Of a stretch of 64,000 nt of DNA, positions 1 through 64,000 are shown in pieces. Position numbers and translations under genes: made by a program. Positions within the stretch are counted from its first letter, which is position 1. The number at the start of each line of letters is the position of its first letter. The DNA is from Euprymna scolopes (lineage: Eukaryota). Location of the stretch: assembly GCA_053919585.1 (NCBI GenBank), contig CM132796.1; one strand, written 5' to 3'. The notes under the pieces were generated by a model. It had not been told where the DNA came from, made no database searches, and was given only the letters and a program-made list of their open reading frames with translations.

Positions 1-3000
1 TGCAAAAGTTTTGTATAGCACATCTTCAAACATTTTGTATATCACATCTGCAAAAGTTTTGTATATCACATCTGCAAAAGTTTTGTATATCACATCTGCA
101 AAAGTTTTGTATATCACATCTGAAAAGGTTTTGTATATCACATCTGCAAAAGTTTTGTATATCACCTCTGCAAAATATTTGTACATCACATCTGCAAAAG
201 TTTTGTACATTACATCTGCAAAAGTTTTGTATATCACATCTGCAAAAGTTTTGTATATCACATCTGCAAAAGTTTTGTACATTACATCTGCAAACGTTTT
301 GTACATTACATCTGCAAAAGTTTTGTACATAATATCTGCAAAAGTTTTGTACATTACATCTGCCAACGTCTTGTACATTACATCTGCAAACGTTTTGTAC
401 ATTACATCTGCAAAAGTTTTGTACATTACATCAGCAAAAGTTTTGTACATTACATCTGCAAAAGTTTTGTATATCACATCTGCAAAAGTTTTGTACATTA
501 TATCTTCAAAAGTTTTGTACATTACATCTGCAAAAGTTATTTATATTACATCTGCAAAAGTTTTGTACAATACATCTGCAAAAGTTTTGTACATTATATC
601 TGCCAAAGTTTTGTACATTAAATCTGCAAACGTTTTGTACATTACATCTGCAAAAGTTTTGTACATTACATCTGCAAACGTTTTGCACATTACATCTGCA
701 AAAGTTTTGTATATCACACGTGCAAAAGTTTTGTACATTACATCTGCAAAACTTTTGTATATCACATCTGCAAAAGTTTTGTACATTACATCTGCAAAAG
801 TTTTGTACATTTCATCTGCAAAAGTTTTGTACATTACATCTGCAAAAGTTTTGTATATAACATCTGCAAAAGTTTTGGATATCACATCTGCAAAGGTTTT
901 GTATATCACATCTGCAAAAGTTTTGTATATAACATCTTCAAAAGTTTTGTATATCACATCTGCAAAAGTTTTGTATATCACATCTGCAAAGGTTTTGTAT
1001 ATCACATCTGAAAAAGTTTTGTATATCACCTCTGCAAAATTTTTGTATATCACATCTGCAAAAGTTTTGTACATTACATCTGCAAAAGTTTTGTACATTA
1101 CATCTGCAAAAGTTTTGTATATCACATCTGCAAAAGTTTTGTATATCACATGTGCAAAAGTTTTGTACATTACATCTGCAAAAGTTTTGTACATCACATC
1201 TGCAAAAGTTTGGTACATTACATCTGCCAACGTTTTGTACATCACATCTGCAAAACTTTTGTACATTACATCTGCAAAAGTTTTGTACATCAGATCTGCA
1301 AATGTTTTGTACATTACATCTGCAAAAGTTTTGTATATCACATCTGCTAAAGTTTTGTACATTACATCTGCAAAAGTTTTGTATATCACATCTGCAAAGA
1401 TTTTGTATATCACATCTGCAAAAGTTTTGTATATCACATCTGCAAAAGTTTTGTATATCACATCTGCAAAAGTTTTGTATATCACATCTGCAAAAGTTTT
1501 GTATATCACATCTGCAAAAGTTTTGTATATCACATCTGCAAAAGTTTTGTACATTACATCTGCAAACGTTTTGCACATTACATCTGCAAAAGTTTTGTAC
1601 ATAATATCTGCAAAAGTTTTGTACATTACATCTGCCAACGTCTTGTACATTACATCTGCAAACGTTTTGTACATTACATCTGCAAAAGTTTTGTACATTA
1701 CATCAGCAAAAGTATTGTACATTACATCTGCAAAAGTTTTGTATATCACATCTGCAAAAGTTTTGTACATTATATCTTCAAAAGTTTTGTACATGACATC
1801 TGCAAAAGTTATTTATATTACAGCTGCAAAAGTTTTGTACAATACATCTGCAAAAGTTTTGTACATTATATCTGCCAAAGTTTTGTACATTACATCTGCA
1901 AAAGTTTTGTACATTACATCTGCAAAAGTTTTGTACATTACATCTGCAAACGTTTTGCACATTACATCTGCAAAAGTTTTGTATATCATACGTGCAAAAG
2001 TTTTGTACATTACATCTGAAAAACTTTTGTATATCACATCTGCAAAAGTTGTGTACATTACATCTGCAAGAGTTTTGTACATTACATCTGCAAAAGTTTT
2101 GTACATTACATCTGCAAAAGTTTTGTATATAACATCTGCAAAAGTTTTGGATATCACATCTGCAAAGGTTTTGTATATCACATCTGCAAAAGTTTTGTAT
2201 ATAACATCTTCAAAAGTTTTGTATATCACATCTGCAAAAGTTTTGTATATCACATCTGCAAAGGTTTTGTATATCACATCTGCAAAAGTTTTGTATATCA
2301 CATCTGCAAAAGTTTTGTATATCACATCTGCAAAAGTTTTGTATAGCACATCTTCAAACATTTTGTATATCACATCTGCAAAAGTTTTGTATATCACATC
2401 TGCAAAAGTTTTGTATATCACATCTGCAAAAGTTTTGTATATCACATCTGAAAAGGTTTTGTATATCACATCTGCAAAAGTTTTGTATATCACCTCTGCA
2501 AAATATTTGTACATCACATCTGCAAAAGTTTTGTACATTACATCTGCAAAAGTTTTGTATATCACATCTGCAAAAGTTTTGTATATCACATCTGCAAAAG
2601 TTTTGTACATTACATCTGCAAACGTTTTGTACATTACATCTGCAAAAGTTTTGTACATAATATCTGCAAAAGTTTTGTACATTACATCTGCCAACGTCTT
2701 GTACATTACATCTGCAAACGTTTTGTACATTACATCTGCAAAAGTTTTGTACATTACATCAGCAAAAGTTTTGTACATTACATCTGCAAAAGTTTTGTAT
2801 ATCACATCTGCAAAAGTTTTGTACATTATATCTTCAAAAGTTTTGTACATTACATCTGCAAAAGTTATTTATATTACATCTGCAAAAGTTTTGTACAATA
2901 CATCTGCAAAAGTTTTGTACATTATATCTGCCAAAGTTTTGTACATTAAATCTGCAAACGTTTTGTACATTACATCTGCAAAAGTTTTGTACATTACATC

Positions 3001-3850
3001 TGCAAACGTTTTGCACATTACATCTGCAAAAGTTTTGTATATCACACGTGCAAAAGTTTTGTACATTACATCTGCAAAACTTTTGTATATCACATCTGCA
3101 AAAGTTTTGTACATTACATCTGCAAAAGTTTTGTACATTTCATCTGCAAAAGTTTTGTACATTACATCTGCAAAAGTTTTGTATATAACATCTGCAAAAG
3201 TTTTGGATATCACATCTGCAAAGGTTTTGTATATCACATCTGCAAAAGTTTTGTATATAACATCTTCAAAAGTTTTGTATATCACATCTGCAAAAGTTTT
3301 GTATATCACATCTGCAAAGGTTTTGTATATCACATCTGAAAAAGTTTTGTATATCACCTCTGCAAAATTTTTGTATATCACATCTGCAAAAGTTTTGTAC
3401 ATTACATCTGCAAAAGTTTTGTACATTACATCTGCAAAAGTTTTGTATATCACATCTGCAAAAGTTTTGTATATCACATGTGCAAAAGTTTTGTACATTA
3501 CATCTGCAAAAGTTTTGTACATCACATCTGCAAAAGTTTGGTACATTACATCTGCCAACGTTTTGTACATCACATCTGCAAAACTTTTGTACATTACATC
3601 TGCAAAAGTTTTGTACATCAGATCTGCAAATGTTTTGTACATTACATCTGCAAAAGTTTTGTATATCACATCTGCTAAAGTTTTGTACATTACATCTGCA
3701 AAAGTTTTGTATATCACATCTGCAAAGGTTTTGTATATCACATCTGCAAAAGTTTTGTATATCACATCTGCAAAAGTTTTGTATATCACATCTGCAAAAG
3801 TTTTGTATATCACATCTGCAAAAGTTTTGTATATCACATCTGCAAAAGTT
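1..3850. repeat. Higher-order duplication in the satellite, offset 2328 bp (97 monomers), with an inner 1272-bp (53-monomer) duplication
   Basis: The rare-variant string GTATAGCACATCTTCAAACATTTTG occurs at 13 and 2341. Identical ORF pairs 506/2834 and 1150/3478, and a near-identical ORF at 1778. Right boundary approximate. Confidence 0.9.
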
Positions 3851-5220
3851 TTGTATATCACATCTGCAAAAGTTTTGTATATCACATCTGCAAAAGTTTT
3901 GTATATCACATCCGCAAAAGTTTTGTATATCACATCTGCAAAAGGTTTGTATATCACATCTGCAAAATTTTTGTATATCACATCTGCAAAAGTTTTGTAT
4001 ATAACATCTGCAAAAGTTTTGTACATTTCATCTGCAAATGTTTTGTACATTACATCTCCAAAAGTTTTGTATATCACATCTGCAAAAGTTTTGTATATCA
4101 CATGAGCAAAAGTTTTGTACATTACATCTGCAAAGGTTTTGTACATCACATCTGCAAACGTTTTGTACATTACACCTGCAAACGTTTTGTATATCACATC
4201 TGCAAAACTTTTGTACATTACATCTTCAAAAGTTTTGTACATCAGATCTGCAAAAGTTTTGTACATTACATCTGCAAAAGTTTTGTATATCACATCTGCT
4301 AAAGTTTTGTATATCACATCTGCAAAAGTTTTGTATATCACATCTGCAAAAGTTTTTTACATTACATCTGCAAAAATTTTGTATATCACATCTGCAAAAG
4401 TTTTGTATATCACATCTGCAAAGGTTTTGTATATCACATCTGCAAAAGTTTTGTATATCACCTCTGCAAAATTTTTGTACATCACATCTGCAAAATATTT
4501 GTACATTACATCTGAAAAAGTTTTGTATATCACATCTGCAAAAGTTTTGTATATCACATGTGCAAAAGTTTTGTACATTACATCTGCAAACGTTTTGTAC
4601 ATTACATCTGCAAAAGTTTTGTACATTACATCTGCAAACGTTTTGTATATCACATCTGCCAACGTCTTGTACATTACATCTGCAAACGTTTTGTACATTA
4701 CATCTGCAAAAGTTTTGTACATTACATCAGCAAAAGTTTTGTATATTACATCTGCAAAAGTTTTGTATATCACATCTGCAAAAGTTTTGTACATCACATC
4801 TGCAAAGGTTTTGTACATTACATCTGCAAAAGTTTTGTATATTACATGTGCAAAAGTTTTGTATATCACATCTGCAAAAGTTTTGTACATTACATCTGCA
4901 AAAGTTTTGTACATTACATCTACAAAAGTTTTGTACATTACATCTGCAAAAGTTTTGTACATTACATCTGCAAAAGTGTTGTACATTAAATCTGCGAAAG
5001 TTTTGCACATTACATCTGCAAAAGTTTTGTATATCACATCTGATAAAGTTTTGAACATTACATCTGCAAAATTTTTGTATATCACATCTGCAAAAGTTTT
5101 GTACATTACATCTGCAAAAGTTTTGTATATCACATCTGCAAATGTTCTGTACATTACATCTGCAAAAATTTGTATATCACATCTGCAAAACTTTTGTATA
5201 TCCCATCTGTAAAAGTTTTG

Positions 5221-5249
5221 TGTATTATTATACAAACAACGTGACAGCG

Positions 5250-5289
<40 letters not shown>

Positions 5290-5321
5290 ATTCGCTGTCA
5301 CGGTGTTTGTATAAATTTACC
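5221..5321. mobile_element. MITE-like non-autonomous DNA transposon carrying telomeric repeats, inserted in the satellite
   Basis: 22-bp inverted repeats at 5228-5249 (TTATACAAACAACGTGACAGCG) and 5293-5314 with 1 mismatch, extending imperfectly to the ends. AAGTTTTG(T) is duplicated at 5213-5220(1) and 5322-5329(30). Removing the insert and one TSD copy restores an intact monomer. Confidence 0.85.
5250..5288 (+). repeat. Interstitial telomeric repeat (TTAGGG)3 TTTAGGG (TTAGGG)2 TT
   Basis: Read directly. TTAGGG is the ancestral metazoan telomere motif. Confidence 0.97.
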
Positions 5322-8300
5322 AAGTTTTGTATATCACATCTGCAAAAGTTTTGTATATCACATCTGCAAAGGTTTTGTATATCACATCTGCAAAAGCTTT
5401 GTATATCACATCTGCAAAAGTTTTGTATATTACATCTGCAAAAGTTTTGTATATCACATCTGCAAAAGTTTTGTATATCACATCTGCAAAAGTTTTGTAT
5501 ATCACATCTGCAAAAGTTTTGTATATTACATCTGCAAAAGTTTTGTATATCACATCTGCAAAGGTTTTGTATATCACATCTGAAAAAGTTTTGTATATCA
5601 CCTCTGCAACATTTTTGGTATATAACATCTTCAAAAGTTTTGTACATTACATCTGACAAAGTTTTGTACATTACATCTGCAAACGTTTTGTATATCACAT
5701 CTGCAAAAGTTTTGTATATCACATCTGCAAAAGTTTTGTACATTACATCTGCAAAAGTTTTGTACATCACATCTGCGAAACCTTTGTACATTACCTCTGC
5801 AAAAGTTTTGTACATCAGGTCTGCAAATGTCTTGTACATTACATCTGCAAAAGTTTTGTATATCACATCTGCCAAAGTTTTGTACATTACATCTGCAAAG
5901 GTTTTGTACATTACATCTGCAAAAGTTTTGTACATTACATCTGACAAAAGTTTTGTATATTACATCTGCAAAAGTGTTGCACATTACATCTGCAAAAGTT
6001 TTGTATATCACATGTGCAAAAGTTTTGTACATTACATCTACAAAAGTTTTGTATATCACATCTGCAAACGTTTTGTACATTACATCTGCAACGGTTTTGT
6101 ATATCACATCTGCAAAAGTTTTGGATATCACATCTGCAAAAGTTTTGTATATCACATCTGCAAAAGTTTTGTATATCACATCTTCAAAAGTTTTGTATAT
6201 CACATCTGCAACAGTTTTGTATATCACATCTGCAAGGGTTTTGTATATCACATCTGCAAATGTTTTGTATATCACATCTGCAAAGGTTTTGTATATCACA
6301 TCTGAAAAAGTTTTGTATATCACCTCTGCAAAATTTTTGTATATCACATCTGCAAAAGTTTTGTACATTACATCTGCAAATGTTTTGTACATTACATCTG
6401 CAAAAGTTTTGTATATCACATCTTCAAAAGTTTTGTATATCACATGTGCAAAAGTTTTGTACATTACATCTGCAAATGTTTTGTACATCACATCTGCAAA
6501 AGTTTGGTACATTACATCTGCAAACGTTTTGTACATCACATCTGCAAAACATTTGTACATTACATCTGCAAAAGTTTTGTACATCAGATCTGCAAATGTT
6601 TTGTACATTACATCTGCAAAAGTTTTGTATATCACATCTGCTAAAGTTTTGTACATTACATCTGCAAAAGTTTTGTATATCACATCTGCAAAAGTTTTGT
6701 ATATCACACCTGCAAAGGTTTTGTATATCACATCTGCAAAAGTTTTGTATATCGCATCTGCAAAAGTTGCGTATATCACATCTGCAAAAGTTTTGTATAT
6801 CACATCTGCAAAAGTCTTGTATATCACATCTGCAAAAGTTTTGTATATCATATCTGCAAAAGTTTTGTATATCACATCCGCAAAAGTTTTGTATATCACA
6901 TCTGCAAAAGGTTTGTATATCACATCTGCAAAATTTTTGTATATCACATCTGCTAAAGTTTTGTATATAACATCTGCAAAAGCTTTGTATATCACATCTG
7001 CTAAAGTTTTGTATATCACATCTGCAAAAGTTTTGTATATCACATGTGCCAAAGTTTTGTATATCACATCTGCAAAAGTTTTGTACATTACATCAGCAAA
7101 GGTTTTGTACATTACATCTGCAAAAGTTTCGTACATTACATCTGCAAAAGTTTTGTATATCACATCTGCAAAAGTTTTGTACATTACATCTGCAAAAGTT
7201 TTGTATATCACATCTGCAAAAGTTTTGTACATTACATCTGCAAAAGTTTTGTATATCACATCTGCAAAAGTTTTGTACATTACATCTGCAAGAATTTTGT
7301 ATATCACATCTGCAAAAGTTTTGTATATCACATCTGCTAAAGCTTTGTATATCACATCTGCAAAAGTTTTGTATATCACATCTTCAAAAGTTTTGTATAT
7401 CACATCTGCAAAAGTTTTGTATATCACATCTGCAAAAGTTTTGTATATCACATCTGCAAAAGTTTTGTATATCACATCTGCAAAGGTTTGGTATATCACA
7501 TCTGCAAAAGTTTTGTATATCACCTCTGCAAAATTTTTGTACATCACATCTGCAAAATTTTTGTACATTACATCTGCAAAAGTTTTGTATATCACATCTG
7601 CAAAAGTTTTGTATATCACATGTGCAAAAGTTTTGTACATTACATCTGCAAACGTTTTGTACATTACATCTGCAAAAGTTTTGTACATTACATCTGCAAA
7701 TGTTTTGTACATTACATCTGTCAACGTCTTGTACATTACATCTGCAAACGTTTTGTACATTACATCTGCAAAAGTTTTGTACATTACATCAGCAAAAGTT
7801 TTGTACATTACATCTGCAAAAGTTTTGTATATCACATCTGCAAAAGTTTTGTACATTACATCTGCAAAGGTTTTGTACATTACATCTGCAAAAGTTTTGT
7901 ATATTACATCTGCAAAAGTTTTGTATATCACATCTGCAAAAGTTTTGTACATTACATCTGCAAAAGTTTTGTACATTACATCTGCAAAAGTTTTGTACAT
8001 TACATCTGCAAAAGTTTTGTACATTACATCTGCAAAAGTTTTGTACATTACATCTGCAAAAGTTTTGTACATTACATCTGCAAAAGTTTTGTACATTACA
8101 TCTGCAAACGTTTTGCACATTACATCTGCAAAAGTTTTGTATATCACATCTGCAAAATTTTTCTACATTACATCTGCAAAAGTTTGGTATATCACATCTG
8201 AAAAAGTTTTGTACATTACATCTGCAAAAGTATTGTATATCACATCTGCAAAGGTTTTGTATATCACATCTGAAAAAGTTTTGTATATCACCTCTGCAAA

Positions 8301-11300
8301 ATTTTTGTATATCACATCTTCAAAGGTTTTGTACATTACATCTGCAAAAGTTTTGTACATTACATCTGCAAAAGTTTTGTATATCACATCTGCAAAAGTT
8401 TTGTATATCACATGTGCAAAAGTTTTGTACATTACATCTGCAAAAGTTTTGTACATCACATCTGCAAAAGTTTTGTACATTACATCTGCAAACGTTTTGT
8501 ACATCACATCTGCGACACTTTTGTACATTACATCTGCAAAAGTTTTTTACATCAGATCTGCAAATGTTTTGTACATTCCATCTGCAAAAGTTTTGTATAT
8601 CACATCTGCTAAAGTTTTGTACATTACATCAGCAAAAGTTTTGTATATCACATCTTCAAAAGCTTTGTATATCACATCTGCAAAAGTTTTGTATATCAAA
8701 TCTGCAAAAGTTTTGTATATCACATCTGCAAAAGTTTTGTATATCACATCTGCAAAAGTTTTTTATATCACATCTGCAAAAGTTTTGTATATCACATCTG
8801 CAAATGTTTTGTATATCACATCCGCAAAAGTTTTGTATATCACATCTGCAAAAGGTTAGTATATCACATCTGCAAAAGTTTTGCATATCACATCTGCAAA
8901 AGTTTCGTATATCACATCTGCAAAAGTTTTGTACATTACATCTGCAAAAGTTTTGTACATTACATCTGCAACAGTTTTGTATATCACATCTGCAAAAGTT
9001 TTGTATATCACATGTGCAAAGGTTTTGTACATTACATCTGCAAAAGTTTTGTACATCACATCTGCAAACGTTTTGTACATTACACCTGCAAACGTTTTGT
9101 ACATCACATCTGCAAAGCTTTTGTACATTACATCTGCAAAAGTTTTGTACATCAGATCTGCAAACGTTTTATACATTACATCTGAAAAAGTTTTGTATAT
9201 CACATCTGCAAAAGTATTGTATATCACATCTGCAAAAGTTTTGTATATAACATCTGCAAAAGTTTTGTATATCACATGTGCAAAAGTTTTGTATATCACA
9301 TCTGCAAAAGTTTTGTACATTACATCTGCAAAAGTTTTGTACATTACATCTGCAAAAGTTTTGTATATCACATCTGCAAAAGTTTTGTATATCACATCTG
9401 CAAAAGTTTTGTACATTACATCTGCAAAAGTTTTGTACATTACATCTGCAAATGTTTTGTACATCACATCTGCAAAAGTTTTGTACATTACATCTGCAAA
9501 AGATTTGTATATCACATCTGCAAAATTTTGTACATTACATCTGCAAAAATTTTGTTTATCACATCTGCAAAAGTTTTGTATATCACATCTGCAAAAGTTT
9601 TGTATATCACATCTGCAAAAGTTTTGTATATCACATCTTCAAAAGTTTTGTATATCACATCTGCAAAAGTTTTGTATATCACATCTGCAAAAGTTTTGTA
9701 TATCACATCTGCAAAAGTTTTGTATATCACATCTGCAAAGGTTTTGTATATCAAATCTGCAAAAGTTTTGTATATCACATCTGCAAAAGTTTTGTATATC
9801 ACATCTGCAAAAGTTTTGTATATCACATCTGCAAAAGTTTTGTATATCACATCTGCAAATGTTTTGTGTATCACATTTGCAAAAGTTTTGTATATCACAT
9901 CTGCAAAAGTTTTGTACATTACATCTGCAAAGGTTTTGTACATTACATCTGCAAAAGTTTTGTATATCACATCTGCAAAAGTTTTGTATATCACATGTGC
10001 AAATGTTTTGTACATTACATCTGCAAAAGTTTTGTACATCACATCTGAAAACGTTTTGTACATTACACCTGCAAACGTTTTGTACATCACATCTGAAAAA
10101 CTTTTGTACATTACATCTGCAAAAGTGTTGTACATCAGATCTGCAAACGTTTTATACATTACATCTGCAAAAGTTTTGTATATCACATCTGCTAAAGTTT
10201 CTATATCACATCTGCAAAAGTTTTGTATACCACATCTGCAAAGGTTTTGTGTATCACATCTGCAAAAGTTTTGTATATCACCTCTGCATCACCTCTGCAA
10301 AATTTTTGTATATCACATCTGCAAAAGTTTTGTACATTACATCTGCAAAATTTTTGTATATCACATCTGCAAAAGTTTTGTACATTACATCTGCAAAAAT
10401 TTTGTATATCACATCTGCAAACGTTTTGTATATCACATCTGCAAAAGTTTTGTATATCACATCTGCAAAAGTTTTGTATATCACATCTTCAAAAGTTTTG
10501 TATATCACATCTGCAAAAGTTTTGTATATCACATCTGCAAAAGTTTTGTATATCACATTTGCAAAAGTTTTGTATATCACATCCGCAAAGGTTTTGTATA
10601 TCACATCTGCAAAAGTTTTGTATATCACCTCTGCAAAATGTTTGTACATCACATCTGCAAAATTTTTGTACATTACATCTGCAAAAGTTTTGTATATCAC
10701 ATCTGCAAAAGTTTTGTATATCACATGTGCAAAAGTTTTGTACATTACATCTGCAAACGTTTTGTACATTACATCTGCAAAAGTTTTGTACATTACATCT
10801 GCAAATGGTATGTACATTACATCTGTCAACGTCTTGTACATTACATCTGCAAACGTTTTGTACATTACATCTGCAAAAGTTTTGTACATTACATCAGCAA
10901 AAGTTTTGTACATTACATCTGCAAAAGTTTTGTATATCACATCTGCAAACGTTTTGTACATTACATCTGCAAAAGTTTTGTATATTACATCTGCAAAAGT
11001 TTTGTATATCACATCTGCAAAAGTTTTGTACATTACATCTGCAAAAGTTTTGTACATTACATCTGCAAAACTTTTGTACATTACATCTGCAAAAGTTTTG
11101 TACATTACATCTGCAAAAGTTTTGTACATAACATCTGCAAATGTTTTGTACATTACATCTGCAAAGTTCTGTACATTACATCTGCAAAAGTTTTGTACAT
11201 TACATCTGCAAAAGTTTTGTACATTACATCTGCAAAAGTTTTGCACATTACATCTGCAAAAGTTTTGTATGTCACATCTGCAAAAGTTTTGTACATTACA

Positions 11301-14300
11301 TCTGCAAAAGTTTTGTATATCACATCTGCAAATGTTTTGTACATTACATCTGCAAAAGTTTTGTATATCACATCTGCGAAAGTTTTGTACATTACATCTG
11401 CAAAAGTATTGTATATCACATCTGCAAATGTTTTGTATATCACATCTGAAAAAGTTTTGTATATCCCCCCTGCAAAATTTTTGTATATCACATCTTCAAA
11501 GGTTTTGTACATTACATCTGCAAAAGTTTTGTACATTACATCTGCAAAAGTTTTGTATATCACATCTGCAAAAGTTTTGTATATCACATGTTCAAAAGTT
11601 TTGTACATTACATCTGCAAAACTTTTGTACATCACATCTGCAAAAGTTTTGTAATTTACATCTGCAAACGTTTTGTACATCACATCTGCGAAACTTTTGT
11701 ACATTACATCTGCAAAAGTTTTGTACATCAGATCTGCAAAAGTTTTGTACATTACATCTGCAAATGTTTTGTACATCACATCTGCAACAGTTTTGTACAT
11801 TACATCTGCAAACGTTTTGTACATCACATCTGCGAAACTTTTGTACATTACATCTGCAAAAGTTTTGTATATCACATCTTCAAAAGTTTTGTATATCACA
11901 TCTGCAAAAGTTTTGTATATCACATCTGCAACAGTTTTGTATATCACATCTGCAAAAGTTTTGTATATCACATCTGCAAAAGTTTTTTATATCACATCTG
12001 AAAAAGTTTTGTATATCACATCTGCAAAAGTTTTGTATATCACATCCGCAAAAGTTTTGTATATCACATCTGCAAAAGGTTTGTATATCACATCTGCAAA
12101 GTTTTTGCATATCACATCTGCAAAAGTTTCGTATATCACATCTGCAAAAGTTTTGTACATTACATCTGCAAAAGTTTTGTACATTACATCTGCAAAAGTT
12201 TTGTATATCACATCTGCAAAAGTTTTGTATATCACATGTGCAAAAGTTTTGTACATTACATCTGCAAAAGTTTTGTACATCACATCTGCAAACGTTTTGT
12301 ACATTACACCTGCAAACGTTTTGTACATCAGATCTGCAAAACTTTTGTACATTACATCTTCAAAAGTTTTGTACATCAGATCTGCAAACGTTTTATACAT
12401 TACATCTGCAAAAGTTTTGTATATCACATCTGCTAAAGCCTTGTATATCACATCTGCAAAAGTTTTGTATATCACATCTGCACAAGTTTTGTATATCACA
12501 TGTGCAAAAGTTTTGTATATTACATCTGCAAAAGTTTTGTACATTACATCTGCAAATGTTTTGTACATTACATCTGCAAACGTTTTGTATATCACATCTT
12601 CAAAAGTTTTGTATATCACATCTGAAAAAGTTTTGTACATTGCATCTGCAAAAGTTTTGTACATTACATCTGCAAAAGTTTTGTACATTACATCTGCAAA
12701 AGTTTTGTACATTACATCTGCAAAAGTTTTGTATATCACATCTGCAAAAGTTTTGTACATTACATCTGCAAAAGTTTTGTATATCACATCTGCAAAAGTT
12801 TTGTACATTACATCTGCAAAAGTTTTGTATATAACATCTGCAAAAGTTTTGGATATCACATCTGCAAAGGTTTTGTATATCACATCTGCAAAAGTTTTGT
12901 ATATCACATCTCCAAAGTTTTGCATATCACATCTGCAAAAGTTTTGTATATCACATCTGCAAAAGTTTTGTATATCACATCTGCAAAAGTTTTGTACATT
13001 ATCTCTGCAAAAGTTTTGTACATAATATCTGCAAAAGTTTTGTACATTACATCTGCAAAAGTTTTGTACATTACATCTGCAAAAGTTTTGTATATCACAT
13101 CTGCAAAAGTTTTGTACATTACATCTGCAAAAGTATTGTATATCACATCTGCAAAGGCTTTGTATATCACATCTGAAAAAGTTTTGTATATCACCTTTGC
13201 AGAATTTGTGTATATCACATCTGCAAAGGTTTTGTATATCACATGTGCAAAAGTTTTGTATATCACATCTGCAAAAGTTTTGTACATTACATCTGCAAAG
13301 GTTTTGTACATTACATTTGCAAATGTTTTGTACATTACATCTGCAAAAGTTTTGTATATCAAATCTGCAAAAGTTTTGTACATTACATCTGCAAAAGTTT
13401 TGTATATCACATCTGCAAAAGTTTTGTACATTAAATCTGCAAAAGTTTTGTATATCACATCTGCAAAAGTTTTGTACATTACATCTGGAAATATTTTGTA
13501 TATCACATCTGCAAAAGTTTTGTATATCACATCTGCAAATGTTTTGTATATCACATCTGCAAAAGTTTTGTATATCACATCTTCAAAAGTTTTGTATATC
13601 ACATCTGCAAAAGTTTTCTATATCACATCTGCAAAAGTTTTGTATATAACATCTGCAAAGGTTTTGTATATCACATCTGCAAAAGTTTTGTATATCACCT
13701 CTGCAAAATTTTTGTACATCACATCTGCAAAGTTTTTGTACATTACATCTGCAAAAGTTTTGTACATTACATCTGCAAAAGTTTTGTATATCACATCTGC
13801 AAAAGTTTTGTATATCACATGTGCAAAAGTTTTGTACATTACATCTGCAAAAGTTTTGTACATCACATCTGCAAAAGTTTGGTACATTACATCTGCAAAC
13901 GTTTTGTACATCACATCTGCGACACTTTTGTACATTACATCTGCAAAAGTTTTTTACATCAGATCTGCAAATGTTTTGTACATTCCATCTGCAAAAGTTT
14001 TGTATATCACATCTGCTAAAGTTTTGTACATTACATCAGCAAATGTTTTGTATATCACATCTTCAATAGTTTTGTATATCACATCTGCAAAAGTTTTGTA
14101 TATCACATCTGCAAAAGTTTTGTATATCACATCTGCAAAAGTTTTGTATATCACATCTGCAAAAGTTTTTTATATCACATCTGCAAAAGTTTTGTATATC
14201 ACATCTGCAAAAGTTTTGTATATCACATCCGCAAAAGTTTTGTATATCACATCTGCAAAAGGTTTGTATATCACATCCGCAAAAGTTTTGCATATCACAT

Positions 14301-17300
14301 CTGCAAAAGTTTCGTATATCACATCTGCAAAAGTTTTGTACATTACATCTTCAAAAGTTTTGTACATTACATCTGAAACAGTTTTGTATATCACATCTGC
14401 AAAAGTTTTGTATATCACATGTGCAAAGGTTTTGTACATTACATCTGCAAAAGTTTTGTACATCACATCTGCAAACGTTTTGTACATTACACCTGCAAAC
14501 GTTTTGTACATCACATCTGCAAAACTTTTGTACATTACATCCTCAAAAGTTTTGTACATCAGATCTGCAAACGTTTTATACATTACATCTGCAAAAGTTT
14601 TGTATATCACATCTGCTAAAGTTTTGTATATCACATCTGCAAAAGTTTTGTATATAACATCTGCAAAAGTTTTATATATCACATGTGCAAAAGTTTTGTA
14701 TATCACATCTGCAAAAGTTTTGTACATTACATCTGCAAAAGTTTTGTACATTACATCTGCAAAAGTTTTGTATATCACATCTGCAAAAGTTTTGTATATC
14801 ACATCTGCAAAAGTTTTGTACATTACATCTGCAAAAGTTTTGTACATGACATCTGCAAATGTTTTGTACATTACATCTGCAAACGTTTTGTACATTACAT
14901 CTGCAAAAGATTTGTATATCACATCTGCAAAACTTTTGTACATTACATCTGCAAAAGTTTTGTATATCACATCTGCAAATGTTTTGTATATCACATCTGC
15001 AAAAGTGTTGTATATCACATCTGCAAAAGTTTTGTATATCACATCTTCAAAAGTTTTGTATATCACATCTGCAAAGGTTTTGTATATCACATCTGCAAAA
15101 GTTTTGTATATCACATGTGCAAAAGTTTTGTATATCACATCTGCAAAGGTTTTGTATATCAAATCTGCAAAAGTTTTGTATATCACATCTGCAAAAGTTT
15201 TGTATATCACATCTGCAAAAGTTTTGTATATCACATCTGCAAAAGTTTTGTATATCTCATCTGCAAAAGTTTTGTATATCACATCCGCAAAAGTTTTGTA
15301 TATCACATCTGCAAATGTTTTGTATATCACATCTGCAAAAGTTTTGTATATCACATCTGCAAAAGTTTTGTATATCACATCTGCAAAAGTTTTGTACATT
15401 ACATCAGCAAAAGTTTTGTACATTACATCTGCAAAAGTTTTGTATATCACATCTGCAAAAGTTTTGTATATCACATGTGCAAATGTTTTGTACATTACAT
15501 CTGCAAAAGTTTTGTACATCACATCTGAAAACGTTTGGTACATTACACCTGCAAACGTTTTGTACATCACATCTGAAAAACTTTAGTACATTACATCTGC
15601 AAAAGTGTTGTACATCAGATCTGCAAACGTTTTATACATTACATCTGCAAAAGTTTTGTATATCACATCTGCTAAAGGTTCTATATCACATCTGCAAAAG
15701 TTTTGTATATCACATCTGCAAAGGTTTTGTGTATCACATCTGCAAAAGTTTTGTATATCACCTCTGCAAAATTTTTGTATATCACATCTGCAAAAGTTTT
15801 GTATATCACATCTGCAAAAATTTTGTATATCACATCTGCAAAAGTTTTGTATATCACATCTGCAAAAGTTTTGTATATCACATCTGCAAAAGTTTTGTAT
15901 ATCACATCTGCAAAAGTTTTGTATATCACATCTGCAAAAGTTTTGTATATCACATCTGCAAAAGTTTTGTATATCACCTCTGCAAAATGTTTGTACATCA
16001 CATCTGCAAAATTTTTGTACATTACATCTGCAAAAGTTTTGTATATCACATCTGCAAAAGTTTTGTATATCACATGTGCAAAAGTTTTGTACATTACATC
16101 TGCAAACGTTTTGTACATTACATCTGCAAAAGTTTTGTACATTACATCTGCAAATGTTTTGTACATTACATCTGTCAACGTCTTGTACATTACATCTGCA
16201 AACGTTTTGTACATTACATCTGCAAAAGTTTTGTACATTACATCAGCAAAAGTTTTGTACATTACATCTGCAAAAGTTTTGTATATCACATCTGCAAAAG
16301 TTTTGTACATTACATCTGCAAAGGTTTTGTACATTACATCTGCAAAAGTTTTGTATATTACATCTGCAAAGGTTTTGTATATCAAATCTGCAAAAGTTTT
16401 GTATATCACATCTGCAAAAGTTTTGTATATCACATCTGCAAAAGTTTTGTATATCACATCTGCAAAAGTTTTGTATATCTCATCTGCAAAAGTTTTGTAT
16501 ATCACATCCGCAAAAGTTTTGTATATCACATCTGCAAATGTTTTGTATATCACATCTGCAAAAGTTTTGTATATCACATCTGCAAAAGTTTTGTATATCA
16601 CATCTGCAAAAGTTTTGTACATTACATCAGCAAAAGTTTTGTACATTACATCTGCAAAAGTTTTGTATATCACATCTGCAAAAGTTTTGTATATCACATG
16701 TGCAAATGTTTTGTACATTACATCTGCAAAAGTTTTGTACATCACATCTGAAAACGTTTTGTACATTACACCTGCAAACGTTTTGTACATCACATCTGAA
16801 AAACTTTTGTACATTACATCTGCAAAAGTGTTGTACATCAGATCTGCAAACGTTTTATACATTACATCTGCAAAAGTTTTGTATATCACATCTGCTAAAG
16901 TTTCTATATCACATCTGCAAAAGTTTTGTATATCACATCTGCAAAGGTTTTGTGTATCACATCTGCAAAAGTTTTGTATATCACCTCTGCAAAATTTTTG
17001 TATATCACATCTGCAAAAGTTTTGTACAGATCATCTGCAAAAATTTTGTATATCACATCTGCAAAAGTTTTGTATATCACATCTGCAAAAGTTTTGTATA
17101 TCACATCTGCAAAAGTTTTGTATATCACATCTGCAAAAGTTTTGTATATCACATCTGCAAAAGTTTTGTATATCACATCTGCAAAAGTTTTGTATATCAC
17201 ATTTGCAAAAGTTTTGTATATCATATCCGCAAAGGTTTTGTATATCACATCTGCAAAAGTTTTGTATATCACCTCTGCAAAATGTTTGTACATCACATCT

Positions 17301-17749
17301 GCAAAATTTTTGTACATTACATCTGCAAAAGTTTTGTATATCACATCTGCAAAAGTTTTGTATATCACATGTGCAAAAGTTTTGTACATTACATCTGCAA
17401 ATGTTTTGTACATTACATCTGCAAAAGTTTTGTACATTACATCTGCAAATGTTTTGTACATTACATCTGTCAACGTCTTGTACATTACATCTGCAAACGT
17501 TTTGTACATTACATCTGCAAAAGTTTTGTACATTACATCTGCAAAATTTTGTACATTACATCTGCAAAGGTTTTGTACATTACATCTGCAAAAGTTTTGT
17601 ACATTACATCTGCAAAAGTTCTGTACATTACATCTGCAAAAGTTTTGTACATTAAATCTGCAAAAGTTTTGTACATTACATCTGCAAAATTTTGTATATC
17701 ACATCTGCAAAAGTTTTGTACATCACATCTGCAAAAGTTTTGTACATTA

Positions 17750-20700
17750 AATCTGCAAAAGTTTTGTATATCACATCTGCAAAAGTTTTGTATATCACAT
17801 GTTCAAAAGTTTTGTACATTACATCTGCAAATCTTTTGTACATCACATCTGCAAAAGTTTTGTACATTACATCTGCAAACGTTTTGTACATCACATCTGC
17901 GAAACTTTTGTACATTACATCTGCAAAAGTTTTGTACATTACATCTGCAAACGTTTTGTACATTACATCTGCAAATGTTTTGTACATCACATCTGCAACA
18001 GTTTTGTACATTACATCTGCAAACGTTTTGTACATCACATCTGCGAAACTTTTGTACATTACATCTGCAAAAGTTTTGTATATCACATCTTCAAAAGTTT
18101 TGTATATCACATCTGCAAAAGTTTTGTATATCACATCTGCAAAAGTTTTGTATATCACATCTGCAAAAGTTTTGTATATTACATCTGCAACAGTTTTGTA
18201 TATCACATCTGCAAAAGTTTTGTATATCACATCTGCAAAAGTTTTTTATATCACATATGCAAAAGTTTTGTATATCACATCTGCAAAAGTTTTGTATATC
18301 ACATCCGCAAAAGTTTTGTATATCACATCTGCAAAAGGTTTGTATATCACATCTGCAAAGTTTTTGCATATCACATCTGCAAAAGTTTCGTATATCACAT
18401 CTGCAAAAGTTTTGTACATTACATCTGCAAAAGTTTTGTACATTACATTTGCAAAAGTTTTGTATATCACATGTGCAAATGTTTTGTATATCACATGTGC
18501 ACAAGTTTTGTACATTACATCTGCAAAAGTTTTGTACATCACATCTGCAAACGTTTTGTACATTACACCTGCAAACGTTTTTTACATCCGATCTGCAAAA
18601 CTTTTGTACATTACATCTTCAAAAGTTTTGTACATCAGATCTGCAAACGTTTTATACATTACATCTGCAAAAGTTTTGTATATCACATCTGCTAAAGCTT
18701 TGTATATCACATCTGCAAAAGTTTTGTATATCACATCTGCAAAAGTTTTGTATATCACATGTGCAAAAGTTTTGTATATTACATCTGCAAAAGTTTTGTA
18801 CATTACATCTGCAAAAGTTTTGTACATTACATCTGCAAAATTTTGTATATCACATCTTCAAAAGTTTTGTATATCACATCTGAAAAAGTTTTGTACATTG
18901 CATCTGCAAAAGTTTTGTACATTACATCTGCAAAAGTTTTGTACATTACATCTGCAAAAGTTTTGTACATTACATCTGCAAAGGTTTTGTATATCACATC
19001 TGCAAAGGTTTTGTACATTACATCTGCAAAAGTTTTGTATATCACATCTGCAAAGGTTTTGTACATTACATCTGCAAAAGTTTTGTATATAACATCTGCA
19101 AAAGTTTTGGATATCACATCTGCAAAGGTTTTGTATATCACATCTGCAAAAGTTTTGTATATCACATCTCCAAAGTTTTGTATATCACATCTGCAAAAGT
19201 TTTGTATATCACATCTGCAAAAGTTTTGTATATCACATCTGCAAAAGTTTTGTAAATTACATCTGCAAAATTTTTGTACATAACATCTGCAAAAGTTTTG
19301 TACATTACATCTGCAAAAGTTTTGTACATTACATCTGCAAAAGTTTTGTATATCACATCTGCAAAAGTTTTGTACATTACATCTGCAAAAGTATTGTATA
19401 TCACATCTGCAAAGGTTTTGTATATCACATCTGAAAGAGTTTTGTATATCACCTCTGCAAAATTTGTGTATATCATATCTGCAAAGGTTTTGTATATCAC
19501 ATGTGCAAAAGTTTTGTATATCACATCTGCAAAAGTTTTGTACATTACATCTTCAAAGGTTTTGTACATTACATTTGCAAAAGTTTTGTACATTACATCT
19601 GCACATCTGCAAAAGTTTTGTACATTACATCTGCAAAAGTTTTGTATATCACATCTGCAAAAGTTTTGTACATTACATCTGCAAAAGTTTTGTATATCAC
19701 ATCTGCAAAAGTTTTGTACATTACATCTGCAAATATTTTGTATATCACATCTGCAAAAGTTTTGTATATCACATCTGCAAATGTTTTGTATATAACATCT
19801 GCAAAAGTTTTGTATATCACATCTTCAAAAGTTTTGTATATCACATCTGCAAAAGTTTTGTATATCACATCTGCAAAAGTTTTGTATAGCACATCTGCAA
19901 AGGTTTTGTATATCACATCTGCAAAAGTTTTGTATATCACCTCTGCAAAATTTTTGTACATCACATCTGCAAAGTTTTTGTACATTACATCTGCAAAAGT
20001 TTTGTATATCACATCTGCTTAAGTTTTGTATATCACATGTGCAAAAGTTTTGTACATTACATCTGCAAACGTTTTGTACATTACATCTGCAAAAGTTTTG
20101 TACATTACATCTGCAAATGTTTTGTACATTACATCTGTCAACGTCTTGTACATTACATCTGCAAACGTTTTGTACATTACATCAGCAAAAGTTTTGTACA
20201 TTACATCTGCAAACGTTTTGTACATCACATCTGCGAAACTTTTGTACATTACATCTGCAAAAGTTTTGTACATCAGATCTGCAAAGGTTTTGTACATTAC
20301 ATCTGCAAATGTTTTGTACATCACATCTGCAAAAGTTTTGTACATTACATCTGCAAACGTTTTGTACATCACATCTGCGAAACTTTTGTACATTACATCT
20401 GCAAAAGTTTTGTATATCACATCTTCAAAAGTTTTGTATATCACATCTGCAAAAGTTTTGTATATCACATCTGCAAAAGTTTTGTATATCACATCCGCAA
20501 AAGTTTTGTATATTACATCTGCAACAGTTTTGTATATCACATCTGCAAATGTTTTGTATATCACATCTGCAAAAGTTTTTTATATCACATATGCAAAAGT
20601 TTTGTATATCACATCTGCAAAAGTTTTGTATATCACATCCGCAAAAGTTTTGTATATCACATCTGCAAAAGGTTTGTATAACACATCTGCAAAGTTTTTG

Positions 20701-23700
20701 CATATCACATCTGCAAAAGTTTCGTATATCACATCTGCAAAAGTTTTGTACATTACATCTGCAAAAGTTTTGTACATTACATCTGCAAAAGTTTTGTATA
20801 TCACATGTGCAAATGTTTTGTATATCACATGTGCAAAAGTTTTGTACATTACATCTGCAAAAGTTTTGTACATCACATCTGCAAACGTTTTGTACATTAC
20901 ACCTGCAAACGTTTTTTACATCCGATCTGCAAAACTTTTGTACATTACATCTTCAAAAGTTTTGTACATCAGATCTGCAAACGTTTTATACATTACATCT
21001 GCAAAAGTTTTGTATATCACATCTGCTAAAGCTTTGTATATCACATCTGCAAAAGTTTTGTATATCACATCTGCAAAAGTTTTGTATATCACATGTGCAA
21101 AATTTTGTATATTACATCTGCAAAAGTTTTGTACATTACATCTGCAAAAGTTTTGTACATTACATCTGCAAAAGTTTTGTATATCACATCTTCAAAAGTT
21201 TTGTATATCACATCTGAAAAAGTTTTGTACATTGCATCTGCAAAAGTTTTGTACATTACATCTGCAAAAGTTTTGTACATTACATCTGCAAAAGTTTTGT
21301 ACATTACATCTGCAAAGGTTTTGTATATCACATCTGCAAAGGTTTTGTACATTACATCTGCAAAAGTTTTGTATATCACATCTGCAAAGGTTTTGTACAT
21401 TACATCTGCAAAAGTTTTGTATATAACATCTGCAAAAGTTTTGGATATCACATCTGCAAAGGTTTTGTATATCACATCTGCAAAAGTTTTGTATATCACA
21501 TCTCCAAAGTTTTGTATATCACATCTGCAAAAGTTTTGTATATCACATCTGCAAAAGTTTTGTATATCACATCTGCAAAAGTTTTGTAAATTACATCTGC
21601 AAAATTTTTGTACATAACATCTGCAAAAGTTTTGTACATTACATCTGCAAAAGTTTTGTACATTACATCTGCAAAAGTTTTGTATATCACATCTGCAAAA
21701 GTTTTTGTACATTACATCTGCAAAAGTATTGTATATCACATCTGCAAAGGTTTTGTATATCACATCTGAAAGAGTTTTGTATATCACCTCTGCAAAATTT
21801 GTGTATATCATATCTGCAAAGGTTTTGTATATCACATGTGCAAAAGTTTTGTATATCACATCTGCAAAAGTTTTGTACATTACATCTGCAAAGGTTTTGT
21901 ACATTACATTTGCAAAAGTTTTGTACATTACATCTGCACATCTGCAAAAGTTTTGTACATTACATCTGCAAAAGTTTTGTATATCACATCTGCAAAAGTT
22001 TTGTACATTACATCTGCAAAAGTTTTGTATATCACATCTGCAAAAGTTTTGTACATTACATCTGCAAATATTTTGTATATCACATCTGCAAAAGTTTTGT
22101 ATATCACATCTGCAAATGTTTTGTATATCACATCTGCAAAAGTTTTGTATATCACATCTTCAAAAGTTTTGTATATCACATCTGCAAAAGTTTTGTATAT
22201 CACATCTGCAAAAGTTTTGTATAGCACATCTGCAAAGGTTTTGTATATCACATCTGCAAAAGTTTTGTATATCACCTCTGCAAAATTTTTGTACATCACA
22301 TCTGCAAAGTTTTTGTACATTACATCTGCAAAGGTTTTGTATATCACATCTGCTTAAGTTTTGTATATCACATGTGCAAAAGTTTTGTACATTACATCTG
22401 CAAACGTTTTGTACATTACATCTGCAAAAGTTTTGTACATTACATCTGCAAATGTTTTGTACATTACATCTGTCAACGTCTTGTACATTACATCTGCAAA
22501 CGTTTTGTACATTACATCAGCAAAAGTTTTGTACATTACATCTGCAAAAGTTTTGTATATCACATCTGCAAAAGTTTTGTACATTACATCTGCAAAGGTT
22601 TTGTACATTACATCTGCAAAAGTTTTGTATATTACATCTGCAAAAGTTTTGTATATCACATCTGCAAAGGTTTTGTACATTACATCTGCAAAAGTTTTGT
22701 ACATTACATCTGCAAAAGTTTTGTACATTACATCTGCAAAAGTTTTGTACATTACATCTGCAAAAGTTTTGTACATAACATCTGCAAAAGTTTTGTACAT
22801 TACATCTGCAAAAGTTTTGTACATTACATCTGCAAAAGTTTTGTACATTACATCTGCAAAAGTTTTGTACATTACATCTGCAAAAGTTTTGCACATTACA
22901 TCTGCAAAAGTTTTGTATATCACATCTGCGAAAGTTTTGTACATTACATCTGCAAATGTTTTGTATATCACATCTGCAAAAGTTTTGTACATTACATCTG
23001 CAAACGTTTTGTATATCACATCTGCAAAAGTTTTGTACATCACATCTGCAAAAGTATTGTATATCACATCTGCAAAGGTTTTGTATATCACATCTGAAAA
23101 AGTTTTGTATATCACATCTGCAAAATTTGTGTACATCACATCTTCAAAGGTTTTGTACATTACATCTGCAAAAGTTTTGTATATCACATCTGCAAAAGTT
23201 TTGTATATCACATCTGCAAAAGTTTTGTATATCACATTTGCAAAAGTTTTGTATATCATATCCGCAAAGGTTTTGTATATCACATCTGCAAAAGTTTTGT
23301 ATATCACCTCTGCAAAATGTTTTTACATCACATCTGCAAAATTTTTGTACATTACATCTGCAAAAGTTTTGTATATCACATCTGCAAAAGTTTTGTATAT
23401 CACATGTGCAAAAGTTTTGTACATTACATCTGCAAATGTTTTGTACATTACATCTGCAAAAGTTTTGTACATTACATCTGCAAATGTTTTGTACATTACA
23501 TCTGTCAACGTCTTGTACATTACATCTGCAAACGTTTTGTACATTACATCTGCAAAAGTTTTGTACATTACATCTGCAAAAGTTTTGTACATTACATCTG
23601 CAAAGGTTTTGTACATTACATCTGCAAAAGTTTTGTACATTACATCTGCAAAAGTTCTGTACATTACATCTGCAAAAGTTTTGTACATTAAATCTGCAAA

Positions 23701-26700
23701 AGTTTTGTACATTACATCTGCAAAATTTTGTATATCACATCTGCAAAAGTTTTGTACATCACATCTGCAAAAGTTTTGTATATCACATCTGCAAATGTTT
23801 TGTACATTACATCTGCAAAAGTTTTGTATATAACATCTGCAAAAGTTTTGTACATTACATCTGAAAAAGTATTGTATATCACATCTGCAAAGGTTTTGTA
23901 TATCACATCTGAAAAAGTTTTGTATATCCCCTCTGCAACATTTTTGTATATCACATCTTCAAAGGTTTTTGTACATTACATCTGCAAAAGTTTTGTACAT
24001 TACATCTGCAAAAGTTTTGTATATCACATCTGCAAAAGTTTTGTATATCACATGTTCAAAAGTTTTGTACATTACATCAGCAAATCTTTTGTACATCACA
24101 TCTGCAAAAGTTTTGTACATTACATCTGCAAACGTTTTGTACATTACACCTGCAAACGTTTTTTACATCCGATCTGCAAAACTTTTGTACATTACATCTT
24201 CAAAAGTTTTGTACATCAGATCTGCAAACGTTTTATACATTACATCTGCAAAAGTTTTGTATATCACATCTGCTAAAGCTTTGTATATCACATCTGCAAA
24301 AGTTTTGTATATCACATCTGCAAAAGTTTTGTATATCACATGTGCAAAAGTTTTGTATATTACATCTGCAAAAGTTTTGTACATTACATCTGCAAAAGTT
24401 TTGTACATTACATCTGCAAAAGTTTTGTATATCACATCTTCAAAAGTTTTGTATATCACATCTGAAAAAGTTTTGTACATTGCATCTGCAAAAGTTTTGT
24501 ACATTACATCTGCAAAAGTTTTGTACATTACATCTGCAAAAGTTTTGTACATTACATCTGCAAAGGTTTTGTATATCACATCTGCAAAGGTTTTGTACAT
24601 TACATCTGCAAAAGTTTTGTATATCACATCTGCAAAGGTTTTGTACATTACATCTGCAAAAGTTTTGTATATAACATCTGCAAAAGTTTTGGATATCACA
24701 TCTGCAAAGGTTTTGTATATCACATCTGCAAAAGTTTTGTATATCACATCTCCAAAGTTTTGTATATCACATCTGCAAAAGTATTGTATATCACATCTGC
24801 AAAAGTTTTGTATATCACATCTGCAAAAGTTTTGTAAATTACATCTGCAAAATTTTTGTACATAACATCTGCAAAAGTTTTGTACATTACATCTGCAAAA
24901 GTTTTGTACATTACATCTGCAAAAGTTTTGTATATCACATCTGCAAAAGTTTTGTACATTACATCTGCAAAAGTATTGTATATCACATCTGCAAAGGTTT
25001 TGTATATCACATCTGAAAGAGTTTTGTATATCACCTCTGCAAAATTTGTGTATATCATATCTGCAAAGGTTTTGTATATCACATGTGCAAAAGTTTTGTA
25101 TATCACATCTGCAAAAGTTTTGTACATTACATCTGCAAAGGTTTTGTACATTACATTTGCAAAAGTTTTGTACATTACATCTGCACATCTGCAAAAGTTT
25201 TGTACATTACATCTGCAAAAGTTTTGTATATCACATCTGCAAAAGTTTTGTACATTACATCTGCAAAAGTTTTGTATATCACATCTGCAAAAGTTTTGTA
25301 CATTACATCTGCAAATATTTTGTATATCACATCTGCAAAAGTTTTGTATATCACATCTGCAAATGTTTTGTATATCACATCTGCAAAAGTTTTGTATATC
25401 ACATCTTCAAAAGTTTTGTATATCACATCTGCAAAAGTTTTGTATATCACATCTGCAAAAGTTTTGTATAGCACATCTGCAAAGGTTTTGTATATCACAT
25501 CTGCAAAAGTTTTGTATATCACCTCTGCAAAATTTTTGTACATCACATCTGCAAAGTTTTTGTACATTACATCTGCAAAAGTTTTGTATATCACATCTGC
25601 TTAAGTTTTGTATATCACATGTGCAAAAGTTTTGTACATTACATCTGCAAACGTTTTGTACATTACATCTGCAAAAGTTTTGTACATTACATCTGCAAAT
25701 GTTTTGTACATTACATCTGTCAACGTCTTGTACATTACATCTGCAAACGTTTTGTACATTACATCAGCAAAAGTTTTGTACATTACATCTGCAAAAGTTT
25801 TGTATATCACATCTGCAAAAGTTTTGTACATTACATCTGCAAAGGTTTTGTACATTACATCTGCAAAAGTTTTGTATATTACATCTGCAAAAGTTTTGTA
25901 TATCACATCTGCAAAGGTTTTGTACATTACATCTGCAAAAGTTTTGTACATTACATCTGCAAAAGTTTTGTACATTACATCTGCAAAAGTTTTGTACATT
26001 ACATCTGCAAAAGTTTTGTACATAACATCTGCAAAAGTTTTGTACATTACATCTGCAAAAGTTTTGTACATTACATCTGCAAAAGTTTTGTACATTACAT
26101 CTGCAAAAGTTTTGTACATTACATCTGCAAAAGTTTTGCACATTACATCTGCAAAAGTTTTGTATATCACATCTGCGAAAGTTTTGTACATTACATCTGC
26201 AAAAGTTTTGTATATCACATCTGCAAAAGTTTTGTACATTACATCTGCAAACGTTTTGTATATCACATCTGCAAAAGTTTTGTACATCACATCTGCAAAA
26301 GTATTGTATATCACATCTGCAAAGGTTTTGTATATCACATCTGAAAAAGTTTCGTATATCACATCTGCAAAATTTGTGTACATCACATCTTCAAAGGTTT
26401 TGTACATTACATCTGCAAAAGTTTTGTATATCACATCTGCAAAAGTTTTGTATATCACATCTGCAAAAGTTTTGTATATCACATTTGCAAAAGTTTTGTA
26501 TATAATATCCGCAAAGGTTTTGTATATCACATCTGCAAAAGTTTTGTATATCACCTCTGCAAAATGTTTGTACATCACATCTGCAAAATTTTTGTACATT
26601 ACATCTGCAAAAGTTTTGTATATCACATCTGCAAAAGTTTTGTATATCACATGTGCAAAAGTTTTGTACATTACATCTGCAAATGTTTTGTACATTACAT

Positions 26701-29700
26701 CTGCAAAAGTTTTGTACATTACATCTGCAAATGTTTTGTACATTACATCTGTCAACGTCTTGTACATTACATCTGCAAACGTTTTGTACATTACATCTGC
26801 AAAAGTTTTGTACATTACATCTGCAAAAGTTTTGTACATTACATCTGCAAAGGTTTTGTACATTACATCTGCAAAAGTTTTGTACATTACATCTGCAAAA
26901 GTTCTGTACATTACATCTGCACAAGTTTTGTACATTAAATCTGCAAAAGTTTTGTACATTACATCTGCAAAATTTTGTATATCACATCTGCAAAAGTTTT
27001 GTACATCACATCTGCAAAAGTTTTGTATATCACATCTGCAAATGTTTTGTACATTACATCTGCAAAAGTTTTGTATATAACATCTGCAAAAGTTTTGTAC
27101 ATTACATCTGAAAAAGTATTGTATATCACATCTGCAAAGGTTTTGTATATCACATCTGAAAAAGTTTTGTATATCCCCTCTGCAACATTTTTGTATATCA
27201 CATCTTCAAAGGTTTTGTACATTACATCTGCAAAAGTTTTGTACATTACATCTGCAAAAGTTTTGTATATCACATCTGCAAAAGTTTTGTATATCACATG
27301 TTCAAAAGTTTTGTACATTACATCTGCAAATCTTTTGTACATCACATCTGCAAAAGTTTTGTACATTACATCTGCAAACGTTTTGTACATCACATCTGCG
27401 AAACTTTTGTACATTACATCTGCAAAAGTTTTGTACATCAGATCTGCAAAGGTTTTGTACATTACATCTGCAAATGTTTTGTACATCACATCTGCAACAG
27501 TTTTGTACATTACATCTGCAAACGTTTTGTACATCACATCTGCGAAACTTTTGTACATTACATCTGCAAAAGTTTTGTATATCACATCTTCAAAAGTTTT
27601 GTATATCACATCTGCAAAAGTTTTGTATATCACATCTGCAAAAGTTTTGTATATCACATCTGCAAAAGTTTTGTATATTACATCTGCAACAGTTTTGTAT
27701 ATCACATCTGCAAAAGTTTTGTATATCACATCTGCAAAAATTTTATATCACATATGCAAAAGTTTTGTATATCACATCTGCAAAAGTTTTGTATATCACA
27801 TCCGCAAAAGTTTTGTATATCACATCTGCAAAAGGTTTGTATATCACATCTGCAAAGTTTTTGCATATCACATCTGCAAAAGTTTCGTATATCACATCTG
27901 CAAAAGTTTTGTACATTACATCTGCAAAAGTTTTGTACATTACATCTGCAAAAGTTTTGTATATCACATGTGCAAATGTTTTGTATATCACATGTGCAAA
28001 AGTTTTGTACATTACATCTGCAAAAGTTTTGTACATCACATCTGCAAACGTTTTGTACATTACACCTGCAAACGTTTTTTACATCCGATCTGCAAAACTT
28101 TTGTACATTACATCTTCAAAAGTTTTGTACATCAGATCTGCAAACGTTTTATACATTACATCTGCAAAAGTTTTGTATATCACATCTGCTAAAGCTTTGT
28201 ATATCACATCTGCAAAAGTTTTGTATATCACATCTGCAAAAGTTTTGTATATCACATGTGCAAAAGTTTTGTATATTACATCTGCAAAAGTTTTGTACAT
28301 TACATCTGCAAAAGTTTTGTACATTACATCTGCAAAATTTTGTATATCACATCTTCAAAAGTTTTGTATATCACATCTGAAAAAGTTTTGTACATTGCAT
28401 CTGCAAAAGTTTTGTACATTACATCTGCAAAAGTTTTGTACATTACATCTGCAAAAGTTTTGTACATTACATCTGCAAAGGTTTTGTATATCACATCTGC
28501 AAAGGTTTTGTACATTACATCTGCAAATGTTTTGTATATCACATCTGCAAAGGTTTTGTACATTACATCTGCAAAAGTTTTGTATATAACATCTGCAAAA
28601 GTTTTGGATATCACATCTGCAAAGGTTTTGTATATCACATCTGCAAAAGTTTTGTATATCACATCTCCAAAGTTTTGTATATCACATCTGCAAAAGTTTT
28701 GTATATCACATCTGCAAAAGTTTTGTATATCACATCTGCAAAAGTTTTGTAAATTACATCTGCAAAATTTTTGTACATAACATCTGCAAAAGTTTTGTAC
28801 ATTACATCTGCAAAAGTTTTGTACATTACATCTGCAAAAGTTTTGTATATCACATCTGCAAAAGTTTTGTACATTACATCTGCAAAAGTATTGTATATCA
28901 CATCTGCAAAGGTTTTGTATATCACATCTGAAAGAGTTTTGTATATCACCTCTGCAAAATTTGTGTATATCATATCTGCAAAGGTTTTGTATATCACATG
29001 TGCAAAAGTTTTGTATATCACATCTGCAAAAGTTTTGTACATTACATCTTCAAAGGTTTTGTACATTACATTTGCAAAAGTTTTGTACATTACATCTGCA
29101 CATCTGCAAAAGTTTTGTACATTACATCTGCAAAAGTTTTGTATATCACATCTGCAAAAGTTTTGTACATTACATCTGCAAAAGTTTTGTATATCACATC
29201 TGCAAAAGTTTTGTACATTACATCTGCAAATATTTTGTATATCACATCTGCAAAAGTTTTGTATATCACATCTGCAAATGTTTTGTATATAACATCTGCA
29301 AAAGTTTTGTATATCACATCTTCAAAAGTTTTGTATATCACATCTGCAAAAGTTTTGTATATCACATCTGCAAAAGTTTTGTATAGCACATCTGCAAAGG
29401 TTTTGTATATCACATCTGCAAAAGTTTTGTATATCACCTCTGCAAAATTTTTGTACATCACATCTGCAAAGTTTTTGTACATTACATCTGCAAAAGTTTT
29501 GTATATCACATCTGCTTAAGTTTTGTATATCACATGTGCAAAAGTTTTGTACATTACATCTGCAAACGTTTTGTACATTACATCTGCAAAAGTTTTGTAC
29601 ATTACATCTGCAAATGTTTTGTACATTACATCTGTCAACGTCTTGTACATTACATCTGCAAACGTTTTGTACATTACATCAGCAAAGTTTTGTACATTAC

Positions 29701-32680
29701 ATCTGCAAACGTTTTGTACATCACATCTGCGAAACTTTTGTACATTACATCTGCAAAAGTTTTGTACATCAGATCTGCAAAGGTTTTGTACATTACATCT
29801 GCAAATGTTTTGTACATCACATCTGCAACAGTTTTGTACATTACATCTGCAAACGTTTTGTACATCACATCTGCGAAACTTTTGTACATTACATCTGCAA
29901 AAGTTTTGTATATCACATCTTCAAAAGTTTTGTATATCACATCTGCAAAAGTTTTGTATATCACATCTGCAAAAGTTTTGTATATCACATCTGCAAAAGT
30001 TTTGTATATTACATCTGCAACAGTTTTGTATATCACATCTGCAAAAGTTTTGTATATCACATCTGCAAAAGTTTTTTATATCACATATGCAAAAGTTTTG
30101 TATATCACATCTGCAAAAGTTTTGTATATCACATCCGCAAAAGTTTTGTATATCACATCTGCAAAAGGTTGGTATATCACATCTGCAAAGTTTTTGCATA
30201 TCACATCTGCAAAAGTTTCGTATATCACATCTGCAAAAGTTTTGTACATTACATCTGCAAAAGTTTTGTACATTACATCTGCAAAAGTTTTGTATATCAC
30301 ATGTGCAAATGTTTTGTATATCACATGTGCAAAAGTTTTGTACATTACATCTGCAAAAGTTTTGTACATCACATCTGCAAACGTTTTGTACATTACACCT
30401 GCAAACGTTTTTTACATCCGATCTGCAAAACTTTTGTACATTACATCTTCAAAAGTTTTGTACATCAGATCTGGAAACGTTTTATACATTACATCTGCAA
30501 AAGTTTTGTATATCACATCTGCTAAAGCTTTGTATATCACATCTGCAAAAGTTTTGTATATCACATCTGCAAAAGTTTTGTATATCACATGTGCAAAAGT
30601 TTTGTATATTACATCTGCAAAAGTTTTGTACATTACATCTGCAAAAGTTTTGTACATTACATCTGCAAAAGTTTTGTATATCACATCTTCAAAAGTTTTG
30701 TATATCACATCTGAAAAAGTTTTGTACATTGCATCTGCAAAAGTTTTGTACATTACATCTGCAAAAGTTTTGTACATTACATCTGCAAAAGTTTTGTACA
30801 TTACATCTGCAAAGGTTTTGTATATCACATCTGCAAAGGTTTTGTACATTACATCTGCAAAAGTTTTGTATATCACATCTGCAAAGGTTTTGTACATTAC
30901 ATCTGCAAAAGTTTTGTATATAACATCTGCAAAAGTTTTGGATATCACATCTGCAAAGGTTTTGTATATCACATCTGCAAAAGTTTTGTATATCACATCT
31001 CCAAAGTTTTGTATATCACATCTGCAAAAGTTTTGTATATCACATCTGCAAAAGTTTTGTATATCACATCTGCAAAAGTTTTGTAAATTACATCTGCAAA
31101 ATTTTTGTACATAACATCTGCAAAAGTTTTGTACATTACATCTGCAAAAGTTTTGTACATTACATCTGCAAAAGTTTTGTATATCACATCTGCAAAAGTT
31201 TTGTACATTACATCTGCAAAAGTATTGTATATCACATCTGCAAAGGTTTTGTATATCACATCTGAAAGAGTTTTGTATATCACCTCTGCAAAATTTGTGT
31301 ATATCATATCTGCAAAGGTTTTGTATATCACATGTGCAAAAGTTTTGTATATCACATCTGCAAAAGTTTTGTACATTACATCTGCAAAGGTTTTGTACAT
31401 TACATTTGCAAAAGTTTTGTACATTACATCTGCACATCTGCAAAAGTTTTGTACATTACATCTGCAAAAGTTTTGTATATCACATCTGCAAAAGTTTTGT
31501 ACATTACATCTGCAAAAGTTTTGTATATCACATCTGCAAAAGTTTTGTACATTACATCTGCAAATATTTTGTATATCACATCTGCAAAAGTTTTGTATAT
31601 CACATCTGCAAATGTTTTGTATATCACATCTGCAAAAGTTTTGTATATCACATCTTCAAAAGTTTTGTATATCACATCTGCAAAAGTTTTGTATATCACA
31701 TCTGCAAAAGTTTTGTATAGCACATCTGCAAAGGTTTTGTATATCACATCTGCAAAAGTTTTGTATATCACCTCTGCAAAATTTTTGTACATCACATCTG
31801 CAAAGTTTTTGTACATTACATCTGCAAAAGTTTTGTATATCACATCTGCTTAAGTTTTGTATATCACATGTGCAAAAGTTTTGTACATTACATCTGCAAA
31901 CGTTTTGTACATTACATCTGCAAAAGTTTTGTACATTACATCTGCAAATGTTTTGTACATTACATCTGTCAACGTCTTGTACATTACATCTGCAAACGTT
32001 TTGTACATTACATCAGCAAAAGTTTTGTACATTACATCTGCAAAAGTTTTGTATATCACATCTGCAAAAGTTTTGTACATTACATCTGCAAAGGTTTTGT
32101 ACATTACATCTGCAAAAGTTTTGTATATTACATCTGCAAAAGTTTTGTATATCACATCTGCAAAGGTTTTGTACATTACATCTGCAAAAGTTTTGTACAT
32201 TACATCTGCAAAAGTTTTGTACATTACATCTGCAAAAGTTTTGTACATTACATCTGCAAAAGTTTTGTACATAACATCTGCAAAAGTTTTGTACATTACA
32301 TCTGCAAAAGTTTTGTACATTACATCTGCAAAAGTTTTGTACATTACATCTGCAAAAGTTTTGTACATTACATCTGCAAAAGTTTTGCACATTACATCTG
32401 CAAAAGTTTTGTATATCACATCTGCGAAAGTTTTGTACATTACATCTGCAAAAGTTTTGTATATCACATCTGCAAAAGTTTTGTACATTACATCTGCAAA
32501 CGTTTTGTATATCACATCTGCAAAAGTTTTGTACATCACATCTGCAAAACTATTGTATATCACATCTGCAAAGGTTTTGTATATCACATCTGAAAAAGTT
32601 TTGTATATCACATCTGCAAAATTTGTGTACATCACATCTTCAAAGGTTTTGTACATTACATCTGCAAAAGTTTTGTATAT
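17750..32680. repeat. Recently homogenised satellite domain with nested higher-order duplications (offsets ~2334, 3247 and ~9497 bp)
   Basis: The 8-bp duplication marker GCACATCTGC occurs at 19601, 21936, 25183, 29098 and 31432. Co-linear markers GCTTAAG, TGAAAGAG and GTAAATTAC recur with it. Duplicated ORFs appear at the same offsets. Confidence 0.9.
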
Positions 32681-35600
32681 CACATCTGAAAAAGTTTTGT
32701 ATATCACATCTTCAAAAGTTTTGTATATCACATGTGCAAAAGTTTTGTACATTACATCTGCAAAAGTTTTGTATATCACATCTGCAAAAGTTTTGTACAT
32801 TACATCTGCAAACGTTTTGTACATCACATCTGCGAAACTTTTGTACATTACATCTGCAAAAGTTTTGTACATCAGATCTGCAAATGTTTTGTACATTACA
32901 TCTGCAAAAGTTTTGTATATCACATCTGCTAAAGTTTTGTACATTACATCTGCAAAAGTTTTGTATATCACATCTGCAAAAGTTTTGTATATCACATCTG
33001 CAAAAGTTTTGTATATCACATCTGCAAAAGTTTTGTATATCACATCTGCAAAAGTTTTGTATATCACATCTGCAAAAGTTTTTTATATCACATCTGCAAA
33101 TGTTTCGTATATCACATCTGCAAAAGTTTTGTATATCACATCCGCAAAAGTTTTGTATATCACATCTGCAAAAGGTTTGTATATCACATCTGAAAAATTT
33201 TTGCATATCACATCTGCAAAAGTTTCGTATATCACATCTGCAAAAGTTTTGTACATTACATCTGCAAAAGTTTTGTACATTACATCTGCAAAAGTTTTGT
33301 ATATCACATCTGCAAAAGTTTTGTATATCACATGTGCAAAGGTTTTGTACATTACATCTGCAAAAGTTTTGTACATCACATCTGCAAACGTTTTGTACAT
33401 TACACCTGCAAACGTTTTGTACATCACATCTGCAAAACTTTTGTACATTACATCTTCAAAAGTTTTGTACATCAGATCTGCAAACGTTTTATACATTACA
33501 TCTGCAAAAGTTTTGTATATCACATCGTCTAAAGTTTTGTATATCACATCTGCAAAAGTTTTGTATATCACATCTGCAAAAGTTTTGTATATCACATGTG
33601 CAAAAGTTTTGTATATTACATCTGCAAAAGTTTTGTACATTACATCTGCAAAGGTTTTGTACATTACATCTCCAAAAGTTTTGTATATCACATCTGCAAA
33701 CGTTTTGTATATTACATCTGCAAAAATTTTGTATATCACATCTGCAAAATTTTTGTATATCACATCTGCAAAAGTTTTGTATATCGCATCTGCAAAAGTT
33801 TTGTATATCACATCTTCAAAAGTTTTGTATATCACATCTGCAAAAGTTTTGTATATCACATCTGCAAAAGTTTTGTATATCACATCTGCAAAAGTTTTGT
33901 ATATCACATCTGCAAAGGTTTTGTATATCACATCTGCAAAAGTTGTGTATATCACATCTGCAAAAGTTTTGTATATCACATCTGCAAAAGTTTTGTATAT
34001 CACATCTGCAAAAGTTTTGTATATCACATCTTCAAAAGTTTTGTATATCACATCCGCAAAAGTTTTGTATATCACATCTGCAAATGTTTTGTATATCACA
34101 TCTGCAAAAGTTTTGTATATCACATCTGCAAAAGTTTTGTATATCACATCTGCAAAAGTTTTGTACATTACATCTGCAAAAGTTTTGTACATTACACCTG
34201 CAAAAGTTTTGTATATCACATCTTCAAAAGTTTTGTATATCACATGTGCACAAGTTTTGTACATTACATCTGCAAAAGTTTTGTACATCACATCTGCAAA
34301 CGTTTTGTACATTACACCTGCAAACGTTTTGTACATCACATCTGAAAAACTTTTGTACATTACATCTGCAAAAGTTTTGTACATCAGATCTGCAAAAGTT
34401 TTATACATTACATCTGCAAAAGTTTTGTATATCACATCTGCTAAAGTTTTGTATATCACATGTGCAAAAGTTTTGTATATCACATCTGCAAAGGTTTTGT
34501 ATATCACATCTGCAAAAGTTTTGTATATCACCTCTGCAAAATTTTTGTATATCACATCTGCAAAAATTTTGTACATTACATCTGCAAGAATTTTGTATAT
34601 CACATCTGCAAAAGTTTTGTACATCACATCTGCAAAAGTTTTGTATATCACATCTGCAAAAGTTTTGTATATCACATCTTCAAAAGTTTTGTATATCACA
34701 TCTGCAAAAGTTTTGTATATCACATCTGCAAAAGTTTTGTATATCACATCCGCAAAAGTTTTGTATATCACATCTGCAAAGGTTTTGTATATCACATCTG
34801 CAAAAGTTTGTATATCACCTCTGCAAAATTTTTGTACATCACATCTGCAAAATTTTTGTACATTACATCTGTAAAAGTTTTGTATATCACATCTGCAAAA
34901 GTTTTGTATATCACATGTGCAAAAGTTTTGTACATTACATCTGCAAACGTTTTGTACATTACATCTGCAAATGTCTTGTACATTACATCTGTCAACATCT
35001 TGTACATTACATCTGCAAACGTTTTGTACATTACATCTGCAAAGGTTTTGTACATTACATCAGCAAAAGTTTTGTACATTACATCTGCAAATGTTTTGTA
35101 TATCACATCTGCAAAAGTTTTGTACATTACATCTGCAAAGGTTTTGTACATTACATCTGCAAAAGTTTTGTACATTACATCTGCAAAAGTTGTGTACATT
35201 ACATCTGCAAAAGTTTTGTACATTACATCTGCAAAAGTTTTGTACATTACATCTGCAAAAGTTTTGTACATTACATCTGCAAAAGTTTTGTACATTACAT
35301 CTGCAAAAGTTTTGTACATTACATCTGCAAGAGTTTTGCACATTACATCTGCAAACGTTTTGTATATCACATCTGCAAAAGTTTTGTACATTACATCGGC
35401 AAAAGTTTTGTATATCACATCTGCAAAAGTTGTGTACATTACATCTGCAAAAGTTTTGTATATCACATCTGCAAAAGTTTTGTACATTACATCTGCAAAA
35501 GTATTGTATATCACATCTGGAAAGGTTTTGTATATCACATCTTAAAAAGTTTTGTATATAACCTCTGCAAAATTTTTGTATATCACATCTTCAAAGGTTT

Positions 35601-35989
35601 TGTACATTACATCTGCAAACGTTTTGTACATTACATCGGCAAAAGTTTTGTATATCACATCTGCAAAAGTTTTGTATATCACATGTGCAAAGGTTTTGTA
35701 CATTACATCTGCAAAAGTTTTGTACATCACATCTGCAAAAGTTTTGTACATTACATCTGCAAACGTTTTGTACATCACATCTGCGAAACTTTTGTACATT
35801 ACATCTGCAAACGTTTTGTACATCCGATCTGCAAAAGTTTTGTACATTACATCTGCAAAAGTTTTGTACATCAGATCTGCAAACGTTTTATACATTACAT
35901 CTGCAAAAGTTTTGTATATCACATCTGCTAAAGTTTTGTATATCACATCTGCAAAAGTTTTGTATATCACATCTGCAAAAGTTTTGTAT

Positions 35990-38740
35990 ATCACATGTGC
36001 AAAGGTTTTGTATATTACATCTGCAAAAGTTTTGTACATTACATCTGCAAAAGTTTTGTACATTACATCTGCAAAAGCTTTGTATATCACATCTGCAAAA
36101 TTTTTGTATATCACATCTGCAAAAGTTTTGTACATTACATCTGCAAAAGTTTTGTACATTACATCTGCAAAAGTTTTGTACATTACATCTGCAAAAGATT
36201 TGTACATTACATCTGCAAAAGTTTTGTACATTACATCTGCACAAGTTTTGTACATTACATCTGCAAATGTTATGTATATCACATCTGCAAAAGTTTTGTA
36301 CATTACATCTGCAAAAATTTTGTATATCACATCTGCAAAAGTTTTTTATATAACATCTGCAAAAGTTTTGTATATCACATCTGCAAAAGGTTTGTATATC
36401 ACATCTTCAAAGGTTTTGTATATCACATCTGCAAAAGTTTTGTATATCACATCTGCAAAAGTTTTGTATATCACATCTGCAAAGGTTTTGTATATCACAT
36501 CTACAAAAGTGTTGTATATCACCTCTGCAAAATTTTTGTACATCACATCTGCAAAAGTTTTGTACATTAGATCTGCAAAAGTTTTGTATATCACATCTGC
36601 AAAAGTTTTGTATATCACATGTGCAAACGTTTTGTACATTACATCTGCAAAAGTTTTGTACATTACATCTGCAAAAGTTTTGTACATTACATCTGCAAAA
36701 GTTTTGTACATTACATCTGCAAACGATCTTGTACATTACATCTGCAAATGTTTTGTACATTTCATCTGCAAACGTTTTGGTTCATTACATCTGCAAAAGT
36801 TTTGTACATTGCATCTGCAAACGTTTTGTACATTACATCTGCAAAAGTTTTGTACATTACATCTGCAAAAGTTTTGTACATTACATCTGCAAAAGCTTTG
36901 TATATCACATCTGCAAAAGTTTTGTATATCACATCTGCAAAAGTTTTGTACATTACATCTGCAAAAGTTTTGTACATTACATCTGCAAAAGTTTTGTACA
37001 TTACATCTGCAAAAGTTTTGTACATTACATCTGCAAAAGTTTTGTACATTACATCAGCAAAATTTTTGTACATTACATCTGCAAAAGTTTTGTATATCAC
37101 ATCTGCTAAAGTTTTGTACATCACATCTGCAAAAGTTTTGTACATTACATCTGCAAAAGTTTTGTACTTCACATCTGCAAAAGTTTTGTACATTACATCT
37201 GCAAAAGTTTTGTACATTACATCTGCAAAAGTTTTGTACATTACATCTGCAAAAGTTTTGTACATTACATCTGCAAATGTTTTGTACATTACATCTGCAA
37301 AAGTTTTGTACATTACATCTGCAAAGGTTTTGTACATTACATCTGCAAAAGTTTTGTATATCACATCTGCAAAAGTTTTGTATATCACATGTGCAAAGGT
37401 TTTGTATATTACATCTGCAAAAGTTTTGTACATTACATCTGCAAAAGTTTTGTACATTACATCTGCAAAAGCTTTGTATATCACATCTGCAAAATTTTTG
37501 TATATCACATCTGCAAAAGTTTTGTACATTACATCTGCAAAAGTTTTGTACATTACATCTGCAAAAGTTTTGTACATTACATCTGCAAAAGTTTTGTACA
37601 TTACATCTGCAAAAGTTTTGTACATTACATCTGCACAAGTTTTGTACATTACATCTGCAAATGTTATGTATATCACATCTGCAAAAGTTTTGTACATTAC
37701 ATCTGCAAAAATTTTGTATATCACATCTGCAAAAGTTTTTTATATAACATCTGCAAAAATTTTGTATATCACATCTGCAAAAGGTTTGTATATCACATCT
37801 TCAAAGGTTTTGTATATCACAACTGCAAAAGTTTTGTATATCACATCTGCAAAAGTTTTGTATATCACATCTGCAAAGGTTTTGTATATCACATCTACAA
37901 AAGTGTTGTATATCACCTCTGCAAAATTTTTGTACATCACATCTGCAAAAGTTTTGTACATTAGATCTGCAAAAGTTTTGTATATCACATCTGCAAAAGT
38001 TTTGTATATCACATGTGCAAACGTTTTGTACATTACATCTGCAAAAGTTTTGTACATTACATCTGCAAAAGTTTTGTACATTACATCTGCAAAAGTGTTG
38101 TACATTACATCTGCAAACGATCTTGTACATTACATCTGCAAAAGTTTTGTACATTTCATCTGCAAACGTTTTGGTACATTACATCTGCAAAGGTTTTGTA
38201 CATTGCATCTGCAAACGTTTTGTACATTACATCTGCAAAAGTTTTGTACATTACATCTGCAAAAGTTTTGTACATTACATCTGCAAAAGCTTTGTATATC
38301 ACATCTGCAAAAGTTTTGTATATCACATCTGCAAAAGTTTTGTACATTACATCTGCAAAAGTTTTGTACATTACATCTGCAAAAGTTTTGTACATTACAT
38401 CTGCAAAAGTTTTGTACATTACATCTGCAAAAGTTTTGTACATTACATCAGCAAAATTTTTGTACATTACACCTGCAAAAGTTTTGTATATCACATCTGC
38501 TAAAGTTTTGTACATCACATCTGCAAAAGTTTTGTACATTACATCTGCAAAAGTTTTGTATATCACATCTGCAAAAGTTTTGTACATTACATCTGCAAAA
38601 GTTTTGTACATTACATCTGCAAAAGTTTTGTACATTACATCTGCAAAAGTTTTGTACATTACATCTGCAAATGTTTTGTACATTACATCTGCAAAAGTTT
38701 TGTACATTACATCTGCAAAGGTTTTGTACATTACATCTGC
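35990..38740. repeat. 1394-bp tandem duplication in the satellite (58 monomers plus two 1-bp insertions)
   Basis: ORF pairs 35995/37389 and 36619/38013. Shared markers AAACGATCTTG, ATGTTATG and ATTAGATCT. Confidence 0.9.
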
Positions 38741-41407
38741 AAAAGTTTTGTACATCAGATCTGCATATGTTTTGTACATTACATCTGCAAAAGTTTTGTA
38801 TATCACATCTGCTAAAGTTTTGTACATTACATCTGCAAAAGTTTTGTATATCACATCTACAAAAGTTTTGTATATCACATCTGCAAAAGTTTTGTATATC
38901 ACATCTGCAAAAGTTTTGTATATCACATCTGCAAAAGTTTTGTATATCACATCTGCAAAAGTTTTGTATATCACATCTGCAAAAGTTTTGTATATCACAT
39001 CTGCAAAGTTTTGTATATCACATCTGCAAAAGTTTTGTATATCACCTCTGCAAAATTGTTGTACATCACATCTGCAAACGTTTTGTACATTACATCTGCA
39101 AAAATTTTGTATATCACATCTGCAAAAGGTTTGTATATCACATGTGCAAAAGTTTTGTACATCACATCTGCAAACGTTTTGTACATTACATCTGCAAAGT
39201 TTTGTACATTACATCTGCAAAAGTTTTGTACATTACATCTGCCAACGTCTTGTACATTACATCTGCAAAAGTTTTGTACATTACATCTGCAAAAGTTTTC
39301 TACATTACATCTGCAAAATATTTGTACATGTATCTGCAAACGTTTTGTACATTACATCTGCAAAAGTTTTGTACATTACATCAGCAAAAGTTTTGTACAT
39401 TACATCTGCAAAAGTTTTGTATATCACATCTGCTAAAGTTTTGTACATCACATCTGCAAACGTTTTGTACATTACATCTGCAAAAGTTGTGTACATTACA
39501 TCTGCAAAAGTTTTGTACATTACATCTGCAAAAGTTTTGTACTTTACATCTGCAAAAGTTTTGTACATTACATCTGCAAACGTTTTGTACATTACATCTG
39601 CTAAAGTTTTGTACATCACATTTGCAAACGTTTTGTACATCACATCTGCAAAAGATTTGTACATCACATCTGCAAAAGTTTTTTACATCACATCTGCAAA
39701 AGTTTTGTACATTACATCTGCAAACGTTTTGTACATTACATCTGCAAAAGTTTTGTACATTACATCAGCAAAAGTTTTGTACATTTCATCTGCAAAAGTT
39801 TTGTATATCACATCTGCAAAAGTTTTGTACATTACATCTGCAAAAGTTTTGTACATTACATCTGCAAAAGTTTTGTACATTACATCTGCAAAAGTTTTGT
39901 ACATTTCATCTGCAGAAGTTTTGTACTTTACATCTGCAAATGTTTTGTACATTACATCTGCAAACGTTTTGTACATTACATCTGCAAAAGTTTTGTACAT
40001 CACATTTGCAAACGTGTTGTACATCACATCTGCAAAAGTTTGTACATCACATCTGCAAAAGTTTTTTACATCACATCTGCAAAAGTTTTGTACATGACAT
40101 CTGCAAACGTTTTGTACATTACATCTGCAAAAGTTTTGTACATTACATCTGCAAAGGTTTTGTACATTACATCTGCAAACGTTTTGTACATTTCATCTGC
40201 AAAAGTTTTGTACATTACATCTGCAAAAGTTTTGTACATTACATCTGCTAAAGTTCTGTACATTATCTGCAAAAGTTTCGTACATTACATCTGCAAAAGT
40301 TTTGTACATTACAACTGCAAAAGTTTTGTACATTACATCTGCAAAGGTTTTGTATATCACATCTACTAATGTTTTTTACATCACATCTGCAAAAATTGTG
40401 TAAATTACATCTGCAAAACATTTGTACATTACATCTGCAAATGTTTTGTACATTACATCCGCAAAAGTTTTGTGCATTACATCTGCAAAAGTTTTGTACA
40501 TTACATCTTCAAAAGTTTTGTACATTACATCTGCAAACGTTTTGTACATTACATCTGCAAAAGTTTTGTACATCACATCTGCAAACGTTTTTTACACACA
40601 TCTTCAAAAGATTTGTACATCACATCTGCAAAAGTTTTGTACATCACATCTACAAAAGTTTTGTACATCACATCTGCAAAAATTTTGTACATTATATCTG
40701 CAAAAGTTTTGTACATTACATCTGCAAAAGTTTTGTACATTACATCTGCAAAAGTTTTGTACATCACATCTGCAAAAGTGTTATACATCACATCTGCAGC
40801 AAAACTTGTAAAAGAAAATCTGGACTTCTGTATAAAAATCTGGACCTGTATATACTCAACCAGACATTGCAATCTGGTAGAGAAGTCTATTTCTATAAGT
40901 GACAATCGCCTTTTATCTAACTGAAAAATTATCTGTCTGGATATAGTATGTAATCGATTTGAATAGCAAGTTTTTGTTTTGAAAAACCACAGACGAAAAA
41001 TTTCTGTAATTGACTGGTTAGTCAAAATAAAATAGATATTTTTTAGGAAGTAAATTATCGCTGTCTAACATCACTTAATTTTATATATTAAATAATTATT
41101 TATTTTATTATTAGCTTATTTTTCTGTTTCACTTTTTTCCCTTAAGCATGACTCTAAGCAAATATTTATGTGGCTATAAATGCTCATATTGGGGCTCATG
41201 TTCAGCAAGCTGCATCCTACCTAGCAGGGTGGACAGCATCACTAGTGCTCACCGTAATCTTTTACATGTTACAACATTATATATGTGAATCTTTTTACAT
41301 ATATTTTTATTAAGTTTTACATCAACCAAGAGAATACTATTGCTTTATGTAAGGAGGACACCATTATCTCTTCTACCAGAGAGATCAATCTATAAATAGG
41401 GTACAAA

Positions 41408-41918
41408 TCTCTATTTTTATAAAGTTAGGTATGTTTGTATATTGGAATGTACGGCATTCATTCTTAAACTAATTGAACGATCATCATGAACTTTGAAATA
41501 AAGTTGCTAGGCGCAAGGTGTTGAAATATTGACTAACTTTTGTATAATTTAGTTGTATGCGAAGAGGATACAGTCTTCGTAAAAGTACAGTTATCTTTTG
41601 AGCATTTAAAATTTTTTGAGGTGACCATAATATGGGCACAACCTCCCATTTAAAAAATTTTATACGTTAGAGTGTTGAATTTGATATATAGTCATCATGC
41701 AATTAAGATTTCCTGAATTTCAATTTCTTAAGACTTTTAAACTTTAAACATTTTCAACCTTTTTTACAATCAAAACCAATTAGAATAAGGATACTAGACA
41801 TAAGGGTTAGTATCATTATATCTTAATTTTAATCTTTTGTAAGGTGACATAAAGGTAGTGCGAAATTGTTCTGTTTAGGGAATTAATTTTACCCGTCCTG
41901 GAACGGGTATTCTACTAG
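41408..41918 (+). mobile_element. Non-autonomous Helitron-like element, copy 1
   Basis: Termini A|TC...CTAG|T. Subterminal hairpin TACCCGT-CCTGGA-ACGGGTA at 41890-41909. No TSD. Diverged second copy at 46725-47242. Confidence 0.75.
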
Positions 41919-44540
41919 TTCATTTATAATTGCTGTTCACAATTTTGTTGTCCTTTATTGTTTATGCAGATTTTACCCGTTGAATTGATTCCACAAGTCT
42001 ATTATGTCACATCAACAGAGTGAACTCCCACACATTACTCATTTTTTACCTACTCTCGTCCTGACCTACTAAAATATATCGCCATTAACAAAACAAAACG
42101 ACAAAGAATTTTCATGGTGCTTCAAAAACGAAATGTAGGCCAGAATCAAACAGAATAGACTCTTACGACAAAAAGTGAAAAATACATTTTGACATGAAAA
42201 AGTAGTTGTTCATTAAAATCAATAATGATCTTTCTACTTTTTAACATAGCAATACTTGTTAAGAAAAACAAAAACGAAATGTGATTCAAGTTCTATATAA
42301 ATGCAATAATTCCAACTAGTGTTCCAAGTTTGGGTAAAAAAAAGAAGTAGATTTTCAAATGTTTTCATCTTTCAAAAACGATTTCATAAATGGCTATCAT
42401 TTTAATGAAGTTTCTGAAATTTTTAGATCAGGATTGGTTACGCGTATCTTTTGGAATTTTCGGACAACTGTTTCTATTTTGAATGTAATATTTTACAACG
42501 TTTCGGTCGATGTAATCTCCGACCTTCTTCAGGTGTACCTTGTCGATCTCGGGAAGGTTTCTGTCAAACCTGGGAATCTGGAATTTGAAATTATGTCTAG
42601 ATTCTCGAGTTCAACAAGATACACCTAAAGGTCAGAGGTTACATTGACCTAAACATTGTGAAAAATAGCACTGAAGATGAGAAAAGTAATTGAAAAATTC
42701 AAAATTATATGAATTTTTAATGATGTTTTACGATTTGCATTTAGGGTTACGACTACCGTCTGAATTATAAGACAAAGTTTAATTTAGAGTCTTAACCATG
42801 GTTCCAGCATTCTTGACCACCAACTCAGATTAATGTCGAGGCTTTAATGAAAGAAATGTTTTAACCAATTTTATCGTCAAACGAATTCAAGAGTAATCAT
42901 AAAATGTATGACTTTTTAATGTTTAAAGATCAGGGTAAATGGATGTGTCAGTTAGATGATGAAAAATGCTATCAGAGGATTGGAAACAATAAGTAAAAAG
43001 ATAGAATTTGATTATTTGAAAAAATGGTTTGACTAGTATTTGTGGATATTGGATTTAAGACGACCATCTTATAATCACGAGACAGTCTTGTTATATTGTG
43101 TCCCACAAATTGGAAATAAAAACTTTGTTCATGGCAGTTTTGTTTGTTTTGTACATAGAAAAAAAAAGGAAAATTCCTTGCAGTGGTGATAACTAGACGA
43201 ATTCTTACTGTGAATATTTTATGGGGAGGGTACCAAAAATTAGAGGTCAATCGAACACCTGATTAGTCATATCAAGAGTTATCTTCGCTTGCAGACTATT
43301 TGTTAAGGTGTGCCATCACTGTTTCGCTTTAAAAGTTAAAGAAATTTGAAAATCTTAAATAAAAAATAGCTTATTTGTTTTTACTAAAATTTGGAATAAT
43401 ACTTGTTTAACTAACAATAAATCTGCATGATATAAAGTAATAAAAAATAATAGCAAGAGTATCAGGGGTTGATATCGATTGTTTATGTTTGGTTCAAGAG
43501 CACAACTGAACAATAATACTCGACATTAAGATTAAATCCTATTTTAATTACACTATTATTTACAATGAAATGAGATTCTGCAAAGTTTTAGCATTACGCT
43601 CAAACAAGCTGTTTTTACTTAAATCATGTTTTAGAAAAAAAAAATAACATTCAAATCAGTACATATAATTTCCATGAACAGAGAATTTTTTCTAAGAACT
43701 TCCCATTTGTGGAACACAATATCACAGAACTGATTCCTTAATCACTACAGCATAGTCATCTTTAAGTTTTTCAATGCAATTCCATTGCAATGGTGTCAAA
43801 GTGCAACCTCTGTGAGTACTTGCAAAAGATGTACCACTATCATCTTCATCTCATAAGAAAAAGTCAGCATCCTCCGTCCGTGTTTCTGCCAGAGGAGGTT
43901 GTGATAATGACTACCACGTTCAGTGGACTTGTATATCTTTCAGCAAATGTCGATATCTTTTAGTTGCTTCTTTACACGATTGTTGCACTTTGTTATTTTT
44001 TCTTGCCAAATAAATCTGAGTTGCTGGAAATTTCATCACACATGTGAAATAACAAAATGAAACCCACCCGTAATAATTTGGTTGTCATCTTTATGAGTCG
44101 GAGATGATAACTTCATCATTTTTTTATTAAAAGACGGGGAACCACTTTTTAAAATACAAAAACAAAAGTAAAAGATTGTCTATAGTTTTTTGTTTTTTTT
44201 TCAGGAATCAATCCCGATGTCAGTCACGTAAATTCGTTCAACGTTCAAGTCGTGCTCATGCTCAACGAAACGTTTGTTATTTCTCAAAACAGAGAGAGAA
44301 AAAAAAAAGAAGAGAAAAAAAGTTAGAATCAGCGTTCTATTTCTTTACTTTCACTATCAATTTCACTCCAAAAATCAGGCTGGTGTGGTTAAAGGAGGTT
44401 AAAATCAAGATGTTTCTCCATCATTAGCAGAACCTCAAATATAACCACCTTTCCTAACCCTAACAGTTCTCAGTCAGAAGCTGAAGGACACACGGCTACT
44501 TTCAATTGCCAGCAGTAACCATATGCAGAATCTGCTTTTG

Positions 44541-45214
44541 CTATGTCCGATTCACTTCCAAGATGATAAGGCAAGAGTAATCAGAAATTCTTACGGTTGG
44601 CATATCTTGCCTGAGAAAGAAGTTCATGTGTAACTGCTGTCTCTTAACTTTTTTTTTCAGACAGTCTTGAGAAGCATAACCCATTTCTCCACAAAGAGAG
44701 CATGAACCACTCTTCTTCCAAAGTGGAAAGTTCGATGCTTCCACTTGCTGCACTGAGTGAAACAATCCCTTACTAATTGGTTAAGTCAATCTCATTTTTA
44801 GTACCTAGTCCATTTTTGTTTTTTTTGTCTGTGATTTCATGTTGCATGTTAGCCCCACGGCCACCATAATAGATGTGTGCCCAAATGAGGCATCTTTCAA
44901 TATAGTTCTTGTTTGAGTCAAAATTTAGGAAACATTCATCTCTTCCATTCAGGAAGAAGCATATAGAAGTTTTTCAATATGACAGAGAAGCCTACAGGGT
45001 GGAACGATAAAATTGTCACCCTAGAAAAGACAAAATGATTCCCTTTCTGTTTGATGAAAACCGATTTTCTTTTTCGTTGCAAACCATCTACTAGTTGGCC
45101 AGTTGTGTAGGAATTCCAAAAGCGATAGGAGTCTTCTGTCATGTCTGAAAATGACACAATGTTCAACGAGTAAGATTGGAGATGTGCCATTGAACAACTA
45201 ATGCTCTCTACCAA
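44541..45214 (-). pseudogene. Degenerate coding remnant with a zinc-knuckle-like motif, probably transposon-derived
   Basis: CSLCGEMGYASQDC in ORF 44541..44765 has CX2CX4(H)X4C spacing with H replaced by Y. Adjacent short same-strand ORF. Family not recognised. Confidence 0.3.
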
Positions 45215-46019
45215 TCAAAGTTCTATGTCCAACAGCAAACATTGCCGGGGGGCTTTGGCCCCAGGCCTGACGTGAGTACTACGAGCTAGCTATGGCTCTT
45301 TTTACTGATCCTCGCTATTTTTTAATCGTATTTCCAAGTTTAATTAAAGTTTTATGATATGTTTTTTTATTCAATTGTATAAACGAAGACAACTTTAAGG
45401 CAATAGAAAGCATCAGTAGGTACACCAGGAAAACGTCCACGGTTTCAGCTAGGAGTAAGCAATCTGCCACAACATCTATGCTGCATGCGAGTGAGGCAGG
45501 TGCTGTAAATATGACATCTTTAATAGAAGCAAAATATCCCGTTTTTCCTTAAGTCAATTGCTGATATACGGTAAATGCACTGTCTGTAAGGTGCATGGAG
45601 ATCAAACAAGCTGAAATTGCTTCAGTCATAGATTGGATGGTTCACATGAGATTTATCACTCATCTGATCAAATCAAATTCTTGCATTCACGCTGCTATTA
45701 CTTCAAAGGCCTCACTTAGTGCAGCAGTTCAATAGTGGTAAGAATTTATGGGACAAATTTGAGAATTATCGTTCTTTTTTGTACCTAAATCTGAAATAAA
45801 CAAGATTTTTTGTGAAAAGCCATTAATCTAGAAAAAAACTACTTTATCGAGAAATATTTTTTTTAAGAGTGCTGGAACTAGAAATTGAACTCACGGCTTT
45901 TGGGTGTCTATCACTTTTTTTCTTTTGTTTATGGGAGTCGTTCCAGACAAGGCATGAAATCACTATGGCTATGCAACAATTTCATATAAAAGGCTAAAAA
46001 GAATGATTATTGAAAAGGA

Positions 46020-46288
46020 TTGGTTGTTTTTGTTTTACGGCATATCAACCCTTTTCAGGTTATTTAATGCCGAATCTAAAGATTTTGAAGAAAGATTTTT
46101 TAATAGAAAATATTTGTTGTTTTCAAGCCGGTTTCTATTTAACCCATAGTTGAGACCCTAACAGGTACTACCACTCCGGGTCAGAGTGGACCTGGGTGCA
46201 ATGGCAATTAAAGGGTGGCTCCACACTCCCCAAGGCCCGCAAGCTGGGGCCTCACCACTGGATATAGTTTAAGGTCATATCCAGGACC
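46020..46288 (-). mobile_element. 5'-truncated SINE (resembles Ceph/Nin-domain SINEs of cephalopods)
   Basis: Perfect 12-bp TSD TATTGAAAAGGA at 46008-46019 and 46289-46300. AAAC-rich 3' tail on the minus strand. Core CCAGGTCCACTCTGACCCGGAGTGGTAGTACCTGTTAGGG recalled from memory as a common cephalopod SINE body. Confidence 0.8.
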
Positions 46289-46724
46289 TATTGAAAAGGA
46301 AGGAAATGCCCATTGACCTTAGTTTTGAAAAGACTAGGTAGGGGGAAAACAGTCAGCAAAAAGGAGTTTTCTGCAAGCCTGCAGTTCTTTAAAAGAAATT
46401 ATTGAAATAGGAAGATTTATTATAATGACCTATTAAAACAGCAAATTGATGAAGACTACTAGACTATCGAGTCAAACAAGCTGGAACAAAGGAAGCAAGA
46501 AATAAATCAGACAAACATTAAGAACACATAACATGATAGAGGAGACTGAAAATAGCAAATCAAATGTCACAACCACAGTATTGACTGGCCGTTTTTCATG
46601 CTACGCTGGTATTTAAAAATCAAAAAGAAAACAAAACAAAAAATAAGACTTTTATCAAAATGTCACGTTTATAGAAAGATTATTGGAAGAAAACAAGTCT
46701 TTTAATGTTCACTTTGTCATTAGC

Positions 46725-47242
46725 TCTATTTATATATGTATGTACAGGATTCACTCCTGAACTAATTAATCGATCATCATAAAACTTGAAATACAGGTAC
46801 TAGGAGTAAAGGAAGGTAATGTCGGTTATATTTAGTTTAATTTAGCTTTATACGAAGGAGGTATAAAGGAGGTGGAAGCCTTTTATAAAAATTCAGATAT
46901 CTCGGAAATTTTTCACAATAGATATTAGATGGCAATTTTTAATGGGTATAATTATTGCACAACATTCCATTGAAAAATTCAAATATTTCAGATTTGCATT
47001 AAATTCGTTTATAATCACTAGACAACAATTAAGCAAAATTCACTGCGTTTCAATTTTTTCTCAAGTCTTAAATTTTAGACATTTTTTTAAGTTAAATAAT
47101 GTAATAAAAATTGAAATTCCTGACATAAGGTTTAATTTCATTATCTCTTGATTTTAATCTTCTTAAGGAGACATAAAAGTTGTTCAAAACTGTTCTGTTC
47201 ATGGAATTAATATTACCCATCTTGGGACAGGTATTGTTTTAG
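46725..47242 (+). mobile_element. Non-autonomous Helitron-like element, copy 2 (more decayed)
   Basis: Aligns with 41408-41918 at both ends (AACTAATT..CGATCATCAT; TGTTCTGTT..GGAATTAAT.TTACCC). Decayed hairpin and TTAG|T end. Confidence 0.65.
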
Positions 47243-47693
47243 TTAATTATAAAATAGGCTCTTATTATATGACAGGTGCAGCTGAAACCCGTAATTGGAA
47301 GTTAGATTAATTTCTGAGTAATGGCCGAGGAAACAGCGTTCTACAATCTAAAAGAGGGATTAGCTGTTACACAGGCTCTAAAATAAGCGCCATTTTACAA
47401 TGAAGGTGCAAAAATATTGACGCTCTATCCCCATGAAATTGAACACCTCCTCGGCGCATGAATTTTTTTTTTCTTTTCGGTCACTATGTTGTAAACGTGG
47501 TAATTGACACTAATCTGCCGTTTGAAAGAAATAAAGAAAAAAAAAACAAAAAACGATGCGGTCACTATTCCGAAACTTTTCTTTCTTAAAAAAAAAAAAA
47601 AATACTCAAGTCTTAAAGGAAGGAAAGCAGACAACAACAACAACAACAAAAAAATGCTCGACAAATGAACTCATAGACATCAATAATGTAAAA

Positions 47694-47753
47694 CGTGTCA
47701 CATTTTCCTAGTTTAAGGGCTTTAATGCCCTTAAACTAGGAAAATGTGACACG
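47694..47753. repeat. Perfect 27-bp inverted repeat with a 6-nt spacer (60-bp palindrome)
   Basis: CGTGTCACATTTTCCTAGTTTAAGGGC-TTTAAT-GCCCTTAAACTAGGAAAATGTGACACG. Confidence 0.95.
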
Positions 47754-47802
47754 AGGTGGTCTCAATTCCGAAACTCCGTTGAAATGTTATTAAAATTATA
47801 TT

Positions 47803-47810
<8 letters not shown>

Positions 47811-47865
<55 letters not shown>
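47811..47865. repeat. (GA)n microsatellite
   Basis: Read directly. Confidence 0.98.
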
Positions 47866-47868
<3 letters not shown>

Positions 47869-49412
47869 CAGTAACATTTGCTACATACGGCCGGAACTTT
47901 GGCAGAGACATTTTCATAGTAATCACCGTTTCAACGTCCACAGATATCAGAACGCGCAATGACACAATGTCGTAATACCCACCCGTACACACGCAAAAAG
48001 GAAGTATTGTTGCGCTCCATGCGCAGTAATACAACAGACAGACTGGAATGTTCTAGAACATGCGTCTATAAGATTTTGCCCGCGAAATTCAAACCAGTCC
48101 AGGAATGCAGTTTTACGAGTAAAGATCAGTGCTGCCCGTCCTCAGCGTGGACTCCGTCCATTCAGACGTACAACAGTTTCGCTGAGAATGCCGCGAAAAC
48201 CAAACCAGTTTTCTCTTCAGATTTCACCAGTCCGATTCGTGTCTAAGAGGCTCCGTCTTTGGGGGATGTTAAATCACCTAACATGACTTTCTACACGTTA
48301 TGTATCTTTAATTCTCAACATGGAAAGTTATCATATCGAACGAGAATTATTCCTTATTTCGACAATGCTATTTCGAACTGCTGTTTTCACATGTGACAAG
48401 CACGCACACATACAAGACGTTTACGTAGCTTATGGCTTTCTTTTCCCCCCCAGAAAATAACCACGTGTGTCCCTCTGTTCATGACAATCAGTCATCATAA
48501 ACTTTATGCCTTTTCCACGAGACACTTATTGGCAAAGACTCTAATGAACAATCGTTGTAAAACCCTTAAGGTTGGAATAATTTGAATTACTGTTTCTTAA
48601 ACATGTAAATAAATGTTATTTCCTCCCAATACAGCGATCTGGAGTTCTTTGTCGGATGTCGTTATTTTTTCGAAGTTATTGATTTTATAGGGGTGTGGAT
48701 GTGATTATTCGGTGAAATCCTTCTGTAAATCGGAGATCTGGTTAAATTTACCTTTAACGATCCCGGTGAAATTCTACAACTTTCGACTTGTAGAGATTCC
48801 TGAACCTACAACTTTGGTCTTAAAAATTGACAGATCCTGATTATGAATTGGTGAACACCAACTCACACCCCCATATCCTATTTAGTTTAGTTTTGTTAAG
48901 ATCACCTAAATCCGATAATCTTAATATTATTTTATTTATTTTTAAAGTAAAATTTTGACAGCGGTTTGAAATAGTCCACATCGTTTTTGTTTCTCTAAAA
49001 TTACACTCTTTTTAATGTATTTATTTGCTTCTTCACCAAAGCAAATTAGGCACAAGGCCATTTTTAATGTGGGGTAAAAACCAGCTCCCCTAAAAGTAGG
49101 CAAAAAGGGGGCACTCTGGTTACCAAAAATAATAATTGTCCCAGTATAGAGGGTTTCCCCTCCATTGACTGGTACAAATTAAGTGCAGCATCTGCAGAAC
49201 AGATGGTATTTATTTGCTCCCCCACCGAGCAAATTAGGCACAAGGCCGATTTTTAATGTGAGGAGTGAAGGGAAGGGGAAGGGAAAAAGGGGACCAGCTC
49301 CCGGGAGGTGGGAAATGGGAGCTGGTTAAAGGTCAGGCATGTGGGGTTGCCCCCACATCTGGTCTTTGCTAGTCATAGCTGGTCTTTGCTAGTCATAGCT
49401 TGCAGCATCTGC

Positions 49413-49443
49413 AGAACAGATACTACACTTTGATCCCAGCCAA
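49413..49443 (-). pseudogene. U2 snRNA 5' fragment (about nt 17-47, includes the branch-point recognition sequence)
   Basis: Minus strand TTGGCTGGGATCAAAGTGTAGTATCTGTTCT versus recalled invertebrate-type U2 TTGGCTAAGATCAAAGTGTAGTATCTGTTCT (29/31). Not a full gene. Confidence 0.9.
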
Positions 49444-49662
49444 GAAGTATTTATTTGCTTCCCCACTGAGCAAATTAGACACAAGGCCGTTTTTTATTGT
49501 GGAGAGAGAGAGAGAGGGGGAAGGGAAAAGGGGACCAGCTCCCAATGGGTAGGAAATGGGAGCTGGATAGTGACAATTGGTATGAAGGGTTGCCCCTACA
49601 TTGACCAAGGTCTGATATGTGGGGTTACCCCCACATATTGTCTTTGCTTGCAGTATCTGCCG

Positions 49663-49682
49663 GAACAGATACTACACTTTGA
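49663..49682 (-). pseudogene. U2 snRNA fragment (20 bp)
   Basis: Minus strand TCAAAGTGTAGTATCTGTTC. Confidence 0.85.
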
Positions 49683-50034
49683 GGTATTTATTTGCTCCCC
49701 CACTGAGCAAATAAGGCACAAGGCCGATTTTTAATGTGTGGAGTGAATGGAAAACGGGGGGGGGACCAACTCCCCGGGGCGTAGGGGAGCTAGATAGAGA
49801 CAATTGGTATGTAGGGTTGCCCCTTCATTGACCAAGGTCTTATATGTGGGCTTGGCATTTACTTGCTCCCCCATCGAGCAAATTAGGCACAAGGGCGGTT
49901 TTTAATGTGAGGAGTGAAGGGGAAATGGAGACCAACTCTCCAGGGAGTAGGGGAGCAAGGTAGTGACATAAAGGAACCACTAGGGTAGTGACAATTGGTA
50001 TGAGGAGTGAAGGGAAAATGGAGACCAACTCCAT

Positions 50035-51021
50035 TATAATTAAAATGTGTGTGTGTGCGTGTGAAAAAAGTTCAATTCATTGGAAAATAAAAAGTTCCTG
50101 AATTTTGGAAGAAAAACAGTTCGTGTTGGGAGTGGGGAATCTAGAAAAATACGCAAAAAATAAAATTGCCTATTGCATTGTTAGTAAGGTCCCTCCCTGA
50201 GCTAATCTAGAAAGTTAGATAACCTACTGTTTTCCAGGGCACCGAAAACAAGCGGGAAGATCCCTAGTAGGGATTGGGAAGGATTCTTATCGGGAGTAGG
50301 GAGGAAAAATGCATAATTGTCAAAAACAAAAAAGGGGGGTGGATGGGGGGCGGGTAGGCGGCGACCTTCGAGTAGGGGTTGACCAGGGGGTGATAAAACA
50401 AAAAGATAGGGGTGGGCGTAGTGGTAGGGTAGCCTCGGAAGGTTCTCTAGTGCCAAAAAACAAACAATTGGGGGACAGGATCTCATTTGTACTACCAGTC
50501 AAGAGTCTCTTAACTTTTTGTTTGTCTAACCTAGCGGGATGGGCTCTGTAGGACCCAGTATAGCGTGTGCCATGCTTATGGTGGTAACACAAATTCAAAC
50601 TTGGCGCCTCGTTGGATGCACAAGCTAGCGTCATGCATCCACCTCTTGTCAAAGGCCATTCGAGGTAACCTCTTCCAATTGCATCTGATCTTTACTTTAA
50701 GCAGATGTTTAAAGTAGACGATCAGATCCTGATCTGGAACAGATATCCCTTCGCGGACTTGCTTCAGGCCTGTGATCCATATGACCATCCTCGCTACTGC
50801 TAGTATCGCTAAAAAAACCCATTCTTTTCTCCATAGGCAGCAGCAGATCAATGTTCTCCACAAAATATGACACGTTGAGTTCGAGTCAGTGCTTGGCATC
50901 GATGCGAGCCGTTACCTTGTTGACGTACCCTAGGAGGGGCTTGAGCCTGCTGCAGCGGAAAAAGGTATGACTGATAAAAATAAAAAATGAGGTAACTGGG
51001 AGAACAGATACTACACTTTGA
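50035..51021 (-). mobile_element. Internally deleted Tx1/L1-clade LINE (copy C): U2 head, short leader, ORF2 C-terminus and 3' UTR
   Basis: 50576-50913 encodes ..AVARMVIW..DQDLIVYFKH.LKVKIRC..AFDKRW..ASLC..RGAKFE.., homologous to the ORF2 end at 53759-54090. Its 3' UTR differs from copies A and B. Confidence 0.75.
51001..51021 (-). pseudogene. U2 snRNA fragment (21 bp) at a LINE-LINE junction
   Basis: Minus strand TCAAAGTGTAGTATCTGTTCT immediately after AATAAAAGATTTAATATC. Confidence 0.85.
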
Positions 51022-53118
51022 GATATTAAATCTTTTATTCATGTTAAAAATAAATGGAAAATCAAAAATGAACAAAAAACTTAGGCACATGGCCAACTCA
51101 AAAGGGGGGATTGTGGGAGTTTTTGGTCATCCTTGTCACTCCATAACTAAACAAAATCCAAAGTTTCTCCCAGCTAATATCTTCTTTCACCATAATACCG
51201 CATTCACCCTTTCATACTGGGAGACGTCCTACTTAACTCCTAATTTTTAAAACAATTTTTATTGACGTGTAAAAACAAAAAAAGATAACAATAAAAATGG
51301 TACAATAATTTATTTGTGTCGAGGGCGGGAGGAAAAAGGGGTGGGGTGGTGATTAGTACAACCCTCCCAACCCTGTCTAGTTGATAGACTGCCCGTTCCA
51401 CTAGGTTTGTAGAAGGAACCTCGCTTCTGCAAGTCAGTCTCTAAGTGGGGATGCCCTCTAGATGGGGATGACTGGAGAAAAGAAAATTTTTTTGTGGGTA
51501 AGGAATAGGGGTTAGTTTGTATTTCTTTCTCTTCAAGATGGGTGAAATTTAGAGGAAGGGGTGAAAACGAAAATTGCAAGAAGGAGGGGGTGGGGATCTT
51601 GGAGGCTTCTTAATCGAGGAGGGATGGAACACACACTCAGCTAGCTTCCGTGTCGTCAACTATTTCCCTATCTAGGATCGTGTGGATCAGGTGCAAATTG
51701 TTCTGAATTGATCTCACCTTCACAGTGTAGTTTTCTTCCGGTTCAACCAACTCATCAATAGCAACCTGCAGCCGATTCGACAGGACCTTTGCCAAAATCT
51801 TAAACTCCGTGTTTAGCAGAGTTATGGGCCTGTAGTCGTCTAACTCTTCTCCTCCATGCCCGTCACCTTTCTTCAGCAATGTGATCATTCCCTTGGTTAC
51901 CTGCCCTGGGATGGATCCCTCAGCAAACCAATGGTTGAACACATCCATCAGAAGAGGCAGAAACATGGGCGACAGCCTCAAGTACAGTGCGTATGGCCCT
52001 TTCCTCTTGGAGTTGTCCTCTTGGGGAGCCTGGGCAGGAGTGCTTTCTCCAACTGACGAGGATTGAGGTGGAAGGGGTGTCGCAGGATGTGTACCATCCT
52101 GATCGCACCTCATTCCCTCTCCAGCCGCTTCTTTGACTCCCCGGTCTGGGGAGTGGCCCTCGTGGGGAGCTGGGAGCGGGATTGGTTTCCCTCCTGATGT
52201 TGAATCTGGCTGGGTCACCGCGGGCTGTGGCCCTACCCTGGCTTTCTCCTCCTCTTCATCCCTCGTGTGAGGTGCTCCCTCCGATGGGGAGTAGTCCAGT
52301 GGGGCGATGTGGTGCATCTGAGGTGGTATACGCCTTTTCCCTGGCATCACGTGGAAAAAAACTGGACTGGCCGCTGATGCGGACCAAATTGTAGCAGGGG
52401 AGAAAAGAAAATGCAGGGAAATGGGGGGAGGTGGAGGGGAGTGGGTGAGGTCAGAAGAGAGAAAGTGGATTGACCTCCCCTCACGGGGATGTCGGATTAG
52501 TCAGCTCAGATCCCCCGCAAGAGCAGCGAAGGAAGATGCAGTGGGTGCTAGCGGGTCAGAGATTAAGAGAGAGAGAGGATAGACATCTCTGCCCAGAGAG
52601 GGGAGCAGAAACGAAACACCCGCCCTACCCACGTCACCCTACCCACAAACCACCCCAAGGAAGTGAGAAAGAGAACCCGGTCTGCTCAATCCACTGGGAG
52701 AGCAGCGAAGGAAGACAAAGATTGGGCCTGGCAGGTCAGAGTGCTGCTCAGGCAATTAAGAGAGGAGAGAATAGACCATTTCAACCTCAGAGGTGAGGAG
52801 GAAACGAAGTACCCAACAAACTAAAGCTAAACCGACCAGGTCACGTCTACCAAAGAAAGTGTTGTCGGTCCCGAGAACAGCAAACTTCCAAAGAAGGGAT
52901 CGGTTTTAGGGTCCAGACTACCACACAACGGCGTCGGTCCTGGGGGAGCGAAAAGGGTCCAGACTCCCCAAAGAGGGGGTCGGTCTCACTAACAAAGGTT
53001 AGTAAAGTCACAAAAGTGACAAAAGTGAAAGCCTTAAACTTGACGGGTGTGTCAAGTGGCGGACCTCTTGGAAAAAAATCAAAAATAAGTAACTGGGAGA
53101 ACAGATACTACACTTTGA
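51022..53118 (-). mobile_element. Internally deleted Tx1/L1-clade LINE (copy B): U2 head, 5' UTR-like region, RT N-terminal fragment and 3' UTR
   Basis: ORF 51637..52350 includes ITLLKKG..DDYRPITLLNTEFKILAKVLSNRL (start of a non-LTR RT domain). 50992-51646 is closely similar to 53089-53710. AATAAA near the 3' end. Confidence 0.85.
53098..53118 (-). pseudogene. U2 snRNA fragment (21 bp) at a LINE-LINE junction
   Basis: Same sequence and junction as 51001-51021. Confidence 0.85.
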
Positions 53119-55432
53119 GATATTAAATCTTTTATTCATGTTAAAAATACAGTCAAAATCAACAATGAACAAAAAACTTAGGCAAATGGCCAACTCAAAG
53201 GGGGGTATTGTGGGGGTCGTTGGTCGTCCTTGTCACTCCAGAACTAAGCAAAATCAAAAGTTTCTCCCAGCTAGTATCTTCTTTCACCATAATACCGCAT
53301 TCACCCTTTCATATTGGGGGGCGTCCTACTTAACTCCCAGTTTTTAAAACATTTTTTATTGACATGTAAAAGCAAAAAAAGATAACAATAAAATGGTACA
53401 ATAATTCATTTGTGTCGAGGGCGGGGGGAAGAAAAAACAAAAGGTGATTAGTAGGACCCTCCCAACCCCGTCTAGTTGATAGACTGCCCGTTCCACTAGG
53501 TTTGTAAAAGGTGGGGATGCCCTCTAGATGGGGGTGAATGGAGAAAAGAAAATTTTTGTGGGTAAGGGATGGGGGTTAGTTTGTATTTCTATCTCTCAAA
53601 GATGGGTGAAATTTAGAGGAAGGGATTAAAACAAAAATTGCAAGTAAGAGGGGGTGGGGATCTTGGAGGCTTCCTAATCGGGTAGAGATGGAACACACAC
53701 TCAACTAGCTGAGAGGCTACTTGTTTAATTTTACTTTATGGAACTGCGTGTTCCACACCTAGGTGGGGAACACGTATTCAAATTTGGCTCCTCTTCATAC
53801 ACACAGACTTGCTACCTATATCCATCTTCTGTCAAATGCAGCGCGATGCAGCCTTCTTCTATCACATCTGATTTTCATCCGTAGTTAGTGTTTAAAGAAA
53901 GCAATCAGATCCTGATCAGAAAAAGACAACACCGGAAACCTTGCCGACGCAATGTCCAAATCACCGTTCTTGCCACGGCCGGGATCATAACGTAGACCAT
54001 TTATCTTTCCCGGTCCAACGGTGGCCTCACGTTGTCCATGACATTGGATACAGTAATTGGGCGAGGATGCTCAGGATCGATGCGAGCCGTCACTTCACTG
54101 ACCAGTACTGGCGGAGTTTGTGGCAATCGAAGAAAGTGTGATCAGTAGTTTCTACAGCTGTTGTCCCACAACGGGGACAATCAGGCGACTCCAAAAACCC
54201 GGAACTGCATTGTATGTTGTTGAGTGGAAGTGCATTTCGGGCCAATCGCCAGGTCAGAGAGAATTCCGAATTGTTCAGATGACTCGAACGTGGCACCCAG
54301 CTCCATGCGGAGCGGATCTCACTCTGCTGCCAACCTAAATGCGCGCATAATGGGTCGTCGGTGGTCTCCTACACTAGATCCCTGTGGAGTTCCCCACGGG
54401 TAGCAGTCACAAGGTTGCTGGACCTTGGTAGTCGTTTTAGCACGGTTCGGCACTCTTTCATGTAGGTAGAGTTTCCCCATGGCCTACGACGGCTCTCAAT
54501 AGAAGGGTCGAGAATGAGGTCGGGGAAGGCGGCAGTAACCACGGGGTGCCACGGTTGGTCATCTTGCATATAGTGGCTGAGGAAGGCCAGCCTCTCAGCA
54601 TCTCGATGACACTTCAAGTCCGGCATTCCCAATGCTCCCTCACACGGACGTTGAATACAGATCTGTCTGCTCACCCAGTATCTTCCTCTGTCCCAAAGAA
54701 GCGAGGACAAGAGTTCGACAAGAGCTGTTAGGCGTTGTGCAGGCAGGGGAAGTACGGCCAGTCAGTAAAGGATGAGAGGAAAGACGTAAGTGGCGCACAC
54801 CTCAGCTCTACCCTTTAAGGAAAGTTTCCTAGGAAGCCACGAATTGACTGCAGCCTCCACCTTTGACCGTACCTTCAACCAATTCTTGTCAAGCTGGAAA
54901 CCCGGTCCGAACCACATACAGAGGATCCGGACAGGGCCATCTATCCAGCTGAAGGGCGCTGGGAGGTTTGTGTTGCCACTCCAGGCACCCAACTGCAGTC
55001 CTACCGACTTGCTGCGGTTTATCTTGGCCCCCATGATTCTTTCGTACTGTGCAAGTGCCTCCGACATGATCTCAGTGTCTCTGAAGCCCGACATGAAGAC
55101 CGTGACATCATCGGCGAATGCGGATACCTTGGCGGCTGAGCCGCCAGGTAGAGCCATTCCGCGCAGGGCCGAATTTGCCTCCCCATGTCTCAGCTTGCGG
55201 AGCAGAGGCTCCAAGGCCAGGACATAAAGCAGGGGTGACAGCGGACAACCTTGACGAACCGACCAAGAGATAACAAACGGTTTCGAGCGCTTTCTGTTGA
55301 CTTGCACGACAGCCGTGGGCTGTTGATACATTATGGAGATCCACTTGCAAAAGTCCGGTTTAAAACCGGCGGCCTCTAAGACAGATGCCAGGAAACGATG
55401 ATTGACCCTATCGAAAGCTTTGAACTAATCAA
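53119..55432 (-). mobile_element. 5'-truncated Tx1/L1-clade LINE (copy A), ORF2 pseudogene (RT, C-terminal zinc finger) and 3' UTR
   Basis: Motifs KAFDRVNH, VRQGCPLSPLLY, SAFADDV, GAKINRSKS, LSLKGRA and CPRC..ET.DH.FFDC. In-frame stops and frameshifts. ORF2 stop at ~53759. Confidence 0.92.
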
Positions 55433-56500
55433 CACAACCGTTTGAAAGACTCAATCTTGATTTTAAAGGATTGCTACCAAGCAAAACAAAGAACCGATAT
55501 ATATTAACTGTTGTCGATGAATATTCACGGTTTTCTTTTGTCTTTCCCTGCTCAAACATATCGACTATTGCAATTATACAATGCCTCTGTTCACTATTTG
55601 CTGTCTTTGGAGTTCATTATATATATTCAGACTGAGTGGCTTCTTTCATTTCAGAGCAGCTTTGACAATTTCTACAGGTATGAGGAGTAGCTATAAGCCA
55701 GACAACTCCCTACAACCCTAAGGGTAACAGCCAATGTGAAATATAATGGCATTATTTGGAAGACTGTTCAATTAGCTGCATCAAATAATGGATGTTCGGT
55801 TGATAATTGGGAAAATCTCCTGCCTGTTGCATTATACGCCATTTGATCCCTATTGTGTACTGCCACGAATGCCATCACACATGAAAGCTTTTTACCTTTT
55901 CAACGATGGAGTTTGGCAAGAGATTTGCTTCCATCTTGGCTTTCTCAATCCAGTTCTGTGTTTTAGAGATGACATGCATGTTACACCAAATATGATCCCC
56001 TGGCAAACCAGCAGTACGCTCTAGTACGACTTGCAGATGATAGAGAGTCTAATGTGTCTCTCAGAGACCTAGCACTTACCAGAGATGTACCAGGACCATG
56101 AACAATTCCTGAGGACAGACCAATTCCCCCTGAGATTGAAGCTGCTCTGGAAGATCATGGCACTAAAATTGCTCCTTACATGTCATCTAATGACACTGTC
56201 TCCGTTGGGGCTCTGTCACACACTTCAGATGAGTCAACACCTGAATCCCTGACAGATGAAGGACTAGCACCGAAAAAATGTGTTCATCCAGAGACTGACT
56301 CTGATGTGGAACGGTCTGCTCTTCTGAGAAGGAAACATTTCAGAGCAAGGTATTTTAGAGCCCACAGACAGACTTGCACTGAAAAGCCTCCCTGTTTGAG
56401 TACTCTGACCCCGAATCATGGACTGCTGAGGCAGCCACTGCAAGCACGGACATTTAAGGAACTTTCTTACCTATGAGTGAGAAATTTGGTGGGGGGAGAA
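55433..56500 (+). mobile_element. Gypsy/Ty3 LTR retrotransposon remnant: degenerate integrase, 3' internal region and polypurine tract
   Basis: Manual translation from 55433 gives TQPFERLNLDFKG..YILTVVDEYSRF..SD..F.S..TTPYNPKGNSQCE (rve DDE core) with stops. PPT GGTGGGGGGAGAA at 56488-56500. Confidence 0.88.
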
Positions 56501-56672
56501 TGTTGTAAATATGGATTATCTCCTCTTTGATAATCCAACCTATAAAAGCTGTACATCTCCGCTTGTCAAGTAGACTAGTAGTAAGATTCTTAATTGAATA
56601 AAAGATTACTAGACGGAATCTCTTGTCCTGTTTTCATTAGTGTGCATGTGTGTATTGTGCTAGTACGTGACA
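56501..56672 (+). mobile_element. Putative 3' LTR of the Gypsy remnant
   Basis: TGTTG start directly after the PPT. TATAAAA at 56541 and AATAAA at ~56597. CA end at 56672 is tentative. Confidence 0.65.
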
Positions 56673-57537
56673 TTGTATGAAACATTATGTACAAATAAGC
56701 TCAATAGTTAATGTAAGCAATGTGTGTACATGCCTCTCATGCTTGTTGTATGTAAGCAAAAAAGTTTGTCAGTAGAGATATATGTATGAGTTTATCAGCA
56801 GTAGGAGTAGTTTTAGTTGTTTACTGATTACTGTTTAATGTTGGTGATGCTGAAGACTGAATTTCACAAAGTCATGGCAAAATATTGCAGTAGAAAGATT
56901 TTATACTGATATCTATTGTATAACTGAATGTTGTGTATATTTAAGTTCTTTAAATATATTACCAGGATAAGATGATAAAAAAGATGATTTTTATTCTGTG
57001 ACTAGGTAATATATTTCAAAGTAATCTCTAGTACTGAAATAATTGCACTATCCATACCAAAAGAGGCACTCCTTGATATTTACTAAACATATTTTATATA
57101 ACGAGGAAGATGACTAGCCAGCCAACAAGTTTTTCTGTAAGACTTTCATAATAGCTGCACTGCATGACACTGAATTGATATCATCATGTACATAAGGACG
57201 TATACATATAGAGGATGGAAATCACAAGTTATGGAAAAGGCAATGGTGCATAGAGATCAGGTAATGCTTTCATGATATCCGGAGCCAATTCCTTCTTTGT
57301 ATGCCCCAAATACTCAACTATAAGTCCTAGTACTGAGAAATATTTGAAAAAAGGAGTTGTATTTTCTCCCCCATTTGGATGTATGGGGGGGGGACTGCCC
57401 CATAAGCTCTTCTCTGCATGCCACTTGGAAAAGGCAACTCATCTAGGAGAAGGTCGATTATGAATCCAAACTTGGATTGACCAGTGAATCTTAATTGTGG
57501 TAAAAGAGATTGAAACTTGAAATAAAGACCTGCAGTC

Positions 57538-57618
57538 ATTTTAGTGTCAATAAGATCGATTTTAGTGTTCAATAAGATCGATTTTAGTGTTCAATAAGAT
57601 CGATTTTAGTGTTCAATA
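57538..57618. repeat. 22-bp minisatellite (CAATAAGATCGATTTTAGTGTT) x3.6
   Basis: Three perfect copies at 57548-57613 plus partial flanks. Confidence 0.95.
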
Positions 57619-57762
57619 TGGATTTGCCTTGGTGTGGATTTAATAATGTGCAAAATCTCATTAGGTAGAATTTGAATGAGAGCTACATGTCTCTGCAATG
57701 ACGTCATTGGTCTTTATGTAGCGAATGAGCATGGAAGATATATTTTTTTTCACTGAATCATT

Positions 57763-57947
57763 ACTAGGGCTAAGACAACAGCATATTCTTTTCATGGTTT
57801 TGACTCTCGAGTGTGTATCCGTTGATATCTTGTATGCTTTTATATAAAGTCGTGTGGCTATCGGTTGATTAACTGTGTCTAACTGTATCGGATATATACT
57901 CGAGAGTCAAAACAATGAAAAGAATATTCTTTTTTCATAGCCCTAGT
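57763..57947. mobile_element. MITE with ~59-bp imperfect terminal inverted repeats
   Basis: ACTAGGGCTA....ATATTCTTTTCAT.GTTTTGACTCTCGAGT.T.TATCCG is mirrored at 57889-57947. TSD ambiguous (TTA or TA). Confidence 0.8.
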
Positions 57948-58828
57948 TATTAAAGAGAGCAATCAAGCTTTTGGATAGTTGCTCTCCCTATGGGGTAGGG
58001 ATCAGGTCGTTTTATATGTAAAGAAAGAGTGTGAATCCAAAGAGATTTTTAAAAGCCCAAATGCATTTGTAATGTTTTTTCTGTTAACAACATTTATCAA
58101 AGCTGCTATTGAGAAAAAGATGTCTACAATGAGAGAAGATGAAAACTTCAGCTGCGACTAGAGAAATTCAACCAGCTGATTCTGTCGATAAAGTGGATGC
58201 ACTGTGGACATTGAAGAACACCACAGCCACACAGGTACTAGTTGCAGTTGCAACGCTACAATCCTGTATTTAGTTGATTGTTGTATTTGAATACAAGATT
58301 AGTCAACCATGAGAGACATTTGCAGTAAGACGATTCCAATTTCATTTAAAAATAATTTTTCATAAATATAATATGATCGCTATTCTTGAAAATATCGAAA
58401 TTTTAAAATATAAAATAGTGGTTGAATTGACGAAGTAGAAGGGGGAGATAGAAGTTTATAGCTAAAAGTGACTCGTTCAGTTAATAATAAATAATGGCTA
58501 ATGAGATCAATTAAAACATTCTTTTCAAACATAACTCAATTCCAGAACTAAAGGGTATTTTAGCATGTATCTTGTGTTATTAAAGTATAAAGAAATGACC
58601 ATAAGGGAAAAGATTGATTAACTCACATTTAATAATAGATAAACATAATAGGAGTAGGGTTATCATGATGCCAGAATTTTGACATAGATATGATATTACT
58701 ATAAAAATATATTTGATACTATTTTCTGTATCATCTGAAATAAACATCTTATGATAGCACCAAAGTTAATGATCCATAAGGTGCATATTAGAGATGTTTA
58801 AACTAGGAAAAAGAAGAAAAAGAATAAG

Positions 58829-58833
<5 letters not shown>

Positions 58834-58899
<66 letters not shown>

Positions 58900-58900
58900 G
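58834..58900. repeat. Compound (GA)n(GACA)n microsatellite
   Basis: Read directly. Confidence 0.97.
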
Positions 58901-59998
58901 GAATAGATAGAGATGGAGACTGCAAAAAATAAAAAGAACATAGTGAAACAGCTAGGTCATAATTCGGTCAGGAAAGGAAGCTAAACAAAAAAAAAACTGA
59001 GTAACAAAAATTACAAAACACAGAAAACAAAAAAAAAAGAGAGAAAATAAAAGAAAGAGAAGAAAATGAAATATTAAGTTATGCAAAATCTATATAATTT
59101 CATTTTATGATTTCGCAGCTTTATCCAACTTCAGAATCAAATCTATAAATATTTAAATGCTACATATTTTATTGTTTTAAAAGTCATGGATATCCAAAAA
59201 TATAAAACTTTGGGAATTCTTATCATAGATCTCTTAAATATTTATCATTCAAAAATCATGCTCTTTGAAAACTACATGTGTGGGGGGTAAAAAGTTAGGC
59301 TGTGTACAGACACTCACCCAGTAGGAAGTAAATAGGACCTATCCCAATCTAGCCAAAGTAGAGGTAGGAAAGCAGTTAAGGTAAACATCCTTCTCTTTTT
59401 ACCTACAAAGAATAAACCAATTTATTTAACCATCCTGCATATTTAACTGCTCATGAAGATCCAAGGTACAATAAGTCAATTGTGTCTTCTATTTCCTCCT
59501 TTCAAATAAACTATCCTTTAGCTGTAGAATGGACCTGTTTTATATAGATGCACTGAAGCATAGCCAAAAACGTTAAAGGGTTTAATGTTTTTGCTATGCT
59601 TGTGAAATAAATTATTTTAAATAGTCATAAAAAATATTTCCTTACTGAAAAAGCTGTTCACAAAAAGCAAGAAATCAAAAAGAAGCCACCCATCAAAGAT
59701 ATACCGAGTGACACCGGTCAATATCAGGATTTTAAATTTTTTAACTCCTCTCCAAATTTCAACTGACGAGGATTAAACAATTTATTTATCTATCCACGAT
59801 GCAGTGAAGTTATTTTAGTTTTCAATTATTATTTATTTGCATATCTTTTATATTTACTTAGATAAAAAAATAAATAAAATTTTAGTTATAAAGGAGATAA
59901 CTCTTTTTACATCTGCAATTAAAAATTGCTGATTTTGATTTGTGGTTCAGAATTGAAAACTATTCTCATATTATCTGCTGTTTGGGCGAGATTGCACG

Positions 59999-60103
59999 AA
60001 AAAAAAACAACAAAAACAAACAAAAACAAACAAACAAACAAACAAACAAACAAAAAACAAGCAAAAAAACAAAACAAAAACAAACCAAAAACAAATAAAC
60101 AAA
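59999..60103. repeat. A-rich (AAAC)n-like low-complexity tract
   Basis: Read directly. Confidence 0.9.
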
Positions 60104-61308
60104 TGTAGTATGCCAATAACATGGTACAACAATAACAAATGGAAATTAGTCAGAATCAAAGTTTGATGTATCAGCTTAAATGCTATTTAGGAGCAACTTT
60201 TAAATCTAAAAAAAAATAACTTCATATGTAAGATATACAGACTATGCTCAGTAAGAATACTTATTCAACACAGCCTTATATAAGGTAAGCTTGAAAATTT
60301 TGTTTTGTTTTTCTAATTATTGGAAGTGAACTGTTGAAAGTTCAATAGACAGTGTTGAATAAGTAGTGATAGTTCCACTGATTGGTCGTTGGTTAATTTC
60401 TATTCCAAATCCTACAACTATTCATTCTAATTTCATTTCATTTGAAAATTCATGAACTAAAATAAAGTTTGAATAACTAAAATAATAAATGTCTTGACTT
60501 CTTTCTTATTATTCCTTACTTACTAGACTTGTGTGCATGTGAGAGTTAAGTCACATGGAAATAAATTTCCACCATAATAGTCTTATGTTCATCTTTCAGA
60601 TGTCAGGAGCAGTATGACAGTTTCAACCAATATCTGGTCAGCACATCTTTCCATCTTTATTCCACAAAACCTTCTTGATTTTTTTGACATAGCTAGAGTC
60701 CAGTAGCCAGAGTACATGTCCAAACTACGTTGATTTCATTTTTCAACTAATGCCGTTGATGGATCTGTTAAATGGATTAAGCCTCTTTTCGATATTTGTA
60801 TTCCTTAGTCTATCTCACAAAATTACTTCAAGGATAACTCTTATACATTATTAATTATTTGAATCGTTTGCATGACTATGACGATGCAGTTTAATTACTT
60901 TTATTATCATTAATTAATTTTACTTATATGAATATCTCCAGATATATATGAATATCTCCAGATACGTGTGAAAAATATTGCGGTCGCCTCATGTCATTGA
61001 GTTTAAACTTTGGAGCGTTAAATGCACAAAGAATATTGAGTGAATGTGGAGAAAAGCGCCAACAAATACAAATTGGATCTCACAGCGATTAAACACTTCG
61101 ACCAGTGAAAAAGAAGGTGGGAAAGACTCTAACAACATGGCTTAAATTTATCGAGAAGATTCCCTCACGCACGATACATATCAACATCTATGGTGAAACT
61201 CTAAACCAAACAATTGCAAGACTTGAACATACAACTGAGAATAAAAAGGTTTGGACAACTATTAAGATCATTGAAAGCAGTCAATCAAGATGTGAAAATG
61301 ACGTAAAT

Positions 61309-61384
61309 ATTTCATTACAAGTACATTTCATTACAAATACATTTCATTACAAATACATTTCATTACAAATACATTTCATTATAA
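61309..61384. repeat. 16-bp minisatellite (ATTTCATTACAAATAC) x~4.7
   Basis: Read directly. Confidence 0.93.
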
Positions 61385-61385
61385 A

Positions 61386-61445
61386 CAGTGACGTAGTAAC
61401 TGTTTTTGCTGCCCGGGGCGGTCGTAAGATTTGCCCCCCCCCACT
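61386..61445 (+). mobile_element. Possible hAT-type non-autonomous transposon terminus
   Basis: CAGTGACGTAG start followed by GC-rich GCTGCCCGGGGCGG..TTGCCCCCCCC in an AT-rich context. The other end was not found. Confidence 0.3.
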
Positions 61446-61932
61446 TGCTGGCATTTGATGATCTGTTAACCTTCAAAATTCCGAAAAGCCCTCAAAATAT
61501 TTATTTTCATGGAACTACAATCAAGGATCTAATTTTGGACTGCTGCTATTAATCCTAGACTTTCATTTTATTACGGTACTCCTATACGTATTGTTAGAAT
61601 TTTCTGATAATAACTTTTTTTTTTTTATTAAAGTGACTTTTTGTTTATTTGCATATCTCCTCTCGTGTGATCTTGCCGTTTGCTTTTTCTTTATTTTCTT
61701 ATTTGAATACATGTTTTTATTATTTTTATTTTATTAATGTGCATTCCTGGCCACTTGCCGCATTTGTCGTTTTAAAATTCAGTTGAATAAATTGAAAAAA
61801 AGGTATTTCTGCTTGCGTCTTTATTACATTACACAGATACAGCCGTCGTCAAAGAAAATCAAAGATTTTTCAAAAAAAAAAGGTATTATTCAAATCATTG
61901 AAAATATTGTTAACAAAATATAATAATAAAAC

Positions 61933-62077
61933 TGTAAGGTTTCCGAGTCGACTATCGTCGTAGTCGTCGTTCTTCCCCCGGTGCGTGCGTACGTGCGTGC
62001 TCTATATATACTACTAATCAGACGACGGTGTCACTCTTTTGTGTGTCCCGTCTTAATGGTCGTTCCTATTCTCTACA
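61933..62077 (-). mobile_element. 3' LTR (145 bp) of a Gypsy element
   Basis: Minus strand TGTAGAG...CCTTACA (TGTA/TACA termini), immediately preceded by PPT GGTGGGGGGAGGGCA (62078-62092). TATATATA box inside. Confidence 0.8.
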
Positions 62078-62103
62078 TGCCCTCCCCCCACCATGTGACC
62101 ACA

Positions 62104-64000
62104 CTACCGTCGTTTTGTGGTCATGTGACTGGAGAATTCCGTGTAGTAGTGAGTTGGTCCTTGCATTTGAGGGGAAAGTGGCCTTGGTGATCGTGTTACC
62201 CTCATGCTGCGTCGTGGGACCGGACTCGTCTGCATTGGCTTGTGGTTGATCGGATCTTGGTCCACCTCCATATCTGTTTCTGATGTGTCACAATCAGCTT
62301 CTTCCACCTCCATCATCTCATGCATGTTGCACGGTGGTTTGCTGTCCTCCCTTCTTGGTGTTTGGGGAGGTGGTTGATGGGGTTGTTGAGTGGGTGGATA
62401 CTCCGGTGTATCCATGACCGGTTTGATTTTCCTGAGGAAACGGCGATTGCGTAATGTGATCCTGCCGCTACCATCCAACCGTATCCTGTACTGCCTGTTA
62501 CCCATTATCTCGACGACTCTCCCAGTTTTCGCCCATCGTCGTGGATTTGGTCCCTCCTGATTCTGCACCTGCACAGACTCGCCGACTCGGAGCTGTTGAA
62601 GGGGGCGGCTGTGTATGTCGTACTGTTCTTTGTTAAGTACGTGCCTTTTCGCCATCGCCCTCTCTCTCTAATCTCTGGTCTCCGTCCAACGCTTGTGGAT
62701 GCAGTATTTTTTGCGAAGTGCGGGGAGATGGCCCCTTACTGTTCGACCATATAGTATTTCCGCCAGCGACAATCCAAGGTCCTGACTGGGCGTATTCCTA
62801 TGAGTCATCATCGCCCGTGCTGCCCGATCATGATGTAGGTGTCCGTAGCCATCAACGCAGTCCATCAGCATTCTTTTGGCCGTTTTTATGGCCAGTTCAG
62901 CTCGGCCATTACTCTGGGGGCAATGTGCAGATGATATGCGCCTTTTTACGCCCCAGTCTTCTAGGAACGATTTGTATTCTAGTGAATCGAATGGTAGCCC
63001 TCCATCGGATGATATTTCCTCCGGCGCACCATACGTGCAAAACCAAACCCTCAGGGCGTTACACACCGCTGCAGCCCTTCCTGATGGTAGTGGTGTGACC
63101 TCAATCCAACCGGTATATCGGTCCGCATATACCATGTAACTTTTCCCGTGCATATCTAGCAAGTCAGTGACTGTCTTTTGAAATGGGAATTCCGGGTTTA
63201 TGGGTGGCATTAGTGGTTCCCTAGGCTGGGATGGGGCGATCGAATTGCAACTCCGACATTGCACCCTTGTTTGTCGGATGCTGGCGTCTAAACCAGGCCA
63301 AAATAACCGTTGCCTGGCGTTAGCCAACATACCATTCGCCCCTTGATGGGCGGAGTGTAATGCCTCTAACACCTCGGCTCTAAGCCGTTTTGGTATCAAA
63401 ATTTTGTCCCCTTTTATGGGTACCCCTTCCAGACAATATAGTTGGTCTGCCATCGGCCAGAATTGCCGGATTTCTGGTGGTAGTTCGTGGCGTGACCTTG
63501 GGAACCCGTCTTGAATGTATGACGCCAACGTTCGGCACTCCTCATCGGTGGCTGCAGCTGCGACTATCCTATCCCAGGTGATCGCTCGGAACTTGGGGTC
63601 ATGTGCGTATGCAGCTATGATGGATGCTTGTATACTCCCCTCGATTTGCTGGGAAGTGTCAGTGCCCTTTAGTCTGCTGTGTCTTGACGGCGCCGGGTAT
63701 CGGGATGTGTAGTCCGGTGCTGCGTTGAGTTTCCCAGGAACATGCCTAATCTGGAACCTGTACATCAACGACCGCTCCTTGAATGAGAACAGGCGGGGAT
63801 TTTTTATATTCTCCAGGATCTGATCTGAGAAAATTTTCACTAGGGGCTGGTGGTCCACGGTGACCAATAGGTCTGGGGATCCCAGGATGAACATCCTACA
63901 AGACTCCAAGCCATAAATCAGCGCTAGAGCCTCCTCCTCTATAGGGGAATAACGAGATTCTACATCTTTCGTGAAGCGAGACCCGGCCAAAATCATCTTC
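62104..64000 (-). pseudogene. pol: Gypsy/Ty3 (probably Mag-like) pol: RNase H and integrase, one premature stop; continues beyond the window
   Basis: RNase H RYSPIEEEALAL..VDHQPL. Integrase zinc finger LHSAHQG..CRSC. DDE core ADRYTGW..SSDGG..SNGRAE. ORFs 62668..63996 and 62104..62655 are in frame, separated by a TAG. Confidence 0.95.

What the first reader, a model, noticed from the sequence alone, without database searches (positions are those of the whole stretch)
5213..5330. 100-bp MITE whose whole interior is telomeric repeat, inserted in the satellite
Seen: 22-bp inverted repeats (21/22 match) enclose six TTAGGG-type units plus TTAATT. A TSD AAGTTTTG(T) flanks it, and the satellite continues in the same orientation and register. 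This points to a transposition product, not a telomere fusion or break healing. The right end reads GGTAAA.. inward. GG termini with an 8-9 bp TSD fit Merlin or Mutator-like superfamilies (inference). Six G3 tracts could form a G-quadruplex in the loop of a hairpin and could bind telomere proteins. Such an element would be a mobile source of interstitial telomeric sequence and potential telomere seeds.
Basis: partly seen in the sequence, partly recalled or inferred. Interest (0 to 1): 0.75.

Follow-up and report, generated by a model that had tools for sequence, protein, structure and literature searches.

The report
Transposon that spreads telomere repeats
The 101-bp insert in the satellite is a real member of a young family of about 2,250 tiny non-autonomous DNA transposons whose cargo is the host's own telomere repeat, so in this genome telomere-like DNA is scattered inside chromosomes by transposition.

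Summary
The element is window 5221-5321 (101 bp). It has a 29-nt inverted repeat at each end, six telomeric units plus TTAATT inside, and an exact 8-bp duplication (AAGTTTTG) on each side. Taking out the element and one copy of the duplication restores the 24-bp satellite register.

It is not a one-off. The 22-nt repeat core occurs 2,250 times forward and 2,273 times reverse in the 5.9-Gb genome, against 1 and 0 for the control. I read 94 complete copies. All are short, and 73 have exact 8-bp duplications; most of the rest differ only by T-run slips. In 81 copies the interior is wholly telomeric, 12-146 bp long in steps of six. The other 13 carry about 66 nt of unique sequence plus 1-4 telomeric units.

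GG ends and 8-bp duplications fit the Merlin superfamily. Every Merlin element I could delimit in this genome shows the same two features. I found no autonomous partner with these ends.

Chromosome C1 starts with a genuine array of the same repeat, written there as CCCTAA.

The G-quadruplex, protein-binding and telomere-seed ideas stay untested.

Two earlier first-reader notes of this scan describe the same kind of element elsewhere in this genome.

The parts
5213..5220 (+). Left copy of the 8-bp target-site duplication, AAGTTTTG
   Evidence: Identical to 5322-5329. The boundary was set from the family consensus of 94 copies.
5221..5249 (+). Left terminal inverted repeat, 29 nt. It has two substitutions against the family consensus GGTATTATTATACAAACACCGTGACAGCG: G1 to T and C19 to A.
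   Evidence: 84 of 94 sampled copies carry the exact consensus.
5250..5292 (+). Interior of 43 bp: six telomeric units (TTAGGG x3, TTTAGGG, TTAGGG x2) followed by TTAATT. TTAATT is the remnant of the longer inverted repeat seen in subfamily B.
   Evidence: 75 of 81 subfamily-A copies end in TTAATT and 72 of 81 start with TTAGGG.
5293..5321 (-). Right terminal inverted repeat, 29 nt, of the end variant ...GTATAAATTTACC. Read inward it begins GGTAAATTTATAC.
   Evidence: 30 of 94 sampled copies share this variant.
5322..5329 (+). Right copy of the 8-bp target-site duplication, AAGTTTTG
1..40798 (+). Host 24-bp satellite array (about 1,699 units, with 48- and 72-bp higher-order periods). Its uninterrupted units serve as empty sites for the insertion.
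   Evidence: The register is restored when 5221-5329 is removed.

Best explanation
[quoted passage not shown] It codes for nothing.

How it most likely moves:
- A DDE transposase made elsewhere, most likely of the Merlin superfamily, binds the 29-nt terminal repeats.
- It cuts the element out and pastes it into a staggered 8-bp cut.
- Repair of that cut gives the 8-bp duplication.
- Insertion prefers a T-rich 8-mer and is oriented relative to it.

The telomeric array between the arms is a passenger. It most likely began as a short patch of telomeric repeats at the joint of an internal deletion in a longer element, which is the layout of subfamily B. The remaining unique sequence was then lost, giving subfamily A, which includes the window copy. 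The array has since grown and shrunk in six-base steps, by slippage or by repair copying across the repeat.

Shown: the family, its ends, the duplications, the target preference, the array-length series, the shared variant maps and the genuine telomere motif.
Inferred: Merlin as the mobilising enzyme, the telomerase origin of the patch and the mechanism of length change.
For: - Copy number: the 22-nt core with up to 2 mismatches gives 2,250 forward and 2,273 reverse hits, against 1 and 0 for the reversed control.
- Structure: I read 94 complete copies, all short. 73 have exact 8-bp duplications, 7 look longer only because of T runs, and most of the rest show single slips.
- Homogeneity: the left repeat is identical to the consensus in 84 of 94 copies. 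At least 30 subfamily-B interiors are 100% identical.
- Array length: subfamily-A interiors run 12, 18, 24, 30, 36 ... 146 bp.
- Shared maps: copies of different length share positions of variant units.
- Empty site: the satellite register is restored on removal.
- Merlin: the definition is terminal GG, repeats of 24-462 bp and duplications of 8 or 9 bp (PMC8101967). PF12762 gives 2,018 first-look candidates, all 150 scored lie above the cut-off, and many have open frames of about 300-336 aa. Fourteen delimited Merlin copies, in about six families, all have GG ends and 8-bp duplications.
- Telomere motif: C1:1-3000 holds 438 CCCTAA units.
- Hairpin: as single-stranded DNA the arms pair at -21 kcal/mol, z -8.7.
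Against: - No autonomous element with these ends was found. All of about 98 sampled sites are short or truncated.
- The repeat followed by anything other than the two known interiors gave only 6 hits, all point-mutated short copies. The continuations TA and AT were not tested.
- The subfamily-B unique part followed by a base other than T gave only 3 hits.
- 30 Merlin loci hold no such repeat. The best likeness to a local Merlin family is 16/29 (p 0.005 before correction for about 24 comparisons).
- hAT, P, Novosib, Zisupton and some Mutator-like elements also make 8-bp duplications.
- Oriented insertion (61 T-rich against 15 A-rich) is not expected of a symmetric cut-and-paste reaction.
- The sample is biased towards copies with one perfect 22-mer.
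- There is no read-level or population evidence of current mobility.
Confidence: 0.82

Rival explanations
1. It is a MITE, but it is mobilised by a different superfamily that also makes 8-bp duplications: hAT, P, Novosib, Zisupton or an 8-bp Mutator-like element.
For: - The 8-bp duplication is not unique to Merlin.
- No Merlin element with matching ends was found.
Against: - The ends are GG (GGTAT / GGTAA). By established knowledge of these families, hAT ends follow YARNG and P ends begin CA.
- Merlin is by definition GG-ended (PMC8101967).
- All local Merlin families show GG ends plus 8-bp duplications.
- Merlin transposase genes are very abundant and many are open.
Confidence: 0.12
2. The telomeric tract at this site was made here, by telomerase-mediated repair of a break, chromosome healing or an old fusion, and the flanking inverted repeats are incidental.
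For: - Short interstitial telomeric tracts in primates and rodents are explained in this way (PMC7215372; PMC9693754).
- An untested first-reader note reports a telomeric patch at a deletion elsewhere in this genome (s1-269035).
Against: - The same 29-nt arms enclose telomeric arrays at about 2,250 sites.
- Each site read has its own 8-bp duplication.
- Here the satellite is duplicated by exactly 8 bp and is otherwise intact.
- Local repair cannot produce this pattern. It may explain how the first element arose, but not this locus.
Confidence: 0.02
3. The insert is an assembly or sequencing-adapter artefact.
For: - It lies inside a 40-kb satellite, where assemblies are weakest.
- A hairpin-shaped insert resembles a library adapter.
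- No read check could be run.
Against: - There are thousands of copies in unique and repeated DNA on many chromosomes, each with its own duplication, together with subfamilies and inherited variant maps.
- This copy carries two private substitutions and a duplication that is in register.
Confidence: 0.02

Closest known systems
Merlin-superfamily MITEs (Merlin: Feschotte 2004, as summarised in PMC8101967; Merlin-like MITEs with 8-bp duplications and 24-34-bp repeats in Nosema, PMC4405373)
   Same: - Terminal 5'-GG.
- A 29-nt inverted repeat, within the 24-462 bp range.
- An exact 8-bp duplication.
- Small, non-coding and high in copy number.
- The host genome is full of DDE_Tnp_IS1595 genes.
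   Different: - No partner with matching ends was found.
- The interior is the host telomeric repeat, of variable length.
- Insertion is oriented relative to a T-rich target.
MITEs carrying hitchhiking microsatellites, such as the (GTCY)n MITEs of Lepidoptera (Coates et al. 2011, listed in PMC6947457), and tandem-repeat-containing MITE-like elements of bivalves (BIV160, same review)
   Same: A short inverted-repeat element whose core is a tandem repeat. The repeat is copied around the genome with the element and varies in unit number.
   Different: Here the repeat is the host's functional telomere motif, and in 86% of sampled copies it is the whole interior. It is not an arbitrary microsatellite.
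Short interstitial telomeric sequences inserted at double-strand breaks (Nergadze and colleagues; PMC7215372)
   Same: A short (TTAGGG)n tract inside a chromosome. This mechanism is a plausible origin of the founding patch in subfamily B.
   Different: Those tracts are single events without inverted repeats or a fixed duplication. Here the tract is multiplied by transposition. Reviews only proposed this route for interstitial tracts (PMC9693754).
Telomere-repeat-bearing retroelements (endonuclease-deficient Penelope-like elements such as Athena; from my own knowledge, not checked here)
   Same: Mobile elements that carry host telomeric repeats.
   Different: Those are reverse-transcribing elements that attach to chromosome ends. 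This one is a DNA element with inverted repeats and 8-bp duplications, and it inserts internally.

Membership tests
MITE (non-autonomous class II element with terminal inverted repeats) | Terminal inverted repeats | tested here: met
   29-nt arms. The core matches 21/22 in the window, and the consensus is shared by 94 copies.
MITE (non-autonomous class II element with terminal inverted repeats) | Target-site duplication of fixed length, with a different sequence at each copy | tested here: met
   73 of 94 copies have an exact 8-bp duplication. Most of the rest are T-run slips or single mismatches.
MITE (non-autonomous class II element with terminal inverted repeats) | Short, non-coding and high in copy number | tested here: met
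   Elements are 70-204 bp, with about 2,250 copies.
MITE (non-autonomous class II element with terminal inverted repeats) | Empty site that shows a single copy of the duplicated bases | tested here: met
   Neighbouring satellite units are uninterrupted, and removing 5221-5329 restores the 24-bp register. Orthologous empty sites in other individuals were not testable.
MITE (non-autonomous class II element with terminal inverted repeats) | An autonomous relative with the same ends | tested here: inconclusive
   None was found among about 98 sampled sites, 30 Merlin loci and three exclusion patterns.
Merlin superfamily | Duplication of 8 or 9 bp | tested here: met
   8 bp. Definition from PMC8101967.
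Merlin superfamily | Inverted repeats of 24-462 bp with a conserved terminal 5'-GG | tested here: met
   29 nt, with GG at both ends in the consensus. The window copy's left G1 is mutated to T.
Merlin superfamily | Mobilised by, or derived from, an element that encodes a DDE_Tnp_IS1595 transposase | tested here: inconclusive
   The genome has 2,018 first-look PF12762 candidates. About six local families have GG ends and 8-bp duplications. None has these ends, and the best likeness is 16/29.
hAT superfamily | 8-bp duplication | tested here: met
hAT superfamily | Ends of the form YARNG (established knowledge, not taken from a paper read here) | tested here: not met
   The ends read GGTAT and GGTAA.
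Interstitial telomeric sequence made in place by break repair or fusion | A single-site event without transposon ends or a fixed duplication | tested here: not met
   The same ends and an 8-bp duplication recur at thousands of sites.

The most novel reading that the evidence does not exclude
The family was born when telomerase patched an internal deletion of a Merlin-type transposon. The resulting MITE then copied that patch to more than 2,000 sites. On this reading, transposition is the main source of interstitial telomeric DNA in this genome, rather than fusion or repair at each site. The arrays of 1-23 units in the loop of a 29-bp hairpin would then act as dispersed landing sites for telomere-binding proteins or as seeds for new telomeres after breakage. 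The array might also help the element itself, for instance by giving it its orientation.
Probability: 0.25. Interest if true: 0.8.

Novelty: new variant of a known kind. Interest (0 to 1): 0.6.

Why it matters
Interstitial telomeric sequences are usually read as scars of chromosome fusions or of telomerase-assisted break repair. They are used that way to reconstruct karyotype history. Reviews mention spread by transposable elements only as a proposal (PMC9693754).

Here one DNA-transposon family, about 2,250 copies strong, carries arrays of 1 to about 23 host telomere units to T-rich sites all over the chromosomes, including into satellite DNA. In such a genome most short interstitial telomeric tracts say nothing about past fusions. 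FISH or motif scans for telomere repeats would mislead.

The family also offers a natural series of identical hairpins with graded numbers of G-tracts. This could be used to test G-quadruplex formation, telomere-protein binding, fragility and new telomere formation in vivo.

Five searches of the held literature found no description of a MITE with a telomeric core. That library is incomplete.

Tried and rejected
- **Autonomous partner by proximity.** I looked for the inverted repeat in 30 Merlin loci and found none.
- **Autonomous partner by exclusion patterns.** The repeat followed by C/G gave 3 hits, and followed by A/T then C/G gave 3 hits. All six are point-mutated short copies. The subfamily-B unique part followed by a base other than T gave 3 hits.
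- **L091.** It looked like a longer element, but its upstream part is another dispersed repeat also present in L060 and L026. It is a truncated copy.
- **Likeness of the repeat to local Merlin families.** The best values are 16/29 ungapped for the L055 family, and a gapped score with p 0.004 for the 1.7-kb family. Neither is significant after correcting for the number of comparisons. No partner is claimed.
- **Diverged relatives of the repeat** in all held loci and the window: none.
- **Sequencing runs.** For the same reason I did not count all (TTAGGG)n tracts in the genome.
- **More loci.** I did not try to get round this.
- **Organism.** It was not identified. I noted only that the genome is 5.9 Gb, with contigs numbered up to at least C46 at chromosome scale, and that its telomere motif is TTAGGG.
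- **Large protein searches, structure prediction and RNA tools** were not used, because nothing here codes for protein or a known RNA.
Full report
**What is at the site.**
Window 1-40798 is a 24-bp satellite of about 1,699 units, 89% matching, with 48- and 72-bp higher-order periods. Inside it, at 5221-5321, lies a 101-bp insert:
- a 29-nt left arm at 5221-5249;
- 43 bp of interior at 5250-5292, made of three TTAGGG, one TTTAGGG, two TTAGGG and then TTAATT;
- a 29-nt right arm at 5293-5321.

The 22-nt cores of the arms match 21/22. This core occurs nowhere else in the window, and none is expected by chance. The 8-mer AAGTTTTG stands on both sides, at 5213-5220 and 5322-5329. If the element and one copy of the 8-mer are removed, the spacing of satellite units across the site falls from 133 to 24, so the register is restored exactly. 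As single-stranded DNA the arms pair into a stem with the G-rich array as loop (-21.0 kcal/mol; shuffles -5.1 ± 1.8; z -8.7).

The family consensus adds three points. The repeat is 29 nt long. The duplication is exactly 8 bp.

**It is one of thousands.**
In the window's own 5.9-Gb assembly the 22-nt core, with up to two mismatches, occurs 2,250 times forward and 2,273 times reverse. The reversed control occurs once and not at all. This means about 2,250 elements.

I read 94 complete copies from chromosomes C1 and C2, a few other contigs and the window:
- All are short; the two arms lie 12-146 bp apart.
- 73 have exact 8-bp duplications. Seven appear longer only because the target is a T run. 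Most of the others differ by a one-base slip in a T run or by one mismatch.
- Each copy has its own duplicated 8-mer.
- The left arm equals the consensus GGTATTATTATACAAACACCGTGACAGCG in 84 of 94 copies.
- The right arm comes in three outer variants: ...GTATAGTTTTACC (53 copies), ...GTATAAATTTACC (30 copies, including the window copy) and the fully symmetric ...GTATAATAATACC (5 copies).

The sample is biased, because the tool lists perfect matches first. Even so, about 68 perfect hits on the 202-Mb C1 alone imply that most copies keep at least one perfect core. The family is young and homogeneous. An adapter or assembly artefact, a fusion scar or a locally healed break cannot give this pattern.

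**Two subfamilies and the origin of the telomeric core.**
In 81 of the 94 copies (subfamily A) the interior is entirely telomeric and ends in TTAATT. Its length runs 12, 18, 24, 30, 36 ... 146 bp with a median of 61, which is one to about 23 units.

The other 13 copies (subfamily B) have this layout:
- next to the left arm, about 66 nt of unique sequence that begins AATTAGTA and ends CTGGG;
- then one to four TTAGGG units;
- then 15-20 nt that end in the inverted complement of AATTAGTA;
- then the right arm.

In B the inverted repeat therefore extends to about 40 nt. The unique 68 nt has 458 first-look candidates in the genome, and at least 30 of them are 100% identical.

B has the classic layout of a MITE made by internal deletion of a longer element, with telomeric repeats at the deletion joint. 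The G strand of those repeats continues from a 3' ...GGG end. This is what telomerase-assisted break repair leaves behind (PMC7215372), so I take it as the likelier origin of the core. It is an inference. A chance microsatellite is the alternative. Subfamily A can be derived from B by loss of the unique 66 nt and of 9 nt on the right, which keeps the TTAATT.

**How the arrays vary.**
Copies of different length share the positions of variant units:
- TTAGGA as the second or third unit;
- a TTTAGGG in the middle;
- TTGGGG further on;
- a ...GGGGTAGGG end.

The arrays therefore changed length along the lineages of the source copies, and not only after insertion. The window copy belongs to the purer lineage, whose only variant is TTTAGGG.

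The motif is the host's real telomere repeat. C1:1-3000 holds 438 CCCTAA units and runs to the end of the contig. The same kinds of variant occur in both places:

| Unit | True telomere, C1 | MITE arrays |
|---|---|---|
| TTTAGGG | about 6% | about 13% |
| TTAGGGG | about 3% | about 6% |

**Which transposase.**
Merlin elements are defined by inverted repeats of 24-462 bp with a conserved terminal 5'-GG and by duplications of 8 or 9 bp (PMC8101967). The element meets both criteria.

The genome is rich in Merlin:
- PF12762 gives 2,018 first-look candidates.
- All 150 that were scored lie above the curated cut-off.
- Many have open frames of 296-336 aa without stops.
- In the 30 loci fetched I could delimit 14 copies, in about six families. 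Every one starts with GG and has an exact 8-bp duplication.

hAT elements also make 8-bp duplications, but their ends (YARNG, established knowledge) do not fit GGTAT / GGTAA.

The link to Merlin is still only structural:
- None of the 30 Merlin loci holds the MITE's repeat.
- The best likeness to a local family is 16/29, or a gapped score with p 0.004. Neither is convincing after allowing for the number of comparisons.
- Three exclusion searches found only point-mutated short copies.
- One candidate longer element (L091) turned out to be a copy truncated by another dispersed repeat.

**An unexplained feature.**
Insertion is oriented. With every copy turned so that the array reads TTAGGG, the duplicated 8-mer has the logo N-W-T-T-T-T-T-T, and T also follows at the next base on the right. 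It is T-rich in 61 copies, A-rich in 15 and tied in 4 (p 1e-7). The four clean copies with fully symmetric ends are all A-rich. The two ends of the common forms differ only at positions 5-9. A symmetric cut-and-paste reaction should not choose an orientation, so either the transposase reads that small difference or something else, possibly the array, sets the direction. The window's target AAGTTTTG fits the preference only loosely.

**What is known.**
MITEs that carry microsatellites are known, for example the (GTCY)n elements of Lepidoptera. Tandem-repeat MITE-like elements are known in bivalves. Both are listed in PMC6947457. Reviews of interstitial telomeric sequences mention spread by transposable elements only as a proposal (PMC9693754). 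Five full-text searches found no MITE with a telomeric core, but the held library is incomplete. I therefore class this as a new variant of a known kind.

Two first-reader notes of this scan (s1-288594 and s1-245074) describe the same kind of element on other pieces of this genome. Another note (s1-269035, untested) reports a telomeric patch at a deletion in a retrotransposon gene, which would fit the proposed origin.

**Limits.**
There is therefore no read-level confirmation of this copy and no polymorphism data. I also did not count all telomeric tracts in the genome.
- The G-quadruplex, protein-binding and telomere-seed ideas remain untested.
- The organism was not identified.

**Verdict.**
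My confidence in the best explanation as a whole is 0.82. Taken separately, I put the transposon nature at about 0.95 and Merlin as the superfamily at about 0.65. Interest is 0.6.

Noticed in passing
L103:170-330 (G000:C2:18233602-18234302): A rearranged copy. The left flank plus the left arm is followed directly by its own reverse complement, forming a perfect palindrome centred in the arm. An A run, two telomeric units and a normal right arm follow. It looks like a foldback or hairpin repair of a break inside the element.
   Followed up: no
L031-L060 (Merlin loci, e.g. L054:1045-2775, L055:425-2096, L034:123-2875): The genome carries at least six Merlin families (1.6-3.2 kb), all with GG ends and exact 8-bp duplications, and many with open transposase frames. 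The inverted repeat of the abundant 1.7-kb family contains a single TTAGGG.
   Followed up: partly
L126 (G000:C1:1-3000): A true telomere at the contig start: 438 CCCTAA units in 3 kb, with about 6% TTTAGGG-type and 3% TTAGGGG-type variant units. The array had not ended at 3 kb.
   Followed up: partly
G000:C1, positions listed: Copies are spread unevenly along C1. There are 6 perfect hits in the first 58 Mb, 17 between 85 and 104 Mb, and many beyond 125 Mb. Some lie in pairs a few hundred bases apart (L023/L024: an A and a B copy 343 bp apart; L029: two copies 850 bp apart).
   Followed up: no
window 51637-55331 and 62104-63996, minus strand: Fragments of retrotransposon pol genes lie beyond the satellite: reverse transcriptase pieces, and an RNase H - zinc-binding - integrase core frame of 442 aa that runs to the window's end. 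GC content rises from 30% to as much as 51% after 42 kb.
   Followed up: partly
L091:1-205, also L060:2375-2569 and L026:2727-2911: Another dispersed repeat of about 200 bp or more, found in many of the fetched loci. In L091 it truncates a subfamily-B copy. It was not classified.
   Followed up: no
window 44452-44463, minus strand: An isolated 12-mer one mismatch away from two telomeric units, outside the satellite. It has no MITE ends near it.
   Followed up: no

What the first reader, a model, noticed from the sequence alone, without database searches (positions are those of the whole stretch)
49017..55432. Head-to-tail stack of Tx1-like LINEs and short elements joined at U2 snRNA fragments: candidate self-targeting U2-specific retroelement system
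Seen: eight minus-strand elements lie end to end. At five junctions the AATAAA-containing 3' end of one element abuts a U2 5' fragment: 53098-53118, 51001-51021, 49663-49682, 49413-49443, and only 9 bp at 49196-49204. Three junctions open at exactly the same base (|TCAAAGTGTAGTATC), after two different tail types. The U2 match always stops at ...TCTGTTC(T) and continues into element sequence (CCCAGTTAC in the LINEs, GCAGATGCTGCA in the short units), not into the rest of U2. Known: Keno (Tx1 clade) and Utopia non-LTR elements target U2 genes. Inference: these families carry the U2 5' end as their head, so each copy regenerates a target for the next insertion. This would build arrays away from any real U2 gene and could act as a decoy sink.
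Basis: partly seen in the sequence, partly recalled or inferred. Interest (0 to 1): 0.9.

Follow-up and report, generated by a model that had tools for sequence, protein, structure and literature searches.

The report
Stacked U2-homing LINEs and U2-headed SINEs
This stretch is a pile of dead jumping-gene copies made because a group of related LINEs, and the short elements that depend on them, land at fixed bases inside a 47-letter copy of U2 spliceosomal RNA that tens of thousands of these short elements carry at their front end, so each landing leaves the landing pad usable again.

Summary
Eight minus-strand retroelement pieces lie end to end at 49017-55430, and all five U2 junctions are at the stated coordinates.

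Genome-wide this is a system, not a local duplication:
- The U2 20-mer occurs 53,390 times in the 5.9-Gb genome.
- Of the ~3,450 copies of the LINE tail, about 95% are followed by U2 at the identical base (before TCAAAG).
- Of ~54,800 short tails, 76% are followed by ATCTGTTC. That is at or within one base of the published Keno/Utopia site.
- Truncated LINE copies (12 of 13) split a pre-existing U2 head, with a precise 3' junction and a duplication of 2-21 bp.
- Full-length 7.1-kb copies have both reading frames open. Copies 18 Mb apart are as similar as copies within one array (99.5-99.9%).

The short elements really carry U2 nt 1-47 as their head. For the main LINE, the flanking U2 piece is a duplicated target, not cargo.

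The ~1,185 genuine U2 genes are almost never hit at these two sites (1 and 0 cases). Other related lineages do sit in the U2 gene array.

Verdict: a self-targeting variant of the Keno plus SINEU theme. Tx1-clade membership and the "decoy" role are untested. The scan had already noted this system elsewhere in the same genome.

The parts
53119..55430 (-). E1: 5'-truncated, decayed copy of the 7.1-kb LINE ('LINE1'). Holds the second half of RT, zf-RVT, the 3' UTR and the tail ...AAAAGATTTAATATC.
   Evidence: blastn against a full-length genomic copy: 91% identity over reference positions 4777-7127. Pfam RVT_1 and zf-RVT on ORF fragments. ORFs are broken.
53098..53118 (-). U2 nt 27-47 (TCAAAG...TCTGTTCT): the target piece between the E1 tail and the E2 5' end.
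   Evidence: The same junction follows about 95% of 3,448 genomic LINE1 tails.
51022..53097 (-). E2: internally deleted LINE derivative. It has a 5' end CCCAGTTAC with a 5' UTR like the 7.6-kb LINE3, then an RT fragment, then a LINE1-type 3' UTR and tail.
   Evidence: 5' part 77% identical to the LINE3 5' region in L048. Reference positions 4407-4760 at 92% and 6508-7127 at 89%. Weak RVT_1 hit.
51001..51021 (-). U2 nt 27-47: second copy of the same junction.
50046..51000 (-). E3a: fragment of a LINE3-type element. It has a CCCAGTTAC 5' end, the end of ORF2 and a 3' UTR that breaks off at a (CA)n run.
   Evidence: 90% identical to the LINE 3' UTR in L008 and 72% to L025.
49854..50045 (-). Sx1: (CA)n followed by a partial SINE-1-like unit with a decayed tail (GCAAGTAAATGCC).
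49683..49853 (-). Sx2: SINE-1 unit that begins mid-body (..CCCACATAT, at the body hairpin) and ends in the tail GCAAATAAATACC.
   Evidence: The same tail-to-mid-body junction makes up about 8% of genomic short-tail junctions.
49663..49682 (-). U2 nt 27-46 after a short tail (the minor junction type for this tail).
   Evidence: 4 of the first 100 genomic short tails are like this.
49447..49662 (-). S1: SINE-1 unit, subfamily A.
49413..49446 (-). Near-complete U2-derived head (from about nt 5, with an internal gap) belonging to S2.
   Evidence: Rfam U2, 28.1 bits, E 0.011 for 49286-49451.
49205..49412 (-). S2: SINE-1 unit, subfamily T, with two strong hairpins in the body.
   Evidence: Body fold z-score -4.95. 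The body alone gives no U2 hit.
49196..49204 (-). U2 nt 39-47 (ATCTGTTCT): the dominant genomic junction type for the short tail.
   Evidence: 76 of the first 100 of 54,824 genomic short tails are like this.
49017..49195 (-). S3: SINE-1 unit, subfamily K. Its tail abuts non-element DNA, so it is the likely founder of the stack.
55437..55500 (-). Possible decayed U2 head just upstream of E1 (weak).
   Evidence: Local alignment to a typical head scores 29. 3% of shuffles reach that score.

Best explanation
The stack was built by successive target-primed retrotranspositions into one U2-derived leader.

The genome holds several related LINE lineages of the L1/Tx1 type. ORF1 has a CCHC knuckle. ORF2 has an AP-endonuclease, a reverse transcriptase and zf-RVT. 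It also holds short non-coding partners (about 180-220 bp) that share a 3' motif with those LINEs. The short elements begin with U2 snRNA nt 1-47.

Each lineage's endonuclease nicks the bottom strand at one fixed base of that U2 sequence:
- before TCAAAG (26|27 in this genome's U2 numbering) for the 7.1-kb LINE;
- before ATCTGTTC (38|39) for the short tail;
- before AAGATCAAAG (22|23) for the 7.6-kb LINE.

The new copy is then joined on the 5' side with a duplication that can reach nt 47. It takes further insertions, so mixed head-to-tail arrays grow at the leader.

Shown: the fixed 3' junctions, the split heads, the duplications, the copy numbers, and the youth and open frames of the LINE.

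Inferred: which protein nicks where, that 5' joining uses homology to the leader, the order of events in this window, and that the leader was first acquired by transcription from a U2 promoter.
For: - The U2 20-mer occurs 53,390 times (control 0). In most copies it is preceded by more U2 5' sequence and then by unrelated flanks, and followed by several different element bodies.
- The LINE tail has 3,448 copies. 94 of the first 100 continue with U2 from the same base.
- In my loci, 20 of 20 tails are followed by U2 nt 27-46 and then a SINE body, a CYCAGTTAC head or a LINE 5' end.
- 12 of 13 truncated LINE copies have the U2 head directly upstream. The head ends anywhere from about nt 18 to nt 45, which gives target duplications of 2-17 bp or a small deletion.
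- A four-copy array of full-length LINEs sits between a complete head and nt 27-46 plus the SINE body.
- Both ORFs are open in all four copies.
- Units of two arrays 18 Mb apart are 99.5-99.85% identical, the same as units within one array.
- The short tail has 54,824 copies. Of the first 100, 76 are followed by ATCTGTTC, 4 by TCAAAG, 5 by a full head and 7 by other DNA.
- Arrays mix subfamilies of 183, 194, 208-210 and 218 bp.
- Short tails also abut bodies of a second, dispersed U2-headed family and LINE heads.
- Founder arrays have 18-21-bp duplications of non-U2 DNA, and their heads start at U2 nt 1.
- The motif GGCC(T/A)T(G/T)TGCCTAA plus a terminal stem-loop is shared by LINE and SINE 3' ends.
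- The LINE 5' region is present in contigs of poly(A)/oligo-dT RNA-seq runs from at least four studies.
Against: - The first LINE copy in the window (E1) has at best a decayed head upstream, and one of 13 sampled copies has none.
- For the short units, the same array structure could arise from template jumps during one reverse transcription. Two junction classes fit jumping better than nicking: tail to mid-body hairpin (about 8%) and tail to nt 1-3 of a head (about 5%).
- The ~1,185 genuine U2 genes carry the same 47 nt but have only one LINE tail before TCAAAG and none before ATCTGTTC. About 70 and about 900 would be expected if every U2-like site were equally used and kept. Sequence alone therefore does not explain where copies are found.
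- No LINE with exactly the short tail was found in my sample.
- No biochemical evidence exists.
Confidence: 0.8

Rival explanations
1. Concatemers by template switching. During one retrotransposition, the reverse transcriptase reaches a fixed point of one element RNA (its 5' end, a hairpin, or a base in the U2 leader). It then jumps to the 3' end of another element RNA. Multi-unit arrays would thus be made in single events rather than by repeated targeting.
For: Some junctions join a tail to nt 1-3 of a head, or a tail to the base of the body hairpin (window 49854/49853). Blocks of like subfamilies occur within arrays. Founder arrays are bounded by a single target duplication. Kojima 2015 (PMC4494074) invokes template switching for the addition of snRNA heads.
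Against: It cannot explain truncated LINE copies bracketed by the two halves of one head with a variable overlap (12 of 13). It cannot explain four full-length LINEs inside one SINE head. It does not explain why three tail types each keep their own fixed base in U2.
Confidence: 0.12
2. Local tandem duplication or unequal crossing-over of one ancestral junction, followed by divergence.
For: Head-to-tail order on a single strand. Some arrays elsewhere contain near-identical neighbours (99.96% in one pair).
Against: The eight pieces belong to at least four different families and lengths. The same junctions occur at thousands of unlinked loci. Between-locus identity equals within-array identity.
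Confidence: 0.03
3. The U2 piece is simply the invariant end of the LINE's own 3' tail.
For: About 95% of tails are followed by it.
Against: What follows the piece is never random. It is always the sequence that follows nt 46/47 in a U2-headed element (20 of 20). The other part of that head lies upstream of the LINE.
Confidence: 0.02

Closest known systems
Keno (U2 snRNA gene-specific LINEs of the Tx1 clade; Kojima & Fujiwara 2004, as summarised in PMC4494074 and PMC4640811)
   Same: ORF2 of AP-endonuclease plus RT type. Precise 3' junction inside the 5' part of the U2 sequence. The short-tail junction (before A/TCTGTTC) is at or within one base of the published Keno/Utopia site.
   Different: Here the great majority of targets are U2-derived leaders of other retroposons, not U2 genes. 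The main LINE in this window uses a base 12 nt upstream, and other lineages use 22|23 and -1|+1. Copy numbers run to thousands or tens of thousands. Clade membership was not tested.
SINEU with Tx1-Mar LINEs of crocodilians (Kojima 2015, PMC4494074)
   Same: Short retroposons with a U2 snRNA-derived head. Related Tx1 LINEs share such heads. Partner and SINE share a target preference.
   Different: Crocodilian SINEU and Tx1-Mar home to a Mariner DNA transposon, not to U2. They end in poly(A). They are old (85-91% identity to their consensus), and were reported only from crocodilians. Here the head is itself the target, tails are specific non-poly(A) sequences, and the LINE is 99.5-99.9% identical between copies.
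Utopia (U2-targeting LINEs with a restriction-like endonuclease; PMC4640811)
   Same: U2 target. Occasional tandem insertion in U2 genes. 20-bp target duplications in reptile families.
   Different: Utopia encodes a PD-(D/E)xK endonuclease at the C-terminus. These elements encode an N-terminal AP-endonuclease.
Tx1L in Tx1D (Xenopus), and R1/R2 in rDNA
   Same: Site-specific LINEs that live in a multicopy host sequence. In Tx1L's case the host sequence is another mobile element.
   Different: In those systems the target is not carried by the LINE's own non-autonomous partners, and insertion does not restore a reusable target.

Membership tests
Keno / Tx1-clade U2-specific LINE | ORF2 with an N-terminal AP-type endonuclease and an RT of the L1/Tx1 group | tested here: met
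   Pfam Exo_endo_phos, RVT_1 and zf-RVT on the 1170-aa ORF2. The best solved relative is human L1 ORF2p, E 1e-64.
Keno / Tx1-clade U2-specific LINE | RT groups with Tx1-clade and Keno references in a phylogeny | not testable with these tools
   No named Tx1 or Keno sequence was obtainable. The nearest database proteins are unnamed.
Keno / Tx1-clade U2-specific LINE | 3' junction at the Keno site of U2 (U2 resumes at TCTGTTC..) | tested here: inconclusive
   The short tail resumes at ATCTGTTC in 76% of cases, which is the same site within one base. The LINE in this window resumes 12 nt upstream, at TCAAAG.
Keno / Tx1-clade U2-specific LINE | Copies reside in U2 snRNA genes | tested here: not met
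   Only 1 LINE1 junction and 0 short-tail junctions have a genuine U2 downstream sequence. The targets are retroposon heads. Related lineages do sit in the U2 gene array.
SINEU (snRNA-headed SINEs) | 5' head derived from U1 or U2 snRNA | tested here: met
   Heads match U2 nt 1-47. They start at nt 1 next to target duplications.
SINEU (snRNA-headed SINEs) | Short, non-coding, high-copy, retroposed with target duplications | tested here: met
   Units of 180-220 bp. At least 54,824 tails. Duplications of 8-21 bp.
SINEU (snRNA-headed SINEs) | 3' poly(A) tail, as described for all SINEU groups | tested here: not met
   Units end in ...GCAAATAAATACC or ...AGTAAATAGGTACA, without a poly(A) run.
Utopia | C-terminal restriction-like (PD-(D/E)xK) endonuclease | tested here: not met
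   The endonuclease is AP-type and N-terminal.

The most novel reading that the evidence does not exclude
A radiation of at least four related LINE lineages has divided up the first 47 nt of U2, each with its own nick site (-1|+1, 22|23, 26|27, 38|39). Their U2-headed partners have multiplied the target more than 40-fold outside the U2 genes. The dispersed heads now absorb nearly all insertions of two lineages and in effect spare the real U2 array. This would be a self-made safe harbour, and it would also explain how snRNA 'heads' arise: by transcription of a U2-resident LINE from the U2 promoter.
Probability: 0.3. Interest if true: 0.8.

Novelty: new variant of a known kind. Interest (0 to 1): 0.65.

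Why it matters
Site-specific LINEs are thought to be held back by the small number of their targets. Kojima and Jurka called U2 specificity a poor survival strategy for that reason (PMC4640811). Here the limit is lifted, because the non-autonomous partners carry the target with them and the insertion restores it. The result is tens of thousands of copies and thousands of stacks in one genome.

The case also extends snRNA-headed SINEs from crocodilians to an invertebrate, apparently a mollusc. It offers a concrete origin for such heads. It also supplies young LINEs with intact reading frames and a 47-nt target, on which sequence-specific nicking and target regeneration could be tested. That is of interest for targeted-insertion tools.

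Tried and rejected
- Rfam at gathering threshold finds no U2 gene in the window.
- Tested whether the SINE body is the 3' half of U2, as in an internally deleted U2 like SINEU-3. The body without the head gives no U2 hit at E up to 10, so the idea was dropped.
- I briefly dropped the 'third tail' seen upstream of some heads, after one case was misread as a plain flank with a target duplication. It turned out to be the real 3' end of a 7.6-kb LINE lineage.
- Looked for a target duplication flanking the whole window stack. None was found.
- Looked for U2 pieces next to related LINEs of other species. Contigs L051, L052 and L053 (46-60% ORF2 identity) have none. DNA of the closest relative (62% identity) could not be fetched, though its gene maps show ORF2-ORF1-ORF2 tandems.
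- Tried to name the clade through homologue names, cluster members and the ESM Atlas. All were unnamed.
- The Rfam U2 family search of the whole genome failed three times, so U2 genes were counted by pattern instead.
The LINE copies inside the U2 gene array could therefore not be read.
- RNA-seq data were contigs only, so no transcription start could be read.
Full report
**Observation**

A LINE-type tail ending ...AAAAGATTTAATATC stops at 53119 and again at 51022. Each time it is followed by the same 21 nt of U2 snRNA (TCAAAG...TCTGTTCT) and then by CCCAGTTAC.

A second, short tail (...GCAAATAAATACC) stops at 49683, 49447, 49205 and 49017. It is followed in turn by the 20-nt U2 piece, by a 34-nt near-complete U2 head, by the 9-nt ATCTGTTCT, and by unrelated DNA.

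The 20-mer occurs four times in the window against none expected. Rfam's U2 model aligns to the unit with the longest head at 28.1 bits (E 0.011). That is below the gathering score, so there is no U2 gene here.

The pieces are:
- a 5'-truncated, decayed LINE copy (E1; 91% identical to a full-length genomic copy; RVT_1 and zf-RVT remnants);
- an internally deleted LINE derivative (E2);
- a fragment of a second LINE lineage that breaks off at a (CA)n run (E3a);
- two partial short units and three complete ones of three subfamilies.

**The elements genome-wide**

The window lies in a 5.9-Gb assembly. RNA-seq runs that hold the LINE are labelled mollusc or invertebrate metagenome.

The U2 20-mer occurs 53,390 times (reversed control 0). 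In 30 consecutive loci it is mostly preceded by the rest of the U2 5' end and then by unrelated DNA, and followed by several different bodies. These are short retroposons with a U2 head.

One family (here SINE-1, about 183-218 bp, tail GCAAATAAATACC) has at least 54,824 tails. A second family (SINE-2, about 190 bp, tail AGTAAATAGGTACA) is dispersed at non-U2 sites with 8-14-bp target duplications. Where an array of SINE-1 sits in ordinary DNA it is bounded by an 18-21-bp duplication, and its head starts at U2 nt 1.

The genome's own U2 reads ATCGCTTCTCGGCCTTTTGGCTAAGATCAAAGTG.... I number positions on it: TCAAAG starts at nt 27, ATCTGTTC at nt 39, and TCTGTTCT ends at nt 47.

**The LINE**

Tandem arrays show a 7.1-kb full-length element. 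ORF1 is about 990 codons with a CCHC knuckle. ORF2 is 1170 aa with AP-endonuclease, RT and zf-RVT. Its best solved relative is human L1 ORF2p (E 1e-64). The nearest database proteins, at 62% identity, are unnamed.

Four copies in one array are 99.5-99.9% identical, all with both frames open. Copies in an array 18 Mb away are just as similar. The family is therefore very young, and array members are not local duplicates.

Contigs from poly(A) and oligo-dT RNA-seq libraries of at least four studies contain its 5' region. One contig joins tail, U2 piece and 5' end. Contigs cannot show a start site or exclude DNA carry-over.

**Target specificity of the LINE**

The 16-nt tail occurs 3,448 times. 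In 94 of the first 100 copies the next bases are U2 from nt 27 in the same register. Five more carry a shorter or rearranged piece of it, and one has an unrelated flank.

In my loci, 20 of 20 tails are followed by nt 27-46 and then by a SINE-1 or SINE-2 body, a CYCAGTTAC head or a LINE 5' end. None is followed by random DNA.

In 12 of 13 truncated copies, the sequence directly upstream of the truncation point is the other part of a U2 head. It ends anywhere between about nt 18 and nt 45. This is the signature of target-primed insertion into a pre-existing head. The bottom-strand nick at 26|27 is exact. The 5' join is variable, giving duplications of 2-17 bp or a small deletion.

Full-length copies always show a 20-21-bp duplication (nt 27-47). 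One array shows the whole anatomy: unrelated flank, complete head, four LINEs each separated by nt 27-46, then nt 27-46 and the SINE body. For this LINE, then, the U2 piece is duplicated target and not a head that it carries. The duplication leaves an intact nt 1-47 upstream of the new copy, so the site can be used again.

**Other lineages, other bases**

- The short tail is followed by ATCTGTTC in 76 of the first 100 cases. It is followed by TCAAAG in 4, by a full head in 5, by a point in the SINE body next to its hairpin in 8, and by other DNA in 7. The main site is at or within one base of the site given for Keno and Utopia, where U2 resumes at nucleotide 39 and the motif TCTGTTCTT is named (PMC4640811).
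- These junctions lie in arrays of mixed subfamilies, for example 28 units in one locus. Short tails also abut SINE-2 bodies and LINE heads. The target is therefore any U2-like leader.
- A 7.6-kb lineage has the 5' end CYCAGTTAC (at least 649 copies) and the tail ...AATAAAYTATATA... It abuts AAGATCAAAG, that is 22|23. E3a, and the 5' part of E2, belong to or resemble it.
- LINE and SINE 3' ends share the motif GGCC(T/A)T(G/T)TGCCTAA followed by a terminal stem-loop. This fits a partner relationship. I did not find a LINE with exactly the SINE-1 tail.

**Genuine U2 genes**

A pattern spanning nt 22-56 with the true downstream sequence finds 1,185 copies. Most lie in a tandem array of 764-bp units on contig 9.

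Only one of these has the LINE tail before TCAAAG. None has any foreign base before ATCTGTTC. Two doubtful cases precede TCTGTTC.

If all U2-like sites were used and kept alike, about 70 LINE junctions would be expected (2.2% of 3,448 × 0.95), and several hundred short-tail junctions. The deficit is real, but its cause is open. It could be purging or selection in the gene array, chromatin, or a true bias.

The gene array is not free of relatives. Three gaps of about 7.13 kb end with a tail ...ACTAAATAC(C/A) abutting U2 nt +1. One gap of 7,618 bp splits a gene, with its 5' part reaching at least nt 25 and its 3' part starting at or before nt 22, as the 7.6-kb lineage would.

**How this window was probably built (inferred)**

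S3, whose tail meets ordinary DNA, is the founder. Later units landed in the leader at 38|39, at 26|27 or next to its 5' end. Each was placed upstream of the previous one. LINE-type copies landed last.

The expected remnant of the leader upstream of E1 is at best decayed. The E3a/Sx1 boundary is irregular. The record here is therefore old and partly rearranged.

**Rivals**

- Template jumping by the reverse transcriptase may well contribute to the short-unit arrays. The tail-to-hairpin and tail-to-nt 1 junctions look like jumps. It cannot account for the split heads around truncated LINEs or for the lineage-specific bases.
- Local tandem duplication is excluded by the mixture of families, by the same junctions at thousands of loci, and by equal identity within and between arrays.
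- The idea that the U2 piece belongs to the tail is excluded by what follows and precedes it.

**Comparison with what is known**

The parts are known kinds:
- Keno: Tx1 clade, AP-endonuclease, U2 genes.
- Utopia: restriction-like endonuclease, same site, occasional tandems, 20-bp duplications in reptiles.
- SINEU: U1/U2-headed SINEs, reported only from crocodilians. SINEU is mobilised by Keno-related Tx1-Mar LINEs, some of which share the heads but which home to a Mariner transposon (PMC4494074; PMC4640811).

New here:
- the head is itself the target;
- insertion restores it;
- several lineages split the 47 nt between them;
- the scale is tens of thousands of copies;
- the host is an invertebrate.

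Full-text searches found no report of U2-headed SINEs in molluscs. Decapodiform cephalopods are described as SINE-poor.

Earlier notes of this scan on other windows of the same genome reached the same general reading. They are not independent evidence. One of them states that the SINE shares its insertion site with a LINE inside the real U2 cluster, and my pattern counts did not show that.

**Verdict**

This is a new variant of a known kind. Tx1-clade membership and a decoy function remain untested.

Noticed in passing
G000 contig 9, about 168.867-168.968 Mb (minus strand); not in the window: The genuine U2 genes form a tandem array of 764-bp units. At three units a LINE tail ...ACTAAATAC(C/A) abuts U2 nt +1 exactly, behind gaps of about 7.13 kb. 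A 7,618-bp insertion splits another unit.
   Followed up: partly
L031:9436-9490 and equivalents; window 53119-53130: The last 11-12 nt of the LINE tail (AGATTTAATATC) resemble U2 nt 52-62. The first 8 nt of the full-length LINE (TCTGATAC) equal U2 nt 61-68, as if further U2 sequence had been built into both ends. Unexplained.
   Followed up: no
L053:860-900 and 7340-7400 (another species, ORF2 60% identical): This relative is flanked on both sides by the same 20 nt (ACCTGTGAACTGCGTGTCTT), about 25 nt downstream of a TATA-like box. It seems to home to the start of a different, unidentified gene or repeat.
   Followed up: no
window 49853/49854; genome-wide in about 8% of short-tail junctions: Short units often begin exactly beside the body hairpin (..GGGGGCAACCCC..), directly after another unit's tail, and can form arrays with a period of about 154 bp. 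This looks like reverse-transcriptase stalling and template jumping.
   Followed up: partly
window 50043-50056; L008:1120-1230: The 3' UTR of the 7.6-kb LINE lineage holds an internal (CA)n(GA)n microsatellite. The window copy E3a is cut off at that point.
   Followed up: no
Genome-wide sample of heads with TTGGCTAAGATCAA: Further recurrent strings stand directly before the start of U2 heads, for example ...TAATAAAAATGATTTGT...ATATTACG and ...ATAAGACGG. They suggest additional tail types or families joined at the head's 5' end.
   Followed up: no
ENA sample ERZ21867824 (closest relative, ORF2 62% identical): Gene maps show ORF2-ORF1-ORF2 head-to-tail tandems with a period of about 6.4 kb. Stacking of this LINE group is therefore not confined to this genome. 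DNA could not be fetched to check for U2.
   Followed up: partly
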